From assembly GCA_035636095.1 (NCBI GenBank), contig DASPZU010000066.1, positions 16,545-80,544 on the forward strand: a stretch of 64,000 bases of DNA, given 5' to 3'. This stretch comes from Thermoanaerobaculia bacterium. Its GTDB lineage: Bacteria > Acidobacteriota > Thermoanaerobaculia > Gp7-AA8. Under the pieces are notes generated by a model, which saw only the letters and a list, made by a program, of their open reading frames with translations, ran no database searches and had not been told where the DNA came from. How positions within the stretch are numbered: the stretch's first letter is position 1; each line of letters begins with the position of its first letter. This document shows, piece by piece, positions 1-64,000 of the stretch. The position numbers and the translations under genes are program-made.

Positions 1-521
1 GAACCGCAGTCCAGATCTTTGCCGCCAATGATCGCATGAACCAGATTCTCATCGAACATCTTGACCCTGCCGTCTGGACAGCCAAACCGCCCGGCAAGGT
101 CCGCACCATTGCGGCGATCTTCACGCACATCCACAACGTCCGCTCCAAGTGGGTCAGGCTTACAGCTCCGCACCTGAAGGTTCCACGGCAACTCAATCGC
201 GCGCGCTGCACGCGGCAGCAGGCCGGCGCAGGATTGGCCGAGAGCGCCGCTCGCTGCGCGGAGATGCTCGCTGAAGCGCTCGGCGGTGGTGGGGGCCGCA
301 TCGAGAAGTTTCGCAGAGACGGCTGGGCTCAGCCGTGGCCGGTCGGTGTGGAAATGCTCTGCTACATGCTTTCTCACGAAGCCCACCATCGCGGGCAGGT
401 GTGTATGCTCACGCATCAGCTCGGATTCCCGTTGCCGAACGCGGTGACGTCCGGGATTTGGAACTGGGAAAAGCTGTGGAGAGAGTGCGGGTCGCCTGCC
501 GGCCCCGGCTACGATACTTAG
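1..521 (+). CDS. DinB family protein (5' end probably outside window)
   Basis: The frame of ATG 36 stays open back to base 3 (..TAVQIFAANDRMNQ..). The 'LSHEAHHRGQ' helix and ~160 aa size fit the DinB/YfiT metal-binding four-helix fold. Confidence 0.7.
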   Translation, partial: TAVQIFAANDRMNQILIEHLDPAVWTAKPPGKVRTIAAIFTHIHNVRSKWVRLTAPHLKVPRQLNRARCTRQQAGAGLAESAARCAEMLAEALGGGGGRIEKFRRDGWAQPWPVGVEMLCYMLSHEAHHRGQVCMLTHQLGFPLPNAVTSGIWNWEKLWRECGSPAGPGYDT

Positions 522-604
522 AAAATCGCCGGGCCCGAACGCAGCAGAGCGTTCTGCTACCTTTGGCCGATGCTCTGAGGCCGCGGCGGTAGCATAATCA
601 TCGT

Positions 605-1918
605 ATGGAACCGACCAAGGAATCGGTGTCGGACAAGGGCTGCGACACGACGGCACTGCCGGACGAGATCTGGACCGAGAGTCTGGAAAGGCTCAAGGCG
701 AGGCTCGAGGAGGAGACCAGCGAACGCCGCCGCGCGCATTGCATGGCCCACATTCAGAGCCACGCCGTGCAGCTCGCGCTCGATCTGATCGTCCGCGAAG
801 CCGATATCGAAGGCTTCTTCCGCGCATTCATGAAGTCGCTGATCGAGACCGGCGAGAGCCACGCCTGCGGCGTCTGGCTCCTCGACGAAGAGGGCACGCG
901 GTGCGATCTGTGGATGGCCTACATCGGCGAGAAACTGTTCGTGAAAGACGGTCCCGATTGGGACGCGCTGACCATGCCGCGCGACGCGATGGCGGCGTAT
1001 CTCTTCGAATTCAAGCAGGGTTGGAGCGAGACAATTGAATATTGCGGTGATGATGCCCGTCTGCCGGAGAGCGTTCGCACATTCAACAAGTCGATCGGCC
1101 TGACGGCGGTGGCGGTCACCCCGCTCGTCCTCCCGTCTCGCAACCTCGGATGGATTGCACTCTCCACCGCCGACGCGCAACCGGAGGAGGCGCCCTGGCG
1201 GCGCCTGCTGTTGGAAGCGACCGCGCGTCAGGCCACCCTGGCGCTGCATCAGAGCCGGCTGGCGGAACAGAGCCGCATCGAAGCGCGGCATCAGGCGGTG
1301 CTGGAAGAGCGCAATCGGATTGCGCGCGACATTCACGACACGCTGGCGCAGGGATTCGCGGCCATCCTGATGCAATTGCAATCGGTGCAGCGGGCGCCGG
1401 GTCTGCAGCCTAACATCGCCAGGAGTATCGACGACGCCGTCGACCTCGCCCGAACGCACATGATCGAGGCGCGAAGATCGGTGGGAGCGCTTCGGCCGCA
1501 GGAGATCGCCGCCGGCGATGTCGTGGCCGTCCTCGAGCGCACCACCGACCTGGCGCGGCGAACGACCGACGTACCGATCGAGCTGTTCGTGGAAGAGCTT
1601 CCGGCACTCGATGGAGTGGTCGAACGCGAGATCATCGGCATTGCACAGGAAGCATTGACGAACGCGGTCCGCCACGCGCGCGCACGCAAGATCACCATTC
1701 ACGCCGCAGCCACGCGGTCGGACGGATTCCGTCTTTCCGTTGCCGACGATGGACGCGGCATCGCCAAGGAGCGCTTTGGCGCGGGCTTCGGCCTGACCAG
1801 CATGCAGGAGCGCGCGGAGAGAATCGGCGGCTCTTTGACGATCGTCACCGCGCCGCGAGCAGGAACGGAAGTGGTGCTGGCATGGGAGCCGCCGGCCTTC
1901 AGCATCCCGAATCCATGA
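605..1918 (+). CDS. GAF-domain sensor histidine kinase (HisKA_3 / NarL-type)
   Basis: 437-aa ORF with H-box 'ERNRIARDIHDTLAQGF' and ATPase boxes 'EALTNAVRHA', 'DDGRGI', 'GFGLTSMQERA'. The stop overlaps the next start (ATGA at 1915-1918). Confidence 0.85.
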   Translation: MEPTKESVSDKGCDTTALPDEIWTESLERLKARLEEETSERRRAHCMAHIQSHAVQLALDLIVREADIEGFFRAFMKSLIETGESHACGVWLLDEEGTRCDLWMAYIGEKLFVKDGPDWDALTMPRDAMAAYLFEFKQGWSETIEYCGDDARLPESVRTFNKSIGLTAVAVTPLVLPSRNLGWIALSTADAQPEEAPWRRLLLEATARQATLALHQSRLAEQSRIEARHQAVLEERNRIARDIHDTLAQGFAAILMQLQSVQRAPGLQPNIARSIDDAVDLARTHMIEARRSVGALRPQEIAAGDVVAVLERTTDLARRTTDVPIELFVEELPALDGVVEREIIGIAQEALTNAVRHARARKITIHAAATRSDGFRLSVADDGRGIAKERFGAGFGLTSMQERAERIGGSLTIVTAPRAGTEVVLAWEPPAFSIPNP

Positions 1919-2541
1919 TCGAACCCGCGGGCGTTCTCGTTGTTGACGACCACGCGCTCGTGCGCACCGGCGTCGTCAACATCATCAGCCACGAGGCCGA
2001 CCTCCGCGTGGTGGCAGAAGCCGCCAACGGAGCGGAGGCGGTGGTTGCATTTGCGAAACATCATCCCGACGTCGTTTTGCTCGATCTGCGGATGCCGGTG
2101 ATGGAAGGCGTGGAGGCGGTCCGGCAGATTCGCGAGCTCGATCCGAACGCCAGGGTCATCGTGCTGACGACCTACGATACCGACGAAGACATCACGCGCG
2201 CGCTGAAGGCGGGCGCGAAGGCTTACGTGCTCAAAGACATCACCGCCGACGAGTTGATCGCCTGCATCCACGATGTCATTGCCGGCAAGACCTATCTCGC
2301 GCCGGCCGCCGCGGCCAAGCTGGCCGAAGGCCTGACGCGGGTGCAGGTGACGCCGCGCGAGCTGTCGACGCTGCGCCTCATGGCCGACGGCAAATCAAAC
2401 AAGGAAATCGCCAGCACCCTCGGCATCAGCGAGCGCACCGTCAAGAGTCACCTCGGTCATCTCTTTGAGAAGCTCGGCGTCACCAGCCGCACCGAGGCGA
2501 TCAAGGTCGCGACCCGGCGCGGGCTGGTGCGTATGGACTGA
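1915..2541 (+). CDS. response regulator, NarL/LuxR family
   Basis: REC domain 'VLVVDDHALVR..DVVLLDLRMP' plus LuxR HTH 'TPRELSTLRLMADGKSNKEIASTLGISERTVKSHL'. ATG 1915 (ATGA coupling) is preferred over ATG 1882. Confidence 0.85.
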   Translation: MIEPAGVLVVDDHALVRTGVVNIISHEADLRVVAEAANGAEAVVAFAKHHPDVVLLDLRMPVMEGVEAVRQIRELDPNARVIVLTTYDTDEDITRALKAGAKAYVLKDITADELIACIHDVIAGKTYLAPAAAAKLAEGLTRVQVTPRELSTLRLMADGKSNKEIASTLGISERTVKSHLGHLFEKLGVTSRTEAIKVATRRGLVRMD

Positions 2542-3101
2542 TGCGAAAAGTCATCCTGAAGATGGCGATGTCGGTTGACGGGTTCGTCAACGGTCCCAAC
2601 GGGGAGTTGGAGTGGGTGTTTGAAACGATGGACGCCGAATTGACGAAGTGGATCGTCGACTCCGTGTGGCAAGCCGGCGTCCACATCATGGGGGCGAAGA
2701 CCTATCAAGACATGGCAGCCTTTTGGCCGAACCCGAGCGTGCAGCCTCCCGAGCATCGACCGTTCGCGGCGCCGATGAACGAGATTCCTAAAGTCGTTTT
2801 CTCTAAAGCGCTGAAAGAGGCGACTTGGAAAGAGTCGCGCATCGCGCGCGGCGATCTTCGCGAGGAGATTGCGCGTCTCAGGCAGCAGCCGGGTAAGCCG
2901 ATTCTCGCGCATGGCGGGGCGCGCTTCGCGCAATCGCTCGCGAGGGAGAACCTGATCGACGAATACCGCATCGTCACGCACCCGGTCGCCCTGGGCGGCG
3001 GAGCGCCTCTGTTCAAGGATTTGCCTTCACATCTGAATCTGAAACTGCAAGGCGCGACGACATTTGCGTCGGGCGTGGTCGCGCACATCTACGAACGCTG
3101 A
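2541..3101 (+). CDS. dihydrofolate reductase-like (RibD C-terminal domain) family protein
   Basis: The N-terminus 'MRKVILKMAMSVDGFVNGPNGELEWVF' is typical of the RibD_C/DHFR-like family. The start overlaps the regulator stop (TGATG). Confidence 0.75.
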   Translation: MRKVILKMAMSVDGFVNGPNGELEWVFETMDAELTKWIVDSVWQAGVHIMGAKTYQDMAAFWPNPSVQPPEHRPFAAPMNEIPKVVFSKALKEATWKESRIARGDLREEIARLRQQPGKPILAHGGARFAQSLARENLIDEYRIVTHPVALGGGAPLFKDLPSHLNLKLQGATTFASGVVAHIYER

Positions 3102-3109
3102 CGGCATTT

Positions 3110-3811
3110 ATGATGAAAAGAAAAAGCAAGAAGGCACTTCCCAAAATCGTCTCGCAAAATGCGTGGCAGAAGGCTCATGCAAAGCTGTTGGCGAAGGAAA
3201 AGGCTGCCACTCGTGCGCGAGACGCGCTGGCTGCGGAACGGCGTCGGCAGCCGATGGTGGAAATCGAAAAGGAGTATCTGTTCGAGGGACCCCAGGGCAA
3301 AGCCACTCTGCTCGATCTGTTCGAAGGACGCCGCCAGCTCATCGTCTATCACTTCATGTTCGCGCCTGGAGTTGATGGTTGGCCGAAGGCCGGCTGACCC
3401 GGCTGCTCATTATGTGTTGACCAGTTTGGTCACCTTGCCCATCTCCACGCACGCGACACGTCATTCGCCCTGATTTCGCGCGCGCCGCTGGCGAACATCG
3501 AACGTTATCGAAAACGCATGGGGTGGACGATACCGTGGTACTCGTCGCACGACAGTGACTTCAATGTCGACTTCGGTCTAACAACCAAGCGTGGTGAGAC
3601 TTTCGGCCTCAGCGTTTTCCTGCGCGATGGCGACAAGATCTTTCGCACCTACTTCACGTCGCTTCGCGGCGTCGAGGCCCTCGGCAGTGTCTGGACATTC
3701 CTCGATCTCACCCCACTCGGACGGCAAGAGGATTGGGAGAATTCGCCGGAGGGCTGGCCGCAGACCCCGCGCTACCAGTGGTGGCGCCGCCACGACGAAT
3801 ATGGTTCGTGA
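3110..3811 (+). CDS. DUF899 thioredoxin-like protein with one in-frame TGA (3395-3397) at the first Cys of CxxC; candidate selenoprotein or nonsense pseudogene
   Basis: ORFs 3110-3397 and 3518-3811 share a frame. The 120 nt between them is open and reads PGCSLCVDQFGHLAHLHARDTSFALISRAPLANIERYRKR. The full 233-codon product matches the DUF899 layout (..YHFMF..G-[C]-P-x-C-S.. ..MGW..PWYSS.. ..LDLTPLGRQEDWE..). Confidence 0.6.
3416..3433 (+). other. hairpin 19 nt downstream of TGA 3395 (SECIS-like candidate)
   Basis: Stem TGACCA (3418-3423) pairs with TGGTCA (3427-3432). The loop is GTT. G3416-C3433 can pair if T3417 bulges. The loop lies about 30 nt after the U of UGA. Confidence 0.35.
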
Positions 3812-3861
3812 AATCCGAATTATGCCGCTGGCTGACATATATCAATAGATAGAGTTCGCAC

Positions 3862-4254
3862 ATGTCTGACGAAATCATCGGCGCCGGGGGCGAGGTGATC
3901 GTCATCGATTTCCGCCGAAGCGGGAGCATGCAGACGGCAGTCATCGGCATGAATAACGGCTCTTCGCTCAGTGCGCTGGCCTCGCAGCTCATCGCGAAGG
4001 CGTTCAACGTGAAGCGAGCATCGGACATCGCGATGGTGGTCACGGATGACGGCAAGGCCGACGACTGCATCGCGCCAATGTCGAATCATGATGCGGCGAG
4101 GATGCTTTCGCGAATCACAAAACGGCCGGTCGTGTACGTCGATGTTCCCGAGAACATCGCCCGGCAATCGATGCGACACCTCGGAATGCCGGCGTCGCTC
4201 GTCGAAGCACTACTGCGAGACGACCGGCGATCCGATCACTCGCGCAGTACTTGA
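3862..4254 (+). CDS. hypothetical protein resembling the C-terminal third of NmrA/SDR NAD(P)-binding proteins (possible gene remnant)
   Basis: 'RPVVYVDVPENIARQSMRHLGMPASLVEALL' resembles the NmrA-family C-terminal region, but no Rossmann N-terminus is present. It overlaps the convergent gene end by 19 nt. Confidence 0.3.
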   Translation: MSDEIIGAGGEVIVIDFRRSGSMQTAVIGMNNGSSLSALASQLIAKAFNVKRASDIAMVVTDDGKADDCIAPMSNHDAARMLSRITKRPVVYVDVPENIARQSMRHLGMPASLVEALLRDDRRSDHSRST

Positions 4255-5912
4255 TGCACGAAGGCAACCGCGATCGAGCCTTCGCCGACCGCTGAGGCCA
4301 CGCGTTTGATGTTGCCGCCTCGCACGTCTCCGACCGCGAAGATGCCGGGCCGGTTGGTCTCGAGAAGATGCGGCTGCCGCGCCAGCGGCCACTGCGCGGT
4401 GCCCAGATCCTCCTGCGAGAGATCGGGACCGGTCTTGATGAATCCGTGATCGTCGAGCGCGACGCAGCCGTTGAGCCATTTGGTCGCCGGCACTGCGCCC
4501 GTCATCACGAAAACGTGGCGGATGTTTTCAACAGTGTCGGTTCCGCTGTTCTCATCACGACAACGCACGCGCTCCAGGTGCCTCCCACCCTCGAGCGCAA
4601 CGATCTGACAACTCGTCCTGACCTCGATGGCTGGATTGTCTTCGATGCGCCGGACCAGATAGCGCGACATGCTCTCGGCCAATCCACCCGATCGGACCAG
4701 CATGATCGCGCGACTGGCGTGCCCCGCCAGGAAGACCGCCGCCTGACCAGCCGAATTGCCGCCGCCGACGATGATCACCTTCTCGCCTTTGCATAGTTGT
4801 GCTTCCATGGGCGTGGCGATGTAGTAAACGCCTGCACTGTTGAAGCTGGCGAGATTCTCGATGGGCAAGCCTCGATATTCGGCGCCGGTGGCGATGATGA
4901 TGGTGCGGGCCGTGACGCGCGCTCCATTCTCGATCTCGATGGCGTACGGTCGTCTCTCGCACCGCAACTGCGTGGCGCCTTTGGCGATGATCATCTGGGC
5001 GCCGAATTTCTCGGCTTGACTGAATGCGCGTGTGGCCAGCTCCTCACCGGTAATGCCGGAGGGGAAGCCGAGGTAGTTTTCGATGCGCATGCTGGAGCCG
5101 GCCTGACCGCCGGGCGCATTCGCTTCGACCATCAAGACGTCGAGACCTTCCGACGCGGCATACACTGCGGCGCCTAGACCGGCCGGACCTGCGCCTACGA
5201 TCACCACGTCGCGAATGTGACTCTCGTCGACGTCGATGGCCTCATTGAATCCGATGCAATCGGCAATCTCCGCGTTGGTCGGATTCCGAAGGGTCGCTTC
5301 ACCGCGACAGATCACCACGGGAATGTCGGCGGTCGAGACCTTCAGGCGATCGAGGGATTCCTGAGAGACTTCGTCGACGTCGAGGTCGACATATGTATAT
5401 GGATGCGCATTCCGCGAGAGGAACTCACGGATCTGCAGGGTTCGAGGCGAGTACCTCGAGCCCAGCACCACCACGTCTCCGAAGCCGCGATCGATGAGCG
5501 CGACCCGCCGCAGGATGAACGCCCGCATGAAGATCTCGCTGAGCTCGGCGTCCGTTTGCAGCAGCGCCAGAAGGTCGTCGCGTTGTACTTCGATGACTTC
5601 GCCGGCGTCGATCACGCGGATGGTCGCCAGGCCGCGCCGGCCGGTCAGCAGATTCAGCTCGCCGCTGAATTGACCGCTGTGATGCGTCGTGACCACTTCC
5701 TCGCCAGTACAGGAGGAGCGTACGACCTCCAGCTCTCCGGCCGTGACCAGGAACAACGGGAAGTGCTGCTGACCTGCCTCCATGAGCACATCGCCGCGCT
5801 GCACCGTGCGTCTTCGTCCGTGAGCAGCGATGCGTGCGATCTGCTCCGGCGTCAAGATCGGAAAAACCTGTTCTTCACGCGGCGCGACAGTCAGGGGAAC
5901 GGAGGCAGACAT
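4236..5912 (-). CDS. cyclic-nucleotide-binding domain fused to thioredoxin-reductase-like FAD/NAD(P) oxidoreductase
   Basis: N-terminal cNMP-binding region 'FLVTAGELEVV..SGQFSGELNLLTGRR'. FAD site 'VVIVGAGPAGLGAAVYAASEG', NAD(P)H site 'VIIVGGGNSAGQAAVFLA', and 'GIFAVGDVR'. Confidence 0.85.
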   Translation of the reverse strand: MSASVPLTVAPREEQVFPILTPEQIARIAAHGRRRTVQRGDVLMEAGQQHFPLFLVTAGELEVVRSSCTGEEVVTTHHSGQFSGELNLLTGRRGLATIRVIDAGEVIEVQRDDLLALLQTDAELSEIFMRAFILRRVALIDRGFGDVVVLGSRYSPRTLQIREFLSRNAHPYTYVDLDVDEVSQESLDRLKVSTADIPVVICRGEATLRNPTNAEIADCIGFNEAIDVDESHIRDVVIVGAGPAGLGAAVYAASEGLDVLMVEANAPGGQAGSSMRIENYLGFPSGITGEELATRAFSQAEKFGAQMIIAKGATQLRCERRPYAIEIENGARVTARTIIIATGAEYRGLPIENLASFNSAGVYYIATPMEAQLCKGEKVIIVGGGNSAGQAAVFLAGHASRAIMLVRSGGLAESMSRYLVRRIEDNPAIEVRTSCQIVALEGGRHLERVRCRDENSGTDTVENIRHVFVMTGAVPATKWLNGCVALDDHGFIKTGPDLSQEDLGTAQWPLARQPHLLETNRPGIFAVGDVRGGNIKRVASAVGEGSIAVAFVHQVLRE

Positions 5913-5933
5913 GACGTCATCCTAACCCCGCGG

Positions 5934-6524
5934 TCAATCCGCTTTGACCAGCGGCACGTCGACGAGGTGCTGCGACAGGAACCACACTTGTTTCTCGTTG
6001 CCCCGAATGACATCGGAGACAAGGAGATCGTTCGTCCCATCGTCGCCTGATTTCGCCGCCTGCCGCGCCATCGTGCGCGCTTCCTCGAGCACGATTTCAT
6101 GGGCGTGCAGAAGTCGCGAGATTTGCACCGGCACTTCTTCGCGGCCCTTGGGCGGGCGCGGGATGATGGTCGTCTCCGCGATGTCGGGTGCCATCGCGAG
6201 GCCGACGCCGCCCAGCGACTGGATCCGCTCGGCGATTGCGTCCACCAGATCGTTCTGCTCTTCGTAGTGCTTATCGAAGAGAAGATGCAATTGATAGAAC
6301 GTGGGTCCGCCGACCTGCCAGTGGTGCTTTTTGTAGAGATCGCGCAGCGTGAACGTGTCGGCGAGAACCTGATTGAGATTCTCGACGCTCTGCTTCGCGA
6401 CCTTCTGTGAGAGCGCGATCGGCATCGGCACGGTCTGGCTGAACGCCTGAAACTCGTGTGCGCTCTGGCGGCTCAGCGGGCGCGCACGCGCCGCGATCGC
6501 CTCGGTATTTTTCTTTTTGGCCAT
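5934..6524 (-). CDS. dps: Dps family DNA-protection / ferritin-like protein
   Basis: 'LYKKHHWQVGGPTFYQLHLLFDKHYEEQNDLVDAIAERI' is a Dps ferroxidase-site region. The start is set at ATG 6524, which is preceded by AAGGAG, rather than ATG 6548. Confidence 0.85.
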   Translation of the reverse strand: MAKKKNTEAIAARARPLSRQSAHEFQAFSQTVPMPIALSQKVAKQSVENLNQVLADTFTLRDLYKKHHWQVGGPTFYQLHLLFDKHYEEQNDLVDAIAERIQSLGGVGLAMAPDIAETTIIPRPPKGREEVPVQISRLLHAHEIVLEEARTMARQAAKSGDDGTNDLLVSDVIRGNEKQVWFLSQHLVDVPLVKAD

Positions 6525-6554
6525 TTGGATCTCCTTCCAGCTTCGCATTCTGAT

Positions 6555-6920
6555 CTACAGCGTCCAGTTTCTCTCGCGCCCTGCTGCCTCGAGCAATGTC
6601 TGATGCTTCAGGCAGTAGGGCGTCCACGGGACCGCGTCGAGACGTTTCGGTTCGATCGGGCCCCCGTCGACGAGACATTTGCCGAAAGTGCCGTCATCGA
6701 TCCGACGGAGCGCATCCTGCACTTGCTGCAGAATCATCGAGTTGAGCTCGGCCGCGGTGAATTCAGAATCGATGGCCACGTCGGACACGCTGGCATCGCC
6801 GGCATCGTGCGGAGTGTCGATCAATTCTCCGCGGCCATCTTCGAGATCGCGAGAGGTACTCGCGTCGAGCTTCTTTTCAAGGTCGAGCAGCCGTCGCTTG
6901 TAACGTTGAATGTTGATCAT
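6555..6920 (-). CDS. TraR/DksA family zinc-finger protein
   Basis: 121 aa with an N-terminal coiled-coil region and a C-terminal 'GKCLVDGGPIEPKRLDAVPWTPYCLKHQ' finger-like segment. Confidence 0.6.
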   Translation of the reverse strand: MINIQRYKRRLLDLEKKLDASTSRDLEDGRGELIDTPHDAGDASVSDVAIDSEFTAAELNSMILQQVQDALRRIDDGTFGKCLVDGGPIEPKRLDAVPWTPYCLKHQTLLEAAGRERNWTL

Positions 6921-7735
6921 GATCCGAAATATCCGTTCATCTCCGCGCCGGGAATTGCGCGGCCGAGCGCGGAGAACGTTCCCTTCTCGGCGATCTCTCT
7001 CGCCGCTGCCAGAAATCCGGTCCAGGCCGTGCGTGCAAGCGCGCCGCCCACGCTGATCCGACGCACGCCCGCCGCAGCCAGCTCAGCCACGGTCGTGAAG
7101 TCGCTTCCCGCAAGAACATTCACTGGTTTGGGCGCGACCGCTTCCACGACCGCCTTGATGTCGCCGATCTTTCGCAATCCTGGCGCATAGAGGCAGTCGG
7201 CGCCGGCCGCGGCGTACGCTGCCAGACGGCGAATCGTCTCGTCAAAGTCAGGGCGACCGGCAATGAAGCCCTCCGAGCGCGCGGTGAGAAGAACGCCCGT
7301 GCCGCTCTTCTCGATCGCCGCCCGCGCGGCACGGACTCGCGCCACCGAAAGATCAAATTCGAACAGGGGATTCGCTGCATCGCCGGTCGAATCTTCGATC
7401 GATATGCCGGCGATCCCTGTCGCAACCGCGGCGGCTACGTTGTCCGCGACTCCGTGAGCGTCAACCGCGAAGCCTCCCTCGAAGTCGGCATTGATGGGGA
7501 CGTCTACGGCGGCGGTGATGGCGCGGAAATGCGCCAGCGCTTGTTCGAGCGGGACGTGGTTATCGCGACGACCCACGGACCACGCGAATCCCGAGCTGGT
7601 CGTCGCCAGCGCCGGAAATCCGAGCTGGACCAGAAGCTTCGCGCTGCCGGGATCCCATGGATTCGGCATCACGAAGCATCCCGACTGATGAAGCTGGCGA
7701 AATCGGTCCGTCGATCTGGTCATCTGCGCGAGCAT
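6917..7735 (-). CDS. isocitrate lyase / PEP mutase family protein
   Basis: 'FVMPNPWDPGSAKLLVQLGFPALATTSSG' and 'GISIEDS' motifs. The stop overlaps the downstream start (ATGA). Confidence 0.8.
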   Translation of the reverse strand: MLAQMTRSTDRFRQLHQSGCFVMPNPWDPGSAKLLVQLGFPALATTSSGFAWSVGRRDNHVPLEQALAHFRAITAAVDVPINADFEGGFAVDAHGVADNVAAAVATGIAGISIEDSTGDAANPLFEFDLSVARVRAARAAIEKSGTGVLLTARSEGFIAGRPDFDETIRRLAAYAAAGADCLYAPGLRKIGDIKAVVEAVAPKPVNVLAGSDFTTVAELAAAGVRRISVGGALARTAWTGFLAAAREIAEKGTFSALGRAIPGAEMNGYFGS

Positions 7736-7927
7736 ATCCGAACAAAGCTTCCACAGCGTCGCCGATCGGATCGCCGTTGCAGCATCGTCTTCTCGCGAAC
7801 TTTGCTCAACAACGTGTGCACGCCATCTGTGGAAGGATGTGGAAAACCGCGAAAAATGTAACAGCGAAAACTATTGCGCGCGCGCTTTCGTGAACCTATC
7901 TTGTCGCTCGTCTCAATACGAACGCTT

Positions 7928-8054
7928 CATCGCAGATGTCAACGTGTTGAGGTCGCCTCGAGGGACGCGATGGGTCAAGCGAGGTGAAACGATTTCGGCG
8001 GGAACGCGCTATCGCAGATGTCAACCTGACGAAGTCGGTCGCAGTAACGCGATG
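7928..8054 (+). ncRNA. tandem structured repeat (two ~45-nt hairpin units), candidate cis-regulatory leader or small RNA
   Basis: A perfect 15-nt direct repeat ATCGCAGATGTCAAC occurs at 7929-7943 and 8011-8025. Each copy is closed by an ATCGC/GCGAT stem (7928-7972 and 8011-8053). The inner hairpins differ in sequence (UGAGG-UCG-CCUCG versus UGAC-GAA-GUCG). A third GATGTTAAC lies at 8092-8100. Confidence 0.35.
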
Positions 8055-8112
8055 AGTTGCTGAGGCAAATTTGGCGCGAATGCCCCCTTGTGGATGTTAA
8101 CGCGCTGAGAAA

Positions 8113-8150
8113 GGTTCCGGGATACAAGGGATCCCGGACCCGTTTTTTTT
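8113..8150 (+). terminator. intrinsic terminator upstream of pirin
   Basis: GGT(T)CCGGGAT (8113-8123) pairs with ATCCCGGACC (8131-8140), a 10-bp stem with one bulge. It is followed by CG and T8 (8143-8150), 29 nt before the pirin ATG. Confidence 0.6.
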
Positions 8151-8178
8151 CGTGTGGAATGCACTTTTGTTGTACTGA

Positions 8179-9042
8179 GTGATCATGCCCACACGCTCTG
8201 TCAGCCAGCTCGTCCATGCCACCCCGCAGCTGGAGGGAGAAGGGATGCTCGTGACGCGTCCGTTTCCCACGCCGCGTCTCGACCACTTCGATCCCTTTTT
8301 GCTTCTCGACCGCATGGGACCGGTGACCCACGGCCCGGGCGAGGCGAAGGGCGCACCCGATCATCCGCATCGCGGCTTCGAGACCGTGACATACATCCTC
8401 GACGGGGCCGTCGAGCACAAGGACTCGCAGGGCAATCACGGCCGCATCGGCGCCGGTGACGTGCAGTGGATGACGGCCGGCTCGGGGGTGATTCACTCCG
8501 AGATGCCTTCCGAAGAAATCCTTCGCAGCGGCGGGCGACTGCACGGATTTCAACTGTGGGTCAACCTCCCCCGGACCGACAAGATGATGAAGCCGCGTTA
8601 TCAGGAACTGCGCTCTTCCGAGATCCCGACTGCCAAGAGCGCGGATGGCAAAGTCACCGTGACCGTGATCGCCGGTGAGTCCCTCGGCACGCAGGCAACC
8701 ATCGACACGCGGACGCCGATCATGTACCTGCACGTGCGCCTCGCCGCCGGCGGTCGCTTTACGCAAGTGATCCCTGAGGAATACAACGCGTTTGCTTTCA
8801 TCGTGAGCGGGCAGGCGGCTTTCGGCGATCGGATCGCGCGCGAGAACGACATGGTCATCTTCGGCCGCGACGGTGACGCAGTGACGATCACCACCGAGAG
8901 TGGGGCAGAAGTGCTCCTCATCGGCGGCGTTCCGCTGAATGAGCCGATCGCGCGCTATGGACCGTTTGTGATGAACACGGCAGGCGAGATCCGCCAGGCC
9001 ATGATCGACTATCAGAGCGGCCACTTCGGCGAGATCAGCTAA
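8179..9042 (+). CDS. pirin family protein
   Basis: 'HPHRGFETVTYILDGAVEHKDSQGN..MTAGSGVIHSE' cupin metal-site motifs; 287 aa. Confidence 0.85.
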   Translation: MIMPTRSVSQLVHATPQLEGEGMLVTRPFPTPRLDHFDPFLLLDRMGPVTHGPGEAKGAPDHPHRGFETVTYILDGAVEHKDSQGNHGRIGAGDVQWMTAGSGVIHSEMPSEEILRSGGRLHGFQLWVNLPRTDKMMKPRYQELRSSEIPTAKSADGKVTVTVIAGESLGTQATIDTRTPIMYLHVRLAAGGRFTQVIPEEYNAFAFIVSGQAAFGDRIARENDMVIFGRDGDAVTITTESGAEVLLIGGVPLNEPIARYGPFVMNTAGEIRQAMIDYQSGHFGEIS

Positions 9043-9998
9043 GTTGACGTTGTCACGTCGATGTACACGTCGCCGACGAACGGGGAGGCGGTGCGAAGGG
9101 CCTGATCGAGGTTGTCCATCGCGCGGGCGAGTTCCTCCACCGTCAACCGCGGCGATGGCCTGACCTTCGCCGCCACGATCACCTCTTCCGGGCCGACATA
9201 GACGGCCTGCAACGACACGATTTCCTCGACCGCGCTGTCGGACGCCACGATCTTGCGAAGCTCGGTCAGCAATTCCGGAGGAAGCGACTTCCCGACCAGA
9301 AAATCGCCGAGCGGCCGCGCCAGGCCGAAGGCAGTGATCGCCAGCAGGATGCCGATGAGCAGCGATGCGATCGCATCGGGCCGGCTGTTGCCGACGTGGC
9401 GACTGACCAGAAGGCCGGCGCCGGCGATGACCAGACCGATCAGCGCTGCGCTGTCTTCGACGACGATGGCCCGGTCGACGGGATCGCTGGATCGCAGAAG
9501 GTGAAACCAGACCGACCAGCCTCGCTCCCTGGCATTGCGTCGCGCCTGCACCACGCTCTGCAGCCATGATGTGCCGTCGGCGAGGAATGCGATTCCGAGG
9601 ACGATCCAGGCAGGTGTTGTGTTGGCGATCTTTTCGGCGTGCGTCAACTGCCCAATGGCAAGGGCGATGGAGAAGCAGCCTCCCACCAGGAACGACGCGA
9701 TGGCCGCCATGAATGCCCATAGAAATCGTTCGCGTCCGTGGCCGAGTGGATGGAGATCGTCGGGGGGAACCGCGGCGCGGCGCAGCGAGATGCCGAGAAG
9801 CACTTCATTGGACGAATCCGCCAGCGAATGGGCCGCTTCCGCCAGCAAGGCCGTCGATCCGGACAGGAGACCGCTGACCAGTTTCGCAATGGCGATGACC
9901 ACGTTCGCCACCAACGCGATGATGATGGTCCGCCAACCCTCGCTGCGCTCGATCTTCAGAAGCGCGGCCCGCGAACGCCGATACGGTGGGCTTAACAT
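9039..9998 (-). CDS. cation diffusion facilitator (CDF) family transporter
   Basis: 'AEAAHSLADSSNEVLL' TM2 metal-site motif, about six TM helices and a C-terminal cytoplasmic domain. Confidence 0.8.
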   Translation of the reverse strand: MLSPPYRRSRAALLKIERSEGWRTIIIALVANVVIAIAKLVSGLLSGSTALLAEAAHSLADSSNEVLLGISLRRAAVPPDDLHPLGHGRERFLWAFMAAIASFLVGGCFSIALAIGQLTHAEKIANTTPAWIVLGIAFLADGTSWLQSVVQARRNARERGWSVWFHLLRSSDPVDRAIVVEDSAALIGLVIAGAGLLVSRHVGNSRPDAIASLLIGILLAITAFGLARPLGDFLVGKSLPPELLTELRKIVASDSAVEEIVSLQAVYVGPEEVIVAAKVRPSPRLTVEELARAMDNLDQALRTASPFVGDVYIDVTTST

Positions 9999-10043
9999 CC
10001 GGTGACCGCTATTCGATCACGAGATCAGGAGTACGATCGAAAT

Positions 10044-10826
10044 ATGACACGAACAGCTCTTGCGTATCTCTTTCTGATCGCAACCCCGCTGGCCGGCGAC
10101 TCTTTGTCGGATCTCCGGACGGTTCTTCTGCGATATCCGGCGAATGCGCCCTTCGCCGTGTCGGCTTCGGTGGAAGTGAATTCTGACTCGCAGGGCACAG
10201 CGGGCGCACGGAGCGGCGCGACGAATTTTGAAGTTGAATTCGGTCCGGCCGGGCTCCTCATTCGTGTTCCACCCTCCGCCCTCGGCGCCGCAGAAACTGA
10301 AGCGGAGGAGAAGAAGCGCAATCCGGAGAACCGCACGCCCACCCGGACCGCGATGGTGGCGCTGACGATCTTCGATATCATCGATGCGCTCGATTCGGCT
10401 TCGATGTTGCTCGGCGATCTCGATCAGTCATCTTTAGTCAGCCAGTCGCCGTCGATGCACAATGGGAAGGCCGCCACGCTAATGCGGATCAAAGTCAAGC
10501 CGACGCTCGCGGGCACGAGCAGATTTGTCAAAGAACCGAAGATCGAGCTTCGGGTGTGGGTCGACTCGAACGGCATCCCGGTAGCCGCGGAGCGCGACTC
10601 GAACTACTCCGCGTCATTTGTCGTGGTGAGCGCCTCGAACGTGAGGAAAGAGCATTGGGAGTTCGCGGTCTCCGGCGATCGGCTGTACGCAGCTCGCGGC
10701 GACGAGGAGAACCGCGCCTCTGCGGTCGGCAAGAGCATCGTCAGCTCGCGCTCATTGACGTACGTTCCCAAAGCCCCGATTGCGCTACTCGGGGTGGTTC
10801 TCGAATCTGGCGGCGAACAACCCTAA
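10044..10826 (+). CDS. hypothetical secreted protein
   Basis: ATG 10044 gives the signal-like N-terminus 'MTRTALAYLFLIATPLAG'. I recognised no family motif. Confidence 0.5.
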   Translation: MTRTALAYLFLIATPLAGDSLSDLRTVLLRYPANAPFAVSASVEVNSDSQGTAGARSGATNFEVEFGPAGLLIRVPPSALGAAETEAEEKKRNPENRTPTRTAMVALTIFDIIDALDSASMLLGDLDQSSLVSQSPSMHNGKAATLMRIKVKPTLAGTSRFVKEPKIELRVWVDSNGIPVAAERDSNYSASFVVVSASNVRKEHWEFAVSGDRLYAARGDEENRASAVGKSIVSSRSLTYVPKAPIALLGVVLESGGEQP

Positions 10827-11669
10827 CATCGCGCTGCAGGCGGCCCCGTGGTGTTTCTGCGGATGATCGATGAGGCAAATGTCGCGACGCGGCAGCGTCA
10901 GTCCAACTTCGAGCGGAATCAAACGGCCTGACGCGAGCTCCTCCTCGACGGTCAACCTCGACACGATCGAGATTCCGAGGCCGGCTGTCACCGCGCGCTT
11001 CACCGCGTCCGGGCCGTCGAAAACCATGGTGCGCGCAGGTGTGATCCGGTGCCGATGCAGCCAGGCGTCGAGCTCCCGGCGGGTCGTCGATCCTTCCTCT
11101 CGCAAAATCCAGCAATGATCGGCGAGAGCACGGCGGACGCCGTGCGATGCTGTCGCTGGGGCGCCGATGGCCACCAGCGCATCGCGCGCCAGCGGCTTCG
11201 TCCGCAGTTCGCTGGTGGGAGAGCGGCCGGCGATCACCGCCATGTCGAGATCGTTGCGGATGACGCGATCGACAATCGCGTCGAGCGGCGCGATTTGAAA
11301 TTGCAGATCGAATGTCGGATGCGCTTCGCGATACTCGGTCAGGACCGCCGGCAATAGATACAGCCCCGGCGAGGCAGTGGCGCCGAGCCGGATCCGTCCG
11401 ACCGCCCCGCTGGTGACCTCGTGCATCCGTTCGCGAGCGCGATCGACTGCCGCCAGAACGCGCCGCGCCTCCTCCAGCATCACCTCGCCGGCGACGGTGA
11501 GCGACACTCGCCGAGGCGCGCGGTTGAACAGTTTCGCTCCGACGTCGGCCTCGAGTTGCGCGATTTGATGTGAGACTGCCGGCTGGGAAAGATTGCAGGC
11601 ATTTGCCGCGCGTGCGAAGTGGCGAAGCTCGGCTACGGCGACGAAGGTTCTGAGGTGGACGGGATTCAT
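10785..11669 (-). CDS. LysR family transcriptional regulator
   Basis: N-terminal HTH 'LRTFVAVAELRHFARAANACNLSQPAVSHQIAQLE'; 294 aa; divergent from the 11744 gene. Confidence 0.85.
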   Translation of the reverse strand: MNPVHLRTFVAVAELRHFARAANACNLSQPAVSHQIAQLEADVGAKLFNRAPRRVSLTVAGEVMLEEARRVLAAVDRARERMHEVTSGAVGRIRLGATASPGLYLLPAVLTEYREAHPTFDLQFQIAPLDAIVDRVIRNDLDMAVIAGRSPTSELRTKPLARDALVAIGAPATASHGVRRALADHCWILREEGSTTRRELDAWLHRHRITPARTMVFDGPDAVKRAVTAGLGISIVSRLTVEEELASGRLIPLEVGLTLPRRDICLIDHPQKHHGAACSAMLGLFAARFENHPE

Positions 11670-11670
11670 C

Positions 11671-11687
11671 GATAAAGAACCTTTATC
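11671..11687. promoter_or_regulatory. LysR-type T-N11-A box (perfect 7-3-7 palindrome)
   Basis: GATAAAG-AAC-CTTTATC lies immediately upstream of the LysR start, in the 74-bp divergent intergenic region. Confidence 0.45.
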
Positions 11688-11743
11688 ACGGCGATTCTAT
11701 CATTTCATTTGACGAATCGATTCGGAGTCCCTACGTTGGAATC

Positions 11744-12559
11744 ATGTCAGCGGAAGACGCCATCTCCGTCGCGGTGGTGGGCGGCGGATTCCTCTTCTTC
11801 ACGGCGTGGGAGGCGATTGCGCCGCTTCGGCGGACGCTGGAGCCGAAGCTGCGCCACGTCATTCGGAATCTCACCGTCGGCGGCGTCTCACTCGCGATCC
11901 TCACGCTGATCCAGGCGCCGATCCTCGTCCCGGTTGCGGCATGGGCGACGCGTCATCGCATTGGTCTGCTCACTCGAATTGCGCTTCCTGCGCCGCTCGA
12001 CACGATCGCCGCCATCATTCTTCTCGATTACACGCTGTGGTGGTGGCATCGGGCCTCTCACCAGGTCCCTTTTCTGTGGAGATTTCATCTCCCGCACCAC
12101 GTCGATCTCGATCTCGACGCGTCGACCGCTTTGCGATTTCACTTTGGTGAGCTCACGCTTTCGATCGCTTACCGTTCGCTGCAGATCGTGCTGATTGGGA
12201 CCACCGTTTTTCAGCTTTGGCTGTGGCAGACGATCCTTTTCGCATCGATTCTCTTTCATCACTCCAACGCGCGACTCCCAATCCCATTCGAGCGCGTCCT
12301 GGTGTACTTCATCGCGACGCCGCGCATGCACGGGATCCATCATTCGGACCGACTCAATGAAACGAACAGCAACTGGGCCAGCCTGCTGTCGATCTGGGAC
12401 TTCATCCATCGCACCATCGTTCTCGACGTTCCGCAGGCCGAGATCACCATCGGCGTGCCCGCCTATCAGGATGCCGCCGACGTTACGATCGGGAAGGTCC
12501 TTGCGCTGCCCTTCAAACGACAGCGCAGCGATTGGCAGCGCGTAGAGGTAGTTCAATGA
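11744..12559 (+). CDS. sterol desaturase / fatty acid hydroxylase family protein
   Basis: His boxes 'HRASH', 'HLPHH' and 'HGIHH'; multiple TM helices. Confidence 0.8.
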   Translation: MSAEDAISVAVVGGGFLFFTAWEAIAPLRRTLEPKLRHVIRNLTVGGVSLAILTLIQAPILVPVAAWATRHRIGLLTRIALPAPLDTIAAIILLDYTLWWWHRASHQVPFLWRFHLPHHVDLDLDASTALRFHFGELTLSIAYRSLQIVLIGTTVFQLWLWQTILFASILFHHSNARLPIPFERVLVYFIATPRMHGIHHSDRLNETNSNWASLLSIWDFIHRTIVLDVPQAEITIGVPAYQDAADVTIGKVLALPFKRQRSDWQRVEVVQ

Positions 12560-13611
12560 TCGCATTCGCTCTTGCAGTCCTGCTGATGACGCCCGCTGAG
12601 GTTTTGTGGGAGTACAAGACCGGCGGGTGAGTCTTCGCGACGCCCACGGTCGTGGGCGACGTCATCTACGTCGGCGCCTGCTCGGGCGTCTTCTCGGCCA
12701 TCGATCGATCCAACGGCAAGCCGGTCTGGCTGTATGACGTCGCGGGCGACGGAGACGCCCGCGAGTTTCACGGGAATCCGGTTGCGACGAAAGATCGCGT
12801 ATTTATTCCTACCGATGGCGGCCAGATCGGGCACATCTACGCATTCGATCGCGTGACGGGCGATGTCGCCTGGAAGTATGCACATCATGGAAACGGCAAC
12901 AGCGGCTTCACGAGCGACCTCCTGCTTGACGGAGATCGCGTCGTCGGCGTGACCGTCGATGAACGCATCGTCAGCTTGAACGCCGCTTCCGGCGCCGAGC
13001 TGTGGAGCTTTCCGATCGAGGCCAGGCGCAGGCGTGTCGGGATGTCGGCTGCCCTCGCGAATGGACGCGTATTTTTTGGATCGAGTAACGACGCTGTCTA
13101 CGCGATCGATTCGCAGAATGGCAAACAGCTCTGGAAGACGCAGCTCGACGCCCCGGCATCCACAGCCGTGGCGGTCGTAGGCGACGCGATTATCGCCGGC
13201 ACGCAAGGCAAGAAACTGTATCGGTTGAGGCAGTCGGATGGTCGCGCGCTTTCGACGCTGGATCTCGATGTCGTCCCGGAGGACACTCCCGTGGCCGGTA
13301 ACCGCGGGGTGTATGTCATGAGTGAAAAGAAGGTCATGCTGGTTGATCCGAAGCTAAGGCGCGTGCTGTGGCATGCCGACTCAAAAAGCAAATGGACTTC
13401 TCCTCGCCCTAGACTCTGGCACGGATGGGTAATCGTTGGAGATCGCGACGGGACGCTGTTTGCCCTCAATGAAGCGACCGGCGACGTCGCGTGGTCACAA
13501 ACCATTCACGACAAGCCGATCCGCGGGATCGGCTCGGACGATTCGACGCTCTACGTCGGAACAATCGATGGACAGGTCATTGCGCTTCGACCTGCTGCGG
13601 TAGGCAAATGA
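12556..13611 (+). CDS. PQQ-like beta-propeller repeat protein with one in-frame TGA (12628-12630) after codon 24
   Basis: ATG 12556 (ATGA overlap with the upstream stop) opens 'MIAFALAVLLMTPAEVLWEYKTGG*VFATPTVVGDVIYVGA..'. This is in the same frame as ORF 12652-13611. The segment spanning the TGA fits the blade motif repeated through the protein (..LW.Y....P.V.GD..YVG..). Confidence 0.6.
12637..12662 (+). other. GGUC-tetraloop hairpin 10 nt downstream of TGA 12628 (SECIS-like candidate)
   Basis: CGCCCAC (12641-12647) pairs with GTGGGCG (12652-12658). The loop is GGTC (12648-12651). The stem is extended by G12639-C12660, C12638-G12661 and G12637-U12662 across an A-A mismatch. Confidence 0.4.
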
Positions 13612-13620
13612 GTGACCGAA

Positions 13621-15774
13621 TCACCCGCGCCAGATCCAGCGCAACTTCATCACCAATTGGTCCGACCGCGGTGCGAAACGCGATGGGTCGTCGAGAAGCC
13701 CGTGTTGCCAGCCGCGATTCCAAACGATAAAGAGGTCAGCCTCTGGCCGAATGGTCCAGCGCAGCCGATTGTTGATGCCGACCTGCCGTGACTCGGTGTC
13801 GTACTGCGCGTAGCTGGACACGATCAGGTTCGGCGAGAACGCGTACACGACTTTCGTTTGCAGAAGTCGCTGAGTGAAATTGCCGAACGGCAGACGACCG
13901 AAATCATTTTCCGCGTCGAATTCGAGCTGAAGGTGACCTGCCCGCTCCGTCCATGTCACGAAGCTCGAGACCTGCGTCAGCCGGCCGTCGAAGAAGGTGC
14001 CCAACCAGACCGTGGTACCGACGCGGATCGGGCGTGCCGGCGACGATTGCCCTTCAACGCGGAAGCGGTCGAAGCGGTAGGCGCCCACCGGAATCGTGAC
14101 CGAGTCGGTAATCGCGAATGGCCGACTGAGCCGCTGGAACTCGGGCGCGTAGTTCGCCTCGAGGTGGACGCCACCATTGCTCTCCACGTTAAAGGGAGCG
14201 GTGAAGACGCGCCACGTCAACGTCCGGCCGTCGAGGTCTTTGACCATGCGCGGTTGCAATTCAAAGAAGAACTGCTGAATCCACGATTGCTTCGGACGCG
14301 GCTGGTAGGCGCTGTAGAAGTTGTACTGCCGCGTGCCGGGGCGGGGAAGAAAACCGAGCGTGGGCTCGAGCGCATCGCCGAAGTTCTTTACGGATGCGTT
14401 GACGTCCCAGAGATCGTTCGGGTAGTCGATTGCGACGCCCCATCCACGATTTTGCCCGTGTAATCCCGTGCTGTGACTCGTGGCCAGCCACGCGCCGGCA
14501 GCAAAATTCTTGTCGCCGGCGAGAGTGGACGTGCGCCAGATGGCATCGACGCCGCCCAGACGGTTGTGAGTTTGGAATTCCGGATCGCCGGCGGTGAGCA
14601 GCGTGCCGATTCGCAGATGATCGGTTGCGTCGTAGGTGAAGCGGCCTGCGAACAGATTCCGACCGGAGACGCCGTGCGCGCTCCCAGTTTGTGCATCGAG
14701 CGCGGCGATGCCCCATTTTCCGGCGCGGCCGAGGACCTTCAGGCCGGCATGGAGCGGGACGATGCTTCCCTCCACTAGTCCGACTTTCCGGGAGTAGAAC
14801 GGCACGAAATCGCTGCCGAGGTTGAGGCCAAAGTTAAATTGGTTGGATCCTTCCAGGAAAAACGCGCGTTTCTCGGGAAAGAAAAGCGGAAACTGGGTGA
14901 GGTTGATCTGTCGCGTGTCGACTTCCGTTTCGGCAAAATCGGTGTTGATCGTGACCATGCCGCCGAGCTGCGGCGTTGCGTTGTAGCCGAGGTCGAAACC
15001 GGTGCGGCCGGAGACGGCGCGATCGCGCGTGATGAAGTCGCTCGTCCGCTGGGCAAGTGTGTTGATGTTCGTCGTGATGCCGTGGCCCCGCTCGAATCGC
15101 GGGACCTCCAGCAGGCCAGCGCGACGGAGATCGATGAAGGCAGCGTCGAGGGTCGTTCCGCTCCAGCGGAGGCGTTGCCTTTCCCTGGGCACGTACCGCT
15201 GGGCATTGAAGCCCCAGGCGTTGCGGTTCGGATCGAAGCGAAGGGTGTTGATGGGGATGACGATTTCGGCGCTCCACCCTTCCGATGTTCGCGCGCCGCG
15301 CGCGTCCCACACTCCGTCCCAATCAAGAGGAACATCGTCGGGGGTGGCAATGAGACCGTCGGCACGCGCGCCGGCACTGTTGATCTGGAAGTAGTAGCCG
15401 CTACGTTGGTCGCCGAAGGTGTCGAGGACGATGGCCACGGTATCGTCTCCTGACATGTCGCCGTCGCGCTGCATGGTGTGGACCGCAATCCGTTGCGGAT
15501 CGGGGTCCTGGCACGAGAATCCGAAATAGAGGTGCGTGCGATCGGTGACGACGCGCAGTGTCGTCCGATAGGGCGACGGAGCGCCAGGATGCGGGCTCTG
15601 TTGCGTGAGGATCACCGCCTCCGCCGTCGCCCACGCCGGTTCGTCGAGACGGCCGTCGAGATGAATCGCACTGTCGGTTGTCGCCTGTCGAATCGGAGGC
15701 TGCTGCTCGGCCAGGCAAACGCTGGCGATCGCGGCAATCGTTGCCGTCAGAAGCGGCTTCGATGTGACGACCAC
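13621..15774 (-). CDS. CBM9-like / DUF5916 domain protein (secreted or outer membrane)
   Basis: Signal peptide, then 'IHLDGRLDEPAWATAEAV..HLYFGFSC.D' (CBM9-like region), followed by a long beta-rich region; 717 aa. Confidence 0.65.
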   Translation of the reverse strand: MVVTSKPLLTATIAAIASVCLAEQQPPIRQATTDSAIHLDGRLDEPAWATAEAVILTQQSPHPGAPSPYRTTLRVVTDRTHLYFGFSCQDPDPQRIAVHTMQRDGDMSGDDTVAIVLDTFGDQRSGYYFQINSAGARADGLIATPDDVPLDWDGVWDARGARTSEGWSAEIVIPINTLRFDPNRNAWGFNAQRYVPRERQRLRWSGTTLDAAFIDLRRAGLLEVPRFERGHGITTNINTLAQRTSDFITRDRAVSGRTGFDLGYNATPQLGGMVTINTDFAETEVDTRQINLTQFPLFFPEKRAFFLEGSNQFNFGLNLGSDFVPFYSRKVGLVEGSIVPLHAGLKVLGRAGKWGIAALDAQTGSAHGVSGRNLFAGRFTYDATDHLRIGTLLTAGDPEFQTHNRLGGVDAIWRTSTLAGDKNFAAGAWLATSHSTGLHGQNRGWGVAIDYPNDLWDVNASVKNFGDALEPTLGFLPRPGTRQYNFYSAYQPRPKQSWIQQFFFELQPRMVKDLDGRTLTWRVFTAPFNVESNGGVHLEANYAPEFQRLSRPFAITDSVTIPVGAYRFDRFRVEGQSSPARPIRVGTTVWLGTFFDGRLTQVSSFVTWTERAGHLQLEFDAENDFGRLPFGNFTQRLLQTKVVYAFSPNLIVSSYAQYDTESRQVGINNRLRWTIRPEADLFIVWNRGWQHGLLDDPSRFAPRSDQLVMKLRWIWRG

Positions 15775-15816
15775 TGAGGCTGAATATACCGGTACTCGGG
15801 TTCGAGTTCGATCAGG

Positions 15817-16242
15817 CTATGGACGACGGGAACGGATCTGATCGACGAGCGAAATTACATGCTTGCGGATGGCCGCGGCTGATTGCGGGAGGCCGTCATC
15901 GACCAGTGGCACGTCATCCCATGTTTCGACGGCGGTTCCTCGAGTATCGACCTTGGTCAGATCGCAACCGACGGCGATGACTTTCGAGGCGCTGCGCAAG
16001 TCGGCGCGACTGACTGGCCTTGGTTTGAACGAACGAACGTGAAAGCCGTCTTTTGCGAGGAAGTCGGCGATGGGAGTCGGCACACTCCGGTAAGGGTCTT
16101 CGGCAGCAACCGCCACCGCCGTGAACGGCAGATTCTTCTCGGCGGCCATCCGGTTGAAATACGACGCAGCGATCAGACTCTTGGCGCCGCCATGCGGGCA
16201 CATGAAAAGAACAGTCTGATGTTGCGGGCGATGGCAGCACAT
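15817..16242 (-). CDS. low-molecular-weight phosphatase (LMWPc / ArsC-like) family protein
   Basis: The 'VLFMCPHGGAKSLIA' P-loop resembles C-X5-R-S but has Lys in place of Arg. The start is uncertain (ATG 16242 versus the longer ORF to 16326, which overlaps the upstream gene). Confidence 0.55.
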   Translation of the reverse strand: MCCHRPQHQTVLFMCPHGGAKSLIAASYFNRMAAEKNLPFTAVAVAAEDPYRSVPTPIADFLAKDGFHVRSFKPRPVSRADLRSASKVIAVGCDLTKVDTRGTAVETWDDVPLVDDGLPQSAAAIRKHVISLVDQIRSRRP

Positions 16243-16291
16243 CAATAGGAGAATGGCCACGACTGTCCGGGCGCAATCGTTCACCGGCCGA

Positions 16292-16792
16292 CTAGTCGAG
16301 CTTCTCAGTCGCAGTGCGCGTCTCATGGTCTTTCATCAGGGTCACCGTGGCGAGTGGGTGCGAGTCCTTCTCTTCCGGCACGACACTGACTGCGCGAAAG
16401 CCTTTGTGCGTCTTCTGCGCGTCGCGCACCGCCTGGCGCAACGACTTCTTCGCGTGAGCCATGGCTGCCGACTGCGCCTTCGCCGCAGTCAGGTCATCGC
16501 CACTGGTGATCTCTTCGGTCTTGGCGATTTTTCCCGATGTATGGTCGACGACGACTTCGTAGAACTTGCTCGCCTTCTCGGTATAGACGGAGAGCTGCAG
16601 CTTTCCATCCTCGAGCTCGAATTTGCCGGAGATCGGTTTTCCTTCGCGCTCACTTGCCTTCAGCCCGGCATCCAGAGACGCCTTGGTGTGCTTCACGGCG
16701 TCGCCGAGTTTGGCGTCGACCTGCGCGTGGCCAGACGGAATCAATGATACGAATGCAAACAGCGAAAGAGCAGCCATACGAATTCTCTTCAT
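16292..16792 (-). CDS. PepSY domain-containing secreted protein
   Basis: Signal peptide 'MKRIRMAALSLFAFVSLIPSGHA' and two PepSY-like modules ('GKFELEDGKLQLSVY', 'AVSVVPEEKDSHPLATVTL'). Confidence 0.65.
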   Translation of the reverse strand: MKRIRMAALSLFAFVSLIPSGHAQVDAKLGDAVKHTKASLDAGLKASEREGKPISGKFELEDGKLQLSVYTEKASKFYEVVVDHTSGKIAKTEEITSGDDLTAAKAQSAAMAHAKKSLRQAVRDAQKTHKGFRAVSVVPEEKDSHPLATVTLMKDHETRTATEKLD

Positions 16793-16817
16793 GCATCCTC
16801 CAAAAGTTTTGGGACGG

Positions 16818-17441
16818 TTAAGGTGCCACGGTGAAATCGTCGAACTCGATCACCGAGTCGGCCTTGGTCCAAAGACCGACTCGGCCAGACTGGAAAGTGT
16901 CGTCGCGCGCATCGAGCACTTTTTCTCCGTCGAACCAGACCATGAAATGATTCCCTCGCGCCTCCATCTTTAGTGTGTGCCACACATTCGTGGCCACTTT
17001 CACGTTGTGGTTCTGAAACGCCCTCCGGCTGCCGTTGATCGTGTGATAGATGGTGCAGTTGTCCTCGTCCGCGTTGCAGCGGGTGATGTAGTAATTGTTG
17101 ACATCGCGGTAGCGCCAGACGAGTCCAAAGCCCTGGTCGACTTCGCCAGCCAGCGGGCGCGCGCGAACGCTCAACGTCACGTCTCGGAGTGACTCGTTCT
17201 TCAGGATCGCGACAGGAAATCGGTAGTCCGTTCTGTCTGCGCTCGATTGCAAGAGGACATGATTCTTTTCGTTGCCGCGCTCGGTGGCCACGGTCCATTT
17301 GCCTTCCGGACCATTTCCCGTGCGAGCGAATTCGAAATCGGGCGGTGGCGCGCCGACGCGATCACTCTCGAATGTGAACGTGCGGGTCTGCAGGGTAGCA
17401 GCAAGGCTGAAAACGATTGGGAGGAAACTCTTGATGTGCAT
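16818..17441 (-). CDS. DUF1080 (LamG-fold, 3-keto-disaccharide hydrolase-like) secreted protein
   Basis: Signal peptide, then 'GKW..' through 'WHTLKMEARGNHFMVWFDGEKVLDARDDTFQSGRVGLW', which is typical of DUF1080. Confidence 0.6.
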   Translation of the reverse strand: MHIKSFLPIVFSLAATLQTRTFTFESDRVGAPPPDFEFARTGNGPEGKWTVATERGNEKNHVLLQSSADRTDYRFPVAILKNESLRDVTLSVRARPLAGEVDQGFGLVWRYRDVNNYYITRCNADEDNCTIYHTINGSRRAFQNHNVKVATNVWHTLKMEARGNHFMVWFDGEKVLDARDDTFQSGRVGLWTKADSVIEFDDFTVAP

Positions 17442-17464
17442 ACACTTCCTCCAAAGCGCGCAAG

Positions 17465-17494
17465 TGTATCACCGGCATATATGTTGCTGATACA
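17465..17494. promoter_or_regulatory. 30-bp nested palindrome in divergent promoter region (candidate operator)
   Basis: TGTATCA-ccgg-CATATATG-ttgc-TGATACA. The outer 7-bp arms and the inner 8-bp core are both self-complementary. It lies between the start at 17441 (minus strand) and the start at 17506 (plus strand). Confidence 0.35.
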
Positions 17495-17505
17495 GTTGCT
17501 CCTTC

Positions 17506-18426
17506 ATGCCGGAGTGGCTGCTCCTCATCCATCAACTTCCACCGACCCCAAACTATCTGCGCGTAAAGGTCGCCCGTCGCATGCAGCGAATCGGCGCGGT
17601 GGCGATCAAGAACACTGTCTACGCACTTCCGGCGACCGAGAGCGCTCTCGAGGATTTCCAGTGGACCGTGCGCCAGATTCGCGCGGACGGCGGCGAAGCG
17701 AATCTGTTCGAGGCTCGAGTCATCGAAGGGCTGAGCGACGGCGAGATTCAGCAGCTCTTCAACGCCGCTCGCGATGAGGACTACGAGGCGATCGCATCCG
17801 AAGCGCGCTCGCTCGATCGAGAAGACGGGCAGCGACTGGCGCTCGACATCGTGCGGCTGAGAAAACGCATTGCCGACGTGCAATCGATCGATTTCTTCGG
17901 CGCGCCGAAGGGGCAGCTCGCCGTTGCAGTCTTAGAAGAGCTCGCACGATCCATCGAAGAGCCGACGCAAGCGTCGTCGGAAGCAGAACGCAGCGAGACC
18001 TATCGCGACCGGACTTGGGTGACCCGCGCGGGCGTGCACGTCGATCGTATGGCAAGCGCATGGCTGATCCGCCGTTTTGTCGATCCGGAGGCGCGCTTCA
18101 AATTCGTGACGGAGAAACAATATGCGCCCAAAGACGGTGAGGTGCGCTTCGACATGTTCAACGCTGAGTTCACGCATGAGGGTGATCGCTGCACGTTCGA
18201 AGTCCTGATCGATCGCATGAGCCTGGATGATCCCGCACTCCGCACGATCGCTGAAGTCGTCCACGACATCGATTTGAAAGAGGCGAAGTTCGATCGGCCC
18301 GAAACGTCGGGAATCGCAGTGATGGTCGCCAGCATCGCCATGGCGCATCGCGACGATGAGGAGCGCATCGCGCGAGCCGCCGCCGTTTTGGAGGATTTGT
18401 ATGTCTACTACCAAAAGAAGCGTTAG
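17506..18426 (+). CDS. ChrB-like chromate resistance regulator family protein
   Basis: 'LLLIHQLPPTPNYLRVKVARRMQRIGAVAIKNTVYALP' matches the ChrB N-terminal domain, and '..WVTRAGVHVDRMASAWLIRRFVDP..' matches the C-terminal Chrome_Resist-type domain. Confidence 0.75.
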   Translation: MPEWLLLIHQLPPTPNYLRVKVARRMQRIGAVAIKNTVYALPATESALEDFQWTVRQIRADGGEANLFEARVIEGLSDGEIQQLFNAARDEDYEAIASEARSLDREDGQRLALDIVRLRKRIADVQSIDFFGAPKGQLAVAVLEELARSIEEPTQASSEAERSETYRDRTWVTRAGVHVDRMASAWLIRRFVDPEARFKFVTEKQYAPKDGEVRFDMFNAEFTHEGDRCTFEVLIDRMSLDDPALRTIAEVVHDIDLKEAKFDRPETSGIAVMVASIAMAHRDDEERIARAAAVLEDLYVYYQKKR

Positions 18427-18455
18427 GCGGGATGATCCCGCAGAAGGAGAGCTTG

Positions 18456-19331
18456 ATGCGCATGTTCAAATCCATCTTGTCAATGTTGGCCCTGTTCGCT
18501 CTTGCCGCCGCCACGACGAAGGAAGATTGGAAAGATGTCGAAGCTGCACTCGGGCGGGTTGGCACAAAGCAACCTGACGGCGCCTATAAAGTGAGCTTTC
18601 CGCGCGGCGATCTCTCAGTGACCGCGGACGGCGTCGCCATCAAACCCGCGCTGGCCCTCGGGTCATGGGCGGCGTTCAGTGAGAGCGGCGCTCACTCCAT
18701 GGCGATGGGCGATCTCGTCCTGCTCGAATCCGAGGTCAATCCGGTAATCACTGAGCTGCAAAAAGGAGGGATGGAGGCCACCGCTATTCACAATCACCTG
18801 ATCGGGGAGTCGCCGCGGGTGATGTATGTGCACTTCAGCGGCCACGGCGACGCGACCGCCATTGCGCGAACGCTGCACAACGCGCTCGCCATGACGAAGA
18901 CGCCGATGGGACCGCCGGCTGCACCCGCCGCCGCGCAACTCGATCTTCCGACCTCCGATCTCGATCGAATCATGGGCCATCCCGGCAAGGCCAATGGCGG
19001 CGCATATCAGTTCGGCATTCCTCGCGTGGAGAAGATCACCGAGCATGGAATGACCATCCCGGCATCCATGGGCTTGGCGACCGCCATCAATTTTCAGCCA
19101 ACCGGCAATGGTCGAGCGGCGATATCGGGCGATTTCGTGTTGGTTGCATCCGAAGTCAACCCCGTGATACGCGCGCTGCAGGCTGGCGGGATCGCCGTGA
19201 CCGCGTTGCACAGCCACATGCTGGAAGAACAGCCGCGGCTCTTCTTCATGCACTTCTGGGCAAACGACGACGCGAGCAAACTGGCGACCGCACTGCGGTC
19301 GGCGCTCGATCGCATGCACGTCAAAAAATGA
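18456..19331 (+). CDS. DUF1259 (LppY/LpqO) family secreted protein
   Basis: ATG 18456 is preceded by AAGGAG (18444-18449). There is a signal peptide and a duplicated 'GG..(A/V)TA(I/L)HNH/HSH' module. Confidence 0.7.
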   Translation: MRMFKSILSMLALFALAAATTKEDWKDVEAALGRVGTKQPDGAYKVSFPRGDLSVTADGVAIKPALALGSWAAFSESGAHSMAMGDLVLLESEVNPVITELQKGGMEATAIHNHLIGESPRVMYVHFSGHGDATAIARTLHNALAMTKTPMGPPAAPAAAQLDLPTSDLDRIMGHPGKANGGAYQFGIPRVEKITEHGMTIPASMGLATAINFQPTGNGRAAISGDFVLVASEVNPVIRALQAGGIAVTALHSHMLEEQPRLFFMHFWANDDASKLATALRSALDRMHVKK

Positions 19332-19765
19332 AGTGGGTCACGCGCAGTCGGATCCACGTCAACCGCACCGCGACGGCGTGGCTGATCCGTCGGTTCATCG
19401 ATCCGGGTGCGGAGATCGCATTCGTCGCGCCGGAGGAAGTCGCCGCGGTTCAGCAGCGGGACAATGCCATCGGCTTCGACGCACCGGGATCGCGATACCC
19501 GCATCAGGATGAACGCGGGAGGTGCTCGTTCGAACAGCTCGTCGATGAGCACTTCCCCGGCGACATCGCACTGAAGCGCCTGGCGCTCATCGTCCACGGC
19601 GCCGACTTTCCGAAAGAGATCGACATCACGCCAGAGTCCGCAGGCTTATGGGCCGTCAGCCAGGGATTTGGCGATCAGGTGGCCAAAGACGACGCCGAAA
19701 TCGTCGACCGCGCATCCTTTATTTATGACGCGCTGCTCGTGCATCTGAGACGACGAAGCGTTTGA
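19328..19765 (+). CDS. chromate-resistance (ChrB C-terminal domain only) protein
   Basis: 'MKWVTRSRIHVNRTATAWLIRRFIDPGAEIAFV' parallels the C-terminal domain of the 17506 gene. ATGA overlap with the upstream stop. Confidence 0.7.
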   Translation: MKWVTRSRIHVNRTATAWLIRRFIDPGAEIAFVAPEEVAAVQQRDNAIGFDAPGSRYPHQDERGRCSFEQLVDEHFPGDIALKRLALIVHGADFPKEIDITPESAGLWAVSQGFGDQVAKDDAEIVDRASFIYDALLVHLRRRSV

Positions 19766-19790
19766 AAGAAGCCCGTTCGGTATGTTATGA

Positions 19791-20213
19791 GTGCCGCCCA
19801 TCATGAACTGGAAATTGATTTTCGGATTGTCGCTCTTCGGGCTGGCCATGGCCATCGCCACCGTGTTCGTGATTCCGTCGAATATCGAGCCCATCTTCTG
19901 GCTCGTCATCTTCATCGTATGCGCCGTGCTCATCGCGCGAAATCTATCGGCGCGCCATTTTCTTCACGGCCTGCTGGTGGGCATCGTCAATAGTATCTGG
20001 GTGACCGGAGCCCACATCCTGTTTTTCTCGGCCTACATCGCGAACCATCCGAAAGAAGCGGCGATGATGAAAAACATGCCCCTACCGAACTCGCCGCAAT
20101 TGATGATGGCGCTGACCGGCCCCGTGGTCGGGGCTGTGTCAGGCATCGTGTTGGGATTATTTGCCTTCATCGCGAGCAAATTCATTCGCCCGCGGCGCGC
20201 CTCGTCAACCTAA
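19791..20213 (+). CDS. hypothetical integral membrane protein
   Basis: Four hydrophobic helices. The start could be ATG 19803 (MNWKLIFG..). Confidence 0.5.
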   Translation: MPPIMNWKLIFGLSLFGLAMAIATVFVIPSNIEPIFWLVIFIVCAVLIARNLSARHFLHGLLVGIVNSIWVTGAHILFFSAYIANHPKEAAMMKNMPLPNSPQLMMALTGPVVGAVSGIVLGLFAFIASKFIRPRRASST

Positions 20214-20495
20214 CTGGATCGTCTCGAGTTTCGAATCTGCTTTCGGGATCAGCGACTGATAGAAGGCCTTCAGCTCGGGTTGTGACCAGCCATTGAACAT
20301 TCCGTCGCCGACATATTTCAGATCGTCGAGCATCACGATGACGCCTTTGCTCTGATCGCATTTGATCTCCATCCGCCAACCACCGCGGACATGCTCGAGG
20401 GAAAGGCAACGCGCACCGGTGACCGTCGGTTTTTGGGCGAGCGAGGGGAGGGCAACCAGAATCAGAATGAGGACACCGAGGGCAGTGCGTTTCAT
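20205..20495 (-). CDS. hypothetical small secreted protein
   Basis: ATG 20495 is preceded by AAGGAG. Signal peptide 'MKRTALGVLILILVALPSLAQ'. Confidence 0.5.
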   Translation of the reverse strand: MKRTALGVLILILVALPSLAQKPTVTGARCLSLEHVRGGWRMEIKCDQSKGVIVMLDDLKYVGDGMFNGWSQPELKAFYQSLIPKADSKLETIQLG

Positions 20496-20497
20496 TC

Positions 20498-20695
20498 TTA
20501 TTTTCTCCTTCTCGAATAAGTACAAGGGATCGGGGAGGAAAGTTGGAGGCGCGCTGATCTCGTTGTGCCCGTTTGGGTTACAGCAACGGCGCGGACATGA
20601 GTCTTGACCGTCTCCGGCGAAATGCCGATCTCGCTTCCGATGGCCCGCTGGGAGAGTCTGCCAATGTGAGGATCATGGCAGCTGATGAGTCTCAT
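20498..20695 (-). pseudogene. LuxR-type HTH remnant
   Basis: 'LSQRAIGSEIGISPETVKTHV' is a LuxR HTH core, but there is no receiver or ligand domain and the tail is degenerate. Confidence 0.35.
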
Positions 20696-20986
20696 GGATG
20701 TCGAGGATTACGCAGGAGCGATCGGCCAGTGTCATCGCGTCCTGCGCGATGGCGGTGCGCCGGTCTCGCATTGGATTCGCGATGGGTTTGAACGCGTCGC
20801 GTGGCAGGACAAGATCGCAAAACAATTCCGCGCGCCGGTGCTGCGTCGTCATCGCCGTTGGAGCACTACATCACTGGTGCGCTGCGTGCAGGACTCATCC
20901 TCCAGGAATTGCGGATGTCGACGCGTTTTGAAAAAATCGCCCGCGTACCCTATTTTCTTTTCATGCCATGGCTAAAAAACAGATGA
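20685..20986 (+). pseudogene. class I SAM-methyltransferase C-terminal remnant with frameshift
   Basis: 'DVEDYAGAIGQCHRVLRDGGAPV' (frame of 20685) continues in another frame as 'PLEHYITGALRAGLILQEL' (frame of 20801). No SAM-binding N-terminus is present. Confidence 0.4.
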
Positions 20987-21294
20987 TTACTACGACGTCG
21001 TTGGCACTCTTGCTCGTCTGCAGCGCTGCCCTGGCCGATGCCGGCCCCGACGGCGGCGCGATTTACAAAACGAATTGCGCAATTTGTCATGGCGTTGACG
21101 GCAAGGGCCAGACGCCCGTCGGCCGATCGCTGAAAGTCAAGGACCTCGGCTCGGCGGAGGTGCAGAAGCTGAGCAATGCCGAAATGCAGAAGGTCATCGC
21201 TGACGGCAAGGGAACGATGCCTGCTTTCAAGGATAAGCTCGATCAAGCCAGAATCGATGCCCTCATCGCCTTTATTCGGACATTGAAGAAGTAA
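20968..21294 (+). CDS. class I c-type cytochrome
   Basis: Signal peptide, haem motif 'CAICH' and a distal 'GTMPAF' Met ligand region; 108 aa. Confidence 0.85.
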   Translation: MAKKQMITTTSLALLLVCSAALADAGPDGGAIYKTNCAICHGVDGKGQTPVGRSLKVKDLGSAEVQKLSNAEMQKVIADGKGTMPAFKDKLDQARIDALIAFIRTLKK

Positions 21295-21299
21295 CAGAC

Positions 21300-21321
21300 C
21301 TACCCCGACGGGTAGCTTTCT
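21300..21321 (+). terminator. weak hairpin after cytochrome c
   Basis: CTACCC-cgac-GGGTAG (21300-21315) followed by CTTTCT. The stem is short and the U-tract is poor. Confidence 0.25.
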
Positions 21322-21407
21322 GCCCATCCGACGACGCTCAAAAGACCACCCGATCGCAGATCGTCTGACAGCGTTCGCGTCTCCACAATGCATGGTGGAG
21401 GCAGAAC

Positions 21408-22643
21408 ATGAACATCAAGAAACTCACACTGACATTGTTTGCGATGGAATTGCTCGCGTCGGTCCCGGCGCAGGCGCAGCTCAAGGTCTCCGACTCGGAG
21501 ACTTCCAAGCTGTTCATCATCCTCAACACCGTTGGCACGGCGCAGGCGCTGCATCAGGCCAATGCGTTCGACTCCAAAGGAACGGACCTCGGCAGGCTGT
21601 CCTACGGAATGCAGACGGCATACGGCGACCTGGGATTTCTCGGACAGTTCGGCAAAAAGCAGGAAGTCGAGGTTTACTTCGATCTCTACCTCGCCAGCCG
21701 TAACCATCCCTCGACCACGTACGGGAATCAAGGCTATCTCCTCGTGAAGGATGTGCCGGAGAACCTGCAGTCGCTGAGCTTTCTGAAGCCGATCTTCAAG
21801 CGTGTCGATCTGAAAGCGGGCGCGTTCCTGGTCGACTTCGGCGATCAGCAGGAGTGGCGCTCGAACAACGCGTTGGTCCAGAAGAATCCTCTGGTCGGCA
21901 ACTTCGTGATCGATCCGAATTTTGTCTCGGTCGGTATGCAGGCGATGAGCAAACCCGGACGCTTCGGATGGGTGGCCGCAGTTTCCAACGGCACCAACAC
22001 GGAAGATTTCAACAGCGGGCGCGGTAATGCCATCAATGGAAAGCTTTTCGCGTATCCGATCAAGCCGCTGCGTCTCTCCGGCTCGTTCTATCGCGTCAAC
22101 CACGACCAATCGTCCACCAGCCGCGCCACCCTCTTCTCCGGCAACAGAAGCGGTGAACGTTACGGCGCGGTGTTAGGCGGCGGACAGGCGCCTGGCGACG
22201 TGCTCCCGAACACCGGCAAAGACCTGGCCGCATTTCAGGGCGACGTGACTTATGACTCGGCAACCATCCCGGTGAAGTTGTACGCCCATTATGGTGTGAC
22301 GCGCGACAACGATGTGAATGGCCCGGCGCCCGGAACACCGAGAGAGCGTTGGTCGTACTACGCCGGGCAAGGAGTCTACAAGATCACGCCGACTCTTTAT
22401 GGCGCGGTGCGCTACAGCGGCGCAAACGCAAACAAGATCGCGGGCCTCAGCTCGGACGGAAAGGTCAACCGCCTGCAAATCGGAGGTGGCCTCTGGATGA
22501 CCAGGAACCTGCTGGCCAAGGTCGAATACGTCAATCAGAAATACAGCGGGTTTGCAAACGGTGTCGTGCTCAACAATGGCATCGCGGCCTGGCGCAACCC
22601 GAGCTTCAAGGGCGTTGTCTCTGAAGTCAGCTTTGCGTTCTGA
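21408..22643 (+). CDS. putative outer-membrane beta-barrel porin
   Basis: Signal peptide 'LLASVPAQAQ', alternating beta-strand pattern and a C-terminal aromatic '..VSEVSFAF'. Confidence 0.6.
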   Translation: MNIKKLTLTLFAMELLASVPAQAQLKVSDSETSKLFIILNTVGTAQALHQANAFDSKGTDLGRLSYGMQTAYGDLGFLGQFGKKQEVEVYFDLYLASRNHPSTTYGNQGYLLVKDVPENLQSLSFLKPIFKRVDLKAGAFLVDFGDQQEWRSNNALVQKNPLVGNFVIDPNFVSVGMQAMSKPGRFGWVAAVSNGTNTEDFNSGRGNAINGKLFAYPIKPLRLSGSFYRVNHDQSSTSRATLFSGNRSGERYGAVLGGGQAPGDVLPNTGKDLAAFQGDVTYDSATIPVKLYAHYGVTRDNDVNGPAPGTPRERWSYYAGQGVYKITPTLYGAVRYSGANANKIAGLSSDGKVNRLQIGGGLWMTRNLLAKVEYVNQKYSGFANGVVLNNGIAAWRNPSFKGVVSEVSFAF

Positions 22644-22655
22644 GAGGGTAATGCC

Positions 22656-23261
22656 ATGAAAACGAAAACACTGATCGTCCTTCTGATGGTGGCAACCATT
22701 GTGGCGGCCACCGAACGCGCTCGCTTCGTTCCGGCATCGAACAGCACGGTCAGGATCACCGGCACATCGACGCTGCATGAGTGGGCGATGGAAGGCACAA
22801 CGATCAACGGAGGCATCGAGATCGCTCCTGAGATCGCATCCGATCCGACTGATGCAAACTCATGGAAGAGCAACGAGCCACTCCAGGTCTCGGTCACGAT
22901 TCCGGTAAGTACGCTGAAGAGCGATCACGATCGCATGACCAACATCATGCGCGACGCCATGAAGGCCGCCAAATATCCCGACATCCGATACCAGCTCATC
23001 GAAGCTGATCCGCCGGAAGGTCGTTCCGATCACTTCACGATCAAGACGAAAGGCAAACTCACAATCAGTGGTGTAACGCGCGACATCGAGATGAACGTGG
23101 TCGCGACGCGCGATGCCGGCGACCGCTTCACGCTCGCCGGCGAGGCGCCGATCCGCATGACCGACTTCGGCATCACGCCGCCGATCACGATGCTCGGTGC
23201 TCTCAAGACCGGCGATCAGGTCAAGGTCGCATTCCGTTGGATCGTTGATCGGGTGCAATGA
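22656..23261 (+). CDS. YceI family protein
   Basis: 'STVRITGTSTLHEWAMEGTTINGGIEI' and '..FTIKTKGKLTISGVTRDIEMNV' are YceI-like lipid-binding barrel motifs. Confidence 0.75.
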   Translation: MKTKTLIVLLMVATIVAATERARFVPASNSTVRITGTSTLHEWAMEGTTINGGIEIAPEIASDPTDANSWKSNEPLQVSVTIPVSTLKSDHDRMTNIMRDAMKAAKYPDIRYQLIEADPPEGRSDHFTIKTKGKLTISGVTRDIEMNVVATRDAGDRFTLAGEAPIRMTDFGITPPITMLGALKTGDQVKVAFRWIVDRVQ

Positions 23262-23935
23262 CCATGAACTCTCTGATGTGCTTTGCGGCAACGGCCGCGA
23301 TGCTTTGCGCAACGAACGGTGTCGCGACGACGACACGCCTGACTGTCGCACCGCGAAGCACGCTTCTTCTCCAGGGCTCGTCGAATCTCGCCAAGTGGCG
23401 CTGTAGCGGCTCGACTCTCAATGGCTCCATGTACGTCGCTGCCCCGATCGAGAAGATCAATGCGGTCATCGATCGTATCGAGGAGGGGGACGTCGGAGCA
23501 TGGATGTCCGAACCGGCCGCCGCAACGTTTCCGCAACCGCGATTCGAGCTGACAATCCCGATTGAAGCATTGCGCTGCACAGGCGGCCGGCCGATGGAAC
23601 GCGATCTGGTCGCAGCGCTGAAGGCGGCACATTATCCCGACATCACTTTCCGCTTCGTGAGGCTCAAGGGCGGCGTGGAACACGACATCGACCGTCATTT
23701 GTATCGCGTGGTGATCCTCGGTGAGATCTCGCTCGCCGGAACCACGCGCGATGTGGAAATTGTCGCGACGGCGGAGCGGCTGGCATCAGACCGCTTTCGA
23801 ATCCAGGCTGCGCTGCCCCTTCGCATGACCGATTTCGGCGTCAATCCTCCGCGCGCGCTCCTTGGCCTCCTGCGTGCCGCCGATGACTTGACGGTGGAGA
23901 TGGACCTTTTCCTTCAGGTCGACAGCCATGCTTGA
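23258..23935 (+). CDS. YceI-like protein (divergent paralogue)
   Basis: 'STLLLQGSSNLAKWRCSGSTLNGSMYV' and '..ILGEISLAGTTRDVEIVA'. ATGA overlap with the upstream stop. Confidence 0.65.
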   Translation: MTMNSLMCFAATAAMLCATNGVATTTRLTVAPRSTLLLQGSSNLAKWRCSGSTLNGSMYVAAPIEKINAVIDRIEEGDVGAWMSEPAAATFPQPRFELTIPIEALRCTGGRPMERDLVAALKAAHYPDITFRFVRLKGGVEHDIDRHLYRVVILGEISLAGTTRDVEIVATAERLASDRFRIQAALPLRMTDFGVNPPRALLGLLRAADDLTVEMDLFLQVDSHA

Positions 23936-25346
23936 CAGCGTGCCGGAGGTATTCGGGATCCACCCGGCGATGCCACCTGATGCACAATCGGCGGTGGCAA
24001 ATGCCAGACTGGATATGGACCTGAAGCGACTTCGATGGATTGCGGTCGCGGCACCGCTGATGATCGTGATCGCGCTGGAGGTGATCCGCGCAGCGACGGC
24101 GGGTGAAGTTCCGTTGCAGACGCGTTTGGTGCTCGATGCAGTCGTGGTGGTTGCCTTCGCAATCTTCGGCGTTGTCATGGTGCGCGCGATTGGAGACATC
24201 AATGAGCAGCTCAAGCGCCAGAATCGCGAGCTGCTCGCCCTTCACAGCGCTGGTCTCGACGTGGCGGCCGAGCTCTCGCTCGATGCAGTATTGAAAAAAG
24301 TGGTCGATCAGGCGCGCAACCTCGTCGGCGCCAAGTACGGAGCACTCTCTGTGGTCGATGCAGAGCAGGGTCGAATCAAATCATTCTTGACCTCCGGGAT
24401 CACGCCCGAGGAGCGCGAAGCGATCGGACCGCCTCCTGTCGGCCACGGCGTTCTCGGGGTGGTGTTGCACGAGGGTCAGCGACTTCGACTCGAAGATATC
24501 GCCAAGCATCCGCGCTCGGTCGGTTTCCCTGCGAATCATCCGATGATGCGCACGCTGCTCGCTGTTCCGATCACCTGCAAGAGTCCTTTCGTCGGCAATC
24601 TTTATCTGGCCGAGAAAGAAAATGACGAGCGATTCACCGACGATGACGAGAAGACGCTCGAGCGCTTCGCAGTGCAGGCAGCCATCGCGATCGACAACGC
24701 GCATTTGCATCAGCAAGTCGGCGATCTGGCGGTTGCTCAAGAGCGCCTGAGAATCGCACACGAGATGCATGACGGCATCGCGCAGGTCTTGGGGTATGTA
24801 AACACGAAAGTCCAGGCGGCCAACGAATACCTGCGCCGCGGAAAGAACGAGGAGGCAAGTGGCCAGCTTCGAGAGCTGGCCGTTGCGGCTCGAGAAGCGT
24901 ATGGCGACGTTCGTGAGGCGATCGTCGATTTGCGAACGTTGCCCAGTCCGCAGCAATCGTTCGCTGATGCAATGCGGGAGTACATCAATCGATGGAAAGA
25001 ACAGACAGGCATCAGCACTCACGTCACGATCGATGGTGACCTTTCATTGAACGCCGGCGCGGAGCTGCAGCTCGTCCGCATCATTCAGGAATCGCTGGCC
25101 AACGTCCGCAAGCATGCCCGGGCTACGACCGCGACCGTCGACGTGCGCCGGCGCGATGGTGGACTCGAAGTCACAATTGCCGACGATGGAATCGGATTCA
25201 ATCCCGGTGCGCGCGGGCGAGGCGATTTCCCTCAATTCGGTCTGCCGACAATGCAGGAACGTGCGGCGACCATCGGGGGCAAATTGGAAATTGAAAGCCG
25301 CCCTGGACGCGGCACGACCGTTCGTCTGCACATGCCGCTAACCTGA
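23928..25346 (+). CDS. GAF-domain sensor histidine kinase (HisKA_3)
   Basis: Two TM helices, a GAF region, H-box 'RLRIAHEMHDGIAQVLG', and ATPase boxes 'ESLANVRKHA', 'DDGIGF', 'FGLPTMQERA'. Confidence 0.85.
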   Translation: MLDSVPEVFGIHPAMPPDAQSAVANARLDMDLKRLRWIAVAAPLMIVIALEVIRAATAGEVPLQTRLVLDAVVVVAFAIFGVVMVRAIGDINEQLKRQNRELLALHSAGLDVAAELSLDAVLKKVVDQARNLVGAKYGALSVVDAEQGRIKSFLTSGITPEEREAIGPPPVGHGVLGVVLHEGQRLRLEDIAKHPRSVGFPANHPMMRTLLAVPITCKSPFVGNLYLAEKENDERFTDDDEKTLERFAVQAAIAIDNAHLHQQVGDLAVAQERLRIAHEMHDGIAQVLGYVNTKVQAANEYLRRGKNEEASGQLRELAVAAREAYGDVREAIVDLRTLPSPQQSFADAMREYINRWKEQTGISTHVTIDGDLSLNAGAELQLVRIIQESLANVRKHARATTATVDVRRRDGGLEVTIADDGIGFNPGARGRGDFPQFGLPTMQERAATIGGKLEIESRPGRGTTVRLHMPLT

Positions 25347-25362
25347 GTCATACTTCAATCCA

Positions 25363-26028
25363 ATGCGCATCGTGATCGCCGACGACCACTCGCTGTTTCG
25401 CGACGGCCTGAAGAGCCTCTTGCAGGCTGAAGGGCACGAGGTCATCGGCGAGGCGCGCGACGGCGTGGAGGCAGTCGAGCTCACAAAACGGTTGCATCCG
25501 GAGGTTGTTCTGATGGACCTGAGCATGCCGCGCATGGACGGCCTGGCCGCAACCCGGACGCTGGTCAGCGAAATGCCGGGGGTGAAGGTCATCATCCTGA
25601 CCGCCTCCGACGACGACGCGAAGTTGTTCGACGCCATCAAAGCGGGCGCGCAGGGATATCTGTTAAAAAATCTCGAGGCCGACGATTTCTTCTCGCTGCT
25701 CGATCGTGCCAGTCATGGCGAGCCGGCACTGACTCCGAACCTCGCGCGAAAATTGCTGCAGGAATTCGCGAAGCCTGAAGCTGCGCCGAGTACCGAGAAT
25801 CCCGATGCGCTCACCGAGCGCGAACGCGAAGTTCTGGAGCTGATGGTCGAAGGGGTCACGTCGAATCGTAAGCTCGCGAGACGCCTCAACGTGAGCGAGA
25901 ACACGGTGAAGTTTCACGTGCGCAACATCCTCGACAAGTTGCGACTCCATACCCGCGCCGAGGCAGTCGGTTACGCGCTGCGCAAGAAAATCGTCGATCC
26001 GCGCGGAAGCGGCCATGAACGTTCATGA
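25363..26028 (+). CDS. response regulator, NarL/LuxR family
   Basis: 'MRIVIADDHSLFRDG..VVLMDLSMP' REC domain plus 'TEREREVLELMVEGVTSNRKLARRLNVSENTVKFHV' HTH. Confidence 0.85.
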   Translation: MRIVIADDHSLFRDGLKSLLQAEGHEVIGEARDGVEAVELTKRLHPEVVLMDLSMPRMDGLAATRTLVSEMPGVKVIILTASDDDAKLFDAIKAGAQGYLLKNLEADDFFSLLDRASHGEPALTPNLARKLLQEFAKPEAAPSTENPDALTEREREVLELMVEGVTSNRKLARRLNVSENTVKFHVRNILDKLRLHTRAEAVGYALRKKIVDPRGSGHERS

Positions 26029-26500
26029 TCGCGTGGGGGAGACCTCCGAGATTCTTCCTCATGCTGCGCGCGTATTCGAAATCCTTGGCATCGACTACTG
26101 CCGCCATCGGGAACGGTCGCTTCGCGATGCATTCGCTGCTGCCGGCGTGGACGCGGACGAAGCGTCGGAACTGCTGAGACCAGGCTCGACGCTGCCATCC
26201 AGTGAGCCGCCGGCAGACCTTCGCAAGGCTTCACTGCGCGAGATCACTGCGTTCGTCGTGCAAAATCACCATCGCCGTGCGCGCCACATGTTGGTGAATC
26301 TCACATTGCTGGCGGCGGAAGCAGCTTCCGGTCACGAACAGATCCGGCCGCTCGAGGAGTGGATCGCGCGCATCGCGCGTGAATTCGTGCCGCACATGCG
26401 CCGCGAAGAGCAGTATCTCTTCCCTTACATCGATTCCATCGAGCGCGAGAGAACGATGTCCTCTTCCCGCGCGCGATTGAAGCTGAGCGGCGTGCGATGA
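26015..26500 (+). CDS. ScdA_N + hemerythrin-like (RIC-type) protein, C-terminally short
   Basis: 'AARVFEILGIDYCRHRERSL' is ScdA_N-like, and 'HHRRAR..EFVPHMRREEQYLFPYI' is the first hemerythrin half. At 161 aa it seems to lack the second His/Glu half. Confidence 0.5.
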   Translation: MNVHDRVGETSEILPHAARVFEILGIDYCRHRERSLRDAFAAAGVDADEASELLRPGSTLPSSEPPADLRKASLREITAFVVQNHHRRARHMLVNLTLLAAEAASGHEQIRPLEEWIARIAREFVPHMRREEQYLFPYIDSIERERTMSSSRARLKLSGVR

Positions 26501-26507
26501 ACGGCGC

Positions 26508-26879
26508 CTAACTGATGTCGATCCGGTTGCCGGTCATCTCGAAGTAGAACCGGCTCAGCTCTTCGTCGGAGAAACTGTCCCAGCCGCGGCACATGTCCAT
26601 GGCGTCCTGCTGCACGTCGCACGCGATCCGCTTATCGCGCACTTCCTGCCGGGCGAGTTGCCACCGGTCGGCGATCTCCTCGAGCTCAGCCCTTGTCATC
26701 CTCGGGCGGCGACGCACAATCCAGTTGTAGCGTTCCCGCAGCTCGGCGTCGGTGAAGCGCGCGAAGCCGCGACAGAAGACTCCCTGGCGCGTCGCGACCG
26801 TGCACGCTGATATGTCCTGGCTGCCAATCCGCTGCAGCATTTCGCTGCGCAGCATCCGAATCGCTTCATTTCTATCCAT
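26508..26879 (-). CDS. hypothetical protein with internal Cys-containing duplication
   Basis: 'ACTVATRQGVFCRGFARFTDAELRERY' and 'ACDVQQDAMDMCRGWDSFSDEELSRFY' are two copies of one module. Confidence 0.5.
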   Translation of the reverse strand: MDRNEAIRMLRSEMLQRIGSQDISACTVATRQGVFCRGFARFTDAELRERYNWIVRRRPRMTRAELEEIADRWQLARQEVRDKRIACDVQQDAMDMCRGWDSFSDEELSRFYFEMTGNRIDIS

Positions 26880-26958
26880 GCATACAACATCGCATCCAGC
26901 TTCGTCGTGGTCACCACCCGCCAGGGTGGGCTGTCGCTCGCGGAAGGGTGAGACGCCG

Positions 26959-27696
26959 CTAGCGCGTGAGCGCTGCTTCGGGCACGGCCACGTCGAGAAT
27001 CATGATCTTCTGCCAGATTTTGTTGGACAGGCTGGCCGCCAGAGTCTCGATGTCGTTCACTGCATCGAGGACCACTTCGTCGTTGAGGTATTGCACGTGC
27101 AGAGCGGCCAGCTTGCTGCTCAGCGACAACAGCTCGGAGCAGTAGTCGAGATAGCGCGCCAGCTCGAAGCGCGTGAAGCTGCGCCGCGGCGACGATTCCG
27201 TCGGCATCGGCGGGCCGAGCACATGCTCGGGGTCTTTGCTCAACTGATGCATGTCGACGATGTGGACGATGCTCCGCAGATGATGCAGCGCGCGCAGCGC
27301 GGTGCGGCGCTTGACGCGATTCTCGAGTGTGAAGAAAAAGAAAATCGCCGCGGCGAACAGAATGATGTCATTGAGGGCCGACTCGCTCAACTGGAGAACA
27401 TCGAGGATGGTCTGGACCCGCAACGACACTCGGAACGCCACCAGCAGTAGCGCGATCGTGATTCCGACGATGCCTGCGACCCCCAGGATTGCTCCGGCGC
27501 GAAGGACCCAGATCGGACGCCGCAGCCGCTCGATCACGCCCTCGGATTCTTTGGCCAGACGGAAAAGTTCGGTGCTGACGCGGCTCAGTCCCGATCCCGG
27601 AAACCGCTCGCCGATGCGGCGCTCCAGCGTCGCGATCGTCTCCTCGATGCGCTCGATCTGCAGTTCGCTGTACAAGAGAGCGAGAATATACGTCAC
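26959..27696 (-). CDS. hypothetical membrane protein
   Basis: Two or three TM helices ('ILGVAGIVGITIALLLVAF', 'IILFAAAIFFFFTL'). The longest ORF reaches 27813 but would overlap the DUF1272 gene head-to-head, so GTG 27696 is chosen. The start is uncertain. Confidence 0.45.
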   Translation of the reverse strand: MTYILALLYSELQIERIEETIATLERRIGERFPGSGLSRVSTELFRLAKESEGVIERLRRPIWVLRAGAILGVAGIVGITIALLLVAFRVSLRVQTILDVLQLSESALNDIILFAAAIFFFFTLENRVKRRTALRALHHLRSIVHIVDMHQLSKDPEHVLGPPMPTESSPRRSFTRFELARYLDYCSELLSLSSKLAALHVQYLNDEVVLDAVNDIETLAASLSNKIWQKIMILDVAVPEAALTR

Positions 27697-27891
27697 ATGG
27701 CTCTCGAGATGCGGCCTTCCTGCGAAACGTGCTCCATCGCGCTGACGGTGGAGAGCGAGGCCTTCATCTGTTCTTACGAATGCACCTACTGCAGTCCCTG
27801 CGCGCATCGGCACGAGCGGATCTGTCCCAACTGCGCGGGTGAGCTGGTCCGCCGCCCGCGCCGTCAGGTCGCATTGGGGTCAGGTCTTTGA
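27697..27891 (+). CDS. DUF1272 domain-containing protein
   Basis: 'MALEMRPSCETCSIAL..FICSYECTYCSPCA..ICPNCAGELVRRPRR' shows the Cys pattern typical of DUF1272. The last 5 codons and the stop lie inside the repeat element. Confidence 0.7.
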   Translation: MALEMRPSCETCSIALTVESEAFICSYECTYCSPCAHRHERICPNCAGELVRRPRRQVALGSGL

Positions 27892-28100
27892 TTCTCGCTT
27901 CATTCTTCAAAGAGTAGAGACTGAAGAGTCAAAGAAGGCCATTCAATCACTTCCTAGCGGGCGACAGCTTTGCGCCGTCCGACAACCATCGTTTTTCGCC
28001 GGAACGCGAAAAACACGCCCCTGCGCCGCGTCGACGCGCGTACGTCGATCTTCTACCTGTAGAACCGAGCGAGAATCAAAGATCTGACCCCATTCCGGCG
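27876..28100. mobile_element. MITE-like element, copy 1 (225 bp, 23-nt terminal inverted repeats)
   Basis: GGGGTCAGGTCTTTGATTCTCGC (27876-27898) matches the reverse complement of 28078-28100 at 22 of 23 positions. The same termini recur at 42580 and 42778. Confidence 0.55.
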
Positions 28101-28105
28101 ACCGG

Positions 28106-31100
28106 TCAGTGATCCGTCACTTTTTGCAAGCTGCGAGCGTAGCGACGCGTATAGACGCCTGCGGATGGACCCTGGATCATGTCGGTGAGCGCTTCCGCCG
28201 GCAGCGGTCTGCTCAACAGGTATCCCTGGAACTCATAGCAGCCGTGCTCTCGAAGGAAGTTGAGCTGCTCATCGGTTTCTACGCCTTCCGCGATGACGCG
28301 AATGTTCATGGCCTTGGCCATCGCGATCACGGCCACGACGATGGCGGCGTCGCTTCCGCCGCGTGTGATGTCTGCAACGAAGGACTGATCGATCTTGACG
28401 GCATCGATCGGGAAGCGCTTCAGGTAATTGAGCGACGAGTGTCCGACCCCGAAGTCATCGATGGCGATGCTGATGCCGAGGTTCTTGAGGTCGAGGAGAA
28501 TGTCGGCGGTCAACGCCGGATTTTGCATGGCCGTGGTTTCGGTGATCTCGATTTCAAGGCTGTGCGGATCCAGTTCGGTGCGGTCGAGCGTACTGCGAAT
28601 CAGCGATACGAGATTCGCCTGCTGGAATTGACGCGGTGAAACATTCACTGCGATTTTCAGAGCGGATCCCGATTGGTGCCACTTGCGGCCCTGACGGCAG
28701 GCCGCTTCCAGCGCCCACTCGCCGATCGGCAGAATCAACTGCGTTTCTTCGGCCACGGCAATGAACTCGCCGGGACGGAGCAGACTCTTTCCGGGCCGGT
28801 TCCAGCGCAACAGCGCTTCCATTCCGATCACTTTCTGATTGCGGATGTCGAGCTGGGGCTGGTAGTGCAGCACAAACTCCTGCTGTTCCAACGCCTGATG
28901 CAATGCACTTTCGAGCGAGAGGCGATCGGCAGCCCTCTTCATCAGGAAGGGTGAGCAAAGCTGATACGTGTTTCGCCCGGCCTCTTTTGCCGCGAACAGG
29001 GCATGGGTGCCGTTTTGCAGCAGAGTCTCTGCGTCTTCGCCATCCTGGGGATAGAAGGAGATCCCGATGCTGGCGGTGATGTTGACTTCGTTGCCACTGA
29101 CGGTGATGGGACGGGCGATGGTCTGAAGAATTTTTCGCGCGACTGTCGTGACGTCGGTGACGTTATGCGGCTTCATCAGCAGGAGCGTGAATTCATCACC
29201 GCCGACGCGGGCCACCGAGTCTTCCTGGCGCACCGAGGAGGTCAGTCGCGCGGAGACAATTTCCAGCACCCCGTCTCCGACAGTGCGGCCTAACGTTTCA
29301 TTGACAGCGTTGAGATGATCGAGGTCGACCGATAGCACGGCCACCTGATTGGCATGACGTCGTGCATAGTGGAGTGCGATGGCCAGGCGGTCTTTGAACA
29401 ACGCCCTGTTAGGCAGTCCGGTTTGAATATCGTGATGGGCCTGATACCGAATCTGGTCCTCGGCCCGCTTCCGCTCGGTGATGTCGACGAGGGTGGCCTC
29501 GGTGATCGGTGTGCCTCGACTATCGCTGACCAGGCTGATGTTCATGAGAACCCAGATCTGCGTGCCATCGGCGCGGCGCAGTGACGTTTCGAAGTTGCTC
29601 AACGATCGCTGATCGCGCAAACGCGTGAACATGGTCTGCCGGTCGGCGTCGCTCCAATACAAATCCGATATGCCGTGACCCATGAAGTCGGCTCGCGACG
29701 GAAAGCCGAGGAGCTTCACGCAAGCTTCATTGCAATCGAGAATTTCTCCATCGACAGTGGCGCGATATTCGCCGGCCAGGTTGCGATCGAACAGCAGCTT
29801 GAATCGCTCCGCCGACGCGCGGACGAGGTTCACGCGCGAGCGATGCGCGCCGCCTGCTACGCCGATCAATGCCACGATCGAGGCCGTCAGGAACCACGGC
29901 GTCTGATAGAAGAACGCCCGCTGTTCGAAGGCGGTTGTGGCGTTGTTCCAGGGGCCGTCATCGGTTGCGGCCCGGACGTGGAATCGATACGTGCCCGGTC
30001 GCAGGTTGGTGTAGGAGGCCACCCGCTGCGCGCCGGCATCGATCCACAACTTGTCGAATCCTTCCAGCTTGTACTGATAGTGCACCTTGCCGGGCGACGC
30101 GAAATTGATTCCGGCATAGCGGAACTCGAGCGTCTTCGTCCCGGGAGCAAGCGGTTGCCGGTTGTTGCGATCCAATCGTCGATGATCGGCGAAGACCCCT
30201 TCGATCATGACCGGCGGAGCGGTCGCGATCCGCATCGAGCTCGGGTCCACCATGGCCACGCCCTTGACGGTCGCGAACCACATCTTGCCGTCCGCTGTCT
30301 TCCACGCCACCGGCTGCGTGCCGCCGTTGCATTCGCGGCTCTTCATGCCGTCTGCTTTTCCGTAGGCCACCGAGGTCACCTTGGGCTGGAGTCGCTCGGC
30401 GACGGCATCGAGCTGCTGCCGCGCTACGCGGAAAATCCCCTTGTTGCAGCTGATCCAGAAAAATCCGTTGTCATCTTCCTGGATGGTGAAGATGCTGTCA
30501 TCGAAGAGTCCTTCGCGAGTCGTGATGGTCGCCCAGCGGCCGCCTTTGTATCGACTGATTCCTCCGCCCGCTGTTCCGACCCAGACCGCGCCGGAATTGT
30601 CCTGATATAGAGAGAGGACGAAATCGCTGCCGAGAGCATTGCGAGTGGTGTAGGAAGTCACGCTCGCGCCGCTGATTTTGTTGAGGCCTCCGTCCTGAGT
30701 GCCGACCCACAGCGCGCCGCTGCGGTCCTCGAGCATCGCTCCGACGATCTCACCGGAAAGCCGGAAGCTATCGGGCGCCAGGTTGCCGTTGACGATGTGT
30801 TGCAGTCCGCGATTGGTACCAACCCAGACCGAGCCGGCGCGGTCTTCATACACCGACAACACGAAATTGCTTCGCAGGCCGTTGTTCGCGTTGTACGTGG
30901 TGGTGCGACCCTGGAAGACGCGATTCAGTCCGCTATCGACAGTCCCGATCCATAGGCTGCCGTCGCGTCCGCCCCATGAGGAGAGAATCAGATTGCTCGA
31001 CAGGCCGGAGGTCTCTTTCGAGATGATGCGACTGCCGTCGAGAGTCTGCAGGCCACGTCCTGTACCGATCCACAATGTTCCGGCGGCATCGGTGTTCACG

Positions 31101-32128
31101 GTTCTAACATTGTCGGCGAGTAAGCCCTGCACCGTCGTGTATGTGAGCACCTTGGCCTCGGCGATCCGTGTTAGACCGGCAGCCGATCCGACCCATAGAT
31201 TGCCTTCACGATCTTCGAGGAACGAGGACACTGCTTTGTTGCCGATTCCGACAGACTGCAAATCAAATTCGAACTGGTCGTTGCGGAAACGTCCGATCCC
31301 TTTGTCGAGCGTGCCGATCCAGATCGTGCCGCGGCGATCCTCATAGATGGCTTTCGGACTCTTCGATACCAATCCGTCGCTCGCGGTGTACGTCCGGAAT
31401 TTTCCGGATCGATAACGCAGCAGGCCGCCTCCGAGGGTGCCGATCCAGACACTGCCGTCTCCGGAAGCGCAAAGCGACAGGATGTGCTCCGTCGGAAATC
31501 CGTCGCGGTCATGCCGGAAGAGGCGACCATCCTTATATGTCGCGACTCCGTGGGTCGTACCGATCCACAGTTGCCCCGACCAATCCTCGGTCAGGGTGGT
31601 GACCCTCGAATGCGGAAGCTGATCGACGCTGCCGACCGGAACAATCCGTCCGTCGGTCTGCCGGCGAGCGAGACCTTCCTGCGTCCCGATCCAGATCGTG
31701 CCATCACTCGATTGATACAGCGCCGTGACGACGTTGCTCGGCAATCCATCGGTGGTGCTGAAGGAGCGAACGCGATCGCCGTCGATTTGAACCAGACCTC
31801 CGCCGGTGGTGGCAGCGTAAAGAGTTCCATCGCGTGCCGGCAGCAACGCGACGGTGAAGTTGTTTCGGATGGCGGCGTTCGCGGCTTTGTCGTACACCAC
31901 GAAGTTCGAGCCGTCGAAGCGAACGAAACCTTCTTCGGTGGCCGCCCACACGTAACCGTCCGGTGTCTGTGTGACAGCGTAGACAGTTCCCTGCGGCAAA
32001 CCCTGATCGACGCCCCACGTTTGAACGATGTCCTGATCTAACGAAAGGTGCTGATCGAGGCAAAATGAGTCGCGGGGACATGCCGCGAGGATCAGAACGG
32101 AAACGATCCAACGTGATGCGAATCTCAT
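28106..32128 (-). CDS. sensor diguanylate cyclase/phosphodiesterase (beta-propeller Reg_prop repeats + Y_Y_Y + PAS + GGDEF + EAL)
   Basis: Many 'G.LW(I/V)GT..GL' propeller repeats, a TM helix, a PAS domain, 'RVGGDEF' (GGDEF) and 'EALLRW..' through 'QGYLLSRP' (EAL). ATG 32128 (signal peptide MRFASRWIVSVLILAAC) is preferred over TTG 32176. Confidence 0.85.
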   Translation of the reverse strand: MRFASRWIVSVLILAACPRDSFCLDQHLSLDQDIVQTWGVDQGLPQGTVYAVTQTPDGYVWAATEEGFVRFDGSNFVVYDKAANAAIRNNFTVALLPARDGTLYAATTGGGLVQIDGDRVRSFSTTDGLPSNVVTALYQSSDGTIWIGTQEGLARRQTDGRIVPVGSVDQLPHSRVTTLTEDWSGQLWIGTTHGVATYKDGRLFRHDRDGFPTEHILSLCASGDGSVWIGTLGGGLLRYRSGKFRTYTASDGLVSKSPKAIYEDRRGTIWIGTLDKGIGRFRNDQFEFDLQSVGIGNKAVSSFLEDREGNLWVGSAAGLTRIAEAKVLTYTTVQGLLADNVRTVNTDAAGTLWIGTGRGLQTLDGSRIISKETSGLSSNLILSSWGGRDGSLWIGTVDSGLNRVFQGRTTTYNANNGLRSNFVLSVYEDRAGSVWVGTNRGLQHIVNGNLAPDSFRLSGEIVGAMLEDRSGALWVGTQDGGLNKISGASVTSYTTRNALGSDFVLSLYQDNSGAVWVGTAGGGISRYKGGRWATITTREGLFDDSIFTIQEDDNGFFWISCNKGIFRVARQQLDAVAERLQPKVTSVAYGKADGMKSRECNGGTQPVAWKTADGKMWFATVKGVAMVDPSSMRIATAPPVMIEGVFADHRRLDRNNRQPLAPGTKTLEFRYAGINFASPGKVHYQYKLEGFDKLWIDAGAQRVASYTNLRPGTYRFHVRAATDDGPWNNATTAFEQRAFFYQTPWFLTASIVALIGVAGGAHRSRVNLVRASAERFKLLFDRNLAGEYRATVDGEILDCNEACVKLLGFPSRADFMGHGISDLYWSDADRQTMFTRLRDQRSLSNFETSLRRADGTQIWVLMNISLVSDSRGTPITEATLVDITERKRAEDQIRYQAHHDIQTGLPNRALFKDRLAIALHYARRHANQVAVLSVDLDHLNAVNETLGRTVGDGVLEIVSARLTSSVRQEDSVARVGGDEFTLLLMKPHNVTDVTTVARKILQTIARPITVSGNEVNITASIGISFYPQDGEDAETLLQNGTHALFAAKEAGRNTYQLCSPFLMKRAADRLSLESALHQALEQQEFVLHYQPQLDIRNQKVIGMEALLRWNRPGKSLLRPGEFIAVAEETQLILPIGEWALEAACRQGRKWHQSGSALKIAVNVSPRQFQQANLVSLIRSTLDRTELDPHSLEIEITETTAMQNPALTADILLDLKNLGISIAIDDFGVGHSSLNYLKRFPIDAVKIDQSFVADITRGGSDAAIVVAVIAMAKAMNIRVIAEGVETDEQLNFLREHGCYEFQGYLLSRPLPAEALTDMIQGPSAGVYTRRYARSLQKVTDH

Positions 32129-32221
32129 TGCTGATGGGAGGTTCACGATATTACTCGCGCTTCGCACGGCCGTCAATCAGTAAATGCATTAACGCATTAG
32201 TGCGTGAAGCAACTGAATTTG

Positions 32222-32245
32222 GTCACAACAAAAGTCACAACAAAA
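32222..32245 (+). repeat. perfect tandem 12-mer (GTCACAACAAAA x2)
   Basis: Read directly from the sequence at 32222-32233 and 32234-32245, just upstream of the predicted -35. Confidence 0.8.
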
Positions 32246-32249
32246 CGAA

Positions 32250-32278
32250 TTGCATTTCGCGTTAGGCGCGCGTACAAT
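32250..32278 (+). promoter_or_regulatory. sigma70-like promoter for S8 peptidase
   Basis: TTGCAT (32250-32255), a 17-nt spacer, then TACAAT (32273-32278). The ATG lies 13 nt downstream, so the leader is very short or absent. Confidence 0.4.
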
Positions 32279-32290
32279 GACAACCCTTCC

Positions 32291-33958
32291 ATGAAATGTA
32301 TAGCGTTGCTCGCCGGGCTTAGCCTGGCGGCCATCAGTGCCCTCGGTGGCGATGGGACTATCCGTAGAAGTGCGCAGAAAATCACCGGCCAGTACGTCGT
32401 AGTGCTCGACTCGAGCGCAAATGTGACGTACGTCACAAATCACGCCAAGAGCTATAAAGGCGCCAAAATCCACCACACGTATGGAAAAGGAATCAAAGGC
32501 TTCGCAATCGAGATGAACGATGCCGACGCGCAGGACCTCTCGCGCGATCCCAATGTTCTGTTCGTGGAAGAAGACTCGATTGTCTCGGCGTCCGAAACCT
32601 GGGGACTCGATCGAATCGATCAGCACTTTCTCCCGCTCAACGGTAGTTACGTCTACAGCGAAACCGGAGCTGGTGTCGCAGTCTACGTCGTCGACACCGG
32701 CATTCTGGGCGGACATTCGGATTTCAATGGCAGAGTGGCAGCAGGGTTCAACGCCTTCGCCGACGGCCGCGACGCGTCCGACTGCAACGGTCACGGCACG
32801 CACGTGGCGGGGTTGGTAGGCGGAACAACCTACGGCGTCGCGAAATCGGTAAACCTCGTTCCAGTGCGTGTTCTCGGTTGCGACGGATCCGGCAGCGTGT
32901 CGACGGTGCTGGCCGGTCTCGATTGGGTGCTCGCCGATCATCAGCAGTCGTGGCGCCCTGGCGTCGTGAACATGAGCCTGACCGGGCCGAGCTCGGCGGC
33001 GCTCGATAGCGAAGTCAACCAGGTGCTTGCGGGCGGCCTAACAACCGTCGTCGCTGCAGGAAACAGCAATGCTGACGCCTGCAACTTCTCGCCGGCGCGA
33101 GTGCCGGGCGCGCTGACGGTCGGCGCAACCACCTCGAATGATCAACGAGCCGGTTTCTCGAACAGCGGCGCATGCGTCGATCTCTTCGCGCCGGGCGTGA
33201 ACGTCCTCTCCGATTGGTACACCAGCACAACAGCCACTGCTGTTTCGAGCGGTACTTCTTCGTCAGCGCCGTTCGTTACGGGCGTCGCCGCTCTGTGTCT
33301 TGAAAAGTTCCCGACCGCTTCACCGAGCGCCGTATCGCAGACCATTGTCGCGGAAGCCACCAGCGGCGTGATCAGCGGAATCGTCGACGCTGCTCCGAAT
33401 CTGCTTGTCTTTTCGCTCCTCGACACGTTGCACGATGGCGTCAATGCAACGTCAGGCGATTCGCAACTTCTTGCTGACCCAGGCTTCGACTATGGCCAGA
33501 CCTTCTGGACGTCCGGCATTTGCAGCGGCGGGGATCCAACAGGTTGCTCGCCTGACGGCGGAGACATCATTCCGGCGAGCGTCGCGGCGCGCAGCGGAAA
33601 CGCGCATGCGTCCCTCGGCGGACCTTGGCCCAATTCGCAGATCACTTCTGAACTTGTGACGGTGCCCGGGGCGGCTCGTTCTGTCCAACTCAGCTTCTAT
33701 CTGTGGGTGGTGGCAAAAGGAAAGAGCCGTACTGCCGACGACATCCTCAAAGTACAGATACGCGACAGTGCCGGCAATGTGCTTGAAACATTGGGAACAT
33801 TCAGCAACCTCGACGATTGTCCGACTTATATTCGCCGCAACTTCGATGCGTCCCAATACCGGGGCCGAACGATCAGGATCTCGTTTGCCGCGACGGAAAG
33901 CCACGGCCAACCGACGTGGTTCTTCCTTGACGATGTCGGCTTGATCGTCAAGCGCTAG
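32291..33958 (+). CDS. S8 family serine peptidase with N-terminal I9-like propeptide and C-terminal extension
   Basis: Signal peptide 'MKCIALLAGLSLAAISALG' and catalytic motifs 'VYVVDTGI' (Asp), 'HGTHVAG' (His) and 'SGTSSSAPFVTG' (Ser). Confidence 0.85.
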   Translation: MKCIALLAGLSLAAISALGGDGTIRRSAQKITGQYVVVLDSSANVTYVTNHAKSYKGAKIHHTYGKGIKGFAIEMNDADAQDLSRDPNVLFVEEDSIVSASETWGLDRIDQHFLPLNGSYVYSETGAGVAVYVVDTGILGGHSDFNGRVAAGFNAFADGRDASDCNGHGTHVAGLVGGTTYGVAKSVNLVPVRVLGCDGSGSVSTVLAGLDWVLADHQQSWRPGVVNMSLTGPSSAALDSEVNQVLAGGLTTVVAAGNSNADACNFSPARVPGALTVGATTSNDQRAGFSNSGACVDLFAPGVNVLSDWYTSTTATAVSSGTSSSAPFVTGVAALCLEKFPTASPSAVSQTIVAEATSGVISGIVDAAPNLLVFSLLDTLHDGVNATSGDSQLLADPGFDYGQTFWTSGICSGGDPTGCSPDGGDIIPASVAARSGNAHASLGGPWPNSQITSELVTVPGAARSVQLSFYLWVVAKGKSRTADDILKVQIRDSAGNVLETLGTFSNLDDCPTYIRRNFDASQYRGRTIRISFAATESHGQPTWFFLDDVGLIVKR

Positions 33959-35383
33959 TCACTGTACCGGCGATGCCAGCCTGGCCGCGCGGACCGCGAA
34001 GCGGAATGCAAACGATCGTGCGCGCAGATCGGCCGCGGTGATCCGTTCCGCGTTTGCGAAATCAGCCTCGAGCATGGCACTTACTTGCGATGCAAGCGGG
34101 CCGTCACTGACTCCCATTGTGATCTCGAAGTTGAGGCGGAAAGAGCGGTTGTCGAAGTTTGCAGTGCCGATCGTGCAGTATTGATCGTCGATCAGCGTCA
34201 CCTTCTGATGCATGAATCCGCTGCGGAATTGATAAAACTTCACGCCGACCTGTTCCAGCGCGTCCAAATAGGACCAGATGGAGAGGCCGACCAGCACATT
34301 GTCGGAATTCTTCGGAACGAGCACGCGCACCTCGACACCCCGAAGCGCGGCAAGCTGCACCGCTGTGATGAACTGCTCGTCGGGGACGAAATAAGGACTG
34401 GCGATCCAAAGCCGTGAGGTTGCGGCGTTGATCGCGGCGACGAAAAACAACGTGCATGTCTCCAGCGCGTCAGCAGGCCCGCTGGGAAGAGCGAGCACAT
34501 GGCGGCGTGCGCCGCTGGGCGCGGCTCGAGGATCCCAATTGAGCTGCAAGAGCTCGTCGGCCGCCCAATGCCAGTCTTCCAGAAATGCAACCTGCACCGC
34601 CTGCACCACCGGGCCTTGGACATGGAGGTGGGTGTCGCGCCAGGAGCCGATCTTCGAATCGCGTCCGAGGTATTCGTCGCCGACGTTTAGACCACCGACC
34701 CAGGCATCACGGCCGTCGACAACCACGATCTTCCTGTGGTTCCGGAAGTTGATTTGAAACCGGTTTGCGCGCCCGCCCACGGTATGAAACGAACGGACGT
34801 GGATGCCGGCGTCGCGCAGGCGTGTCAGGAAGCGCTTCGACAGATCGTGGCTGCCGATTTCGTCGTATAGAAAATAAACGCGCACTCCGGCGCGCGCGCG
34901 TTCGATGAGACGCTCCTGCAACTGACGTCCGATCTGGTCGTCACGAAAGATGTAGAACTGCACCAACAGGTAATCGCGGGCGCGCTCGATGCCCGAAAAG
35001 ATCGAGGCGAAGGTGGCCTCGCCATCGATGAGCAACTCGGCATCGTTGCCGGTGGTAAACGGAAGCTTGGCTAGCCGCTCGAAAGGCAACTCGCGCGCAT
35101 GCTCCGTGCGCACGAGCAGGCCTCGCTCAACGAGTGCCTGATGGACCTGTTTCGCGATCGGGCTCGCTTCCGAGATCGCGCTGCGCCGCTCGATGACGTA
35201 GCCTTCAAATTTTCGCTTTCCGAAAATCCAGAACAGCGGCAGGGCAATGTATGGGAAGGCGATCAGAGCGATCGCCCACGCGATCGCGCCCTGCGGCGTT
35301 CGCGCGTCCATGACGGCGCGAATGGCACTCAAGATGCCGAGAAGCTGTATGAGGGCGATGAGCCACGGCAGCACGATCCCCAT
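33959..35383 (-). CDS. cls: cardiolipin synthase
   Basis: Two N-terminal TM helices and two HKD motifs ('NHRKIVVVDG..GGLNVGDEY' and 'MHQKVTLIDD..GTANFDNRS'). Confidence 0.85.
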   Translation of the reverse strand: MGIVLPWLIALIQLLGILSAIRAVMDARTPQGAIAWAIALIAFPYIALPLFWIFGKRKFEGYVIERRSAISEASPIAKQVHQALVERGLLVRTEHARELPFERLAKLPFTTGNDAELLIDGEATFASIFSGIERARDYLLVQFYIFRDDQIGRQLQERLIERARAGVRVYFLYDEIGSHDLSKRFLTRLRDAGIHVRSFHTVGGRANRFQINFRNHRKIVVVDGRDAWVGGLNVGDEYLGRDSKIGSWRDTHLHVQGPVVQAVQVAFLEDWHWAADELLQLNWDPRAAPSGARRHVLALPSGPADALETCTLFFVAAINAATSRLWIASPYFVPDEQFITAVQLAALRGVEVRVLVPKNSDNVLVGLSIWSYLDALEQVGVKFYQFRSGFMHQKVTLIDDQYCTIGTANFDNRSFRLNFEITMGVSDGPLASQVSAMLEADFANAERITAADLRARSFAFRFAVRAARLASPVQ

Positions 35384-35513
35384 AGTAGCCCCCGAGTCGC
35401 GTCTTACGCATTACAGCGACGCGATTAATAATGCGGTGAACCACAGTGTCATTGTTCTTATGACAGTACGTTCAATGGCCGTCCGCCAACGACTATAGCC
35501 TTACAGTGTATAG

Positions 35514-36254
35514 TCATGGCTTCGGCTCCGGCGTCTCCTGCATCTTCTCCACGCTGAGTCGCGCCAGGAGCTGAATGAGTTTTCGGCCGTCGCCGTCAGC
35601 CTTCGCGTACGTTTCGCAGAGCTGGTCGATGTGGTCGGCCGACTCCGCTGCCGGTAGCGTAAAGCCGTCGGTTGGTTGCTCAGGACTGCGACTCCACTTC
35701 TTGTTCCAATTGGCGCCGTTGAGCGTGCAACGCACGTAGCCGCGATCGACGACGATTTCCGATTTCGGAATGCGCCGCTCCTGATCGGATGACAACGATG
35801 CCACACCGCTCCCTGCCACCACGCCTTCGCGGAACACCGGCATGTTCCGCTCGATGATCGGACCGATCCCGCGCGCATTTGCGACCTGTTCGGCCAGCGA
35901 GCGGGCCACCAGCATGGTGACCATCTCGTGGATGCGGACCGCCGCGTCGTCGACGTAATCGGTGAAGAAGAGTCCGGATTGAAAAACGGTTGCGCCTTCC
36001 TCTTCATGCGCGAACCGGTGCACCTTGCAGGACACGACCGCAGCCGCGAACTCGATCGTTTTCTCCTGCCACTCGAATCGGAAACGCGCCTTGCGTCCCA
36101 GATTGAGCTGCGTGAAGTGTTCGATCCGTGCCCCCGCTTCGCTGACATCGATCATGATGACGTCGAGCGTTCCGAATCGGGCGAAAATGCCGCGCGCAAG
36201 CGCAATGCGTTGCTTCTTGCGACGCTCGGGCCGAGCTCCCGATTTTGATGCCAC
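35514..36254 (-). CDS. PilZ domain-containing protein
   Basis: 'RKKQRIALARG..MIDVSEAGARIEH' matches the PilZ RxxxR ... D/NxSxxG signature. Confidence 0.6.
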   Translation of the reverse strand: MASKSGARPERRKKQRIALARGIFARFGTLDVIMIDVSEAGARIEHFTQLNLGRKARFRFEWQEKTIEFAAAVVSCKVHRFAHEEEGATVFQSGLFFTDYVDDAAVRIHEMVTMLVARSLAEQVANARGIGPIIERNMPVFREGVVAGSGVASLSSDQERRIPKSEIVVDRGYVRCTLNGANWNKKWSRSPEQPTDGFTLPAAESADHIDQLCETYAKADGDGRKLIQLLARLSVEKMQETPEPKP

Positions 36255-36356
36255 GGCTATTTCGTGGACTATACGTTAAATTACTTAGGGCGCCCGGATG
36301 GACTCGGCGAATTTGATGATAACTTTAGCGCCAACTTTTTCCGCAGGACGCTATGG

Positions 36357-37319
36357 TTAGCGGCGCCGCTCGTCGAACCGCCACAAGCCCGCCTGGCGCG
36401 CCGAAGAGAGTGCCGCTTCAACCTCCGAGCGTTGCACGGGGCGATTGATCTCTTCGAACTTCGGCTTGCCATCGCGCCCGATCTGCCCGACCTGATGCTC
36501 CGGCCGATACTGACTCATGACGTTTACATAGGTGTCGGACGAAAGCTCTCTGGCGATCCATCCGAAGATCGCTCTCGCTTCCTCAAGCTGCCCCGGCATG
36601 ACCAGATGTCGAATCAGGACGCCGCGGCGCGCGAGGCCGTCGGGTCCGAATCGCAGTGGTCCGACCTGTCGGTGCATCTCCGCGATCGCATCGCGTGCGC
36701 GCTCGGCGTAATCCCTGGCCAGCGCGAGGCGCAGCGAGACTTCGGAGCTCCAGAATTTGAAGTCGGGCATGTAGATGTCGACCAGGCCTTCCATGAGTCG
36801 CAGAGACGCCAGCGAGTCGTATGCGCTGGTGTTGTAGACGATCGGCACGCGCAGCCCGCGCGGAACGGCAGCGGCGATCGCTTCGACGACCTGCGGCGCG
36901 ACATGCTCGGGTGTCACGAAGTTGATGTTGTGGCATCCGCGAGTCTGAAGATCGAGCATCAGATCGGCGATCTGTTGGCCGTCCATCTCCTGGCCCATCT
37001 TCCGTTGCGAGATGTCCCAGTTCTGACAGAACGAGCAGCGAAGATTGCACAGACCGAAGAAGATCGTTCCCGATCCCTTCCAGCCGCGGAGGCAATCTTC
37101 CTCGCCGAAGTGCGGAAAGGCGCTCGATACGATCGCGTGCCGGCCGGTGTGGCAAGTACGCATCTCGTCGGCGAGGCGATTCACGCCGCAGTTGCGCGGG
37201 CAGACGCGGCAGTCGGCGAGCTCATGCAGCGCCTCTTCGACTTTCGATTCGAGTTTGCCGGCGCGCCAGGTCGCGATGTAGGCCGGCTGGAAGTCGTGCA
37301 AGATGTAGTCGTCTCGCAT
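36357..37319 (-). CDS. radical SAM protein (PflX-like activase family)
   Basis: 'GLCNLRCSFCQNW' CxxxCxxC cluster. ATG 37319 is chosen to avoid head-to-head overlap with the 37333 start. Confidence 0.8.
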   Translation of the reverse strand: MRDDYILHDFQPAYIATWRAGKLESKVEEALHELADCRVCPRNCGVNRLADEMRTCHTGRHAIVSSAFPHFGEEDCLRGWKGSGTIFFGLCNLRCSFCQNWDISQRKMGQEMDGQQIADLMLDLQTRGCHNINFVTPEHVAPQVVEAIAAAVPRGLRVPIVYNTSAYDSLASLRLMEGLVDIYMPDFKFWSSEVSLRLALARDYAERARDAIAEMHRQVGPLRFGPDGLARRGVLIRHLVMPGQLEEARAIFGWIARELSSDTYVNVMSQYRPEHQVGQIGRDGKPKFEEINRPVQRSEVEAALSSARQAGLWRFDERRR

Positions 37320-37332
37320 ATTCTTCTGCCGA

Positions 37333-38370
37333 ATGAAGCATCTGCTATGCCTTCTGCTGGTCACGCAGCTTCGTCCGGTGCATACATTCTCGATCGTTGC
37401 CCGCGATCCGACAACTGGTCAGCTAGGCGTCGCGGTACAGTCGCACTGGTTCGCGGTCGGCCAGATCGTTCCGTGGGCGGAGGCGGGGGTGGGGGCGGTC
37501 GCGACGCAGAGCTTTGTCGATCCGTCGTACGGCAAGCTCGGTCTCGATCTTCTTCGCGCCGGCAAGCCCGCGCCTGACGCACTGCGCGGACTCCTCAGCG
37601 GCGACGCATCATGCGAGGTGCGGCAAGTGGCGATGATCGACGCCGACGGAAACGTCGCCACCTTCACCGGCGCGCGCGACATCATCGCGGCCGGCGGCCT
37701 GGCCGGAAAAACGATCGCAACCTCGAAGATCGATTGCGGCTCCGCCGGCGGAACGCTCACCATCGGGCGCGATTTTGCCGTCCAGGCGAACCTGATGGCC
37801 AACGACAGGATCTGGCCGGCGATGCAGAAAGCGTATTCCGAAGCGCAAGGCGATCTGGCCGATCGTCTGCTGGCGGCTCTCGACGCAGCGCAATCTGCCG
37901 GCGGCGACATTCGCGGGAAACAGTCCGCCGCACTCTTGGTGGTGAGTACGAAATCAACCGGCCGGCCGTGGCAGGACAGAGTGTTCGATCTTCGCGTCGA
38001 CGATCATCCGCAGCCGCTGGCCGAGCTGCGACGCCTGGTCGCGCTGCAGCGCGCCTACAACCACATGAACGCCGGCGATCTGGCCGTCGAGCACAAGGAC
38101 AACCAAGGCGCTCTGCGTGAGTACTCAGCTGCGGAGCAGATCGCCGCCGCGACGCCCGGCGTCCCACAGAGCCGCTACGCCGAGATGGTTTTCTGGCACG
38201 CGGTGGCGCTCGTGAACATGAACCGGACCGACGAAGCACTGCCGCTCTTCGGGCGCGCCTTCAAGATGGAGCCGGGCTGGCGCGAGCTGACGCCCAGGCT
38301 TCCGAAATCCGGTCTACTGCCCGACGATTCGAAACTGATCGAGCGCATCGTGGCGGCCGGATCACGCTAA
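37333..38370 (+). CDS. DUF1028 (Ntn-hydrolase-like) family protein with C-terminal helical repeat region
   Basis: 'TFSIVARDPTTGQLGVAVQSHWFAVG' is typical of the DUF1028 N-terminus and is preceded by a signal-like peptide. Confidence 0.75.
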   Translation: MKHLLCLLLVTQLRPVHTFSIVARDPTTGQLGVAVQSHWFAVGQIVPWAEAGVGAVATQSFVDPSYGKLGLDLLRAGKPAPDALRGLLSGDASCEVRQVAMIDADGNVATFTGARDIIAAGGLAGKTIATSKIDCGSAGGTLTIGRDFAVQANLMANDRIWPAMQKAYSEAQGDLADRLLAALDAAQSAGGDIRGKQSAALLVVSTKSTGRPWQDRVFDLRVDDHPQPLAELRRLVALQRAYNHMNAGDLAVEHKDNQGALREYSAAEQIAAATPGVPQSRYAEMVFWHAVALVNMNRTDEALPLFGRAFKMEPGWRELTPRLPKSGLLPDDSKLIERIVAAGSR

Positions 38371-38537
38371 TCGAGGCCGATGCAGAATCCGCATCGTTCT
38401 TTCCCGCCCGTCCCGGCCTTGCGATGCTTCTCCTTGATTTTTTGTCCCTCGAAACAATCGTCGTGATCGTGATACACGTGGCGATGCCTCTGCGGATACT
38501 CCTCGGCGTCGGTGTGAAAAGGCGCGGTCTTGGCCAC
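38367..38537 (-). CDS. small (56 aa) Cys-containing protein, not in the ORF track
   Basis: My own translation gives MAKTAPFHTDAEEYPQRHRHVYHDHDDCFEGQKIKEKHRKAGTGGKERCGFCIGLD. The GTG start lies 3 nt after the upstream stop. The pattern YH..(D)C..G..I....R..GTGGK..C..C recalls a widespread small-protein family. Confidence 0.4.
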   Translation of the reverse strand: MAKTAPFHTDAEEYPQRHRHVYHDHDDCFEGQKIKEKHRKAGTGGKERCGFCIGLD

Positions 38538-38540
38538 GGC

Positions 38541-38978
38541 CTACCCTGCGATTCTCGGGCGAAACTTCAAAACGTGGCGCTTCATCGCTTCGCTGGCTTG
38601 CACGAGCCGGACAGTTTCGAGATAGAACTCGATGTCTTCCGGCGAAAGCGCGTACAGGACTCGATCGCCTCCGCGTGCGGTGGCGCTCAAGAAGCCTGTC
38701 GAATCACCGCGAATCAGGAGAATGTCGCCTGCGAACGCATGCGGGAGCTCGGCCAATAGAGAAAGGTATTCGGCTTCGCTGCAGCAGCGATCGAGCACGA
38801 CACGCTCGACATCGGAATCGCAGCGGACCAGCGGGCTCGCAATCGTGGAGCGAAGCAGCCCCAACGAATCGATGAAAACAATTCTGTTGCTCGACTGATC
38901 GGAGAAGTCCCAGTTCCGCTCAGCGCTTTGTTTGTCATATGTGATGAGAGTAATCCTCCGTTCGTCTCGCTCCATCAT
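38541..38978 (-). CDS. hypothetical protein
   Basis: ATG 38978 is preceded by AAGGAGG, and the gene sits in an operon with the PAS-LuxR regulator. No motif recognised. Confidence 0.55.
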   Translation of the reverse strand: MMERDERRITLITYDKQSAERNWDFSDQSSNRIVFIDSLGLLRSTIASPLVRCDSDVERVVLDRCCSEAEYLSLLAELPHAFAGDILLIRGDSTGFLSATARGGDRVLYALSPEDIEFYLETVRLVQASEAMKRHVLKFRPRIAG

Positions 38979-38990
38979 TAGCCTCCTTGA

Positions 38991-39554
38991 TCATGGCGAA
39001 AGGATTCCGTTGCGAATCGCGAAGAGCATCAATTCGCTCCGCGAGCCGATTCCGAGTTTGCCGTAGATGTTCGAGAGGTGAGACTCGACCGTCCTTCGAC
39101 TGAGGCCGAGGAGCGCGGCAACCTCGTTGCTTTTCTTGGCTGCCACTGTCAGGCGGAGGACCTGGCGCTCCCGAGTGGTGAGTGCCGCGACCCGTACGTC
39201 GCGTGATTCGACATTGAGCGGGACGGAGACACCAAAGGTCCCAATGAGCTTACCCTCGCGCATGACCGGCGCGACGATCGCGAAGACCTCGATCTCGTTG
39301 CCGTCGCGCCGTTTGTTCGTGAACGCGCCCGCCCAGGTCGAGCCCCGCAACAGAGAGGCAAGGACTTTTTCTCCTGTCTCGGCCATCGAGGGGGCCGCCA
39401 GCATCGTCACTCGGCGTCCGAGGACCTCATGCCTTCGCCAGCCGTAAAGCTCCTCCGCGTATGCGTTCCAATGCGTAATGTTTCCATCGAGGTCAGCAGC
39501 GATGAACGCCTCTTTGACGTCATCGACAAGTTGAGCGAGTGAGATCTCAGTCAT
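38991..39554 (-). CDS. PAS domain + LuxR-type HTH transcriptional regulator
   Basis: 'AFIAADLDGNITHWNAYAEELYGW' (PAS) and 'TRERQVLRLTVAAKKSNEVAALLGLSRRTVESHLSNIYGKLG' (HTH). ATG 39554 is preferred over TTG 39629. Confidence 0.75.
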   Translation of the reverse strand: MTEISLAQLVDDVKEAFIAADLDGNITHWNAYAEELYGWRRHEVLGRRVTMLAAPSMAETGEKVLASLLRGSTWAGAFTNKRRDGNEIEVFAIVAPVMREGKLIGTFGVSVPLNVESRDVRVAALTTRERQVLRLTVAAKKSNEVAALLGLSRRTVESHLSNIYGKLGIGSRSELMLFAIRNGILSP

Positions 39555-39665
39555 ACGGTACGTAAAATTACGGGCGAAAACTGCGGCTTCATCCACACGA
39601 AGCCCCCCAGTAGTGACGCGGCCGGGCAATTTGCTACCCTGTCCGCGCTACACCATTGCTAAATA

Positions 39666-39690
39666 CTTGAGAAATAATCGATTTCTCAAG
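39666..39690. promoter_or_regulatory. perfect 10-5-10 palindrome (candidate LuxR-type box)
   Basis: CTTGAGAAAT-aatcg-ATTTCTCAAG lies in the divergent intergenic region between the PAS-LuxR gene and the 39707 gene. Confidence 0.4.
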
Positions 39691-39706
39691 ATACTGCCCC
39701 GCCGAG

Positions 39707-40216
39707 GTGACCACCATGATCTGGGGGCTGACGACACACGCGTTCACTCTGGTCCACGTCGCGTTGAGCCTGATCGGCATCTTCACAGGACTGGTCGTCG
39801 TCTTTGGATTGCTGACCGCGAGACCGCTTGACGGATGGAGCGCAATCTTCCTTGCCACGACCATCGCGACGAGCGTCACCGGCTTTGGGTTTCCGTTCGA
39901 TCACTTCGAGCCGCCGCACGTCGTGGGGGTGATCTCGCTCGCTGTTCTGGCCATGGCGGTGGTGGCCCGGTATGGATTCCACATCCGGGGGTCGTGGCGC
40001 TGGATCTATGTGATCAGCGCGATCATGGCGCTCTATCTGAATGTTTTCGTCGGGGTCGTGCAGGCGTTTCAGAAGATTCCTGCCTTGCACGCGCTGGCTC
40101 CGAAACAATCGGAGCCTCCGTTCGTGATCGCGCAACTGGTCGTCCTGGCCATCTTCGTCATCGTGGGAATCTTCTCGACCATCCGCTTTACGCCTGCCAG
40201 CCTGCGCACCGCGTGA
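39707..40216 (+). CDS. hypothetical integral membrane protein
   Basis: Five hydrophobic helices. The stop overlaps the GH31 start (TGATG). Confidence 0.55.
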   Translation: MTTMIWGLTTHAFTLVHVALSLIGIFTGLVVVFGLLTARPLDGWSAIFLATTIATSVTGFGFPFDHFEPPHVVGVISLAVLAMAVVARYGFHIRGSWRWIYVISAIMALYLNVFVGVVQAFQKIPALHALAPKQSEPPFVIAQLVVLAIFVIVGIFSTIRFTPASLRTA

Positions 40217-42573
40217 TGCGCCGCATTTTTCTTTTTTTCCTCCTCCTCCTGGTTGCGCTCCCGGCGCGCGCGCAATGGACGTCGATCGGCGAGATGCCGC
40301 GGCCGTCGCGTCAGGGCAATGCGCTTCGATTCGAGAACGCGCAGGCCGTGGCCGTCGTTACCGCGCTTTCACCGGAAATCGTTCGTGTGCGGATTCGCGA
40401 AGGCCGCGATCACTCATACGCCGTGATCCATCGCGATTTCGGTGATCCGCACGCGACGTTTTCGATCGAAGACGCACAATCCGTCATCACGACGAGCGCA
40501 CTTCGGGTCACGATCCGGCACGCGCCGTTTCGAATTGCGTTCGCCACCAGCGGCGGAGAATCTCTCGATGAGGACCGCGACATCGCGTTTTCAGGAAAAG
40601 CGACCCGGGTGTGGAAGCGCCTCCGCGACGACGAACACATCTACGGCCTGGGCGAGAAGAACGGTCCGCTCGACAAGCGCGGCTGGCAGTTAGGCGGCTA
40701 CAGCCTGACCATGTGGAACAGCGACACGTTCGGATATGACTCCAGCACCGATCCGATCTATGTCTCCGTCCCGTTCTACATCGCCATGCGCAAGGGCATC
40801 GGATTCGGACTATTTATCGATAACACTTATCGTAGCAATTTTGACATCGGACATCAGACAGAAGGTGTGCTGTCGTTCGGCGCCGAAGGCGGTCCGCTCG
40901 ATTACTACTTCATCTACGGACCCGAGCCGAAAAAAGTGATCGAGCGGTACACCACGCTCACCGGTCGTATGCCCCTCCCGCCCCTTTGGTCCCTCGGATA
41001 CAACCAGTGCCGCTATAGCTATTTTCCGGAGAGCAAAGTGCGCGACATCGCGCGGAACTTCCGCGAGCGTCACATTCCGGCGGACGTCATCTGGCTCGAC
41101 ATCCACTATCTCGACGCCTACAAACCGTTCACCTGGGACCGCAAACGTTTTCCCGATCCGGCGCGAATGATCAGCGATCTGCGCAAGGATGGATTTCGCG
41201 TCGTCACAATCATCGATCCCCATCCAAAAAAAGAGACGGGCTACCTGCCGTACGACACGGGCCTGGCCGGTGATCACTTCGTCAAGAATCCCGACGGCTC
41301 GATTTACGAGGCGCCAGTCTGGCCGTCGCGAGCCGAGGACGGTCTGACGCCCGACTGGTCGAAGCCCGGACATGGCTACAGCGTGTTTCCCGACTTTTCG
41401 AAACCTGCTGCTCGCGCGTGGTGGGGAGAGCTGTATGCCGATTTGTTGAACATCGGCGTCGCGGGCATCTGGAACGACATGAACGAGCCGGCGATCTTCG
41501 AGACGCCCACCGGCACGATGCCTCTCGATGTGCGCCACGACAATGAAGGATCGCCGACCGATCATCGCGAAATCCACAACGTGTACGGCATGCTCATGAC
41601 GCGCTCGACTTACGAAGGTCTGCTGCGACTTCGGCCTAACGAGCGTCCATTCGTCCTTTCCCGCGCCTCGTACGCCGGGGGTCAGCGTTACTCCGCCCTC
41701 TGGCCCGGCGACAATGTCAGCGACTGGGCGGCGCTCCGTCAAAGCATTCCGACACTGCTTGGCATGGGCTTGTCGGGGTTTCCATTCGTCGGCGTCGACA
41801 TCGGCGGCTTCGCCGAAGCGCCGACACCCGAGCTTTTCACGCGCTGGATTCAGTTAGGCGTCTTTTATCCGTTCATGCGGACGCACACCGCGTTCGGAAC
41901 GCCCGATCAGGAACCGTGGTCGTACGGCGCCGAGAACGAGGCTCTCAATCGGCGAGCGATCGAGCTCCGCTATCAATTGCTGCCCACCATCTATTCCGTC
42001 ATGCGCGAGTCGGCGGAGACGGGGATCCCCGCCATGCGGCCGCTGATGCTCGAGTATCCGCAGGATGCGTCGACGTATGGAAAGGCCGACGAATTTCTGT
42101 TCGGCTCCGACCTGCTCATCGCGCCCGTGCTGCGCGAGGCGGCGACGTCGCGTGGCGTTTATCTGCCCGCCGGCGACTGGTACGACTACTGGAGCGGAGA
42201 GCACTACGCCGGACCGAAATCGATCACCATTCCGGTCACGATGGCGTCGATTCCGATTTTCGTCCGGGGCGGCGCATTCGTGTTCACGCAGCCGGTGGTG
42301 CAACACACCGGCGAGATGCCCGGTCAGCCGCTGATCGTCGAAGCTTTTCCCTCTTCAGGCTCTGAACGCTGGCTCTACGAGGATGCCGGCAACGGCTTCG
42401 GACCTTCCATGCGGCGTAAGTTTTCGCTGCGCGGCAACACCATCGAAGTCAGCGCCCCGGAGGGGACCTATCGCCCGGCCGCGCGATCGATCATCTTCAA
42501 CATGCGCGGGAAGGCCTCGATCAAATTGCCCGATCGCTTCGAGCGCGTGGAGATCCAACTTACGTCACCCTGA
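40216..42573 (+). CDS. glycoside hydrolase family 31 (alpha-glucosidase-like)
   Basis: Signal peptide 'MRRIFLFFLLLLVALPARA', 'GIWNDMNEP' nucleophile region, 'RPFVLSRASYAGGQRYSALWPGDN' and 'VGVDIGGF'. The ORF-track extension back to 39835 is rejected. Confidence 0.85.
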   Translation: MRRIFLFFLLLLVALPARAQWTSIGEMPRPSRQGNALRFENAQAVAVVTALSPEIVRVRIREGRDHSYAVIHRDFGDPHATFSIEDAQSVITTSALRVTIRHAPFRIAFATSGGESLDEDRDIAFSGKATRVWKRLRDDEHIYGLGEKNGPLDKRGWQLGGYSLTMWNSDTFGYDSSTDPIYVSVPFYIAMRKGIGFGLFIDNTYRSNFDIGHQTEGVLSFGAEGGPLDYYFIYGPEPKKVIERYTTLTGRMPLPPLWSLGYNQCRYSYFPESKVRDIARNFRERHIPADVIWLDIHYLDAYKPFTWDRKRFPDPARMISDLRKDGFRVVTIIDPHPKKETGYLPYDTGLAGDHFVKNPDGSIYEAPVWPSRAEDGLTPDWSKPGHGYSVFPDFSKPAARAWWGELYADLLNIGVAGIWNDMNEPAIFETPTGTMPLDVRHDNEGSPTDHREIHNVYGMLMTRSTYEGLLRLRPNERPFVLSRASYAGGQRYSALWPGDNVSDWAALRQSIPTLLGMGLSGFPFVGVDIGGFAEAPTPELFTRWIQLGVFYPFMRTHTAFGTPDQEPWSYGAENEALNRRAIELRYQLLPTIYSVMRESAETGIPAMRPLMLEYPQDASTYGKADEFLFGSDLLIAPVLREAATSRGVYLPAGDWYDYWSGEHYAGPKSITIPVTMASIPIFVRGGAFVFTQPVVQHTGEMPGQPLIVEAFPSSGSERWLYEDAGNGFGPSMRRKFSLRGNTIEVSAPEGTYRPAARSIIFNMRGKASIKLPDRFERVEIQLTSP

Positions 42574-42579
42574 CCCGAT

Positions 42580-42778
42580 GGGGTCAGGTCTTTGATTCTC
42601 TCTTCGCTCTACGCGATGTAGAAGGGACGAAAAGGGAAGAAAAGACTCCCAAAGCCGGCACCTAACGTCCTTCGACTGCCGTTTTGGGCGTCGCGATCAC
42701 CACAAGCGGCAACAACTTTTTCCTTTTTTGTCGTGTCTCCGCGATGTAGAGAGAAGCGAGAATCAAAGACCTGACCCC
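42580..42778. mobile_element. MITE-like element, copy 2 (199 bp)
   Basis: It has the same termini as copy 1: 42580-42602 matches the reverse complement of 42756-42778 at 22 of 23 positions. The interior differs from copy 1. Confidence 0.55.
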
Positions 42779-42783
42779 ATTGC

Positions 42784-43598
42784 TCAGGATGACGCGATGC
42801 TCTCGATGGTCGTGACTTCTTCTTCCGACAGGTCCAATTGTGGCGCCGCGAGAGCCTCGCGCATGTGTTGCGGATTGGTTGTGCCGGTGAGGCAGAGCAT
42901 TCCGGCCTGCAGCGCGAAGGCGAAGATGACCTGCGCAACGGTCGCGCGATGGGCGGTCGCGATTTCACGAATCTCACGGCTTCCGAGCTCGGCGACGTTC
43001 GCTGTCAGAAGTGAGAAGCCCTGATAGATGACGCCTTCGCGTCTGCAGACCTCGCGCACCTCGCGATCCCAACCGAGCCGCGCGAAGCAGCGGTTTTGAA
43101 CGAATGCCGGTTTCACCGAAGCGATGTCGCACAGCTCCACGACCTGGTCTGCCGTCACGTTGCTGACGCCGATCATCCCCACGCGTCCTTCGCGCTGAAG
43201 CTCCTCCATCGTCCGCCACACTTCGCGATCGATGCCCGAAATGCCGCTGCGCGTCCGCGGCCCGTGCAGGAGGTAGCTGTCGACGTGGCCCAGGTGCTGG
43301 AGTGAGCTCTGGAGCGATTGGCGCACCTGGGTCGGGTAATCGGCGGTCGGATCGTAGGGGAGTCGCGAGTCCTGGCTTTCGACGTATGTGAATTTCGTCT
43401 GAATGAAAAGCGACTTGTCGCGGATGGCATCGCCGACCGCGGCTTCGTGATAGTGCCGGCGTTGATTCGCGGTGTCGATTCCGCGGAAACCCTCTGCCAG
43501 CGCTAACTCGACGAGGGCCCTGGTGCGCTCCTCTTTCCAGGCGGTGCCGTAGAGAAACGGTGGGGCGCCGCCGTGGTCGGCGGCGCTCCACGTGCCAT
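42784..43598 (-). pseudogene. aldo/keto reductase with 5' frameshift
   Basis: The AKR frame ('PPFLYGTAWKEERTRALVELALAEGFRGIDTANQ..FIQTKF..YLLHGP..') is open from 43641 but has no ATG, GTG or TTG before GTG 43326. An ATG at 43598-43596 (TAATG overlap with the receptor stop) is in a different frame. Confidence 0.6.
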
Positions 43599-46500
43599 TA
43601 GAAAATGTAGCGTGCTGCGAGCTGAACCTGACGTTCGGTGTTCAAGCGCGTGCCGGTGATCTTTCCGAAGTTCGAATCGCCGACGGTGTTGTTAGGCTGG
43701 TTGTACTGTGCCCAATTGAAGATATTGAAGCCTTCGATGCGCAGCTCGAGCGAGCCATAGCGCGGCAGGCCGAAGGTCTTGAAGAGCGAAAGGTCGATTG
43801 TTTTTGTACCTGGTCCGCGCACCGCGTTGCGCTTCTCGGTACCTTGCGCGCCGGCAGCAGGCTTGAACGCGTCGGTGTTGAACCACTTGGTGGTGTTCTC
43901 AGGACCGTTGTTCGGATTGCCGACCTGATCGGCGCGCTTTCCGCTCTGGTCGTAAACAGTGAATGGCGTGCCGGTCTGCAGCGTGAGAACAGTGTTCACG
44001 GCCCAACCGCCAACCAGGGTGTTGCCCTTGGCAAACGGCAGTTGGTAGGTCGCCGCCACCGTGAAGCGATGCCGTGCGTCGTAGTCGGCGTTCCCTTCGT
44101 CGAGACTCAAGTTGCAGTTCGTTGTGCCAGCCTTCACGCAACTCGAATCCGTGACTGAGCCGCCGCGCGAAGGATTGCCCGGGAAAAAGCCTGGACCTTC
44201 ATTGGTCGCATGGCCGAAGGTGTAAGACGCAAGATACGCCAGGCCGTTCGACTCTCTCCTGCGGAGCGACATCTGCAGTGCGTCGTACTTCGACGTGCCG
44301 ATGTACATGATGGATGTGAGCCGGTCGGCAACCGCGCCACCGAAACCGGCCGAGGTGATGGTGGTGCCGAGGTTGTCTCCGCGCGAGCCGACGTAGGCGA
44401 CCGTCGCCGAAGTGTTTGCGTCAATCTCACGCTGTGCGCCGAAGCTCCATTCCTTCACCTCGGGGACTTCCGAGTCGCGCGGAATGTAGACGACGCCCGA
44501 GCCGAGAGGAAGGTCCGGCTTGTTTGGATCGACTGCCCTAGGCAGCGGAATCGGGTCCGACAACTTGACGTTCGCTCCCGGATCATCGCCGAAGCGGAAG
44601 TCGGTGACGACCGCCGGCGGGTTCTCGGTGAGCTGGTTATCGATGCCGCCGCGATCGAGAGCGTAGAAGATGCCGAAGCCGCCGCGGACGACCGTTTTGT
44701 CATTGAGGATGTAAGCGAAGCCGAGGCGCGGACCAAAGTTGTTTCTGTCAGTCTTGATGGTGGCTCGCGGCGCACCGTTCTGATTCGGAAGGACGAGTTT
44801 CTGCGTCACCGGGTCGTAATTGGCCATCCGATTGTTTTTCTCGTAGTACGGAGTCAGCAGGTCATACCGCAGGCCCAGGTTGAGGGTTAGCTTCGGGTTC
44901 ACGTGCCAGTCGTCCTGCGCGAAGACCGCGTTCTCCCAACTGATGGTGTCGCGCGGAACGAAGCCCGGCACGCCGGTAGCCGTAAAGTTCGTTTTGGCGA
45001 TGAGCATGTCTGCTACTTCGTATCCGGTGTATCCCTGCTGGAAGCCGAAGCCATCGCGGTAGAAGTAGAACCCTTTGCCAAATCGGGAGCGCTCCTGAGC
45101 CATATCGCGCCGCAGGGCTGTGCCGCCGAACTTGAATGAATGGTTCCCGCGCAGCCACGACACGCCGTCGGAGAAAAAGAGCGTGCGCTGTTTGATGCGA
45201 TATTGACCGAAGTCGCCGAGGTATTCGATGTAGGTACCGTCGCCGCCGCCGATCAATGAAATGCCGTTGTTGGTGGTGATGCGGCCCGGGCCGGGGATGC
45301 CGAGGGCCTTGTTCTGATCGGTGCCGAAGCTGACCGGGAGGAACGCGAAGTGAAAGTTAGTCGAGCCGAAGCGGGCCTCGTTGACGAGGTTCGAGGAGAA
45401 GATATGCGTCTCTCCCGCCCGCGCCGTGTAGCCGTTGTTCTCGGAGCTGCCTGCGCCGAAGCCGGCCTGGAAGCCGGGGATGCGACCAGGATCGCTGAAC
45501 TTGTCTGCCCAGTGGCTGCCGCTGACGAAGAGCTGATCGCTCGATGCCATGTTCTGATCCACGCGAGCGTCGATGTCGTTATAAGTGCTCTTCTTTTGTC
45601 GATGCGTGAGGTAGTTGCGAATGACGCCAGCGCGCGTCGGCATTGGGTAGACGTTCAGATAAGCCTTGCCGACCGGATCGAGCATGTTCGCGGGAATGAT
45701 GTTGCCCGTGAATGGCTGTCCGGTCATGGGGTTGTAAATAATGACCTTCTGGGTGAGACCGCTGACCGAAGTATCGAGCAGCTCGGAAAAGTCGCCGTTG
45801 CGCATCTTCGCGGTCGGGACGGTCACGAAATTGCCCGCCTCGACCGGGATGGAGTTGCGGAGACCGTGGAAGCTTCCGAAGAAGAATGTCCGGTCTCTGA
45901 AAACCGGACCGCCGAGCGTCACTCCGAAATCGTTGTTCTTGAAGTCGGGCTTCTCCTTGGCGAATTTTGGCGTGGCGGCCAGGCTCTTCGGCCGGTAGAA
46001 GTCGTAGGCGCTGCCCGTGAACTGGTTCGTACCGCTCTTGATGACCAGGTTCTGGATTCCGCCCGCGGCACGGCCGAACTCGGCCGACGCATTGGTGGTG
46101 ATCACCGAAAACTCGCGGATGGCCTCGGGTGGTGGCAGATACGCGATGCTGTTGACCAACGACTCGTTGTTGTCGACGCCCTCGATCATGTAGTTGTTGA
46201 ATTGCTCGCGAACGCCGTTGACCGACAGCGCCGCGCCGCCGAATTCGGAGTAGCGGAAGGTCTCGGCGTCAGTTCCCGAGCCGCCGCCCGAAGAGTTGCT
46301 GCCCGGAATTCCGCGATTGACGCCCGGGGCGAGAGTTGCCAACTGCGTGAAGTTGCGTCCGTTGAGCGGGAGATTCTCGATTTGCTTTTGATCGATCAGG
46401 GTAGAAATTTCCGATGTGCTCTTTTCGATGAGCGGGGCTGCGGCCGTGACCGTCAGTGTCTCGGAGACTCCGCCGAGCTGCATCTTGAAATCGAGGCGCG

Positions 46501-46810
46501 CGACCTGATTGACGGTGAGCGTCAGGGGCGTCACTTCTGTCTTGAAGCCGCTGAGCTCCACCTGGACGCGATAGTTGCCGACAGGAAGAGCTGGGACGGA
46601 GTAAGCACCTTTGGTGTCGGTGACATCGACGCGCATCGCGTTCGTGCCGACGTTGGTCGTCGTCACCGTCGCGCCAGGCAAAGCGGCGCCGGTGTTATCG
46701 GTCACCAGGCCTTCAATGCGGGCGTTGGCCGTCTGCGCGAAGATGGGTACGGCAGCAAACAGCATCAGTGCGAGTGCGACAAGAGTTTTCGCTCGAAACG
46801 AACTCGTCAT
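43598..46810 (-). CDS. TonB-dependent receptor with N-terminal CarboxypepD_reg domain
   Basis: Signal peptide, 'ARIEGLVTDNTGAALPGATV..YSVPALPVGNYRVQVELSGFK', a plug region and a long barrel ending 'AARYIF'. ATG 46810 is preceded by GGAGGAAACA. Confidence 0.85.
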   Translation of the reverse strand: MTSSFRAKTLVALALMLFAAVPIFAQTANARIEGLVTDNTGAALPGATVTTTNVGTNAMRVDVTDTKGAYSVPALPVGNYRVQVELSGFKTEVTPLTLTVNQVARLDFKMQLGGVSETLTVTAAAPLIEKSTSEISTLIDQKQIENLPLNGRNFTQLATLAPGVNRGIPGSNSSGGGSGTDAETFRYSEFGGAALSVNGVREQFNNYMIEGVDNNESLVNSIAYLPPPEAIREFSVITTNASAEFGRAAGGIQNLVIKSGTNQFTGSAYDFYRPKSLAATPKFAKEKPDFKNNDFGVTLGGPVFRDRTFFFGSFHGLRNSIPVEAGNFVTVPTAKMRNGDFSELLDTSVSGLTQKVIIYNPMTGQPFTGNIIPANMLDPVGKAYLNVYPMPTRAGVIRNYLTHRQKKSTYNDIDARVDQNMASSDQLFVSGSHWADKFSDPGRIPGFQAGFGAGSSENNGYTARAGETHIFSSNLVNEARFGSTNFHFAFLPVSFGTDQNKALGIPGPGRITTNNGISLIGGGDGTYIEYLGDFGQYRIKQRTLFFSDGVSWLRGNHSFKFGGTALRRDMAQERSRFGKGFYFYRDGFGFQQGYTGYEVADMLIAKTNFTATGVPGFVPRDTISWENAVFAQDDWHVNPKLTLNLGLRYDLLTPYYEKNNRMANYDPVTQKLVLPNQNGAPRATIKTDRNNFGPRLGFAYILNDKTVVRGGFGIFYALDRGGIDNQLTENPPAVVTDFRFGDDPGANVKLSDPIPLPRAVDPNKPDLPLGSGVVYIPRDSEVPEVKEWSFGAQREIDANTSATVAYVGSRGDNLGTTITSAGFGGAVADRLTSIMYIGTSKYDALQMSLRRRESNGLAYLASYTFGHATNEGPGFFPGNPSRGGSVTDSSCVKAGTTNCNLSLDEGNADYDARHRFTVAATYQLPFAKGNTLVGGWAVNTVLTLQTGTPFTVYDQSGKRADQVGNPNNGPENTTKWFNTDAFKPAAGAQGTEKRNAVRGPGTKTIDLSLFKTFGLPRYGSLELRIEGFNIFNWAQYNQPNNTVGDSNFGKITGTRLNTERQVQLAARYIF

Positions 46811-46856
46811 TGTTTCCTCCGGATGTGTTTTTGGACTAAGCGCGCGAAGTATATCG

Positions 46857-48410
46857 CTATCGAATTCGCCAGGCACCGCTGCTGTGTGCGGGGAGCGAGA
46901 CGTTCGCTCCCACCATCGACACGCCGCTGTCCTCGATGATCGCCTCCGGGGTTCCGGTGACCGGCAACGTCAAGCTCGCCGATGCATTGCCGAGGTTGTG
47001 CGCCACCACAACGCGCTCGTCGCCGGAGTCGCGGATGAACGCGAGAATCTGTGCGCCGGAATCGAGCGGCGTGATGTCACCCTTCAAAAGCGCGTTCGAA
47101 CGCTTCCGGGCCGCGATCCAGTTTCGATAGTACGACAGCAGCGATTGCGGATCGCTGGTCTGAGAGGCAACATTGTTTACGGCCAGGCCCGGTGCGAACG
47201 CATGCCATGGCGTCGCTGTCGAGAATCCTCCCGACGACGTCCAGGGCATCGGCGTGCGTTTCCATTCATCCTCCGAGCCCGGACCGTTTTGCAGTCCGAC
47301 CTCTTCGCCGTAGTAAATGAACGGCGCACCGGGCAGCGTCAGAAGAATCGCGGCGGCGTTGCGCAACTTGCCGGCGTCGCTGCCGAGTTGTGTCGCGATT
47401 CGAATGTGATCGTGATTGGTAAGAAACGGCGCGTCGATCACGCCGGACGGATACGCGGCGATCATGTCGCGCAGCGTCGAGCGGATGCGATTCGCGTTGC
47501 CGCTGTTCACCCCTTCGATGATTGCCGATGCCAGAGGAAAGTTGAAGTTGGACAGGCCATCGCCGAAATACGTCGCGAGTTTTTGCGTGTCGACCGTGTT
47601 CTCGGCCACCAGGAACGCCTCCGGCTTCGTTCTCTGTACGTCGGATGCGAAGTCTTTGAGGATCTGATGCGTCTCCGGAGTGTCGGCCTGTCCCGCGCCC
47701 GGTCCCGTTTCGACGAGATAGCGTGTCGCGTCGAGGCGAAAACCGTCGACGCCCTGAGATAGCCATAACCTCCCCAGCCGAAACATCTCGGTTTTGACTT
47801 CCGGCGCGCGGTAGTTGAGGTCGGGCATGCCGCTCCAGAACAGGGCGTAGTAGTACGCGCCGTTTTTGAGATACCAGGTCGGATAATTTCCGCCCCACGG
47901 CTGCGTCCAGCCGGGATTGGTCGCGTTCCACACGTACCAGTTGCGCTTGGGCGATGCCGTGGACGAGGCCGAATCGAGAAACCACGGATGCTCCGAGCTG
48001 GTATGGTTCATCACGAAATCGACGATGACGCGGATCCCGCGCTTGTGCGCTTCTTCGAGAAAGCGTTGGAAATCGGCATTGGTGCCGTAATCGCGTTCGA
48101 TGGTTTCGTAGTCGGTAGTGTCATAGCCGTGATAGCTCGGCGATTCGAAGATCGGCATGAGCCAGATGGCGTTGATACCGAGGTTGTTCACGTAATCGAG
48201 TTTTGAAGCGAGGCCGTTGAAGTCGCCGATGCCGTCGCCGTTCGAGTCGTAAAAGCTGCGGACAAAGATTTCGTAGAAGACGTCGCCGCGCGCCCATTCA
48301 GCATTCGCTACCGGACGGACGGCGCGATGACGAACAGGATCCGCCGTTGTGCTGCTGCAGGCGAGAACGGGAAGGAGGATCGCCGCCAGCGCAGCGCGGA
48401 CAAGTCGCAT
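46857..48410 (-). CDS. glycoside hydrolase family 13 (alpha-amylase family) lipoprotein
   Basis: Lipobox 'LLPVLAC', 'FYEIFVRSFYDSNGDGIGDFNGL', 'NAIWLMPIFESPSYHGYD', 'GVDGFRLDA' and 'FLTNHD'. The ORF-track extension to 49229 is rejected. Confidence 0.85.
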   Translation of the reverse strand: MRLVRAALAAILLPVLACSSTTADPVRHRAVRPVANAEWARGDVFYEIFVRSFYDSNGDGIGDFNGLASKLDYVNNLGINAIWLMPIFESPSYHGYDTTDYETIERDYGTNADFQRFLEEAHKRGIRVIVDFVMNHTSSEHPWFLDSASSTASPKRNWYVWNATNPGWTQPWGGNYPTWYLKNGAYYYALFWSGMPDLNYRAPEVKTEMFRLGRLWLSQGVDGFRLDATRYLVETGPGAGQADTPETHQILKDFASDVQRTKPEAFLVAENTVDTQKLATYFGDGLSNFNFPLASAIIEGVNSGNANRIRSTLRDMIAAYPSGVIDAPFLTNHDHIRIATQLGSDAGKLRNAAAILLTLPGAPFIYYGEEVGLQNGPGSEDEWKRTPMPWTSSGGFSTATPWHAFAPGLAVNNVASQTSDPQSLLSYYRNWIAARKRSNALLKGDITPLDSGAQILAFIRDSGDERVVVAHNLGNASASLTLPVTGTPEAIIEDSGVSMVGANVSLPAHSSGAWRIR

Positions 48411-48434
48411 AAGGCGGTATTGTAGGCTCTGGTC

Positions 48435-50438
48435 ATGCGGAACGTTTTCGCGGTCGCTTTCATCCTGGTTTCGGTCGCGGCACATGCTCAGGACCGCGTT
48501 GAAAAACTCCTCGCGCGAATGACGCTCGAGGAAAAGCTCGGGCAACTGACGCAGCTCGTTACCGGTCAACCGGAGCTCGCGCCGGCGCTCGACAAGGGAC
48601 TGGTCGGCTCGATTCTGAATTCCGGCGGCGTGGAAGAGATCAATCAGATGCAGCGTCGTCTGAAAATTCCGCTGCTGGTCGGTTACGACGTGATTCATGG
48701 CTATCGCACCATCTTTCCGATCCCGCTCGCGATGGCCTCGTCGTGGGATCCGCAGCTGGCGGAGCTTTCGGCGGGCGTGGCCGCCAGGGAGGCACGGTCG
48801 GCGGGAATTCGCTGGACGTTCGCGCCGATGGTCGACATCGCGCGCGACGCGCGCTGGGGAAGAATCGCCGAGGGGGCGGGGGAGGATCCGGTCCTCGGAT
48901 CGGCGATGGCGGCCGCGTACGTGCGCGGTTTTCAGAACAACGGCCTTCTTGCCTGCGCAAAACACTACGCCGCCTACGGCGCAGCGGAAGCAGGTCGCGA
49001 CTACAACGCGGCCGAAATGTCGGAAGGAACTCTTCGCGAGGTTTACCTTCCGCCGTTTCGAGCCGCGGTCGATGCCGGCGTCGCGACGCTGATGTCGGCG
49101 TTCGAGAGCGTCAACGGAGTTCCCGCAACCGCGAATCGCCGCCTTCTCACCGACATCCTCCGCACCGAGTGGAAGTTCAAAGGATTCGTGGTCAGCGATT
49201 GGGAGGCCGTGGCTGAATTGATCGACCATGGCGTCGCATCTTCAAAAGAAGAGGCGGCCAGAAAAGCGATCACCGCCGGCGTCGAGATGGACATGCGGGA
49301 CAACAACTACTCGACGCTAGTCGCTGCAGTCCGCCAGGGCAGACTGTCGCGTGCGATTGTCGATCGCGCTGTTAGGCGCGTCCTGCGGATTAAAGATCAA
49401 GCCGGGCTGCTCGACAATCCATTGACAAGCGCCGCCGGCGACGTTCCGCTCGATCGCGATGCCGCCCGCCGCGTCGCGCAACAGTCGATCGTTTTGCTCA
49501 AGAACGAAAATGATCTCCTTCCGCTTCCGAAAACTGGACGCAAGATCGCGGTTGTCGGGCCTCTCGCGGATTCGAAAAAAGACATGCTCGGCCCGTGGTC
49601 GGCAAAGGGCAAGGCGGAGGAATGCGTCACCCTTCGTGACGTCATTCAAGACAGCGTCGCCGTCGGGGATGCCGATGTCATCATCGCGGTCCTGGGCGAG
49701 ACTCGCGAGATGTCGGGAGAAGCGGCATCGCGCGCGTCGATCGATCTTCCTGGCGATCAGGAGAAACTCCTCCAATCGCTGGTTGCGACGGGGAAGCCGG
49801 TTGTCCTCATCGTGATGTCGGGTCGCCCGCTCGCGATTTCATGGGCAGCCGAACACGTCCCCGCCATCGTCCAGGCCTGGTTCCTAGGCACCGAAAGCGG
49901 GCACGCCCTCGCGGATGTGCTTTTTGGCGATGTCAATCCGAGCGGCAAGCTGCCCGTGACGATTCCGCGCGCGACGGGACAGGTTCCGATCTACTACAAC
50001 CACTTACCGACCGGACGCCCGCCCGATCCGAAGAACAAATACACCAGCAAATATCTCGACACGGAAATAGGTCCGCTGTATCCCTTCGGCTTCGGCCTGA
50101 CGTATACGAAGTTCGAGTACAGCGACCTCAAAGTCACTTCGCGCGCCGCTTCGGCAACCGTTCGAAACGTCGGCAATCGCGCCGGAGACGAGATCGTGCA
50201 GATGTACATCCGCGATCCTGTCGCCAGTGTCTCGAGGGCTGTCAAAGAGCTGAAGGGATTTCAGCGCGTGGCATTAGGACCTGGCGAGAGCAAACACATC
50301 GAGTTCACCATCACGCGCCGCGAATTGCAGTTCTGGTCCAACGGACGTTGGGTGACCGAACCTGGGGAGTTCAAAGTATGGATCGGTCCGAATTCCGCGA
50401 CGGGACTCGAGGGAAACTTCGTCATCGCAATTCCCTGA
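48435..50438 (+). CDS. bglX: glycoside hydrolase family 3 beta-glucosidase (BglX-like)
   Basis: Collinear with E. coli BglX as I remember it: 'EEKLGQL', 'KHYAAYGAAEAGRDYN', 'GFVVSDW', 'NPSGKLPVT', 'YPFGFGLTYT'. Confidence 0.8.
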   Translation: MRNVFAVAFILVSVAAHAQDRVEKLLARMTLEEKLGQLTQLVTGQPELAPALDKGLVGSILNSGGVEEINQMQRRLKIPLLVGYDVIHGYRTIFPIPLAMASSWDPQLAELSAGVAAREARSAGIRWTFAPMVDIARDARWGRIAEGAGEDPVLGSAMAAAYVRGFQNNGLLACAKHYAAYGAAEAGRDYNAAEMSEGTLREVYLPPFRAAVDAGVATLMSAFESVNGVPATANRRLLTDILRTEWKFKGFVVSDWEAVAELIDHGVASSKEEAARKAITAGVEMDMRDNNYSTLVAAVRQGRLSRAIVDRAVRRVLRIKDQAGLLDNPLTSAAGDVPLDRDAARRVAQQSIVLLKNENDLLPLPKTGRKIAVVGPLADSKKDMLGPWSAKGKAEECVTLRDVIQDSVAVGDADVIIAVLGETREMSGEAASRASIDLPGDQEKLLQSLVATGKPVVLIVMSGRPLAISWAAEHVPAIVQAWFLGTESGHALADVLFGDVNPSGKLPVTIPRATGQVPIYYNHLPTGRPPDPKNKYTSKYLDTEIGPLYPFGFGLTYTKFEYSDLKVTSRAASATVRNVGNRAGDEIVQMYIRDPVASVSRAVKELKGFQRVALGPGESKHIEFTITRRELQFWSNGRWVTEPGEFKVWIGPNSATGLEGNFVIAIP

Positions 50439-51528
50439 ACAGCGTGGTCAGCAAAATCTCATCCGGATCCTCGCTCTGCTCCCAATACATCACGCCGCCG
50501 AGTTTGTACTGCTTCACGAAGCTCGCCTTCTCGCGCAACGACTCCGGATCTTCGTAGGTGATGAAGACCCCTGAAGCGGCGCTCCACAGAAACGGCGCCC
50601 GCGCCGCCTGGTCCCAATGGCGTTTGAAGCCGTTGCGATCGATGTAGTCGCGCACCAGCACCGAATAAGGGAGCCCGCCCACATACGCTTCCACCGGTTG
50701 ATGCAATCCGTTGTTGGCCGGACTCACCCCGCACCACTGGCGGCCGTACAGCGGCACGCCTAACACGAGCTTTCGAGACGGGATGCCGGCGGCGAGGTGC
50801 TGCTTGACGAATCCTTCCGCTGAGGGATACGGAGTCATACCGAACAGGCCGGCGTGATGCGCGGTGGTCTTCGACCACACGCCGGCGAGGTCGTAGGCCA
50901 TGATGTTGATCCAGTCGACATACGGATGCAGACGCTCCATCTCCGTGTGTTGGAAATAGACGCCGCCCGCGGTTGCGATCGAGAGCGTGTAGCGATCTTG
51001 GCCGGTGCGCCTGCGTTCATCGCTCAACGCGTCGAGTTGTTCGCGGAGCGTCTTCAGCAGCGCTGTGAAGTTCTCTTTGTCCTCCTCGAGGTACATGATG
51101 CCCGGTCCGGGCTGGCCGGGATATTCCCAGTCGAGATCGAGGCCGTCGAGGGCATAGCGCTTGATCAAAGCGATCGCACCGGCGGCGAACTTTCTGCGCG
51201 TGGTCTCATTGAAGGCCGCCAGCGAAAAGTTGTCGGCCCCCCATCCGCCGATGGACAGAATCACTTTCAGCTTTGGATTCTTTGCCTTCAATGCCTGCAA
51301 TTGGCTGAAGTGCGCGGGCGCGCTGCGCTCGTCGATGATGAGGTCGCCGCCCTCGCTCACTTTGCCGAAGGCGTAGTTGATGTGCGTCAACTTCTCCGCG
51401 CTGATGCGATACATGTCGGCGCGGCGATGGACGTACGCGATGATGCGATACCGCGGCTCGGGCGGTGTCAGCTGAATGCTGCAGGCGCTCAGAAGGCAGC
51501 CGATGACCGTCGCAGTGATTCGCCTCAT
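50422..51528 (-). CDS. glycoside hydrolase family 18 (chitinase-like) lipoprotein
   Basis: Lipobox 'IGCLLSAC' and catalytic motif 'LDGLDLDWEYPG' (DxxDxDxE). ATG 51528 is chosen; ATG 51558 is possible. Confidence 0.8.
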   Translation of the reverse strand: MRRITATVIGCLLSACSIQLTPPEPRYRIIAYVHRRADMYRISAEKLTHINYAFGKVSEGGDLIIDERSAPAHFSQLQALKAKNPKLKVILSIGGWGADNFSLAAFNETTRRKFAAGAIALIKRYALDGLDLDWEYPGQPGPGIMYLEEDKENFTALLKTLREQLDALSDERRRTGQDRYTLSIATAGGVYFQHTEMERLHPYVDWINIMAYDLAGVWSKTTAHHAGLFGMTPYPSAEGFVKQHLAAGIPSRKLVLGVPLYGRQWCGVSPANNGLHQPVEAYVGGLPYSVLVRDYIDRNGFKRHWDQAARAPFLWSAASGVFITYEDPESLREKASFVKQYKLGGVMYWEQSEDPDEILLTTLFRELR

Positions 51529-51556
51529 GCGGGTAGGAAATGATACAAAACGCCGC

Positions 51557-52588
51557 ATGAAGAGACTTTGTGTTATCGGGCTGCTTGCACTGTCATGCGT
51601 GAAAGCGCCGGAACAGACATCGACCGCCGGCGGTACGACCGCTGCGCCGCACGGAGGACCGGTTCGCATCGGCTTCTCGATGGACACCCTCAAAGAAGAG
51701 CGGTGGCAGCGCGACAAGCGGCTGGTCGAACAGCGCGCCAAAGAAGTGGGGGCCGCGCTCGACGTTCAGGTTGCGAACGGTGACGATGCCGTGCAGACCA
51801 AACAGGCAGACAACATGTTGACCAAAGGCGTCGACGTCCTCATCGTGGCGCCGCATAACGGCGAGATCGCGGCCTCGATCGTCGAAGCGGCGCACCGCAA
51901 AGGCGTGCCGGTCATCGCCTACGACCGCCTGATCCGCGATTCCGATGTCGATCTCTATCTTTCGCATCAGGTGGAAAAGATCGGCGAGATGCAGGCGGAA
52001 TATGCTCAGAAGCACGTCCCCAAAGGAAACTACGTCCTGATCGGCGGCTCGCCCACGGACTACAACGCACTGCTGCTCCGCAAAGGACAGATGAACGTGC
52101 TCAAGCCGGCCATCGATCGCCATGACATCAAAGTGATCTCAGAACAGTTCGCGCGCGAGTGGAAAGCCGAAGAGGCGCTGCGCATCACCGAAGATGCCCT
52201 GACCAGGACCGGAAACAAGATTCAGGCGATCGTGGCATCGAATGATGGCACCGCCGGCGGCGCAATCTCGGCGCTCGAGGCAGCCGGACTGGCCGGAAAA
52301 GTCCTGGTGACCGGGCAGGACGCGCAGAAGGACGCTGTGCAGCGCATCGTCAAAGGCACGCAGACCATGACGATCTACAAGCCCATTCAGCCGCTGGCAT
52401 TCGGAGCGGTCGATGCGGCCATCAGGCTCGCGAAGAAGCAGCCGGTGGAGACCAAGGACAAGATCAACAACGGCAAAAAAGACGTTCCGGCGATCCTGAT
52501 CGAGGCCATCGCGGTCGACAAGAGCAACGTCGATGCAACCGTCATCAAAGACGGCTACTTCACGCACGCCGAAATCTACGGTCAGTAA
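51557..52588 (+). CDS. xylF: D-xylose ABC transporter substrate-binding protein
   Basis: Collinear with E. coli XylF as I remember it: 'ERWQRD', 'GVDVLIV.P.NG', 'VIAYDRLI', 'VASNDGTAGGAI.AL', 'GQDA', 'GTQTMT.YKPI', 'TVIKDG'. Confidence 0.85.
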   Translation: MKRLCVIGLLALSCVKAPEQTSTAGGTTAAPHGGPVRIGFSMDTLKEERWQRDKRLVEQRAKEVGAALDVQVANGDDAVQTKQADNMLTKGVDVLIVAPHNGEIAASIVEAAHRKGVPVIAYDRLIRDSDVDLYLSHQVEKIGEMQAEYAQKHVPKGNYVLIGGSPTDYNALLLRKGQMNVLKPAIDRHDIKVISEQFAREWKAEEALRITEDALTRTGNKIQAIVASNDGTAGGAISALEAAGLAGKVLVTGQDAQKDAVQRIVKGTQTMTIYKPIQPLAFGAVDAAIRLAKKQPVETKDKINNGKKDVPAILIEAIAVDKSNVDATVIKDGYFTHAEIYGQ

Positions 52589-52592
52589 AGAC

Positions 52593-52684
52593 GGTGCCGC
52601 GCCTACAGTTGGCTGTTTTTTCTCCCGCTCGTGGAAATTGGACTACGTCTGGTAGAAAAAACAGCCAACTGTAGGCGCGGCACC
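52593..52684. repeat. 92-bp foldback element (31-bp perfect inverted repeat, 30-nt loop)
   Basis: GGTGCCGCGCCTACAGTTGGCTGTTTTTTCT (52593-52623) is the exact reverse complement of 52654-52684. Confidence 0.85.
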
Positions 52685-52690
52685 AAGCCA

Positions 52691-53311
52691 CTACGGCATC
52701 GTCGCTACTTTGCTCCCCGAGACCGGCACCATCAGGTGCGCATAGGGCGTGCCCTTCCACATGACCCACGGTCCGCCGCTCTTCGGATCGGTGGGAAATG
52801 CGTCGAGCATCTTCAGATCCTGATAGAGGACCATGATGTGCGGGGGCGAAACGACCCAGTTGTTGTCTTTGGTCGGACCAGTCGCGAATGGATCGGTGTT
52901 GCTGGCGCCCTTGTCGCCCTTCAGCATGTAGGCGATGCCGGTCGCGCCGACGGATGGCGTTGCTTTCTTCATCCAGGCATCCGCCCAGCCCTGCCATTCC
53001 TTGTCGAGGCACATCGGATCTTCGACGGAAGCCATTCCGAACTCGCCAGGTGAGTTAGGAAAGCACACCCAACCGTTCTTGCCGGCGCGGAGCTGACGCG
53101 GCTTGCCGTCAGGCGTCGCTGGCCAGTCCATGATGGTCGCATCTTTCGAAATCGCCGCCGGCGCGGCTTTCATCGCGTCGGCGATCTTTTCGGAGTCGCT
53201 CATTTTTTTCGCGGGTGCTTTTGCGGCGGAAGAATGCGCATGTTGTGAAAACAGAATTGTCGGAACGAAGAGGAGAGCTGCCGCGAAAAGGACGATTCCA
53301 CGACGGTTCAT
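52691..53311 (-). CDS. hypothetical secreted protein (inserted between xylF and xylG)
   Basis: Signal peptide 'MNRRGIVLFAAALLFVPTILFSQHA'; 206 aa; no motif recognised. Confidence 0.6.
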   Translation of the reverse strand: MNRRGIVLFAAALLFVPTILFSQHAHSSAAKAPAKKMSDSEKIADAMKAAPAAISKDATIMDWPATPDGKPRQLRAGKNGWVCFPNSPGEFGMASVEDPMCLDKEWQGWADAWMKKATPSVGATGIAYMLKGDKGASNTDPFATGPTKDNNWVVSPPHIMVLYQDLKMLDAFPTDPKSGGPWVMWKGTPYAHLMVPVSGSKVATMP

Positions 53312-53349
53312 TGGACGACCTCCTGTGCCATGTACTATATCCCACCGAG

Positions 53350-54866
<1,517 letters not shown>

Positions 54867-54870
<4 letters not shown>

Positions 54871-56054
54871 CGGCCGTGGAAGATGTCGGCCACGACCTCG
54901 GCGAAAAGCGTCTGGGCCGGCTCCGGATTTCGACGACGGCTCTGCGCGCGTACACGATGGTGTTCGCGCTGATCGTCATCTGGATCTTTTTTCAGTTCAA
55001 GACGCGCAGCGACCTCTATCCGTACGGACTCTTTCTGCATCCGGTCAATCTGGCCAATCTGCTCAAGCAGATGTCTGTGACGGGCGTGCTGGCGGTGGGC
55101 ATGCTGCTGGTAATCGTGGCGCGGCAGATCGATCTCTCCGTCGGTTCAATCCTCGGTCTGGTGGGTGGGATCGCGGCCATGACGCAAGGGTGGGGCCTGG
55201 TGCCTTCACTCGCGTCGGCGATCGTCATCGGCACGCTGGTGGGCGCGTTCCAGGGGTCGCTGGTGGCGTACTTGAACATTCCGTCGTTCATCGTCACGTT
55301 AGGCGGGCTCCTGACCTGGCGAGGCGTGATTCTGTATCTAAGCAAAGGCGAGACGATTCCGGTGCGTCTTCCGGTGTTTCGTCTTCTCGGGGTCGCGCTC
55401 TTGACGCCGGCCTCGGGCATCGCGCTGGCGGCCATCGCGATCGTGGCGGTGATCTGGGTCAACATTCAGCGCGATCGGACGCGCCGTCGTTACGATCTCC
55501 CGGTGTCGAGCCGGCCGATGCTGCTGGCCAGGATCATCTTTCCGTCCGCGCTGATCGCGCTGTTCATCTATCTGATGAACTTGCAGGGCGGCGTACCGCT
55601 GCCGGTCATCATTCTCCTGGCCGTCGCGATCGCTGGAAATTTCCTGACGCAGAACACCACCTTCGGCCGCTACCTCTACGCCATCGGCAGCAATCCCGAT
55701 GCGGCGCGCCTCTCGGGCGTCAATTCCAGGAGACACATCCTCATCGCGTTCGCGATCCTGGGCGGGCTGGTCGGGATTGCCTCATTGCTGCACACCGGTC
55801 GCGTCGGGAGCGCATCGCCCGACGCCGGAACGCTGATGGAGCTCGACGCGATCGCGGCATGCGTGATCGGCGGAACGAGTCTGATGGGCGGCCGCGGAAA
55901 AGTCGCCGGCGCGCTGCTGGGCGCCCTGGTGATGGCGAGCCTCGACAACGGCATGTCGCTGCTGAGCGTCGAGAACGCGACGCAGTACATCATCAAGGGC
56001 GCGGTGCTGGTGGCGGCGGTCGGATTCGATATGGCCGGACGCAGGAAGAGCTAG
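54867..56054 (+). CDS. xylH: xylose ABC transporter permease
   Basis: About 10 TM helices and 'YLYAIGSNPDAARLSGV' (a conserved sugar-permease loop). ATGA overlap with xylG. Confidence 0.8.
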
Positions 56055-56536
56055 TGGATCAGGAACAATCCCTGCGAGAACAATTGCAAAAGCTCCTGGA
56101 CTGGGAGGACGCTCACGTCAGCTTCGATCGCGCCATCAAGGGAATCGATCCGAAAAAATATGGCGAGGTGCCGGAAGGCTTCGCGCATTCGGTATGGCAA
56201 CTGATCGAGCACATCCGTCGATGTCAATTCGATATCCTCGACTTCTGTCGCAACGCAAAGTACGAAGAACCGTCGTCGATGGAAGAGTATTGGCCCGCGT
56301 CCGCGGCGCCGCCCTCACGCGATGCCTGGCGTGAGAGCGTTACCGCGTTTCATCGCGATCGCGAGGAGCTGAAGAAGCTCGCCATGGACCCGAAAGTCGA
56401 TCTCTTCTCGAAGATCCCGCACGGGTCGGGGCAGACCTATTTGCGCGAGCTGCTTCTGGTGGCCGATCACAACGCTTACCACGTCGGCCAGATCGTCGCG
56501 ACCCGCCGGGCCCTGGGGAACTGGTCTAACATCTGA
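56054..56536 (+). CDS. DinB family protein
   Basis: 'HSVWQLIEHI' and 'ADHNAYHVGQI' His-containing helices. The GTG start overlaps the xylH TAG by 1 nt. Confidence 0.65.
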   Translation: MDQEQSLREQLQKLLDWEDAHVSFDRAIKGIDPKKYGEVPEGFAHSVWQLIEHIRRCQFDILDFCRNAKYEEPSSMEEYWPASAAPPSRDAWRESVTAFHRDREELKKLAMDPKVDLFSKIPHGSGQTYLRELLLVADHNAYHVGQIVATRRALGNWSNI

Positions 56537-56543
56537 TTCTTCG

Positions 56544-58838
56544 ATGATTGGACAAACCGTTTCGCACTACCGAATCCTGTCGCGGCTGGGTGGCGGGGGG
56601 ATGGGCGTGGTTTACGAAGCCGAGGACGCGCGGCTGCATCGGCGCGTGGCGTTGAAGTTTCTTCCCGAAGACACAGTTGCGGACGCTGCGGCGCTGCAGC
56701 GTTTTCGCCGCGAGGCTGAAGCGGCGTCGGCGCTCAACCACCCGCACATCTGCACCATTTACGATATCGGCGAGCACGAGGGCCGTCCGTTCATCGTGAT
56801 GGAGAAGCTGGAAGGGCAGACGCTCTCGACCCTGATCACGTCGAGGCCGATGCCGCTCGAGCGCATCCTCACCATCGGAAGCGAGGTCGCGGAAGCGCTG
56901 ACGGCAGCGCACGAGGCCGGAATCATCCATCGCGACATCAAGCCGGCCAACATTTTCGTCACCAAGCGCGGCGATGCCAAGCTGCTCGACTTCGGGCTGG
57001 CGAGACTCGATGCCAGCGACATCTCGGCGACTCCCGCCAGCGCCACCGACGTGCAGGCCGAACATCTCACCAAACCAGGCACGACCATCGGCACGATCGC
57101 GTATATGTCGCCGGAGCAGGCGCGCGGCGAGGCTGTCGACGCGAGGTCCGATCTTTTTTCCCTCGGCGCGGTGTTGTACGAGATGGCCACCGGTGTCCGT
57201 CCGTTCCGTGGGGCGACGTCATCGATCATCGCGGATGCCATCGTCAACGGCGATGTTCCTCCGCCGTCTCAAATCAACGGCGAGCTGCCGCACGACTTCG
57301 ATCAGGTCATTCTCAGCGCACTCGAAAAAGATCGGGAATTGCGCGTGCAGAGCGCGGCCGAGCTCCGCGCAGCGCTGTTGCGGCTGCGGCGCGACACATC
57401 ATCCGCAAAGTCGGCGGTTTCGGTTCGAAAGCGAGCGAATCGGAAATGGCCGGCAATCGGCGGCGTCGCGCTGATTGCGATCGTGATCATCGGTAGTTGG
57501 TTTGTCACGAGGGGTCGTCATGAGGCTGCCCCGGTCGCCGTGGCGAAAGATCGGATGATGATTGCAGTCCTGCCATTCGAAAACATGAGCGGTGATGCCG
57601 CGCAGGAGTACTTCACGGATGGCCTGACCGAAGACACGACCACCGAATTCGGTCGCGTTTCACCCGACCGCCTCGGCGTCATCGCGCGCTCCTCAGCGAT
57701 GCGCTACAAAAAGGCCAACGCCGACGTGCGGACGATCGGACGCGAGCTGGGCGTCGATTACATCGTCGAGGGGAGTGTGCGGCGGGCGGGCGATCGCGTT
57801 CGCGTCGCAGCTCAACTGGTCCGTGCCACCGATGGCACGCAGGTTTGGGCGGAAACGTATGACCGCACCGTCGATGACATTCTTGCCATGCAGTCCGAGC
57901 TTGCGCGCGACGTCGCGAACGCGGTGCAGGTCAAAACCGTCACGTCACCGGTCAGCCCGCGCAGCGTCGTAGGTCCCGTGACCGAACGAGGCAAAGAAGC
58001 CTTGTTGCGCGCCCGATTTCTTCTCACGAGCGGCGGCGCGGCGAATCGACGCGAAGCCGTTCAATACATGCAGCAAGCGGCTGCCAGCGATCCCAATTCG
58101 GCGCTGGTGAATACCGAGCTTGCGCTCGCGCTGTATTCCCAGTCGACGGTCGATCTCGCGCCTGAGGAGATCGTTCCGAAGGCACGAGCGGCAGTCGAAC
58201 GAGCATTGCAGCTCAACGCTAATGTCCCCGAGGCGCACGCGATCCTCGGTCGGATGCTCCTCGAGTATTACTGGAATTGGGCGGAGGCAGAGCGCGAGTT
58301 CAGACGCGCCATTGCGCTCGATCCGAATCTCGCTGAGGCTCGTATGGATTACGCCGTTTTGCTCGTCTCATCCGGTCGCATCCGCGATGGTTTGATGGAG
58401 GCCGCCCGCGCGCGCCAGCTCGATCCGTTTGCTGAAAGCCACAATCCGCACGCCCTGGGCCTCCTTCAACAAGGGCAGCAGTGGACTCTGCTGATCGAAC
58501 AATCGCGGAAAGCCATTCGCATCACGCCGAATAATGATTTGGCGTACTGCATGCTCGCCTATGGCCTTCTCGGCCGGGGAGAGAAGTCGGCCGCCCTTCA
58601 AGCTGCCGATCAGGCGATCGCGATGAAGCCGACGCAGTTGACTCGCGCATTAACGGCGTATCTATACGCCGCGGCCGGACGTCCGGACATCGCGCGCTCG
58701 ATGCTGCAACAACTTCAGGCCGCGGCTGAAAAACGGTTCGTGTGTTTTTACACCGTCGGCTTGATCTATCACGTGCTCGGCGAAGATGAGAAGGCTCTTG
58801 CGGCGCTCGAACGCGGATATCAAACGCGAACCGGGTGA
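56544..58838 (+). CDS. Ser/Thr protein kinase with TM helix, periplasmic-like domain and TPR repeats; ends at a TGA that interrupts the conserved C-terminal tail
   Basis: 'GGGGMGVVYEA..VALK', 'HRDIKPANI', 'DFGLA' and 'YMSPEQ'. The same frame continues after TGA 58836 as 'MIWIGVDPRFDTLRKDPRFIDLMRRVG'. Confidence 0.8.
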   Translation: MIGQTVSHYRILSRLGGGGMGVVYEAEDARLHRRVALKFLPEDTVADAAALQRFRREAEAASALNHPHICTIYDIGEHEGRPFIVMEKLEGQTLSTLITSRPMPLERILTIGSEVAEALTAAHEAGIIHRDIKPANIFVTKRGDAKLLDFGLARLDASDISATPASATDVQAEHLTKPGTTIGTIAYMSPEQARGEAVDARSDLFSLGAVLYEMATGVRPFRGATSSIIADAIVNGDVPPPSQINGELPHDFDQVILSALEKDRELRVQSAAELRAALLRLRRDTSSAKSAVSVRKRANRKWPAIGGVALIAIVIIGSWFVTRGRHEAAPVAVAKDRMMIAVLPFENMSGDAAQEYFTDGLTEDTTTEFGRVSPDRLGVIARSSAMRYKKANADVRTIGRELGVDYIVEGSVRRAGDRVRVAAQLVRATDGTQVWAETYDRTVDDILAMQSELARDVANAVQVKTVTSPVSPRSVVGPVTERGKEALLRARFLLTSGGAANRREAVQYMQQAAASDPNSALVNTELALALYSQSTVDLAPEEIVPKARAAVERALQLNANVPEAHAILGRMLLEYYWNWAEAEREFRRAIALDPNLAEARMDYAVLLVSSGRIRDGLMEAARARQLDPFAESHNPHALGLLQQGQQWTLLIEQSRKAIRITPNNDLAYCMLAYGLLGRGEKSAALQAADQAIAMKPTQLTRALTAYLYAAAGRPDIARSMLQQLQAAAEKRFVCFYTVGLIYHVLGEDEKALAALERGYQTRTG

Positions 58839-58847
58839 ATGATCTGG

Positions 58848-58866
58848 ATCGGGGTGGATCCCCGAT
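58848..58866 (+). other. hairpin 9 nt downstream of TGA 58836 (SECIS-like candidate)
   Basis: ATCGGGG (58848-58854) pairs with CCCCGAT (58860-58866). The loop is TGGAT (58855-58859). Confidence 0.3.
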
Positions 58867-58932
58867 TCGACACCTTGCGCAAAGATCCTCGCTTCATCGA
58901 CCTGATGCGGCGCGTCGGAACGCCCGCGCTTG

Positions 58933-59334
58933 TTAAGCCATCGACGGCACACGCTTCGCTGCAGGAGCGATCTGCTCCTGTCGCACTTCTGACAATCGCG
59001 CCAGCGCGAATGCGCCGCACGCCATCACCACATCGCGCACCGCGACGTCAAAGTATTGCCCGGTCGTGATGAGGTTGACTGCGATCAGGGCCAGCCACGC
59101 CGCAACGACGTAGCCGCCGAGGCGTGTGAAACCGGCGAGAACGACGATGCCTACGACGATTTCGATCGCGCCTGCGATGTGCATCAATGCCGCGGCTGGC
59201 AGCGGAGATAGCGGGCTGACGTATTTCTCCCAATTGGTGAGCAGATTGAAGTATTTGTCGAGTCCGGCCAGCAGCGCTGTGAGTCCGAACGCGATTCGAA
59301 GGGTCCACAACGCGGAATTGATTCGTGAATCCAT
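58933..59334 (-). CDS. DoxX family membrane protein
   Basis: Four TM helices; 'LWTLRIAFGLTALLAGLDKYFN'. Confidence 0.6.
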   Translation of the reverse strand: MDSRINSALWTLRIAFGLTALLAGLDKYFNLLTNWEKYVSPLSPLPAAALMHIAGAIEIVVGIVVLAGFTRLGGYVVAAWLALIAVNLITTGQYFDVAVRDVVMACGAFALARLSEVRQEQIAPAAKRVPSMA

Positions 59335-59416
59335 GTTTTCCTCCTAAACGATTGGAGTCGCGAACCGCGGTTTGGTGACAGTGTCACGTTTTCGGCCGGC
59401 GGGCATCTAATACGAT

Positions 59417-60064
59417 ATGACCGACTCTGAAGTCGTCAGGCGCGTTCTCGACGGCGACCCAGCCCTCTTCGAGACGCTCATGCGCCGGCATAACCAGCGG
59501 ATGTACCGCGCCGTTCGCGCGATCCTCCGCTCCGACGACGCGGTCGAAGACGTTGTGCAGCAGGCGTATCTGAACGCCTACACGCATCTCGATCAATTCG
59601 CCGGCAACGCGCAGTTCTCGACCTGGCTGACGCGCATCGCGGTGAACGAGGCTCTCGGACATCGGCGCAGGCAGGGCCTGCCCTTTGAGGAAGGTGAGGA
59701 GTATGACGTGGCCGATAGGAAAACGCCTGATCCCGAGCGGCAGGCCGCCGCTTCAGAGCTGCGGCAGGTGATGGAAGAGGAAGTCGAATCTTTACCCGAT
59801 GCGTTTCGGGTTGCCTTTGTGATGCGAGAAGTCGAAGGCCTCAGCACCACCGAGACCGCCGACTCGCTGGGCATTTCGGAAGATCTGGTCAAAACGCGAC
59901 TGCACCGCGCGCGAGCGATGCTCCGCGACAATCTTTACAAGCGCGCCGGCATCACCGTCGAGTCGCTCTTCGAGTTCGGCAATGCCCGATGCGATCGGGT
60001 GGTCAATGCCGTCATGAAGATGCTTCCTACAGTTTTCCGATCATCCGATTCAGCGACTGCATAG
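59417..60064 (+). CDS. ECF-type RNA polymerase sigma factor with ~45-aa C-terminal extension
   Basis: Region 2 'DAVEDVVQQAYLNAYTHLDQFAGNAQFSTWLTRIAVNEAL' and region 4 'AFVMREVEGLSTTETADSLGISEDLVKTRLHRAR'. No adjacent anti-sigma gene. Confidence 0.85.
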   Translation: MTDSEVVRRVLDGDPALFETLMRRHNQRMYRAVRAILRSDDAVEDVVQQAYLNAYTHLDQFAGNAQFSTWLTRIAVNEALGHRRRQGLPFEEGEEYDVADRKTPDPERQAAASELRQVMEEEVESLPDAFRVAFVMREVEGLSTTETADSLGISEDLVKTRLHRARAMLRDNLYKRAGITVESLFEFGNARCDRVVNAVMKMLPTVFRSSDSATA

Positions 60065-60593
60065 TGACGAACTGCATGCTGCTTCGGCGCTGAAACTGAA
60101 TTGCTTCGGCGAGGATGGCGTTCAGCCGGCGCGTGTAGCGGAAGTCGTAGAACAGTTTCTTCAGATCGGGATAAAACCATCCACAGATCGCGAGGAAGAA
60201 TGCAAACGCGTCGATGAAAATCGGGATGAACGGCACCTTCACGATGATGCCGCCGACCGTCAGGCCGATCAGCGTGAAGGTCGCGCGCGCGAGCAGATCG
60301 CCGTGGCGCCAGACGTCGTAAGACGCGCGCTCGAGACGATTCTGCCGCTCGGCGATCTCCACGTACTGCGGTAGCGCGGTGTGCAGCACTTCGTCTTCGA
60401 CGGTCGTCCAGTACGCAGGATCGCCGCCCGCCTCGTCGAATGCCAGTCGCGCTGTGGCCAGCTTCCGGCGCGCGTTGGCTTCCATCGCTTTGGCCAGATC
60501 CTCCGGCACGGCCCGCCGTCGGTGCTCGCAATCCGCGAGCACCGCATGCACCAGGTTGGCGACATCGAATTCGCTTCCGATCAGATTCAGCAT
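60027..60593 (-). CDS. hypothetical membrane protein (last gene of SPFH operon)
   Basis: ATG 60593 is preceded by GGAGGA. Two TM helices ('FTLIGLTVGGIIV', 'IFIDAFAFFLAICGWF'). Confidence 0.55.
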   Translation of the reverse strand: MLNLIGSEFDVANLVHAVLADCEHRRRAVPEDLAKAMEANARRKLATARLAFDEAGGDPAYWTTVEDEVLHTALPQYVEIAERQNRLERASYDVWRHGDLLARATFTLIGLTVGGIIVKVPFIPIFIDAFAFFLAICGWFYPDLKKLFYDFRYTRRLNAILAEAIQFQRRSSMQFVTMQSLNRMIGKL

Positions 60594-60605
60594 GGCATCC
60601 TCCGA

Positions 60606-61610
60606 TTACTGCTCATCCTTTTGATTCTGATAACGAATCACACCCAACTGCTGGAGCAGCTTGTTGCCGTCGACAATGACGTTGCCGTTGGGCAGGCGAG
60701 GGATCTGCCGGATCTCCTTGTCTTTCAGCGCGTCGATCAACTGCAGAGTGACATACGCGTCGCCGGCGCTGCCGTTCAAAGCCGCTCGTTCCCTGCGGAT
60801 TCCTTCCGCGATCGCAGTTTTCTCGATGGTGGTCGCGCGCGCCGCCTGCTGCTTCTGAACGAGATAGGCGTCAGCCGCCCGGCGTGCCTGCGCCAATTGA
60901 CCATTGGCGGCGGTGAGATGCTGCGTCAGCTCGGCGATCTTCGACTGCAGGTTTGCTTGATTCGCCTCTCGGGTCGCGAGGATCTCGGCTTCGAGCTTCT
61001 CGGCCTGCTTCTCGGCTTCCTTCCTCTGATTGATGAGGTTCTGGTATTCGCTCTTGAACGCGAAGTCGCCGAGGATGACCTGTTCGATGATGACGCCGTA
61101 GGGTTTCAGATGGTCGGCCAGCGTTTCAGTCGCGAAGGCTGCTGCCCGAAACCGCAGATCAGGATTGTAAAACTCCTCCGAATCGAGACGATTGAGCACG
61201 TCGCGCACGTAGCCGCGCGCCAGCGGACGGATGAGCCGGTCCTTGATGTCGGCCGTGCTTGGACCGACTTCCTTCCACAAAAACTCCACGCGTGCCGGAT
61301 CGACGCGCCACCGGACGGTGACGTCGGTCTCGATGTCATTTCCATCACGCGTCTTGAAGCGTAGATCGTCTTTGCCCGATCGATCGCCGGTGTCCGACTG
61401 GGCCGTCATCACCAGGTTCTGCGTGGAGACGTCGAAGGTCTTCCAGTCATTGACGAACGGCGCGAAGAAGTACGTCGCACCGGGATCGGCGCGCTCGACC
61501 GAGCCGGTCATCTTGTTGAATCGGACGCCAACCTGTGTCGCACTGGTGTGGTGCGGCACGCAGGACGTCATCGTCACGATGGTTGCGAAAAGAATGAGTG
61601 CTCGTTTCAT
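60606..61610 (-). CDS. SPFH / band-7 domain lipoprotein
   Basis: Lipobox 'IVTMTSC', an SPFH core and a long coiled coil 'QRKEAEKQAEKLEAEILATREANQANLQSKIAELTQ'. SD AGGAGG. Confidence 0.7.
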   Translation of the reverse strand: MKRALILFATIVTMTSCVPHHTSATQVGVRFNKMTGSVERADPGATYFFAPFVNDWKTFDVSTQNLVMTAQSDTGDRSGKDDLRFKTRDGNDIETDVTVRWRVDPARVEFLWKEVGPSTADIKDRLIRPLARGYVRDVLNRLDSEEFYNPDLRFRAAAFATETLADHLKPYGVIIEQVILGDFAFKSEYQNLINQRKEAEKQAEKLEAEILATREANQANLQSKIAELTQHLTAANGQLAQARRAADAYLVQKQQAARATTIEKTAIAEGIRRERAALNGSAGDAYVTLQLIDALKDKEIRQIPRLPNGNVIVDGNKLLQQLGVIRYQNQKDEQ

Positions 61611-61622
61611 GGATGCCTCCTG

Positions 61623-62669
61623 TTACTGATGATTTCTCGAGATGCGACCGACATCGGTCGGATCTTCGGTGATGTAGATCGGTCCCTGGATGGCGTTGAG
61701 AAGCGCGAGTCCTTTGCGCAACCGCAGCAGCTTTTCGGAGCCGGCGCCCTCCATGGCGCGATTGATCTGCGCCGAGCCCGCCGCCTCCGCGCTCCGCACC
61801 AGCAGGTCGCCTTCGGCGTGTTTCTGCCTCTCGTACAAGTCTTTCAGCGCGTTGATCTCGGTGATCTGCGCTTGAAACTCGGCCGTCTTGACGTTGATGA
61901 GGTTTTGCCCTTCGGCGCTGATCTGATTGAGCCGCGTCTGCACCTCGGCCTGTTTGGCCAGGGCGCGATTGGCGAGGACGGATTGATCCTGAATCTTTTT
62001 CTGCTCCGTCAGCTTCTGGAACGTCGAGGGGTAGTCGTACTGACGTACAACCACGTCGGAGAGCTGCAGGCCGTTTTCGGCAAAGCGGGCTGCCAGCTCG
62101 CGTCGCAGATCGTTGACTTTTTCAGCCCGGCGATCGCGATAGAACTCCTCCGCTCGCAGCTCGCCCAGGTGATGCTTGACGCCGGGATCGGTAAAGCGGA
62201 TCACGACGCTGTCTTCGTAAGCCTTCCCGAAACCGAAGCGCGTGACGACCAGGTAAGGATTCGCGATCCGGTAGAGAACGCTGACGTCGATGCTGACCGG
62301 GTACCCATCAACCGTGGGACAGTTGATCGCCGCCATTACGCGATGCCGCTGTTCGCTCTCGACAGGGTTGTTCGTGAATTCGATGACCTGCAGATCGCGA
62401 GGGAAGGTGAAGATGTGCTCGTAGCCCACGATCTCGCGGCGGTAGCCCGATCCAACCAGCGTTTTCTGCAGGCCCTTGTGCGGGCCGAACGAGACCTGGC
62501 GCAGCCCAACCTGATCGGGCGCGACGTACGTGGTTGCGCAGCCGCGCACGATCAGCAGCGGCACGACGATCAGAAGCGTGAATCGAATCGTCTTTCCGAA
62601 TCTCGAGCGCACGCGCGCGAGAAAATCAGACTCGACTCGGAAGCGGGGGACACTGGTGAAGGCGGTCAT
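61623..62669 (-). CDS. SPFH / band-7 domain protein
   Basis: N-terminal TM 'FTLLIVVPLLIV', an SPFH core and a coiled-coil C-terminal half. Confidence 0.7.
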   Translation of the reverse strand: MTAFTSVPRFRVESDFLARVRSRFGKTIRFTLLIVVPLLIVRGCATTYVAPDQVGLRQVSFGPHKGLQKTLVGSGYRREIVGYEHIFTFPRDLQVIEFTNNPVESEQRHRVMAAINCPTVDGYPVSIDVSVLYRIANPYLVVTRFGFGKAYEDSVVIRFTDPGVKHHLGELRAEEFYRDRRAEKVNDLRRELAARFAENGLQLSDVVVRQYDYPSTFQKLTEQKKIQDQSVLANRALAKQAEVQTRLNQISAEGQNLINVKTAEFQAQITEINALKDLYERQKHAEGDLLVRSAEAAGSAQINRAMEGAGSEKLLRLRKGLALLNAIQGPIYITEDPTDVGRISRNHQ

Positions 62670-62703
62670 GGTGACTCCTTTCGTTGGGGGGAATCGAGAA
62701 GGT

Positions 62704-63225
62704 TTAAGGTTTTCGTTTTGAGCCGTGACGGCGGCGCGTCTTGACGGGCGGCGTGGCCTGAACGTCGAAAGCCTTGCAGAGATGGTCGATCAGCTCGCGA
62801 TTCTCGACCAAGGAGCCCAGCAGCAGGATGCACTTGCGCGACTCGGGATGCTTCGCGATGGCGAGCAGAGCGTTGCGCAGCGCGCCATCCTCGCTCCATT
62901 CCTCGGCGCCGTCGATCAGCCAGGCGTCCAGGCGGTCATCGGCAGTGGTCCGTAGACGCCGTCCGACGTGCAGCGGCAGGCCTTCGATGTCATCGACGAG
63001 ATAACCGGGATGCACGTGGAAGAAGCGGGCGAGGAGCATGCGGGTGGTGGCGGTCAGATGCGGCCGCGTGCCGTTTTCGATCTGTGACAAGTACGACTGG
63101 CTGACGCGGCCACCCAGCTCGTTCTCGATTCCACGCGAGACCTCGGCCTGTGTCAGCTCGCGGCTGAGGCCGCGGGCGGCCCCCTCGACGATTCGTAGCT
63201 CTCGGAGTTTTTCGCCTAGTATCAT
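62704..63225 (-). CDS. XRE-family HTH protein with uncharacterised C-terminal domain
   Basis: 'LRELRIVEGAARGLSRELTQAEVSRGI..SQSYLSQIENGTR' HTH_3-type motif. ATG 63225 is chosen. Confidence 0.7.
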   Translation of the reverse strand: MILGEKLRELRIVEGAARGLSRELTQAEVSRGIENELGGRVSQSYLSQIENGTRPHLTATTRMLLARFFHVHPGYLVDDIEGLPLHVGRRLRTTADDRLDAWLIDGAEEWSEDGALRNALLAIAKHPESRKCILLLGSLVENRELIDHLCKAFDVQATPPVKTRRRHGSKRKP

Positions 63226-63256
63226 TGCAATATGCAATATATGGCTATTTGCGATA
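63224..63256. promoter_or_regulatory. AT-rich repeat cluster (candidate XRE operator / promoter)
   Basis: Palindrome ATTGCAAT (63224-63231), tandem TGCAATA x2 (63226-63239) and a related TGCGATA (63250-63256), all in an 89-bp divergent intergenic region. Confidence 0.3.
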
Positions 63257-63314
63257 ATTGTCAAGGCGGTCGGGAGCCTCCGATTGGGCCGATTTAGGTG
63301 ATAATTCCTTGCGC

Positions 63315-64000
63315 ATGACGGAATTGGTGCAATGGGGGAAGGTCATCGACCAGACCCGCTGCATCGGTTGCCACGCCTGCAGCACGGCCTGCAAATCCGA
63401 AAATGCGGTCCCGCTGGGCGTCAACCGGACGTACGTCAAGTCGGTCGATGTCGGTCAGTTTCCAACTGCACGACGCGCCTTTCAGGTCACGCGCTGCAAT
63501 CAGTGCGATCACCCGCCGTGCGTGACCGCCTGTCCGACCACGGCCATGTTCCGCCGGCCGGACGGCATCGTCGACTTCGACAAAAGCATCTGCATCGGAT
63601 GCAAGGCCTGTATCGCGGCCTGTCCTTACGATGCCATCTTCATCAATCCCGAAGACCACTCGGCGGAGAAATGTAATTTCTGCGCCCATCGGATCGAGGT
63701 CGGACTGGAGCCGGCGTGCGTCATCGTCTGTCCGACCGAGGCCATCATCGTCGGGAATTTGAAGGATCCGGAATCGCGCGTCTCGAAGTACGTCAATCGC
63801 GATGTCGTGGCGGTGCGCCGTCCGGAGAAAGAAACGTATCCGAAGCTGTTCTACAAGGGCGCGCATCAGGCGACCCTGGATCCTCTGGCGGCGACGCGAC
63901 CCGAGGGCGGAATTTTCATGTGGAGCGAGCAGGGAGGCGGCGTGAGCTCCGGTCATCCTGGATTCGCGAACAATGTCGCGGCGGCTATGCTCTCCTACGA
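63315..64000 (+). CDS. 4Fe-4S dicluster oxidoreductase subunit (NrfC/PsrB-like), 3' end outside window
   Basis: Not in the ORF track because there is no stop inside the window. My translation from ATG 63315 gives 'CIGCHACSTAC', 'CNQCDHPPCVTACP', 'CIGCKACIAACP' and 'CNFCAHR..CVIVCP'. Confidence 0.8.
   Translation, partial: MTELVQWGKVIDQTRCIGCHACSTACKSENAVPLGVNRTYVKSVDVGQFPTARRAFQVTRCNQCDHPPCVTACPTTAMFRRPDGIVDFDKSICIGCKACIAACPYDAIFINPEDHSAEKCNFCAHRIEVGLEPACVIVCPTEAIIVGNLKDPESRVSKYVNRDVVAVRRPEKETYPKLFYKGAHQATLDPLAATRPEGGIFMWSEQGGGVSSGHPGFANNVAAAMLSY

What the first reader, a model, noticed from the sequence alone, without database searches (positions are those of the whole stretch)
3110..3811. 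DUF899 thioredoxin-like gene with a single in-frame TGA exactly at the first Cys of its CxxC motif
Seen in the sequence:
- ORFs 3110-3397 and 3518-3811 share a frame.
- The gap between them is open and reads PGCSLCVDQFGHLAHLHARD..RYRKR, so a 233-codon frame is broken only by TGA 3395-3397.

From family knowledge (memory of DUF899 sequences): the aligned segment is ..W.EG-C-P-S-C-S.., so the stop replaces the first Cys, giving U/stop-P-G-C. UxxC or CxxU in a thioredoxin fold is the classic position for selenocysteine.

Structure around the codon:
- A 6-bp hairpin with a bulged U and a GUU loop lies at 3416-3433, about 30 nt after the UGA. That is within the range used for bacterial SECIS elements.
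- The UGA itself sits in the pentaloop of GCCGG-CUGAC-CCGGC (3389-3403).

Context: the gene is the last member of a tightly coupled kinase, regulator, DHFR-like, DUF899 operon.
Basis: partly seen in the sequence, partly recalled or inferred. Interest (0 to 1): 0.75.

Follow-up and report, generated by a model that had tools for sequence, protein, structure and literature searches.

The report
Selenocysteine-type DUF899 redox protein gene
A soil-bacterium gene for a thioredoxin-like protein of unknown function has a conserved, translated UGA where its relatives have the catalytic cysteine, which most likely makes DUF899 a selenoprotein family missing from a 2026 review's table of such families.

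Summary
Window 3110-3811 (+) is one 233-codon DUF899 (PF05988) frame broken only by TGA 3395-3397, which aligns with the first Cys of the family's CxxC motif.

The TGA is neither an error nor a pseudogene. At least 22 contigs from about 20 assemblies carry it, as at least 9 distinct alleles (69-98% nt identity). All keep the frame to the normal stop. dN/dS downstream of the TGA is 0.05-0.17, the same as upstream. The 40-codon gap, which has no start codon in most alleles, has pN/pS 0.05-0.29. So the UGA is translated.

A hairpin fitting the published bacterial SECIS model follows it. Its arms show the strongest synonymous-site conservation in the gene: Gly GGT in 14/14 TGA genes versus 3/39 Cys homologues. 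However, close Cys relatives also form model-compliant hairpins, so the generic model does not discriminate.

selA, selB, selC and selD could not be tested, because the window has none and the genome is unavailable. DUF899 is absent from a 2026 table of more than 110 prokaryotic selenoprotein families.

Verdict: a real, probably unlisted UxxC selenoprotein family, and a new member of a known kind.

The parts
3110..3811 (+). DUF899 (PF05988) gene read through one UGA: 233 codons plus the stop TGA 3809-3811
   Evidence: full-length Pfam match across the stop; purifying selection on both sides of the TGA in at least 9 alleles
3395..3397 (+). In-frame TGA, the proposed Sec codon (U96), aligned with the first Cys of CxxC
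   Evidence: Cys in 23/24 and 60/60 homologues; TGA present in at least 22 contigs
3404..3406 (+). TGC, the resolving Cys (C99) of the U-P-G-C motif
   Evidence: invariant column C99
3416..3433 (+). Candidate SECIS apical hairpin: G3416-C3433, bulged U3417, stem UGACCA/UGGUCA, triloop GUU; 26 nt lie between the UGA and the loop
   Evidence: fits the published bSECIS model; GAC, CAG and GGT are invariant synonymous sites among 9 alleles; GGT 14/14 versus 3/39; GGT is 13.6% of Gly codons in the window
3389..3403 (+). GCCGG-CUGAC-CCGGC hairpin with UGA in the loop; a coding by-product, not Sec-specific
   Evidence: -7.4 kcal/mol; the same stem in Cys homologue L019
3398..3517 (+). 40-codon 'gap' between the TGA and the first in-frame ATG; it holds the conserved GCS..DQ.GH..H.RD.S block and can only be translated by reading through the UGA
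   Evidence: pN/pS 0.05-0.29; no ATG/GTG/TTG in frame in 6 of 9 alleles
605..1918 (+). GAF/HisKA_3/HATPase_c histidine kinase, co-directional and upstream
1882..2541 (+). LuxR/GerE-type response regulator
2541..3101 (+). RibD_C (dihydrofolate-reductase-like) protein, ending 8 nt before the DUF899 start
   Evidence: the same pairing occurs in allele L104 but not in L007, L095, L121 or L131
3862..4254 (+). 130-aa ORF with no Pfam match, 50 nt downstream on the same strand; possibly part of the same transcript
4236..5912 (-). Convergent gene for a cNMP-binding plus thioredoxin-reductase-like flavoprotein; a possible reductant (inference only)

Best explanation
Window 3110-3811 encodes a full-length DUF899 thioredoxin/peroxiredoxin-fold protein whose active-site motif is U-P-G-C instead of C-P-G-C. 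UGA 3395-3397 is recoded, most likely as selenocysteine. The inferred steps are these. A SelB-type factor carrying Sec-tRNA(Sec) binds the stem-loop built on the Asp-Gln (GAC CAG) and Gly-His (GGU CA) codons 21-38 nt downstream. This delivers Sec to the A site, and translation continues to the normal stop at 3809-3811. The selenolate of U96 then acts as the attacking nucleophile of a thiol/selenol-disulfide or peroxide-type redox reaction. C99 resolves it through a selenenylsulfide, and a cellular reductant recycles the pair. Shown here: the UGA is real, conserved and translated, it replaces the catalytic Cys, and the downstream RNA is under synonymous constraint. Inferred: the inserted residue is Sec, SelB binds the hairpin, and the chemistry and the reductant.
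For: The read-through frame is a complete DUF899, and the TGA column is the first Cys of CxxC.

The identical 95-aa N-fragment occurs on 6 contigs. Different alleles with the same TGA occur in other gene neighbourhoods. A metagenome pattern scan found 17 more TGA-bearing DUF899 contigs. In total there are 14 unique nucleotide sequences and at least 9 alleles, 69-98% identical. None has an indel before the C-terminus; one (L102) has a shifted C-terminal tail.

Nei-Gojobori dN/dS downstream of the TGA is 0.05-0.17 and matches the upstream value. dS is saturated between the two clades. The start-less 40-codon gap has pN/pS 0.05-0.29.

TGA is otherwise the commonest stop in the window (29 of 55 ORFs), so the code is not reassigned.

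A hairpin meeting the published bSECIS constraints (quoted) is found in 7 of 9 distinct TGA regions. The other 2 fail only the energy cut-off. Among Cys homologues from species genomes, 7 of 60 pass.

Of 64 conserved four-fold sites, only 5 are invariant across 9 alleles. The only one that is not G or C is the GGT forming the 3' arm. GAC and CAG, which form the 5' arm, are invariant too. GGT is found in 14/14 TGA genes against 3/39 Cys homologues.

The fold is peroxiredoxin/TlpA-like. Sec-decoding Acidobacteria are known (PMC1794560).
Against: No selA, selB, selD or tRNA-Sec is present in the 64-kb window or in any fetched locus. The rest of the genome could not be searched.

The hairpin has no covariation, because all paired columns are invariant.

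All three nearest Cys relatives with DNA in hand also pass the generic bSECIS model. The region is therefore intrinsically hairpin-prone, and the model does not discriminate.

The two TGA clades use different hairpin registers, with spacing of 26 versus 18 nt. An alternative long fold that pairs UGACC with GGUCA is equally compatible.

The fold energy around the site is not unusual against shuffles (z -1.17). There is no Rfam hit. There are no experimental data.
Confidence: 0.85

Rival explanations
1. The UGA is recoded through the same hairpin-dependent route, but with cysteine or another residue rather than Sec. [quoted passage not shown]
For: Such systems exist (PMC7609411). Non-canonical allo-tRNAs are reported in Acidobacteria (same paper). 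Nothing here identifies the inserted residue. The Cys and TGA forms interconvert readily in this family.
Against: The reviewed selC*/SelB*/CysRS* systems are described in Syntrophobacterales and Desulfobacterales, not Acidobacteria. Keeping UGA plus a recoding apparatus merely to insert Cys, when TGC would do, gives no obvious benefit. A Sec/Cys pair at a CxxC nucleophile is the classic selenoprotein signature (PMC13188914).
Confidence: 0.06
2. The gene is a pseudogene inactivated by a TGY-to-TGA nonsense mutation at the Cys codon.
For: A single base change converts TGC or TGT to TGA. Gene callers split the gene into fragments of 95 and 97 aa. One near-identical relative has lost the active site (Arg for Sec, and Arg for Trp and Gly).
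Against: The TGA is retained in at least 9 alleles that have diverged to saturating dS. None has an additional internal stop, and only L102 shows a frameshift, confined to its C-terminal tail. Downstream dN/dS is as low as upstream.
Confidence: 0.03
3. The gene is split. The 95-aa N-terminal and 97-aa C-terminal ORFs are made separately and assemble, and the UGA is a true stop.
For: An in-frame ATG at 3518 is conserved in all alleles. It is also a conserved Met in Cys forms (M137).
Against: The 40 codons between the TGA and that ATG carry the second Cys and the invariant D104, H108, R115, T117 and S118 block. They are under purifying selection (pN/pS 0.05-0.29) although most alleles have no start codon there. 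A split product would lack both CxxC residues.
Confidence: 0.03
4. The TGA is a sequencing or assembly error for TGC or TGT.
For: None beyond the prior that isolated in-frame stops are sometimes errors.
Against: TGA occurs at this codon in at least 22 contigs from about 20 independent JGI, NCBI and ENA assemblies.
Confidence: 0.01

Closest known systems
Cys-containing DUF899 / PF05988 proteins ('predicted dithiol-disulfide oxidoreductase, DUF899 family')
   Same: Full-length homology of up to 85% identity (P0002; the closer hit P0001, 86%, has Arg rather than Cys at the column). Same length. Same G-C-x-G-C-S...D...H motif block. Same predicted peroxiredoxin/thioredoxin-like fold.
   Different: The first Cys codon is TGA, and the downstream codons (GTT/GTC GAC CAG NNN GGT CA) are fixed in a hairpin-forming form. 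Function is uncharacterised for both forms. No solved structure was found by sequence.
Known UxxC thioredoxin-fold selenoproteins of bacteria: Sec-thioredoxin, Prx-like thiol:disulfide oxidoreductase, 'Redoxin family protein' PF08534, DsbA/DsbG-like and TlpA-like (Table 1 of PMC13188914)
   Same: Sec replaces the N-terminal nucleophilic Cys of a CxxC motif in a thioredoxin fold. Cys-form homologues predominate. The SECIS lies inside the ORF just after the UGA.
   Different: The Pfam family is different. PF05988 is not in that table. There is an extra long N-terminal helix and a C-terminal Trp/Arg-rich tail. The alleles come from soil metagenomes and are probably Acidobacteriota, rather than the anaerobes that hold most known families. 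I could not check whether the listed PF08534 entry (HEU0032618.1) is in fact a DUF899 protein. Some DUF899 proteins give weak PF08534 hits.
E. coli fdhF SECIS (my own knowledge of the literature: upper stem with a bulged U and G-U in the apical loop, 11 nt after the UGA)
   Same: A short upper stem closed by G-C with a bulged U on the 5' side, and a small apical loop starting with G-U. Clade-2 alleles place the loop G-U 18 nt after the UGA, which by my own recollection is close to the E. coli register.
   Different: In the window the hairpin lies about 7 nt further downstream (26 nt between the UGA and the loop) and has a triloop. No binding or functional data exist. The resemblance is recalled from memory, not tested.

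Membership tests
DUF899 (Pfam PF05988) | Full-length match to the family HMM above the gathering score | tested here: met
   292.1 bits against a cut-off of 27; residues 10-231 match profile positions 3-224 of 224, across the TGA
DUF899 (Pfam PF05988) | Conserved G-C-x-G-C-S motif following the YHFMF strand | tested here: met
   G95, [TGA]96, P97, G98, C99 and S100; all other columns of the block are invariant and the first Cys is replaced by TGA
DUF899 (Pfam PF05988) | Thioredoxin/peroxiredoxin-like fold | tested here: met
   AF2 model of Cys homologue P0004 (mean pLDDT 65.7; active-site loop below 50). The best Foldseek PDB hits are AhpC/TSA, BCP, AhpE and TlpA-like proteins, E 1.7e-5 to 5e-4, target TM about 0.6. 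Confidence is moderate.
Bacterial selenoprotein gene | In-frame UGA aligned with a conserved (redox) Cys in homologues (a Sec/Cys pair) | tested here: met
Bacterial selenoprotein gene | UGA conserved in orthologues from other organisms, with coding constraint continuing downstream | tested here: met
   At least 9 alleles, 69-98% nt identity; dN/dS 0.05-0.17 downstream; gap region pN/pS 0.05-0.29
Bacterial selenoprotein gene | [quoted passage not shown] | tested here: inconclusive
   The window passes marginally (-7.6; loop GUU; spacing 26; 6-bp stem). 7 of 9 TGA regions pass, against 7 of 60 distant Cys homologues. All 3 nearest Cys relatives pass as well. There is no covariation. Synonymous-site constraint on the arms supports an RNA function.
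Bacterial selenoprotein gene | Sec-decoding machinery (selA, selB, selC/tRNA-Sec, selD) in the same genome | not testable with these tools
   None found in the window or in any fetched locus. About 20 of the roughly 57 window ORFs, mostly under 300 aa, were not scanned against Pfam.
Bacterial selenoprotein gene | Selenium demonstrably incorporated at the UGA position | not testable with these tools
   Needs 75Se labelling or mass spectrometry
Peroxiredoxin (AhpC/TSA, PF00578) | PxxxT/SxxC peroxidatic-Cys motif and a family HMM match | tested here: not met
   No AhpC-TSA hit at E <= 1e-3. The motif is A-G-U-P-G-C, a CxxC type. The similarity is at fold level only.
Catalogued prokaryotic selenoprotein families (Table 1, PMC13188914, May 2026) | Family or domain listed in the catalogue | tested here: not met
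   No 'DUF899', 'PF05988' or 'dithiol' in the text or table. No paper in the library pairs DUF899 with selenocysteine. There is no NCBIfam model.

The most novel reading that the evidence does not exclude
The UGA in this DUF899 clade may not be decoded as selenocysteine. A dedicated tRNA and SelB-like factor could recode it, through the same hairpin, as cysteine or another residue in soil Acidobacteriota. Separately, the family may have switched between Cys and UGA at least twice by reusing hairpins that the Asp-Gln...Gly-His codons already form in Cys-type genes. That would make it a natural example of one-step selenoprotein birth from a pre-adapted SECIS.
Probability: 0.08. Interest if true: 0.8.

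Novelty: new member of a known kind. Interest (0 to 1): 0.5.

Why it matters
It would add DUF899/PF05988 to the prokaryotic selenoprotein families. The family is large, uncharacterised and thioredoxin-like. A Sec/Cys pair marks the first Cys of its CxxC as the catalytic nucleophile, which is a direct functional clue for thousands of 'unknown function' proteins.

The carriers are soil bacteria, probably Acidobacteriota. By contrast, the 2026 review says aerobic bacteria rarely retain selenoproteins.

Annotation pipelines currently split these genes into two fragments, so they are miscounted.

The family also shows how cheaply a bacterial selenoprotein can arise. Cys-type relatives already carry SECIS-like hairpins. 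Two TGA clades use different registers built on the same GACCAG arm. One strain has reverted TGA to CGA.

Tried and rejected
- Rfam at gathering score over the whole window, and at E <= 10 over 3300-3560: no SECIS or other credible family.
- ARAGORN on the window and 18 TGA loci: no tRNA-Sec.
- Pfam on about 35 window ORFs, chosen by size to catch SelA, SelB and SelD: none found.
- A scan of the window for other in-frame TGAs flanked by coding-like ORFs: only antisense or adjacent-gene artefacts, so no second selenoprotein candidate.
- NCBIfam: no model.
- PDB sequence search: no hit.
- RNAalifold on 8 alleles: a long fold pairing UGACC with GGUCA, with zero compensatory pairs, so it could neither be preferred nor excluded.
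- Fold energy against shuffles: not significant (z -1.17).
- GTDB species genomes: 80 loci fetched; all 60 whose motif could be located have Cys, none has TGA, and none is the source genome.
- Walking beyond the window end with a window protein failed, because the ORF start did not match a called gene.
- The idea that the hairpin is unique to TGA alleles was rejected after the nearest Cys relatives were fetched.
- The small hairpin with UGA in its loop was rejected as a signal, because Cys homologues have the same stem.

Full report
**1. The observation**

Translating window 3110-3811 (+) gives a 233-codon frame with one internal stop, TGA 3395-3397, and the normal stop at 3809-3811. With X at the stop, Pfam DUF899 (PF05988) matches residues 10-231 against profile positions 3-224 of 224 (E 3.5e-87, 292 bits against a cut-off of 27). 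The two ORFs are therefore halves of one complete domain.

Homologue searches found thousands of full-length relatives, up to 86% identical. In an alignment of the 24 best, the stop column is the first Cys of an invariant G-C-x-G-C-S block in 23 of 24. It is also Cys in all 60 homologues located in GTDB species genomes.

The upstream kinase, regulator and RibD_C genes are tightly packed as described. However, a same-strand ORF (3862-4254) follows DUF899 after 50 nt with no terminator-like site between them. 'Last gene of the operon' is therefore unconfirmed.

**2. The TGA is neither an error nor a pseudogene**

- The exact 95-aa N-terminal fragment is on six contigs from JGI and NCBI assemblies. 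Three of these are about 100% identical to the window.
- Its 90% cluster holds two other fragment sequences. Their contigs (L007/L008 and L009) have different neighbouring genes. They carry the same TGA and an intact frame to the same stop.
- One metagenome scan used a degenerate pattern for W-P-x-A-G-TGA-x-G-C-S-x3-[D/N]. It returned 46 stretches, of which 17 are DUF899 genes with the TGA at this codon.
- Together with the window and the loci fetched earlier (L004, L007/L008, L009), this gives 14 unique nucleotide sequences and at least 9 distinct alleles, 69-98% identical. None has an indel before the C-terminus.
- Nei-Gojobori estimates show the same constraint on both sides of the TGA. For window versus L009, dS is 0.57 upstream and 0.62 downstream, and dN/dS is 0.036 and 0.065. 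Across all pairs the downstream dN/dS is 0.05-0.17. dS is saturated between the two main groups.
- The 40 codons between the TGA and the first in-frame ATG (3398-3517) have no ATG, GTG or TTG in 6 of 9 alleles. Yet their pN/pS is 0.05-0.29. This block contains the second Cys and the invariant D104, H108, R115, T117 and S118.
- That stretch can only be under protein-level selection if ribosomes read through the UGA.
- TGA is otherwise the most frequent stop in the window (29 of 55 ORFs). This is site-specific recoding, not a reassigned code.

**3. RNA signal after the UGA**

In the window and its clade (clade 1), the codons GUU GAC CAG (U/G)UU GGU CAC form a hairpin. The stem is UGACCA/UGGUCA and the triloop is G(U/G)U. 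It is closed by G3416-C3433 with U3417 bulged. 26 nt lie between the UGA and the loop.

In the second clade (L120, L121 and related alleles), CUG GUC GUC GAC CAG forms CUGGUC-GUC-GACCAG, with 18 nt of spacing.

I implemented the constraints of the published bacterial SECIS model as quoted in PMC13188914: a loop of 3-9 nt, G in the first two loop positions followed by G or U, an upper stem of at least 4 bp, 16-37 nt spacing, and MFE <= -7.5 kcal/mol. The results were:

| Set | Pass the model |
|---|---|
| Distinct TGA regions | 7 of 9 (the other two miss only the energy cut-off, at -6.4) |
| Cys homologues from species genomes | 7 of 60 |
| Nearest Cys relatives with DNA (P0002, P0004, P0007) | 3 of 3 |

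Stronger evidence comes from synonymous sites. Among 64 four-fold sites with a conserved residue, only 5 are invariant across nine alleles. The only one that is not G or C is the GGT of Gly+11, which forms the 3' arm. GAC (+8) and CAG (+9), which form the 5' arm, are invariant two-fold sites. Codons +4 to +13 have the highest share of frozen synonymous sites in the gene.

GGT occurs in 14 of 14 TGA genes but in 3 of 39 Cys homologues with Gly at that position. GGT, GTT and TTT make up 13.6%, 13% and 25.5% of their codon families in this window.

Four caveats apply.

- No pair covaries, because all paired columns are invariant. RNAalifold prefers a longer fold in which UGACC at the Sec codon pairs with GGUCA. 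That fold explains the GGU conservation in clade 2 equally well.
- The fold energy is not unusual against shuffles.
- The nearest Cys relatives whose DNA I could fetch all also pass the generic model. They do so with CCAGAU-CGGCC-AUCUGG or UGGUC-GUC-GACCA.
- The region is therefore intrinsically hairpin-prone. The generic model is necessary but not discriminating, and Cys-type genes look pre-adapted for a one-step TGY-to-TGA switch.

The GCCGG-CUGAC-CCGGC hairpin around the UGA is a product of the Ala-Gly-x-Pro-Gly codons. It is identical in Cys homologue L019. A ribosome positioned on the UGA would melt it anyway.

**4. Distribution and evolution**

A neighbour-joining tree places the window with L118, L007, L131, L009, L104, L095 and L092 in one clade. 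L120 and L121 fall elsewhere. They are closer to the Cys forms P0016, P0021 and P0007 (81%) than to clade 1 (78%). This suggests at least two Cys/Sec switches, although the tree is crude.

The best full-length hit, P0001, is seen in two assemblies. It differs from TGA allele L095 by 5 nt in 672. Three of those changes lie within 19 nt: GGC>CGC, TGG>CGG and TGA>CGA. This is a recent Sec-to-Arg change that also removes the conserved Gly and Trp.

Gene neighbourhoods vary. RibD_C lies upstream in the window and in L104. A GerE-type gene, cation-efflux plus pirin genes, DUF6152, or DoxX_2 lie upstream elsewhere.

**5. What the protein is**

No solved structure was found by sequence. An AlphaFold2 model of Cys homologue P0004 has mean pLDDT 65.7, and its active-site loop scores below 50. 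It shows a long N-terminal helix followed by a thioredoxin-type beta-alpha core, with the CxxC between strand 74-79 and helix 99-105.

The best Foldseek PDB matches are AhpC/TSA, BCP and AhpE peroxiredoxins and TlpA-like thiol-disulfide oxidoreductases (E 1.7e-5 to 5e-4, target TM about 0.6). No peroxiredoxin HMM or PxxxTxxC motif is present. It therefore works like a CxxC oxidoreductase of that fold, but it is not a peroxiredoxin family member.

The convergent neighbour at 4236-5912 is a cNMP-binding, thioredoxin-reductase-like flavoprotein. Dps, pirin and a cation-efflux gene follow. A stress or redox context is plausible but inferred.

**6. Sec machinery and host**

No tRNA was found in the window or in 18 TGA loci. 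About 35 of the roughly 57 window ORFs were scanned against Pfam, chosen by size to catch SelA, SelB and SelD; none is one of these. No second in-frame-TGA candidate was found.

Cluster mates of the window's Dps protein are named Acidobacteria or Thermoanaerobaculia. The best named DUF899 hits are Acidobacteriota or Terriglobia. Sec-decoding Acidobacteria with 3 selenoprotein families were reported in PMC1794560.

**7. Comparison with what is known**

A May 2026 review tabulates more than 110 known or predicted prokaryotic selenoprotein families. DUF899, PF05988 and 'dithiol' do not occur in it. No paper in the library pairs DUF899 with selenocysteine, and COG4312 finds nothing. NCBIfam has no model. 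Public annotations split the gene into fragments of 95 and 97 aa.

The table does list a 'Redoxin family protein' (PF08534, UxxC, HEU0032618.1). Some DUF899 proteins give weak PF08534 hits, so I cannot exclude that this entry overlaps.

**8. Verdict**

The gene is real and translated through its UGA. It is most likely a UxxC selenoprotein form of DUF899 (confidence 0.85). It belongs to a known kind, the thioredoxin-fold Sec/Cys pair with an intragenic SECIS, but to a family absent from the 2026 review's table.

Remaining alternatives are recoding to Cys or another residue (0.06), a pseudogene (0.03), a split gene (0.03) and a sequencing error (0.01).

Interest is moderate at 0.5. It gives a clear functional clue for a large DUF and a neat evolutionary case. 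New bacterial selenoprotein families are, however, reported regularly.

Noticed in passing
L004 (JGI 3300027875, Ga0209283_10031161), equivalent to window 548-3809: Mosaic contig. It is identical to the window from 548 to 3411. All 53 differences lie after 3412, where it is identical to allele L009. The breakpoint falls between the UGA and the hairpin. It is either recombination between two TGA alleles or a chimeric assembly.
   Followed up: partly
L005 374-1072 and L006 327-1025 (protein P0001): Near-identical to TGA allele L095 (5 nt differences in 672). Three clustered changes, GGC>CGC, TGG>CGG and TGA>CGA, turn G-W...U into R-R...R. It is seen in two independent assemblies. It may be a recent loss of Sec, perhaps in a strain without the Sec machinery, or a single multi-nucleotide event.
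   Followed up: partly
L136, L138, L139 (Cys-type relatives P0002, P0004, P0007), about 20-50 nt after the Cys codon: Cys-type genes already form SECIS-model-compliant hairpins from the Gln-Ile-Gly-His-Leu codons (CCAGAU-CGGCC-AUCUGG) or the Val-Val-Asp-Gln codons (UGGUC-GUC-GACCA). This suggests pre-adaptation for Cys-to-Sec switching.
   Followed up: partly
window 4236-5912 (-): Fusion of a cyclic-nucleotide-binding domain with a thioredoxin-reductase-like Pyr_redox_2 flavoprotein. It is convergent with the DUF899 cluster and overlaps ORF 3862-4254 by 19 nt. Dps/ferritin (5934-6548) and a PEP-mutase-family gene (6917-7735) follow.
   Followed up: no
window 3862-4254 (+): A 130-aa ORF with no Pfam hit. 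Its 90% cluster has a single member. It is called as a gene in all matching contigs.
   Followed up: no
window 22656-26028 (+): Two YceI-like proteins, followed by a second GAF/HisKA_3 kinase and a LuxR-type regulator. The pair has the same domain types as the one upstream of DUF899.
   Followed up: no
window 28106-32176 (-): A 1356-aa signalling protein with Reg_prop/Y_Y_Y propeller, PAS, GGDEF and EAL domains.
   Followed up: no
L102 (Ga0209057_1045458) and L096 (WNGL01021591.1): Two clade-2 TGA alleles with blemishes. L102 has a shifted C-terminal tail (...EEDDERQRSVRRFR). L096 has a short insertion (YHFTFAFMFAPG) in the strand before the active site. These may be assembly errors or decaying copies.
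   Followed up: no
window 17506-19331 (+): A ChrB-like chromate-resistance regulator followed by a DUF1259 protein. Together with the CDF efflux gene (9039-9998), this hints at a metal or oxyanion-stress neighbourhood.
   Followed up: no

Follow-up and report, generated by a model that had tools for sequence, protein, structure and literature searches.

The SECIS of Escherichia coli fdhF is a stem-loop within the coding sequence right after the UGA for selenocysteine (Sec). Its apical loop is G22-G23-U24-C25, and SelB makes contact at the G-U of this loop. Bacterial selenoproteins are for the most part thioredoxin-like or members of a handful of familiar enzyme families. Catalogued selenoproteins that are predicted to be extracytoplasmic and have no thioredoxin fold include the substrate-binding SaoB and SaoX, the FCYXU-type TonB-dependent receptor and GSU2204/MtrB-PioB (PMC13188914, Table 1). 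The consensus bacterial SECIS (bSECIS) has an apical loop of 3–9 nt with G in the first two loop positions, an upper stem of 4–16 bp, a UGA-to-loop distance of 16–37 nt and a minimum free energy (MFE) of −7.5 kcal/mol or lower (PMC13188914).

The gene described here lies in a window of 64,000 nt, which is the whole stretch of DNA analysed and part of an unbinned soil-metagenome contig. The public gene call of this contig is a 319-aa fragment that starts from GTG 12652. The original prediction had noted coding on both flanks of an in-frame TGA upstream of this GTG as well as an fdhF-like hairpin, and therefore proposed selenocysteine as a possibility. Our results make it highly likely that 12556–13611 is one intact gene for a selenoprotein. 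The hairpin alone was statistically unremarkable, and it was the comparison with relatives that settled this assignment. The features discussed are as follows.

12556..13611, + strand: predicted full selenoprotein coding sequence, 351 codons including Sec, from translation
12556..12627, + strand: N-terminal segment before Sec, with a hydrophobic leader (MIAFALAVLLM..) and the 'VLWEYKTGG' strand
12628..12630, + strand: in-frame UGA, probably read as selenocysteine
12641..12658, + strand: putative bacterial SECIS apical hairpin, 7-bp stem (12641–12647/12652–12658) and GGUC loop (12648–12651)
12679..12681, + strand: invariant Cys, residue 17 after Sec, in a 'GACSG' motif, proposed Sec partner
12766..12816, + strand: invariant residues of blade 2, Phe46-His47 (12766–12771) and Asp62 (12814–12816), possible further active-site residues

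The interrupted frame and its relatives

The rechecked coordinates confirmed that the frame opens with ATG 12556–12558, which shares bases with the TGA stop of the FA_hydroxylase gene before it (ATGA, 12556–12559). As predicted, the frame reads MIAFALAVLLMTPAEVLWEYKTGG-TGA(12628–12630)-VFATPTVVGDVIYVGAC... and remains open to the stop at 13609–13611. Its product matched the Pfam family PQQ_2 (PF13360) at 3.5e-38. Similar to the fragment called on the source contig, all public versions of about 70 homologues were cut short at or after the TGA position, and the homologues are annotated in NCBI records as truncated 'PQQ-binding-like beta-propeller repeat protein'.

The gene was compared with 58 related loci whose protein identities ranged from 30 to 85%. 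Most of them were from Acidobacteriota of three classes (Thermoanaerobaculia, Terriglobia and Pyrinomonadaceae), and the rest were from single or few MAGs labelled KSB1, Gemmatimonadota, Zixibacteria, Eisenbacteria and Chloroflexi. On whether orthologues keep the TGA, the answer was uniform: the codon was TGA in all 58 loci, and TAA, TAG or a sense codon was found in none. Two paralogues in the MAG QHYK01 (L006 and L012) both carried the TGA. The terminal stops of the same genes were TGA in 28, TAA in 18 and TAG in 10. Reassignment of TGA in the genetic code was rejected, because TGA is the true terminator in 28 of 56 of these genes.

The sequences on both sides of the TGA were found to be coding, as the original prediction held. 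Trp at position −7 and Gly at position −1 were present in 58/58 loci, the latter encoded by all four Gly codons, and Val at +1, Phe at +2 and Pro at +5 were invariant after the TGA. Moreover, in the 58 loci the frames before the TGA encode signal or lipoprotein leaders that have a hydrophobic core and, in many cases, a lipobox. In the clade to which the window belongs, this leader is short and has no positively charged start.

Alternatively, the gene could be a nonsense pseudogene or a truncated gene, with translation ending at the TGA and a shorter cytoplasmic propeller starting at GTG 12652. This is the model chosen by every gene caller, and the GTG does exist in the window. A chance nonsense mutation, however, would not hit one and the same codon in 58 loci as divergent as these, and the frame before the TGA shows selection at the protein level. 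Nor is there a conserved restart codon: the corresponding position 8 is Ala in 29/58 loci, codon +1 is a non-start Val codon in 33/58 and no start codon occurs within 15 codons in 11/58. In addition, GTG 12652 falls within the 3' arm of the hairpin, and the truncated protein would be without its leader and the strand that closes blade 8. We therefore regard this possibility as extremely improbable. TGA 12628–12630 very probably encodes selenocysteine.

The hairpin downstream of the TGA

CGCCCAC at 12641–12647 and GUGGGCG at 12652–12658 are perfectly paired and, counting the U of UGA as 1, enclose the loop G21-G22-U23-C24, just as first described. The stem starts 10 nt and the loop 17 nt past the UGA. 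Three further pairs had been predicted beyond the A12640/A12659 mismatch. They are present in the window (12637–12639 with 12660–12662), but they are not conserved among the relatives, where they are 35–40% paired, and lie outside the element.

Folding of a 61-nt single sequence was uninformative, because its z-score against shuffles was −0.9 and its MFE structure was in a different register. Perfect 7-bp stems with 4-nt loops occurred 11 times per strand in the window. At gathering and E-value thresholds, no Rfam family matched the hairpin, and the only matches were chance ones, such as those to a CRISPR repeat and miRNAs. RNAalifold on the 58 orthologous segments, in turn, independently returned exactly this 7-bp stem and 4-nt loop. 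The covariation score was 0.211 versus 0.104, and 0 of 500 shuffles reached the observed value; controls in which the pairing partner was slid gave far lower scores. Thus, to judge from these alignments, the hairpin at 12641–12658 is more than a chance structure, and only the comparison reveals this.

The hairpin could also be only a by-product of the conserved peptide T-P-T/A-V-V/A-G-D and have no function as RNA. Five of the seven pairs include a first or second position in the codons for conserved residues, and four pairs never or almost never vary, as would be expected of such a by-product. The pair in which both bases are synonymous third positions, however, covaries through six standard pair types (CG25/GC9/UA6/GU5/UG3/AU1) and is paired in 49/58 loci. 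Pair 24–33, also made of two third positions, shows changes from CG to UA, GC and UG. Furthermore, replacements of Thr with Ala and of Val with Ala are coupled (AU 27, GC 15). The GGUC loop is fixed in 57/58 loci, although its bases 1 and 4 are synonymous sites, for which the background usage in the same genes is 34–40%. A by-product without RNA function is thus highly unlikely. In 14/58 loci, one pair of the stem is replaced by an A-C mismatch.

The hairpin energy is −12.6 kcal/mol alone and −13.7 kcal/mol in a 45-nt context, with a family median of −11.9. With a 4-nt loop, a 7-bp stem, a spacing of 17 nt and −12.6 kcal/mol, the hairpin lies within all of the published bSECIS ranges. Similar to the SECIS of E. 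coli fdhF, it is a stem-loop inside the coding sequence right after the putative Sec UGA and has a GGUC apical loop. Different from the fdhF SECIS, the stem consists of seven contiguous pairs without the bulged U in any member of the family, the loop is one nt closer to the UGA and the lower stem is not conserved. The family hairpin accordingly shares the loop with strict fdhF-type elements and differs from them throughout in the bulged U. By analogy, it would work like the fdhF SECIS without being an exact copy of it, and its binding to SelB is putative.

Cysteine homologues and probable selenocysteine decoding

In the protein alignment, Cys occupied the TGA position in P0194 (..AKG-C-IYSSP..) and P0211 (..AGG-C-IFVTP..), which answers affirmatively, for rare homologues, the question of whether Cys can replace the TGA. 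No such Cys form was found among the 71 closest protein clusters. The rarity of the Cys forms suggests that selenium is chemically needed and not optional. A second Cys, 17 residues after Sec (Cys17), was invariant in alignment A1 and encoded in 57/58 loci (TGC in 40 and TGT in 17). In the lone exception, L041, the alignment showed a deletion of 1 nt shortly before this codon. Cys17 was kept in both Cys homologues, whereas P0216 had Ala at the Sec position and Val in place of the second Cys. In addition, one family member carried a fused Redoxin domain that had a CPFC motif. The original prediction had cautioned that the interrupted position was not a conserved Cys and that a catalytic Sec was not expected. 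This caution was misplaced, as no feature of the family is more conserved than this position, which is paired with the invariant Cys17.

Neither selA, selB and selD, sought by tblastn with the E. coli proteins, nor a tRNA-Sec turned up in the window or the regions flanking 80 related loci, and a tRNA scan of the window found no tRNA at all. SelA was identified in at least 45 Pyrinomonadaceae/Pyrinomonadales MAGs as well as in Ca. Angelobacter, Ca. Sulfotelmatobacter, Gemmatimonadota and Zixibacteria, and is widespread in the same families and genera as the carriers of the propeller gene. Among the matches listed from three genome scans, there was no assembly with both SelA and the propeller family and no SelA from Thermoanaerobaculia. 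The window also contains a second gene with an in-frame TGA, a DUF899 U-x-x-C gene at 3110–3811 with TGA at 3395, whose relatives have TGA in 8/77 and Cys codons in the rest. By its conservation pattern, this TGA/Cys gene indirectly supports Sec decoding. A crude GC3-based scan of the window for further TGA-interrupted open reading frames returned off-frame noise only.

That no assembly among the matches listed had both SelA and the family, and that no Sec gene was found around the 80 loci, would be compatible with an arrangement without selenium, which could take either of two forms. A short leader ORF could end at the TGA and serve to regulate or couple propeller translation, or the UGA could be decoded at a low level by a near-cognate tRNA (Trp, Cys or Arg), with the hairpin as an aid. 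In other systems, a stable hairpin behind the stop codon can favour readthrough. A leader for export and a strand that the fold needs, however, make sense only when fused to the propeller; the stop is exclusively TGA, and the G[G/U] loop and its spacing are specific to bacterial SECIS elements. Moreover, homologues have at this codon Cys, which is the sulfur counterpart of Sec, and the partner Cys disappears along with it; a second gene of the Sec/Cys type lies on the same contig. Taken jointly, the two forms are very unlikely. The comparative data leave practically no room for either alternative offered by the original prediction, a pseudogene with restart at GTG 12652 or readthrough.

For the preferred reading, that of a selenoprotein, the following mechanism is proposed. 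When the ribosome arrives at UGA 12628, the hairpin at 12641–12658 would act as a bacterial SECIS and recruit SelB with Sec-tRNA(Sec), so that selenocysteine would be inserted and translation would not terminate. The signal or anchor leader at the start of the product would then direct its export, and the lipoprotein leaders of many relatives likewise suggest that the protein is exported.

The predicted propeller, its candidate site and the family

AlphaFold models, with pLDDT values of 92.5 and 91.7, predict that the product is an eight-bladed BamB-like propeller. In the model without the segment before Sec, the last blade is three-stranded, and in the full-length Cys homologue P0211 the equivalent residues 23–30 form a confident beta strand. 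On these models, 'VLWEYKT' is the outer (velcro) strand that closes blade 8. BamB is the best structural match (TM 0.86, rmsd about 2.5 Å) and is a lipoprotein, as many family members are predicted to be. Different from BamB, the identity is only about 20% and the family occurs in variable genomic contexts. The BamB equivalog models scored far below their cut-offs (TIGR03300, 122 bits vs 285; NF008351, 93 vs 423), and so did those of PQQ-dependent dehydrogenases (TIGR03075, 80 bits vs 480; TIGR03074, 39 vs 833), whose profile lengths of 530 and 783 positions far exceed the approximately 350 residues of the protein. The tetrathionate hydrolase (PDB 6l8a) is also an eight-bladed propeller of the same superfamily (TM 0.84–0.87). 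It is a cofactor-less, extracytoplasmic PQQ-like propeller that carries out sulfur/chalcogen chemistry at the propeller face. Different from the family, the hydrolase is larger (about 430–460 residues) and has no known Sec, and the identity is 16–17%.

Different from generic PQQ-like propellers, the family has Sec and invariant Cys, His and Asp. In the models, Sec would sit in the loop that leads into the innermost strand of blade 1, on the propeller face and near the central channel, which is the usual place of the active site in propeller enzymes. Cys17 would follow the second strand of the same blade. Sec and Cys17 could either be joined as a selenenylsulfide redox pair or bind metal as a Se/S pair, perhaps with His47 and Asp62 of blade 2, and we infer a redox or metal site. 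Phe46, His47 and Asp62 were invariant in alignment A1, as were the columns F79, H80 and D95 in alignment A3. In the blade register derived from the DSSP assignment of the model, Asp62 is the equivalent of Cys17, being 17 residues past Glu45, the Sec equivalent, and His47 is two past Glu45 and matches Phe2. A role of Phe46, His47 and Asp62 in the active site is thus possible from the modelled register. No functional clue came from the genomic context, because no neighbour gene is conserved: clusters from an all-against-all comparison of flanking ORFs were common to at most about 12 of the 58 loci, and the translationally coupled FA_hydroxylase was found only in the window, L002, L004 and L051.

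Searches for a previous description returned nothing. A 2026 catalogue of 119 prokaryotic selenoprotein families contains no PQQ, BamB or propeller entry (PMC13188914, Table 1). PQQ, BamB and propeller are also absent from the texts on BSepDB and deep-Sep and from that of a 2022 review, these being the texts as distinct from the full BSepDB family list. No selenoprotein model of NCBIfam release 20 matches the protein, for which only sub-threshold BamB and PQQ models were returned, and nothing relevant was found in the literature on PQQ, propeller or BamB together with selenocysteine. Similar to SaoB/SaoX, the FCYXU-type receptor and GSU2204/MtrB-PioB, the product is predicted to be an exported or envelope protein with Sec beside or near Cys (PMC13188914). 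The folds and motifs of those proteins, however, are unrelated to it, none of them is a beta-propeller and their NCBIfam models miss this protein. The gene very probably belongs to a large, apparently undescribed family of beta-propeller selenoproteins of soil bacteria, which the leaders suggest to be exported.

Taken together, we favour, with moderate confidence, the reading that this is the first beta-propeller selenoprotein, representing a large, exported and often lipid-anchored soil family that almost always uses Sec and has been systematically truncated and left uncatalogued. Its face of Sec, Cys, His and Asp would be a new extracytoplasmic selenoenzyme or a chalcogen or metal site, and the DUF899 U-x-x-C selenoprotein subfamily of the same contig would be uncatalogued as well. 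An exported beta-propeller selenoprotein would extend selenium biology to a new fold and a new place in the cell, and the family is well suited to studying what Sec can do and Cys cannot. The public gene calls examined for the family are all wrong, as they begin after the TGA and lose the leader and a structural strand. A profile combined with a SECIS rule would correct at least about 70 protein clusters and flag Sec-decoding genomes. Finally, the family is abundant in the Acidobacteriota of soils, which suggests that the use of selenium there has been under-counted.

Conservation of the in-frame TGA in a beta-propeller gene

12556–13611 (+ strand): propeller gene of 351 codons, with the frame MIAFALAVLLMTPAEVLWEYKTGG, TGA 12628–12630 and then VFATPTVVGDVIYVGAC, ending at the stop codon 13609–13611

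As described in the original prediction, this gene starts at ATG 12556, contains the in-frame TGA and continues in the same frame to its stop codon. The entire protein matched a PQQ_2/BamB-type beta-propeller (Pfam, 3.5e-38). The public gene call starts at GTG 12652, within the 3' arm of a hairpin downstream of the TGA. The ATG overlaps the stop codon of the upstream fatty-acid hydroxylase gene (11744–12559; OlsE-like, PF04116) as ATGA, which suggests translational coupling between the hydroxylase and the probable selenoprotein. This gene pairing was not family-wide, being confined to the window and three close relatives (L002, L004, and L051).

A protein search identified about 70 protein clusters whose identities ranged from 30 to 85%. 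All of them start at 'M/V-FATPTVVGD' or slightly downstream of it, by a few residues, so that each start falls at or just past the TGA position, as expected if every one carries a stop codon there and gene callers truncate the genes. The DNA of the 80 related loci listed, from species-representative genomes, was then read in the upstream frame. The codon was TGA in 57 loci as well as in the window, and TAA, TAG or a sense codon was found in none. This conservation overturns the earlier caveat that the interrupted position is not a conserved Cys. The real terminators of the same genes were TGA (28), TAA (18), and TAG (10). The loci were mainly from Acidobacteriota, including Thermoanaerobaculia, Terriglobia, and Pyrinomonadaceae/Chloracidobacterium, with single or few MAGs labeled KSB1, Gemmatimonadota, Zixibacteria, Eisenbacteria, and Chloroflexi. 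One Terriglobia MAG, QHYK01, contained two paralogs (L006 and L012), both with the TGA and the hairpin. The 22 remoter propellers identified (24–31% identity) had ordinary residues at the TGA position and no downstream Cys.

Upstream of the TGA, the same frame encodes a typical export leader in nearly all loci, and in many of them a lipoprotein box is present (e.g., ..LAGC.., ..SINCAQT.., or ..LVGC..). Between the leader and the TGA lies the motif W-x-[YF]-[DE]-T-G-G. Among the 58 loci (57 relatives and the window), Trp at −7 and Gly at −1 were invariant. Gly −1 is kept while all four of its codons are used (GGT 26, GGC 18, GGG 10, and GGA 4), a pattern characteristic of selection on the protein. 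No conserved restart codon was found in these loci: codon +1 was Val throughout, with a non-start Val codon in 33 of 58, and 11 loci lacked ATG, GTG, and TTG altogether in the next 15 codons.

The hairpin downstream of the TGA

12641–12658 (+ strand): proposed bacterial SECIS (bSECIS) hairpin, with CGCCCAC 12641–12647 paired with GUGGGCG 12652–12658 around the loop GGUC 12648–12651

The stem and loop are as originally predicted; three extra pairs proposed beyond an A-A mismatch are present in the window but not conserved in the family. The predicted fold of the window region alone was not better than that of shuffled sequence (z = −0.9), and its minimum-energy fold was in a different register. 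This G+C-rich window contains 11 perfect 7-bp stems with 4-nt loops per strand, and an Rfam scan at both thresholds gave no match. Judged from the window sequence alone, the hairpin is weak evidence. The only other perfect + strand hairpin of this size with an N-G-U-N loop, at 2574–2591 inside ORF 2541–3101, is probably due to chance.

The 58 segments, each spanning 6 nt upstream to 50 nt downstream of the TGA, were aligned, and their RNAalifold consensus was exactly the 7-bp stem and 4-nt loop, with nothing more. The third positions of codon +4 (Thr/Ser) and Gly +9, both synonymous sites, were paired in 49 of 58 loci (CG 25, GC 9, UA 6, GU 5, UG 3, and AU 1). A second pair between two third positions was CG in 45, UG in 6, GC in 2, and GU and UA in 1 each. 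Thr/Ala and Val/Ala replacements were also coupled (AU 27, GC 15, and GU 2, with 14 A-C mismatches). The observed covariation was reached by none of 500 column shuffles, and sliding the partners by 1–3 columns reduced it to about half or lower. Loop bases 1 and 4 are also synonymous third positions, at which G and C were fixed in 57 of 58 loci; elsewhere in the same genes, 34% of Thr/Ala codons end in G and 40% of Val codons are GTC. The comparison of loci thus indicates that the hairpin has been conserved as an RNA structure.

The hairpin also agrees with all four constraints of the bSECIS consensus (PMC13188914), with a loop of 4 nt, a stem of 7 bp, GG at the first loop positions and a UGA-to-loop distance of 17 nt. 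Its energy was −12.6 kcal/mol alone and −13.7 kcal/mol in a 45-nt context. The SECIS of Escherichia coli fdhF has a GGUC loop and a bulged U. The window hairpin shares the GGUC loop, placed 1 nt closer to the UGA, and lacks the bulged U. Recoding would follow the standard bacterial mechanism, and the system is of a known kind, namely a Sec-UGA gene of bacterial type with its SECIS. The comparison of the 58 loci supports the Sec/SECIS reading first proposed for this gene, which is very likely a genuine selenoprotein gene.

Selenocysteine machinery and the DUF899 gene

No tRNA and no homolog of SelA, SelB or SelD was found in the window, which is part of an unbinned JGI soil-metagenome contig of 112 kb, or in the sequence flanking the 80 related loci listed. 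SelA was surveyed with one motif scan and two seeded scans, and Thermoanaerobaculia were not among the taxa sampled. It was found in Terriglobia, Bryobacteraceae, Vicinamibacteria, Holophagae, at least 45 Pyrinomonadaceae/Pyrinomonadales MAGs, Ca. Angelobacter, Ca. Sulfotelmatobacter, Chloracidobacterium, Gemmatimonadota, and Zixibacteria. Among the matches listed, the assemblies with SelA and those with the propeller family did not overlap. Around the PLP lysine, SelA of Pyrinomonadaceae (L204–L206) reads GDKLLGGVQSG vs. GDKLLGGPQAG in E. coli and Aquifex, so that motif scans with the latter miss this clade. Clustered Sec genes were observed as selD-selA-selB in an Acidobacteriaceae MAG (L240) and as selA-selB in a Zixibacteria MAG (L184).

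3110–3811: DUF899 (PF05988) thioredoxin-like gene, in which TGA 3395–3397 replaces the first Cys of CxxC (..WPKAG-U-PGCS..)

This site is Cys in 116 of the best 120 homologous proteins. At the DNA level, it was TGA in 8 of 77 related metagenome loci, including the four closest (88–93% identity), and TGC or TGT in the others. In these four, the UGA is followed at a distance of 23 nt by a hairpin, UGACC-AG[G/U]U[U/C]-GGUCA. The TGA form looks like a real Sec subfamily. The closest homologous protein, P0269 (86% identity), has Arg at this position (..GVDRRPEAG-R-PGCS..); the Arg codon CGA differs from TGA by one base. This Arg may reflect a variant, an error or, in another form, a gene called through a Sec codon. 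As indirect support, the presence on one contig of two independent genes with a conserved TGA/Cys pattern argues that the window lineage decodes Sec.

Cysteine homologs, fold and putative function

12679–12681 (+ strand): proposed partner Cys (Cys17), 17 residues past the predicted Sec, in the motif G-[AS]-C-x-G

When 1.84 billion representative proteins were searched exhaustively with a profile, a few full-length homologs with leaders were recovered. In two of them, Cys aligns exactly with the TGA, P0194 (..AKG-C-IYSSPAIRGD..APCRG) and P0211 (..AGG-C-IFVTPTVVGD..AACSG), and P0216 has Ala. Cys17 was conserved in 57 of 58 loci, encoded by TGC in 40 and by TGT in 17. In the remaining locus, L041, the alignment shows a 1-nt deletion shortly before this site (within 2622–2678 of that locus, about 40 nt past the TGA) that shifts the frame ahead of the invariant Cys; this probably reflects either an error in the assembly or a genuine pseudogene in that MAG. 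Cys17 is retained in both Cys homologs and is Val in the Ala variant. As both residues appear to be retained or lost together, their pattern, in which a single Ala-form sequence accounts for the co-loss, suggests that Sec and Cys17 act as a pair.

AlphaFold2 confidently modeled the post-TGA part as an 8-bladed propeller (pLDDT 92.5, pTM 0.90) with only three strands in the last blade. In the P0211 model (pLDDT 91.7), the equivalents of 'VLWEYKT' form a confident beta strand directly before Cys. This segment is interpreted as the 'velcro' strand that would close blade 8, and the pre-TGA segment would thus be structurally required. The closest solved structure was BamB (TM 0.86, ~20% identity); tetrathionate hydrolase appeared lower in the list (TM 0.84–0.87, 16–17% identity). 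From the blade topology, Sec is predicted to lie in the loop that leads into the innermost strand of blade 1, with Cys17 on the same face, in the loop out of the second strand. In the putative register of blade 2, the invariant Asp62 would take exactly the position of Cys17, and the invariant His47, two residues past the Sec-equivalent Glu45, would match Phe2.

Neither the propeller family nor DUF899 is among the 119 prokaryotic selenoprotein families cataloged in 2026 (PMC13188914 Table 1). The terms PQQ, propeller, and BamB were absent from the BSepDB, deep-Sep, and 2022 review texts; for BSepDB, this comparison covered the text. No model in NCBIfam release 20 represents the family, its matches being limited to BamB and PQQ models that score far below cut-offs, and NCBI records label the truncated homologs 'PQQ-binding-like beta-propeller repeat protein'. 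Literature searches found no description of a propeller selenoprotein family. The window gene probably belongs to a family not yet described as selenoproteins.

No conserved gene neighbor was found among the flanks of related loci. Varied C-terminal fusions occur in homologs P0260, P0155/P0051, P0235, P0202/P0204, and P0056; the partner is Redoxin (TlpA-like, with a CPFC motif) in P0260 and ChaN/Tiki-like, glyoxalase, DUF6265 or DUF6624 domains in the others. The single Redoxin fusion hints at a thiol/selenol redox role or partner. The propeller family stands out by its fold, its predicted export and a near-exclusive preference for Sec over Cys. Our best guess is that the protein is plausibly an oxidoreductase acting outside the cytoplasm or a chalcogen/metal-binding protein, with the predicted Sec-Cys pair at work in either case.
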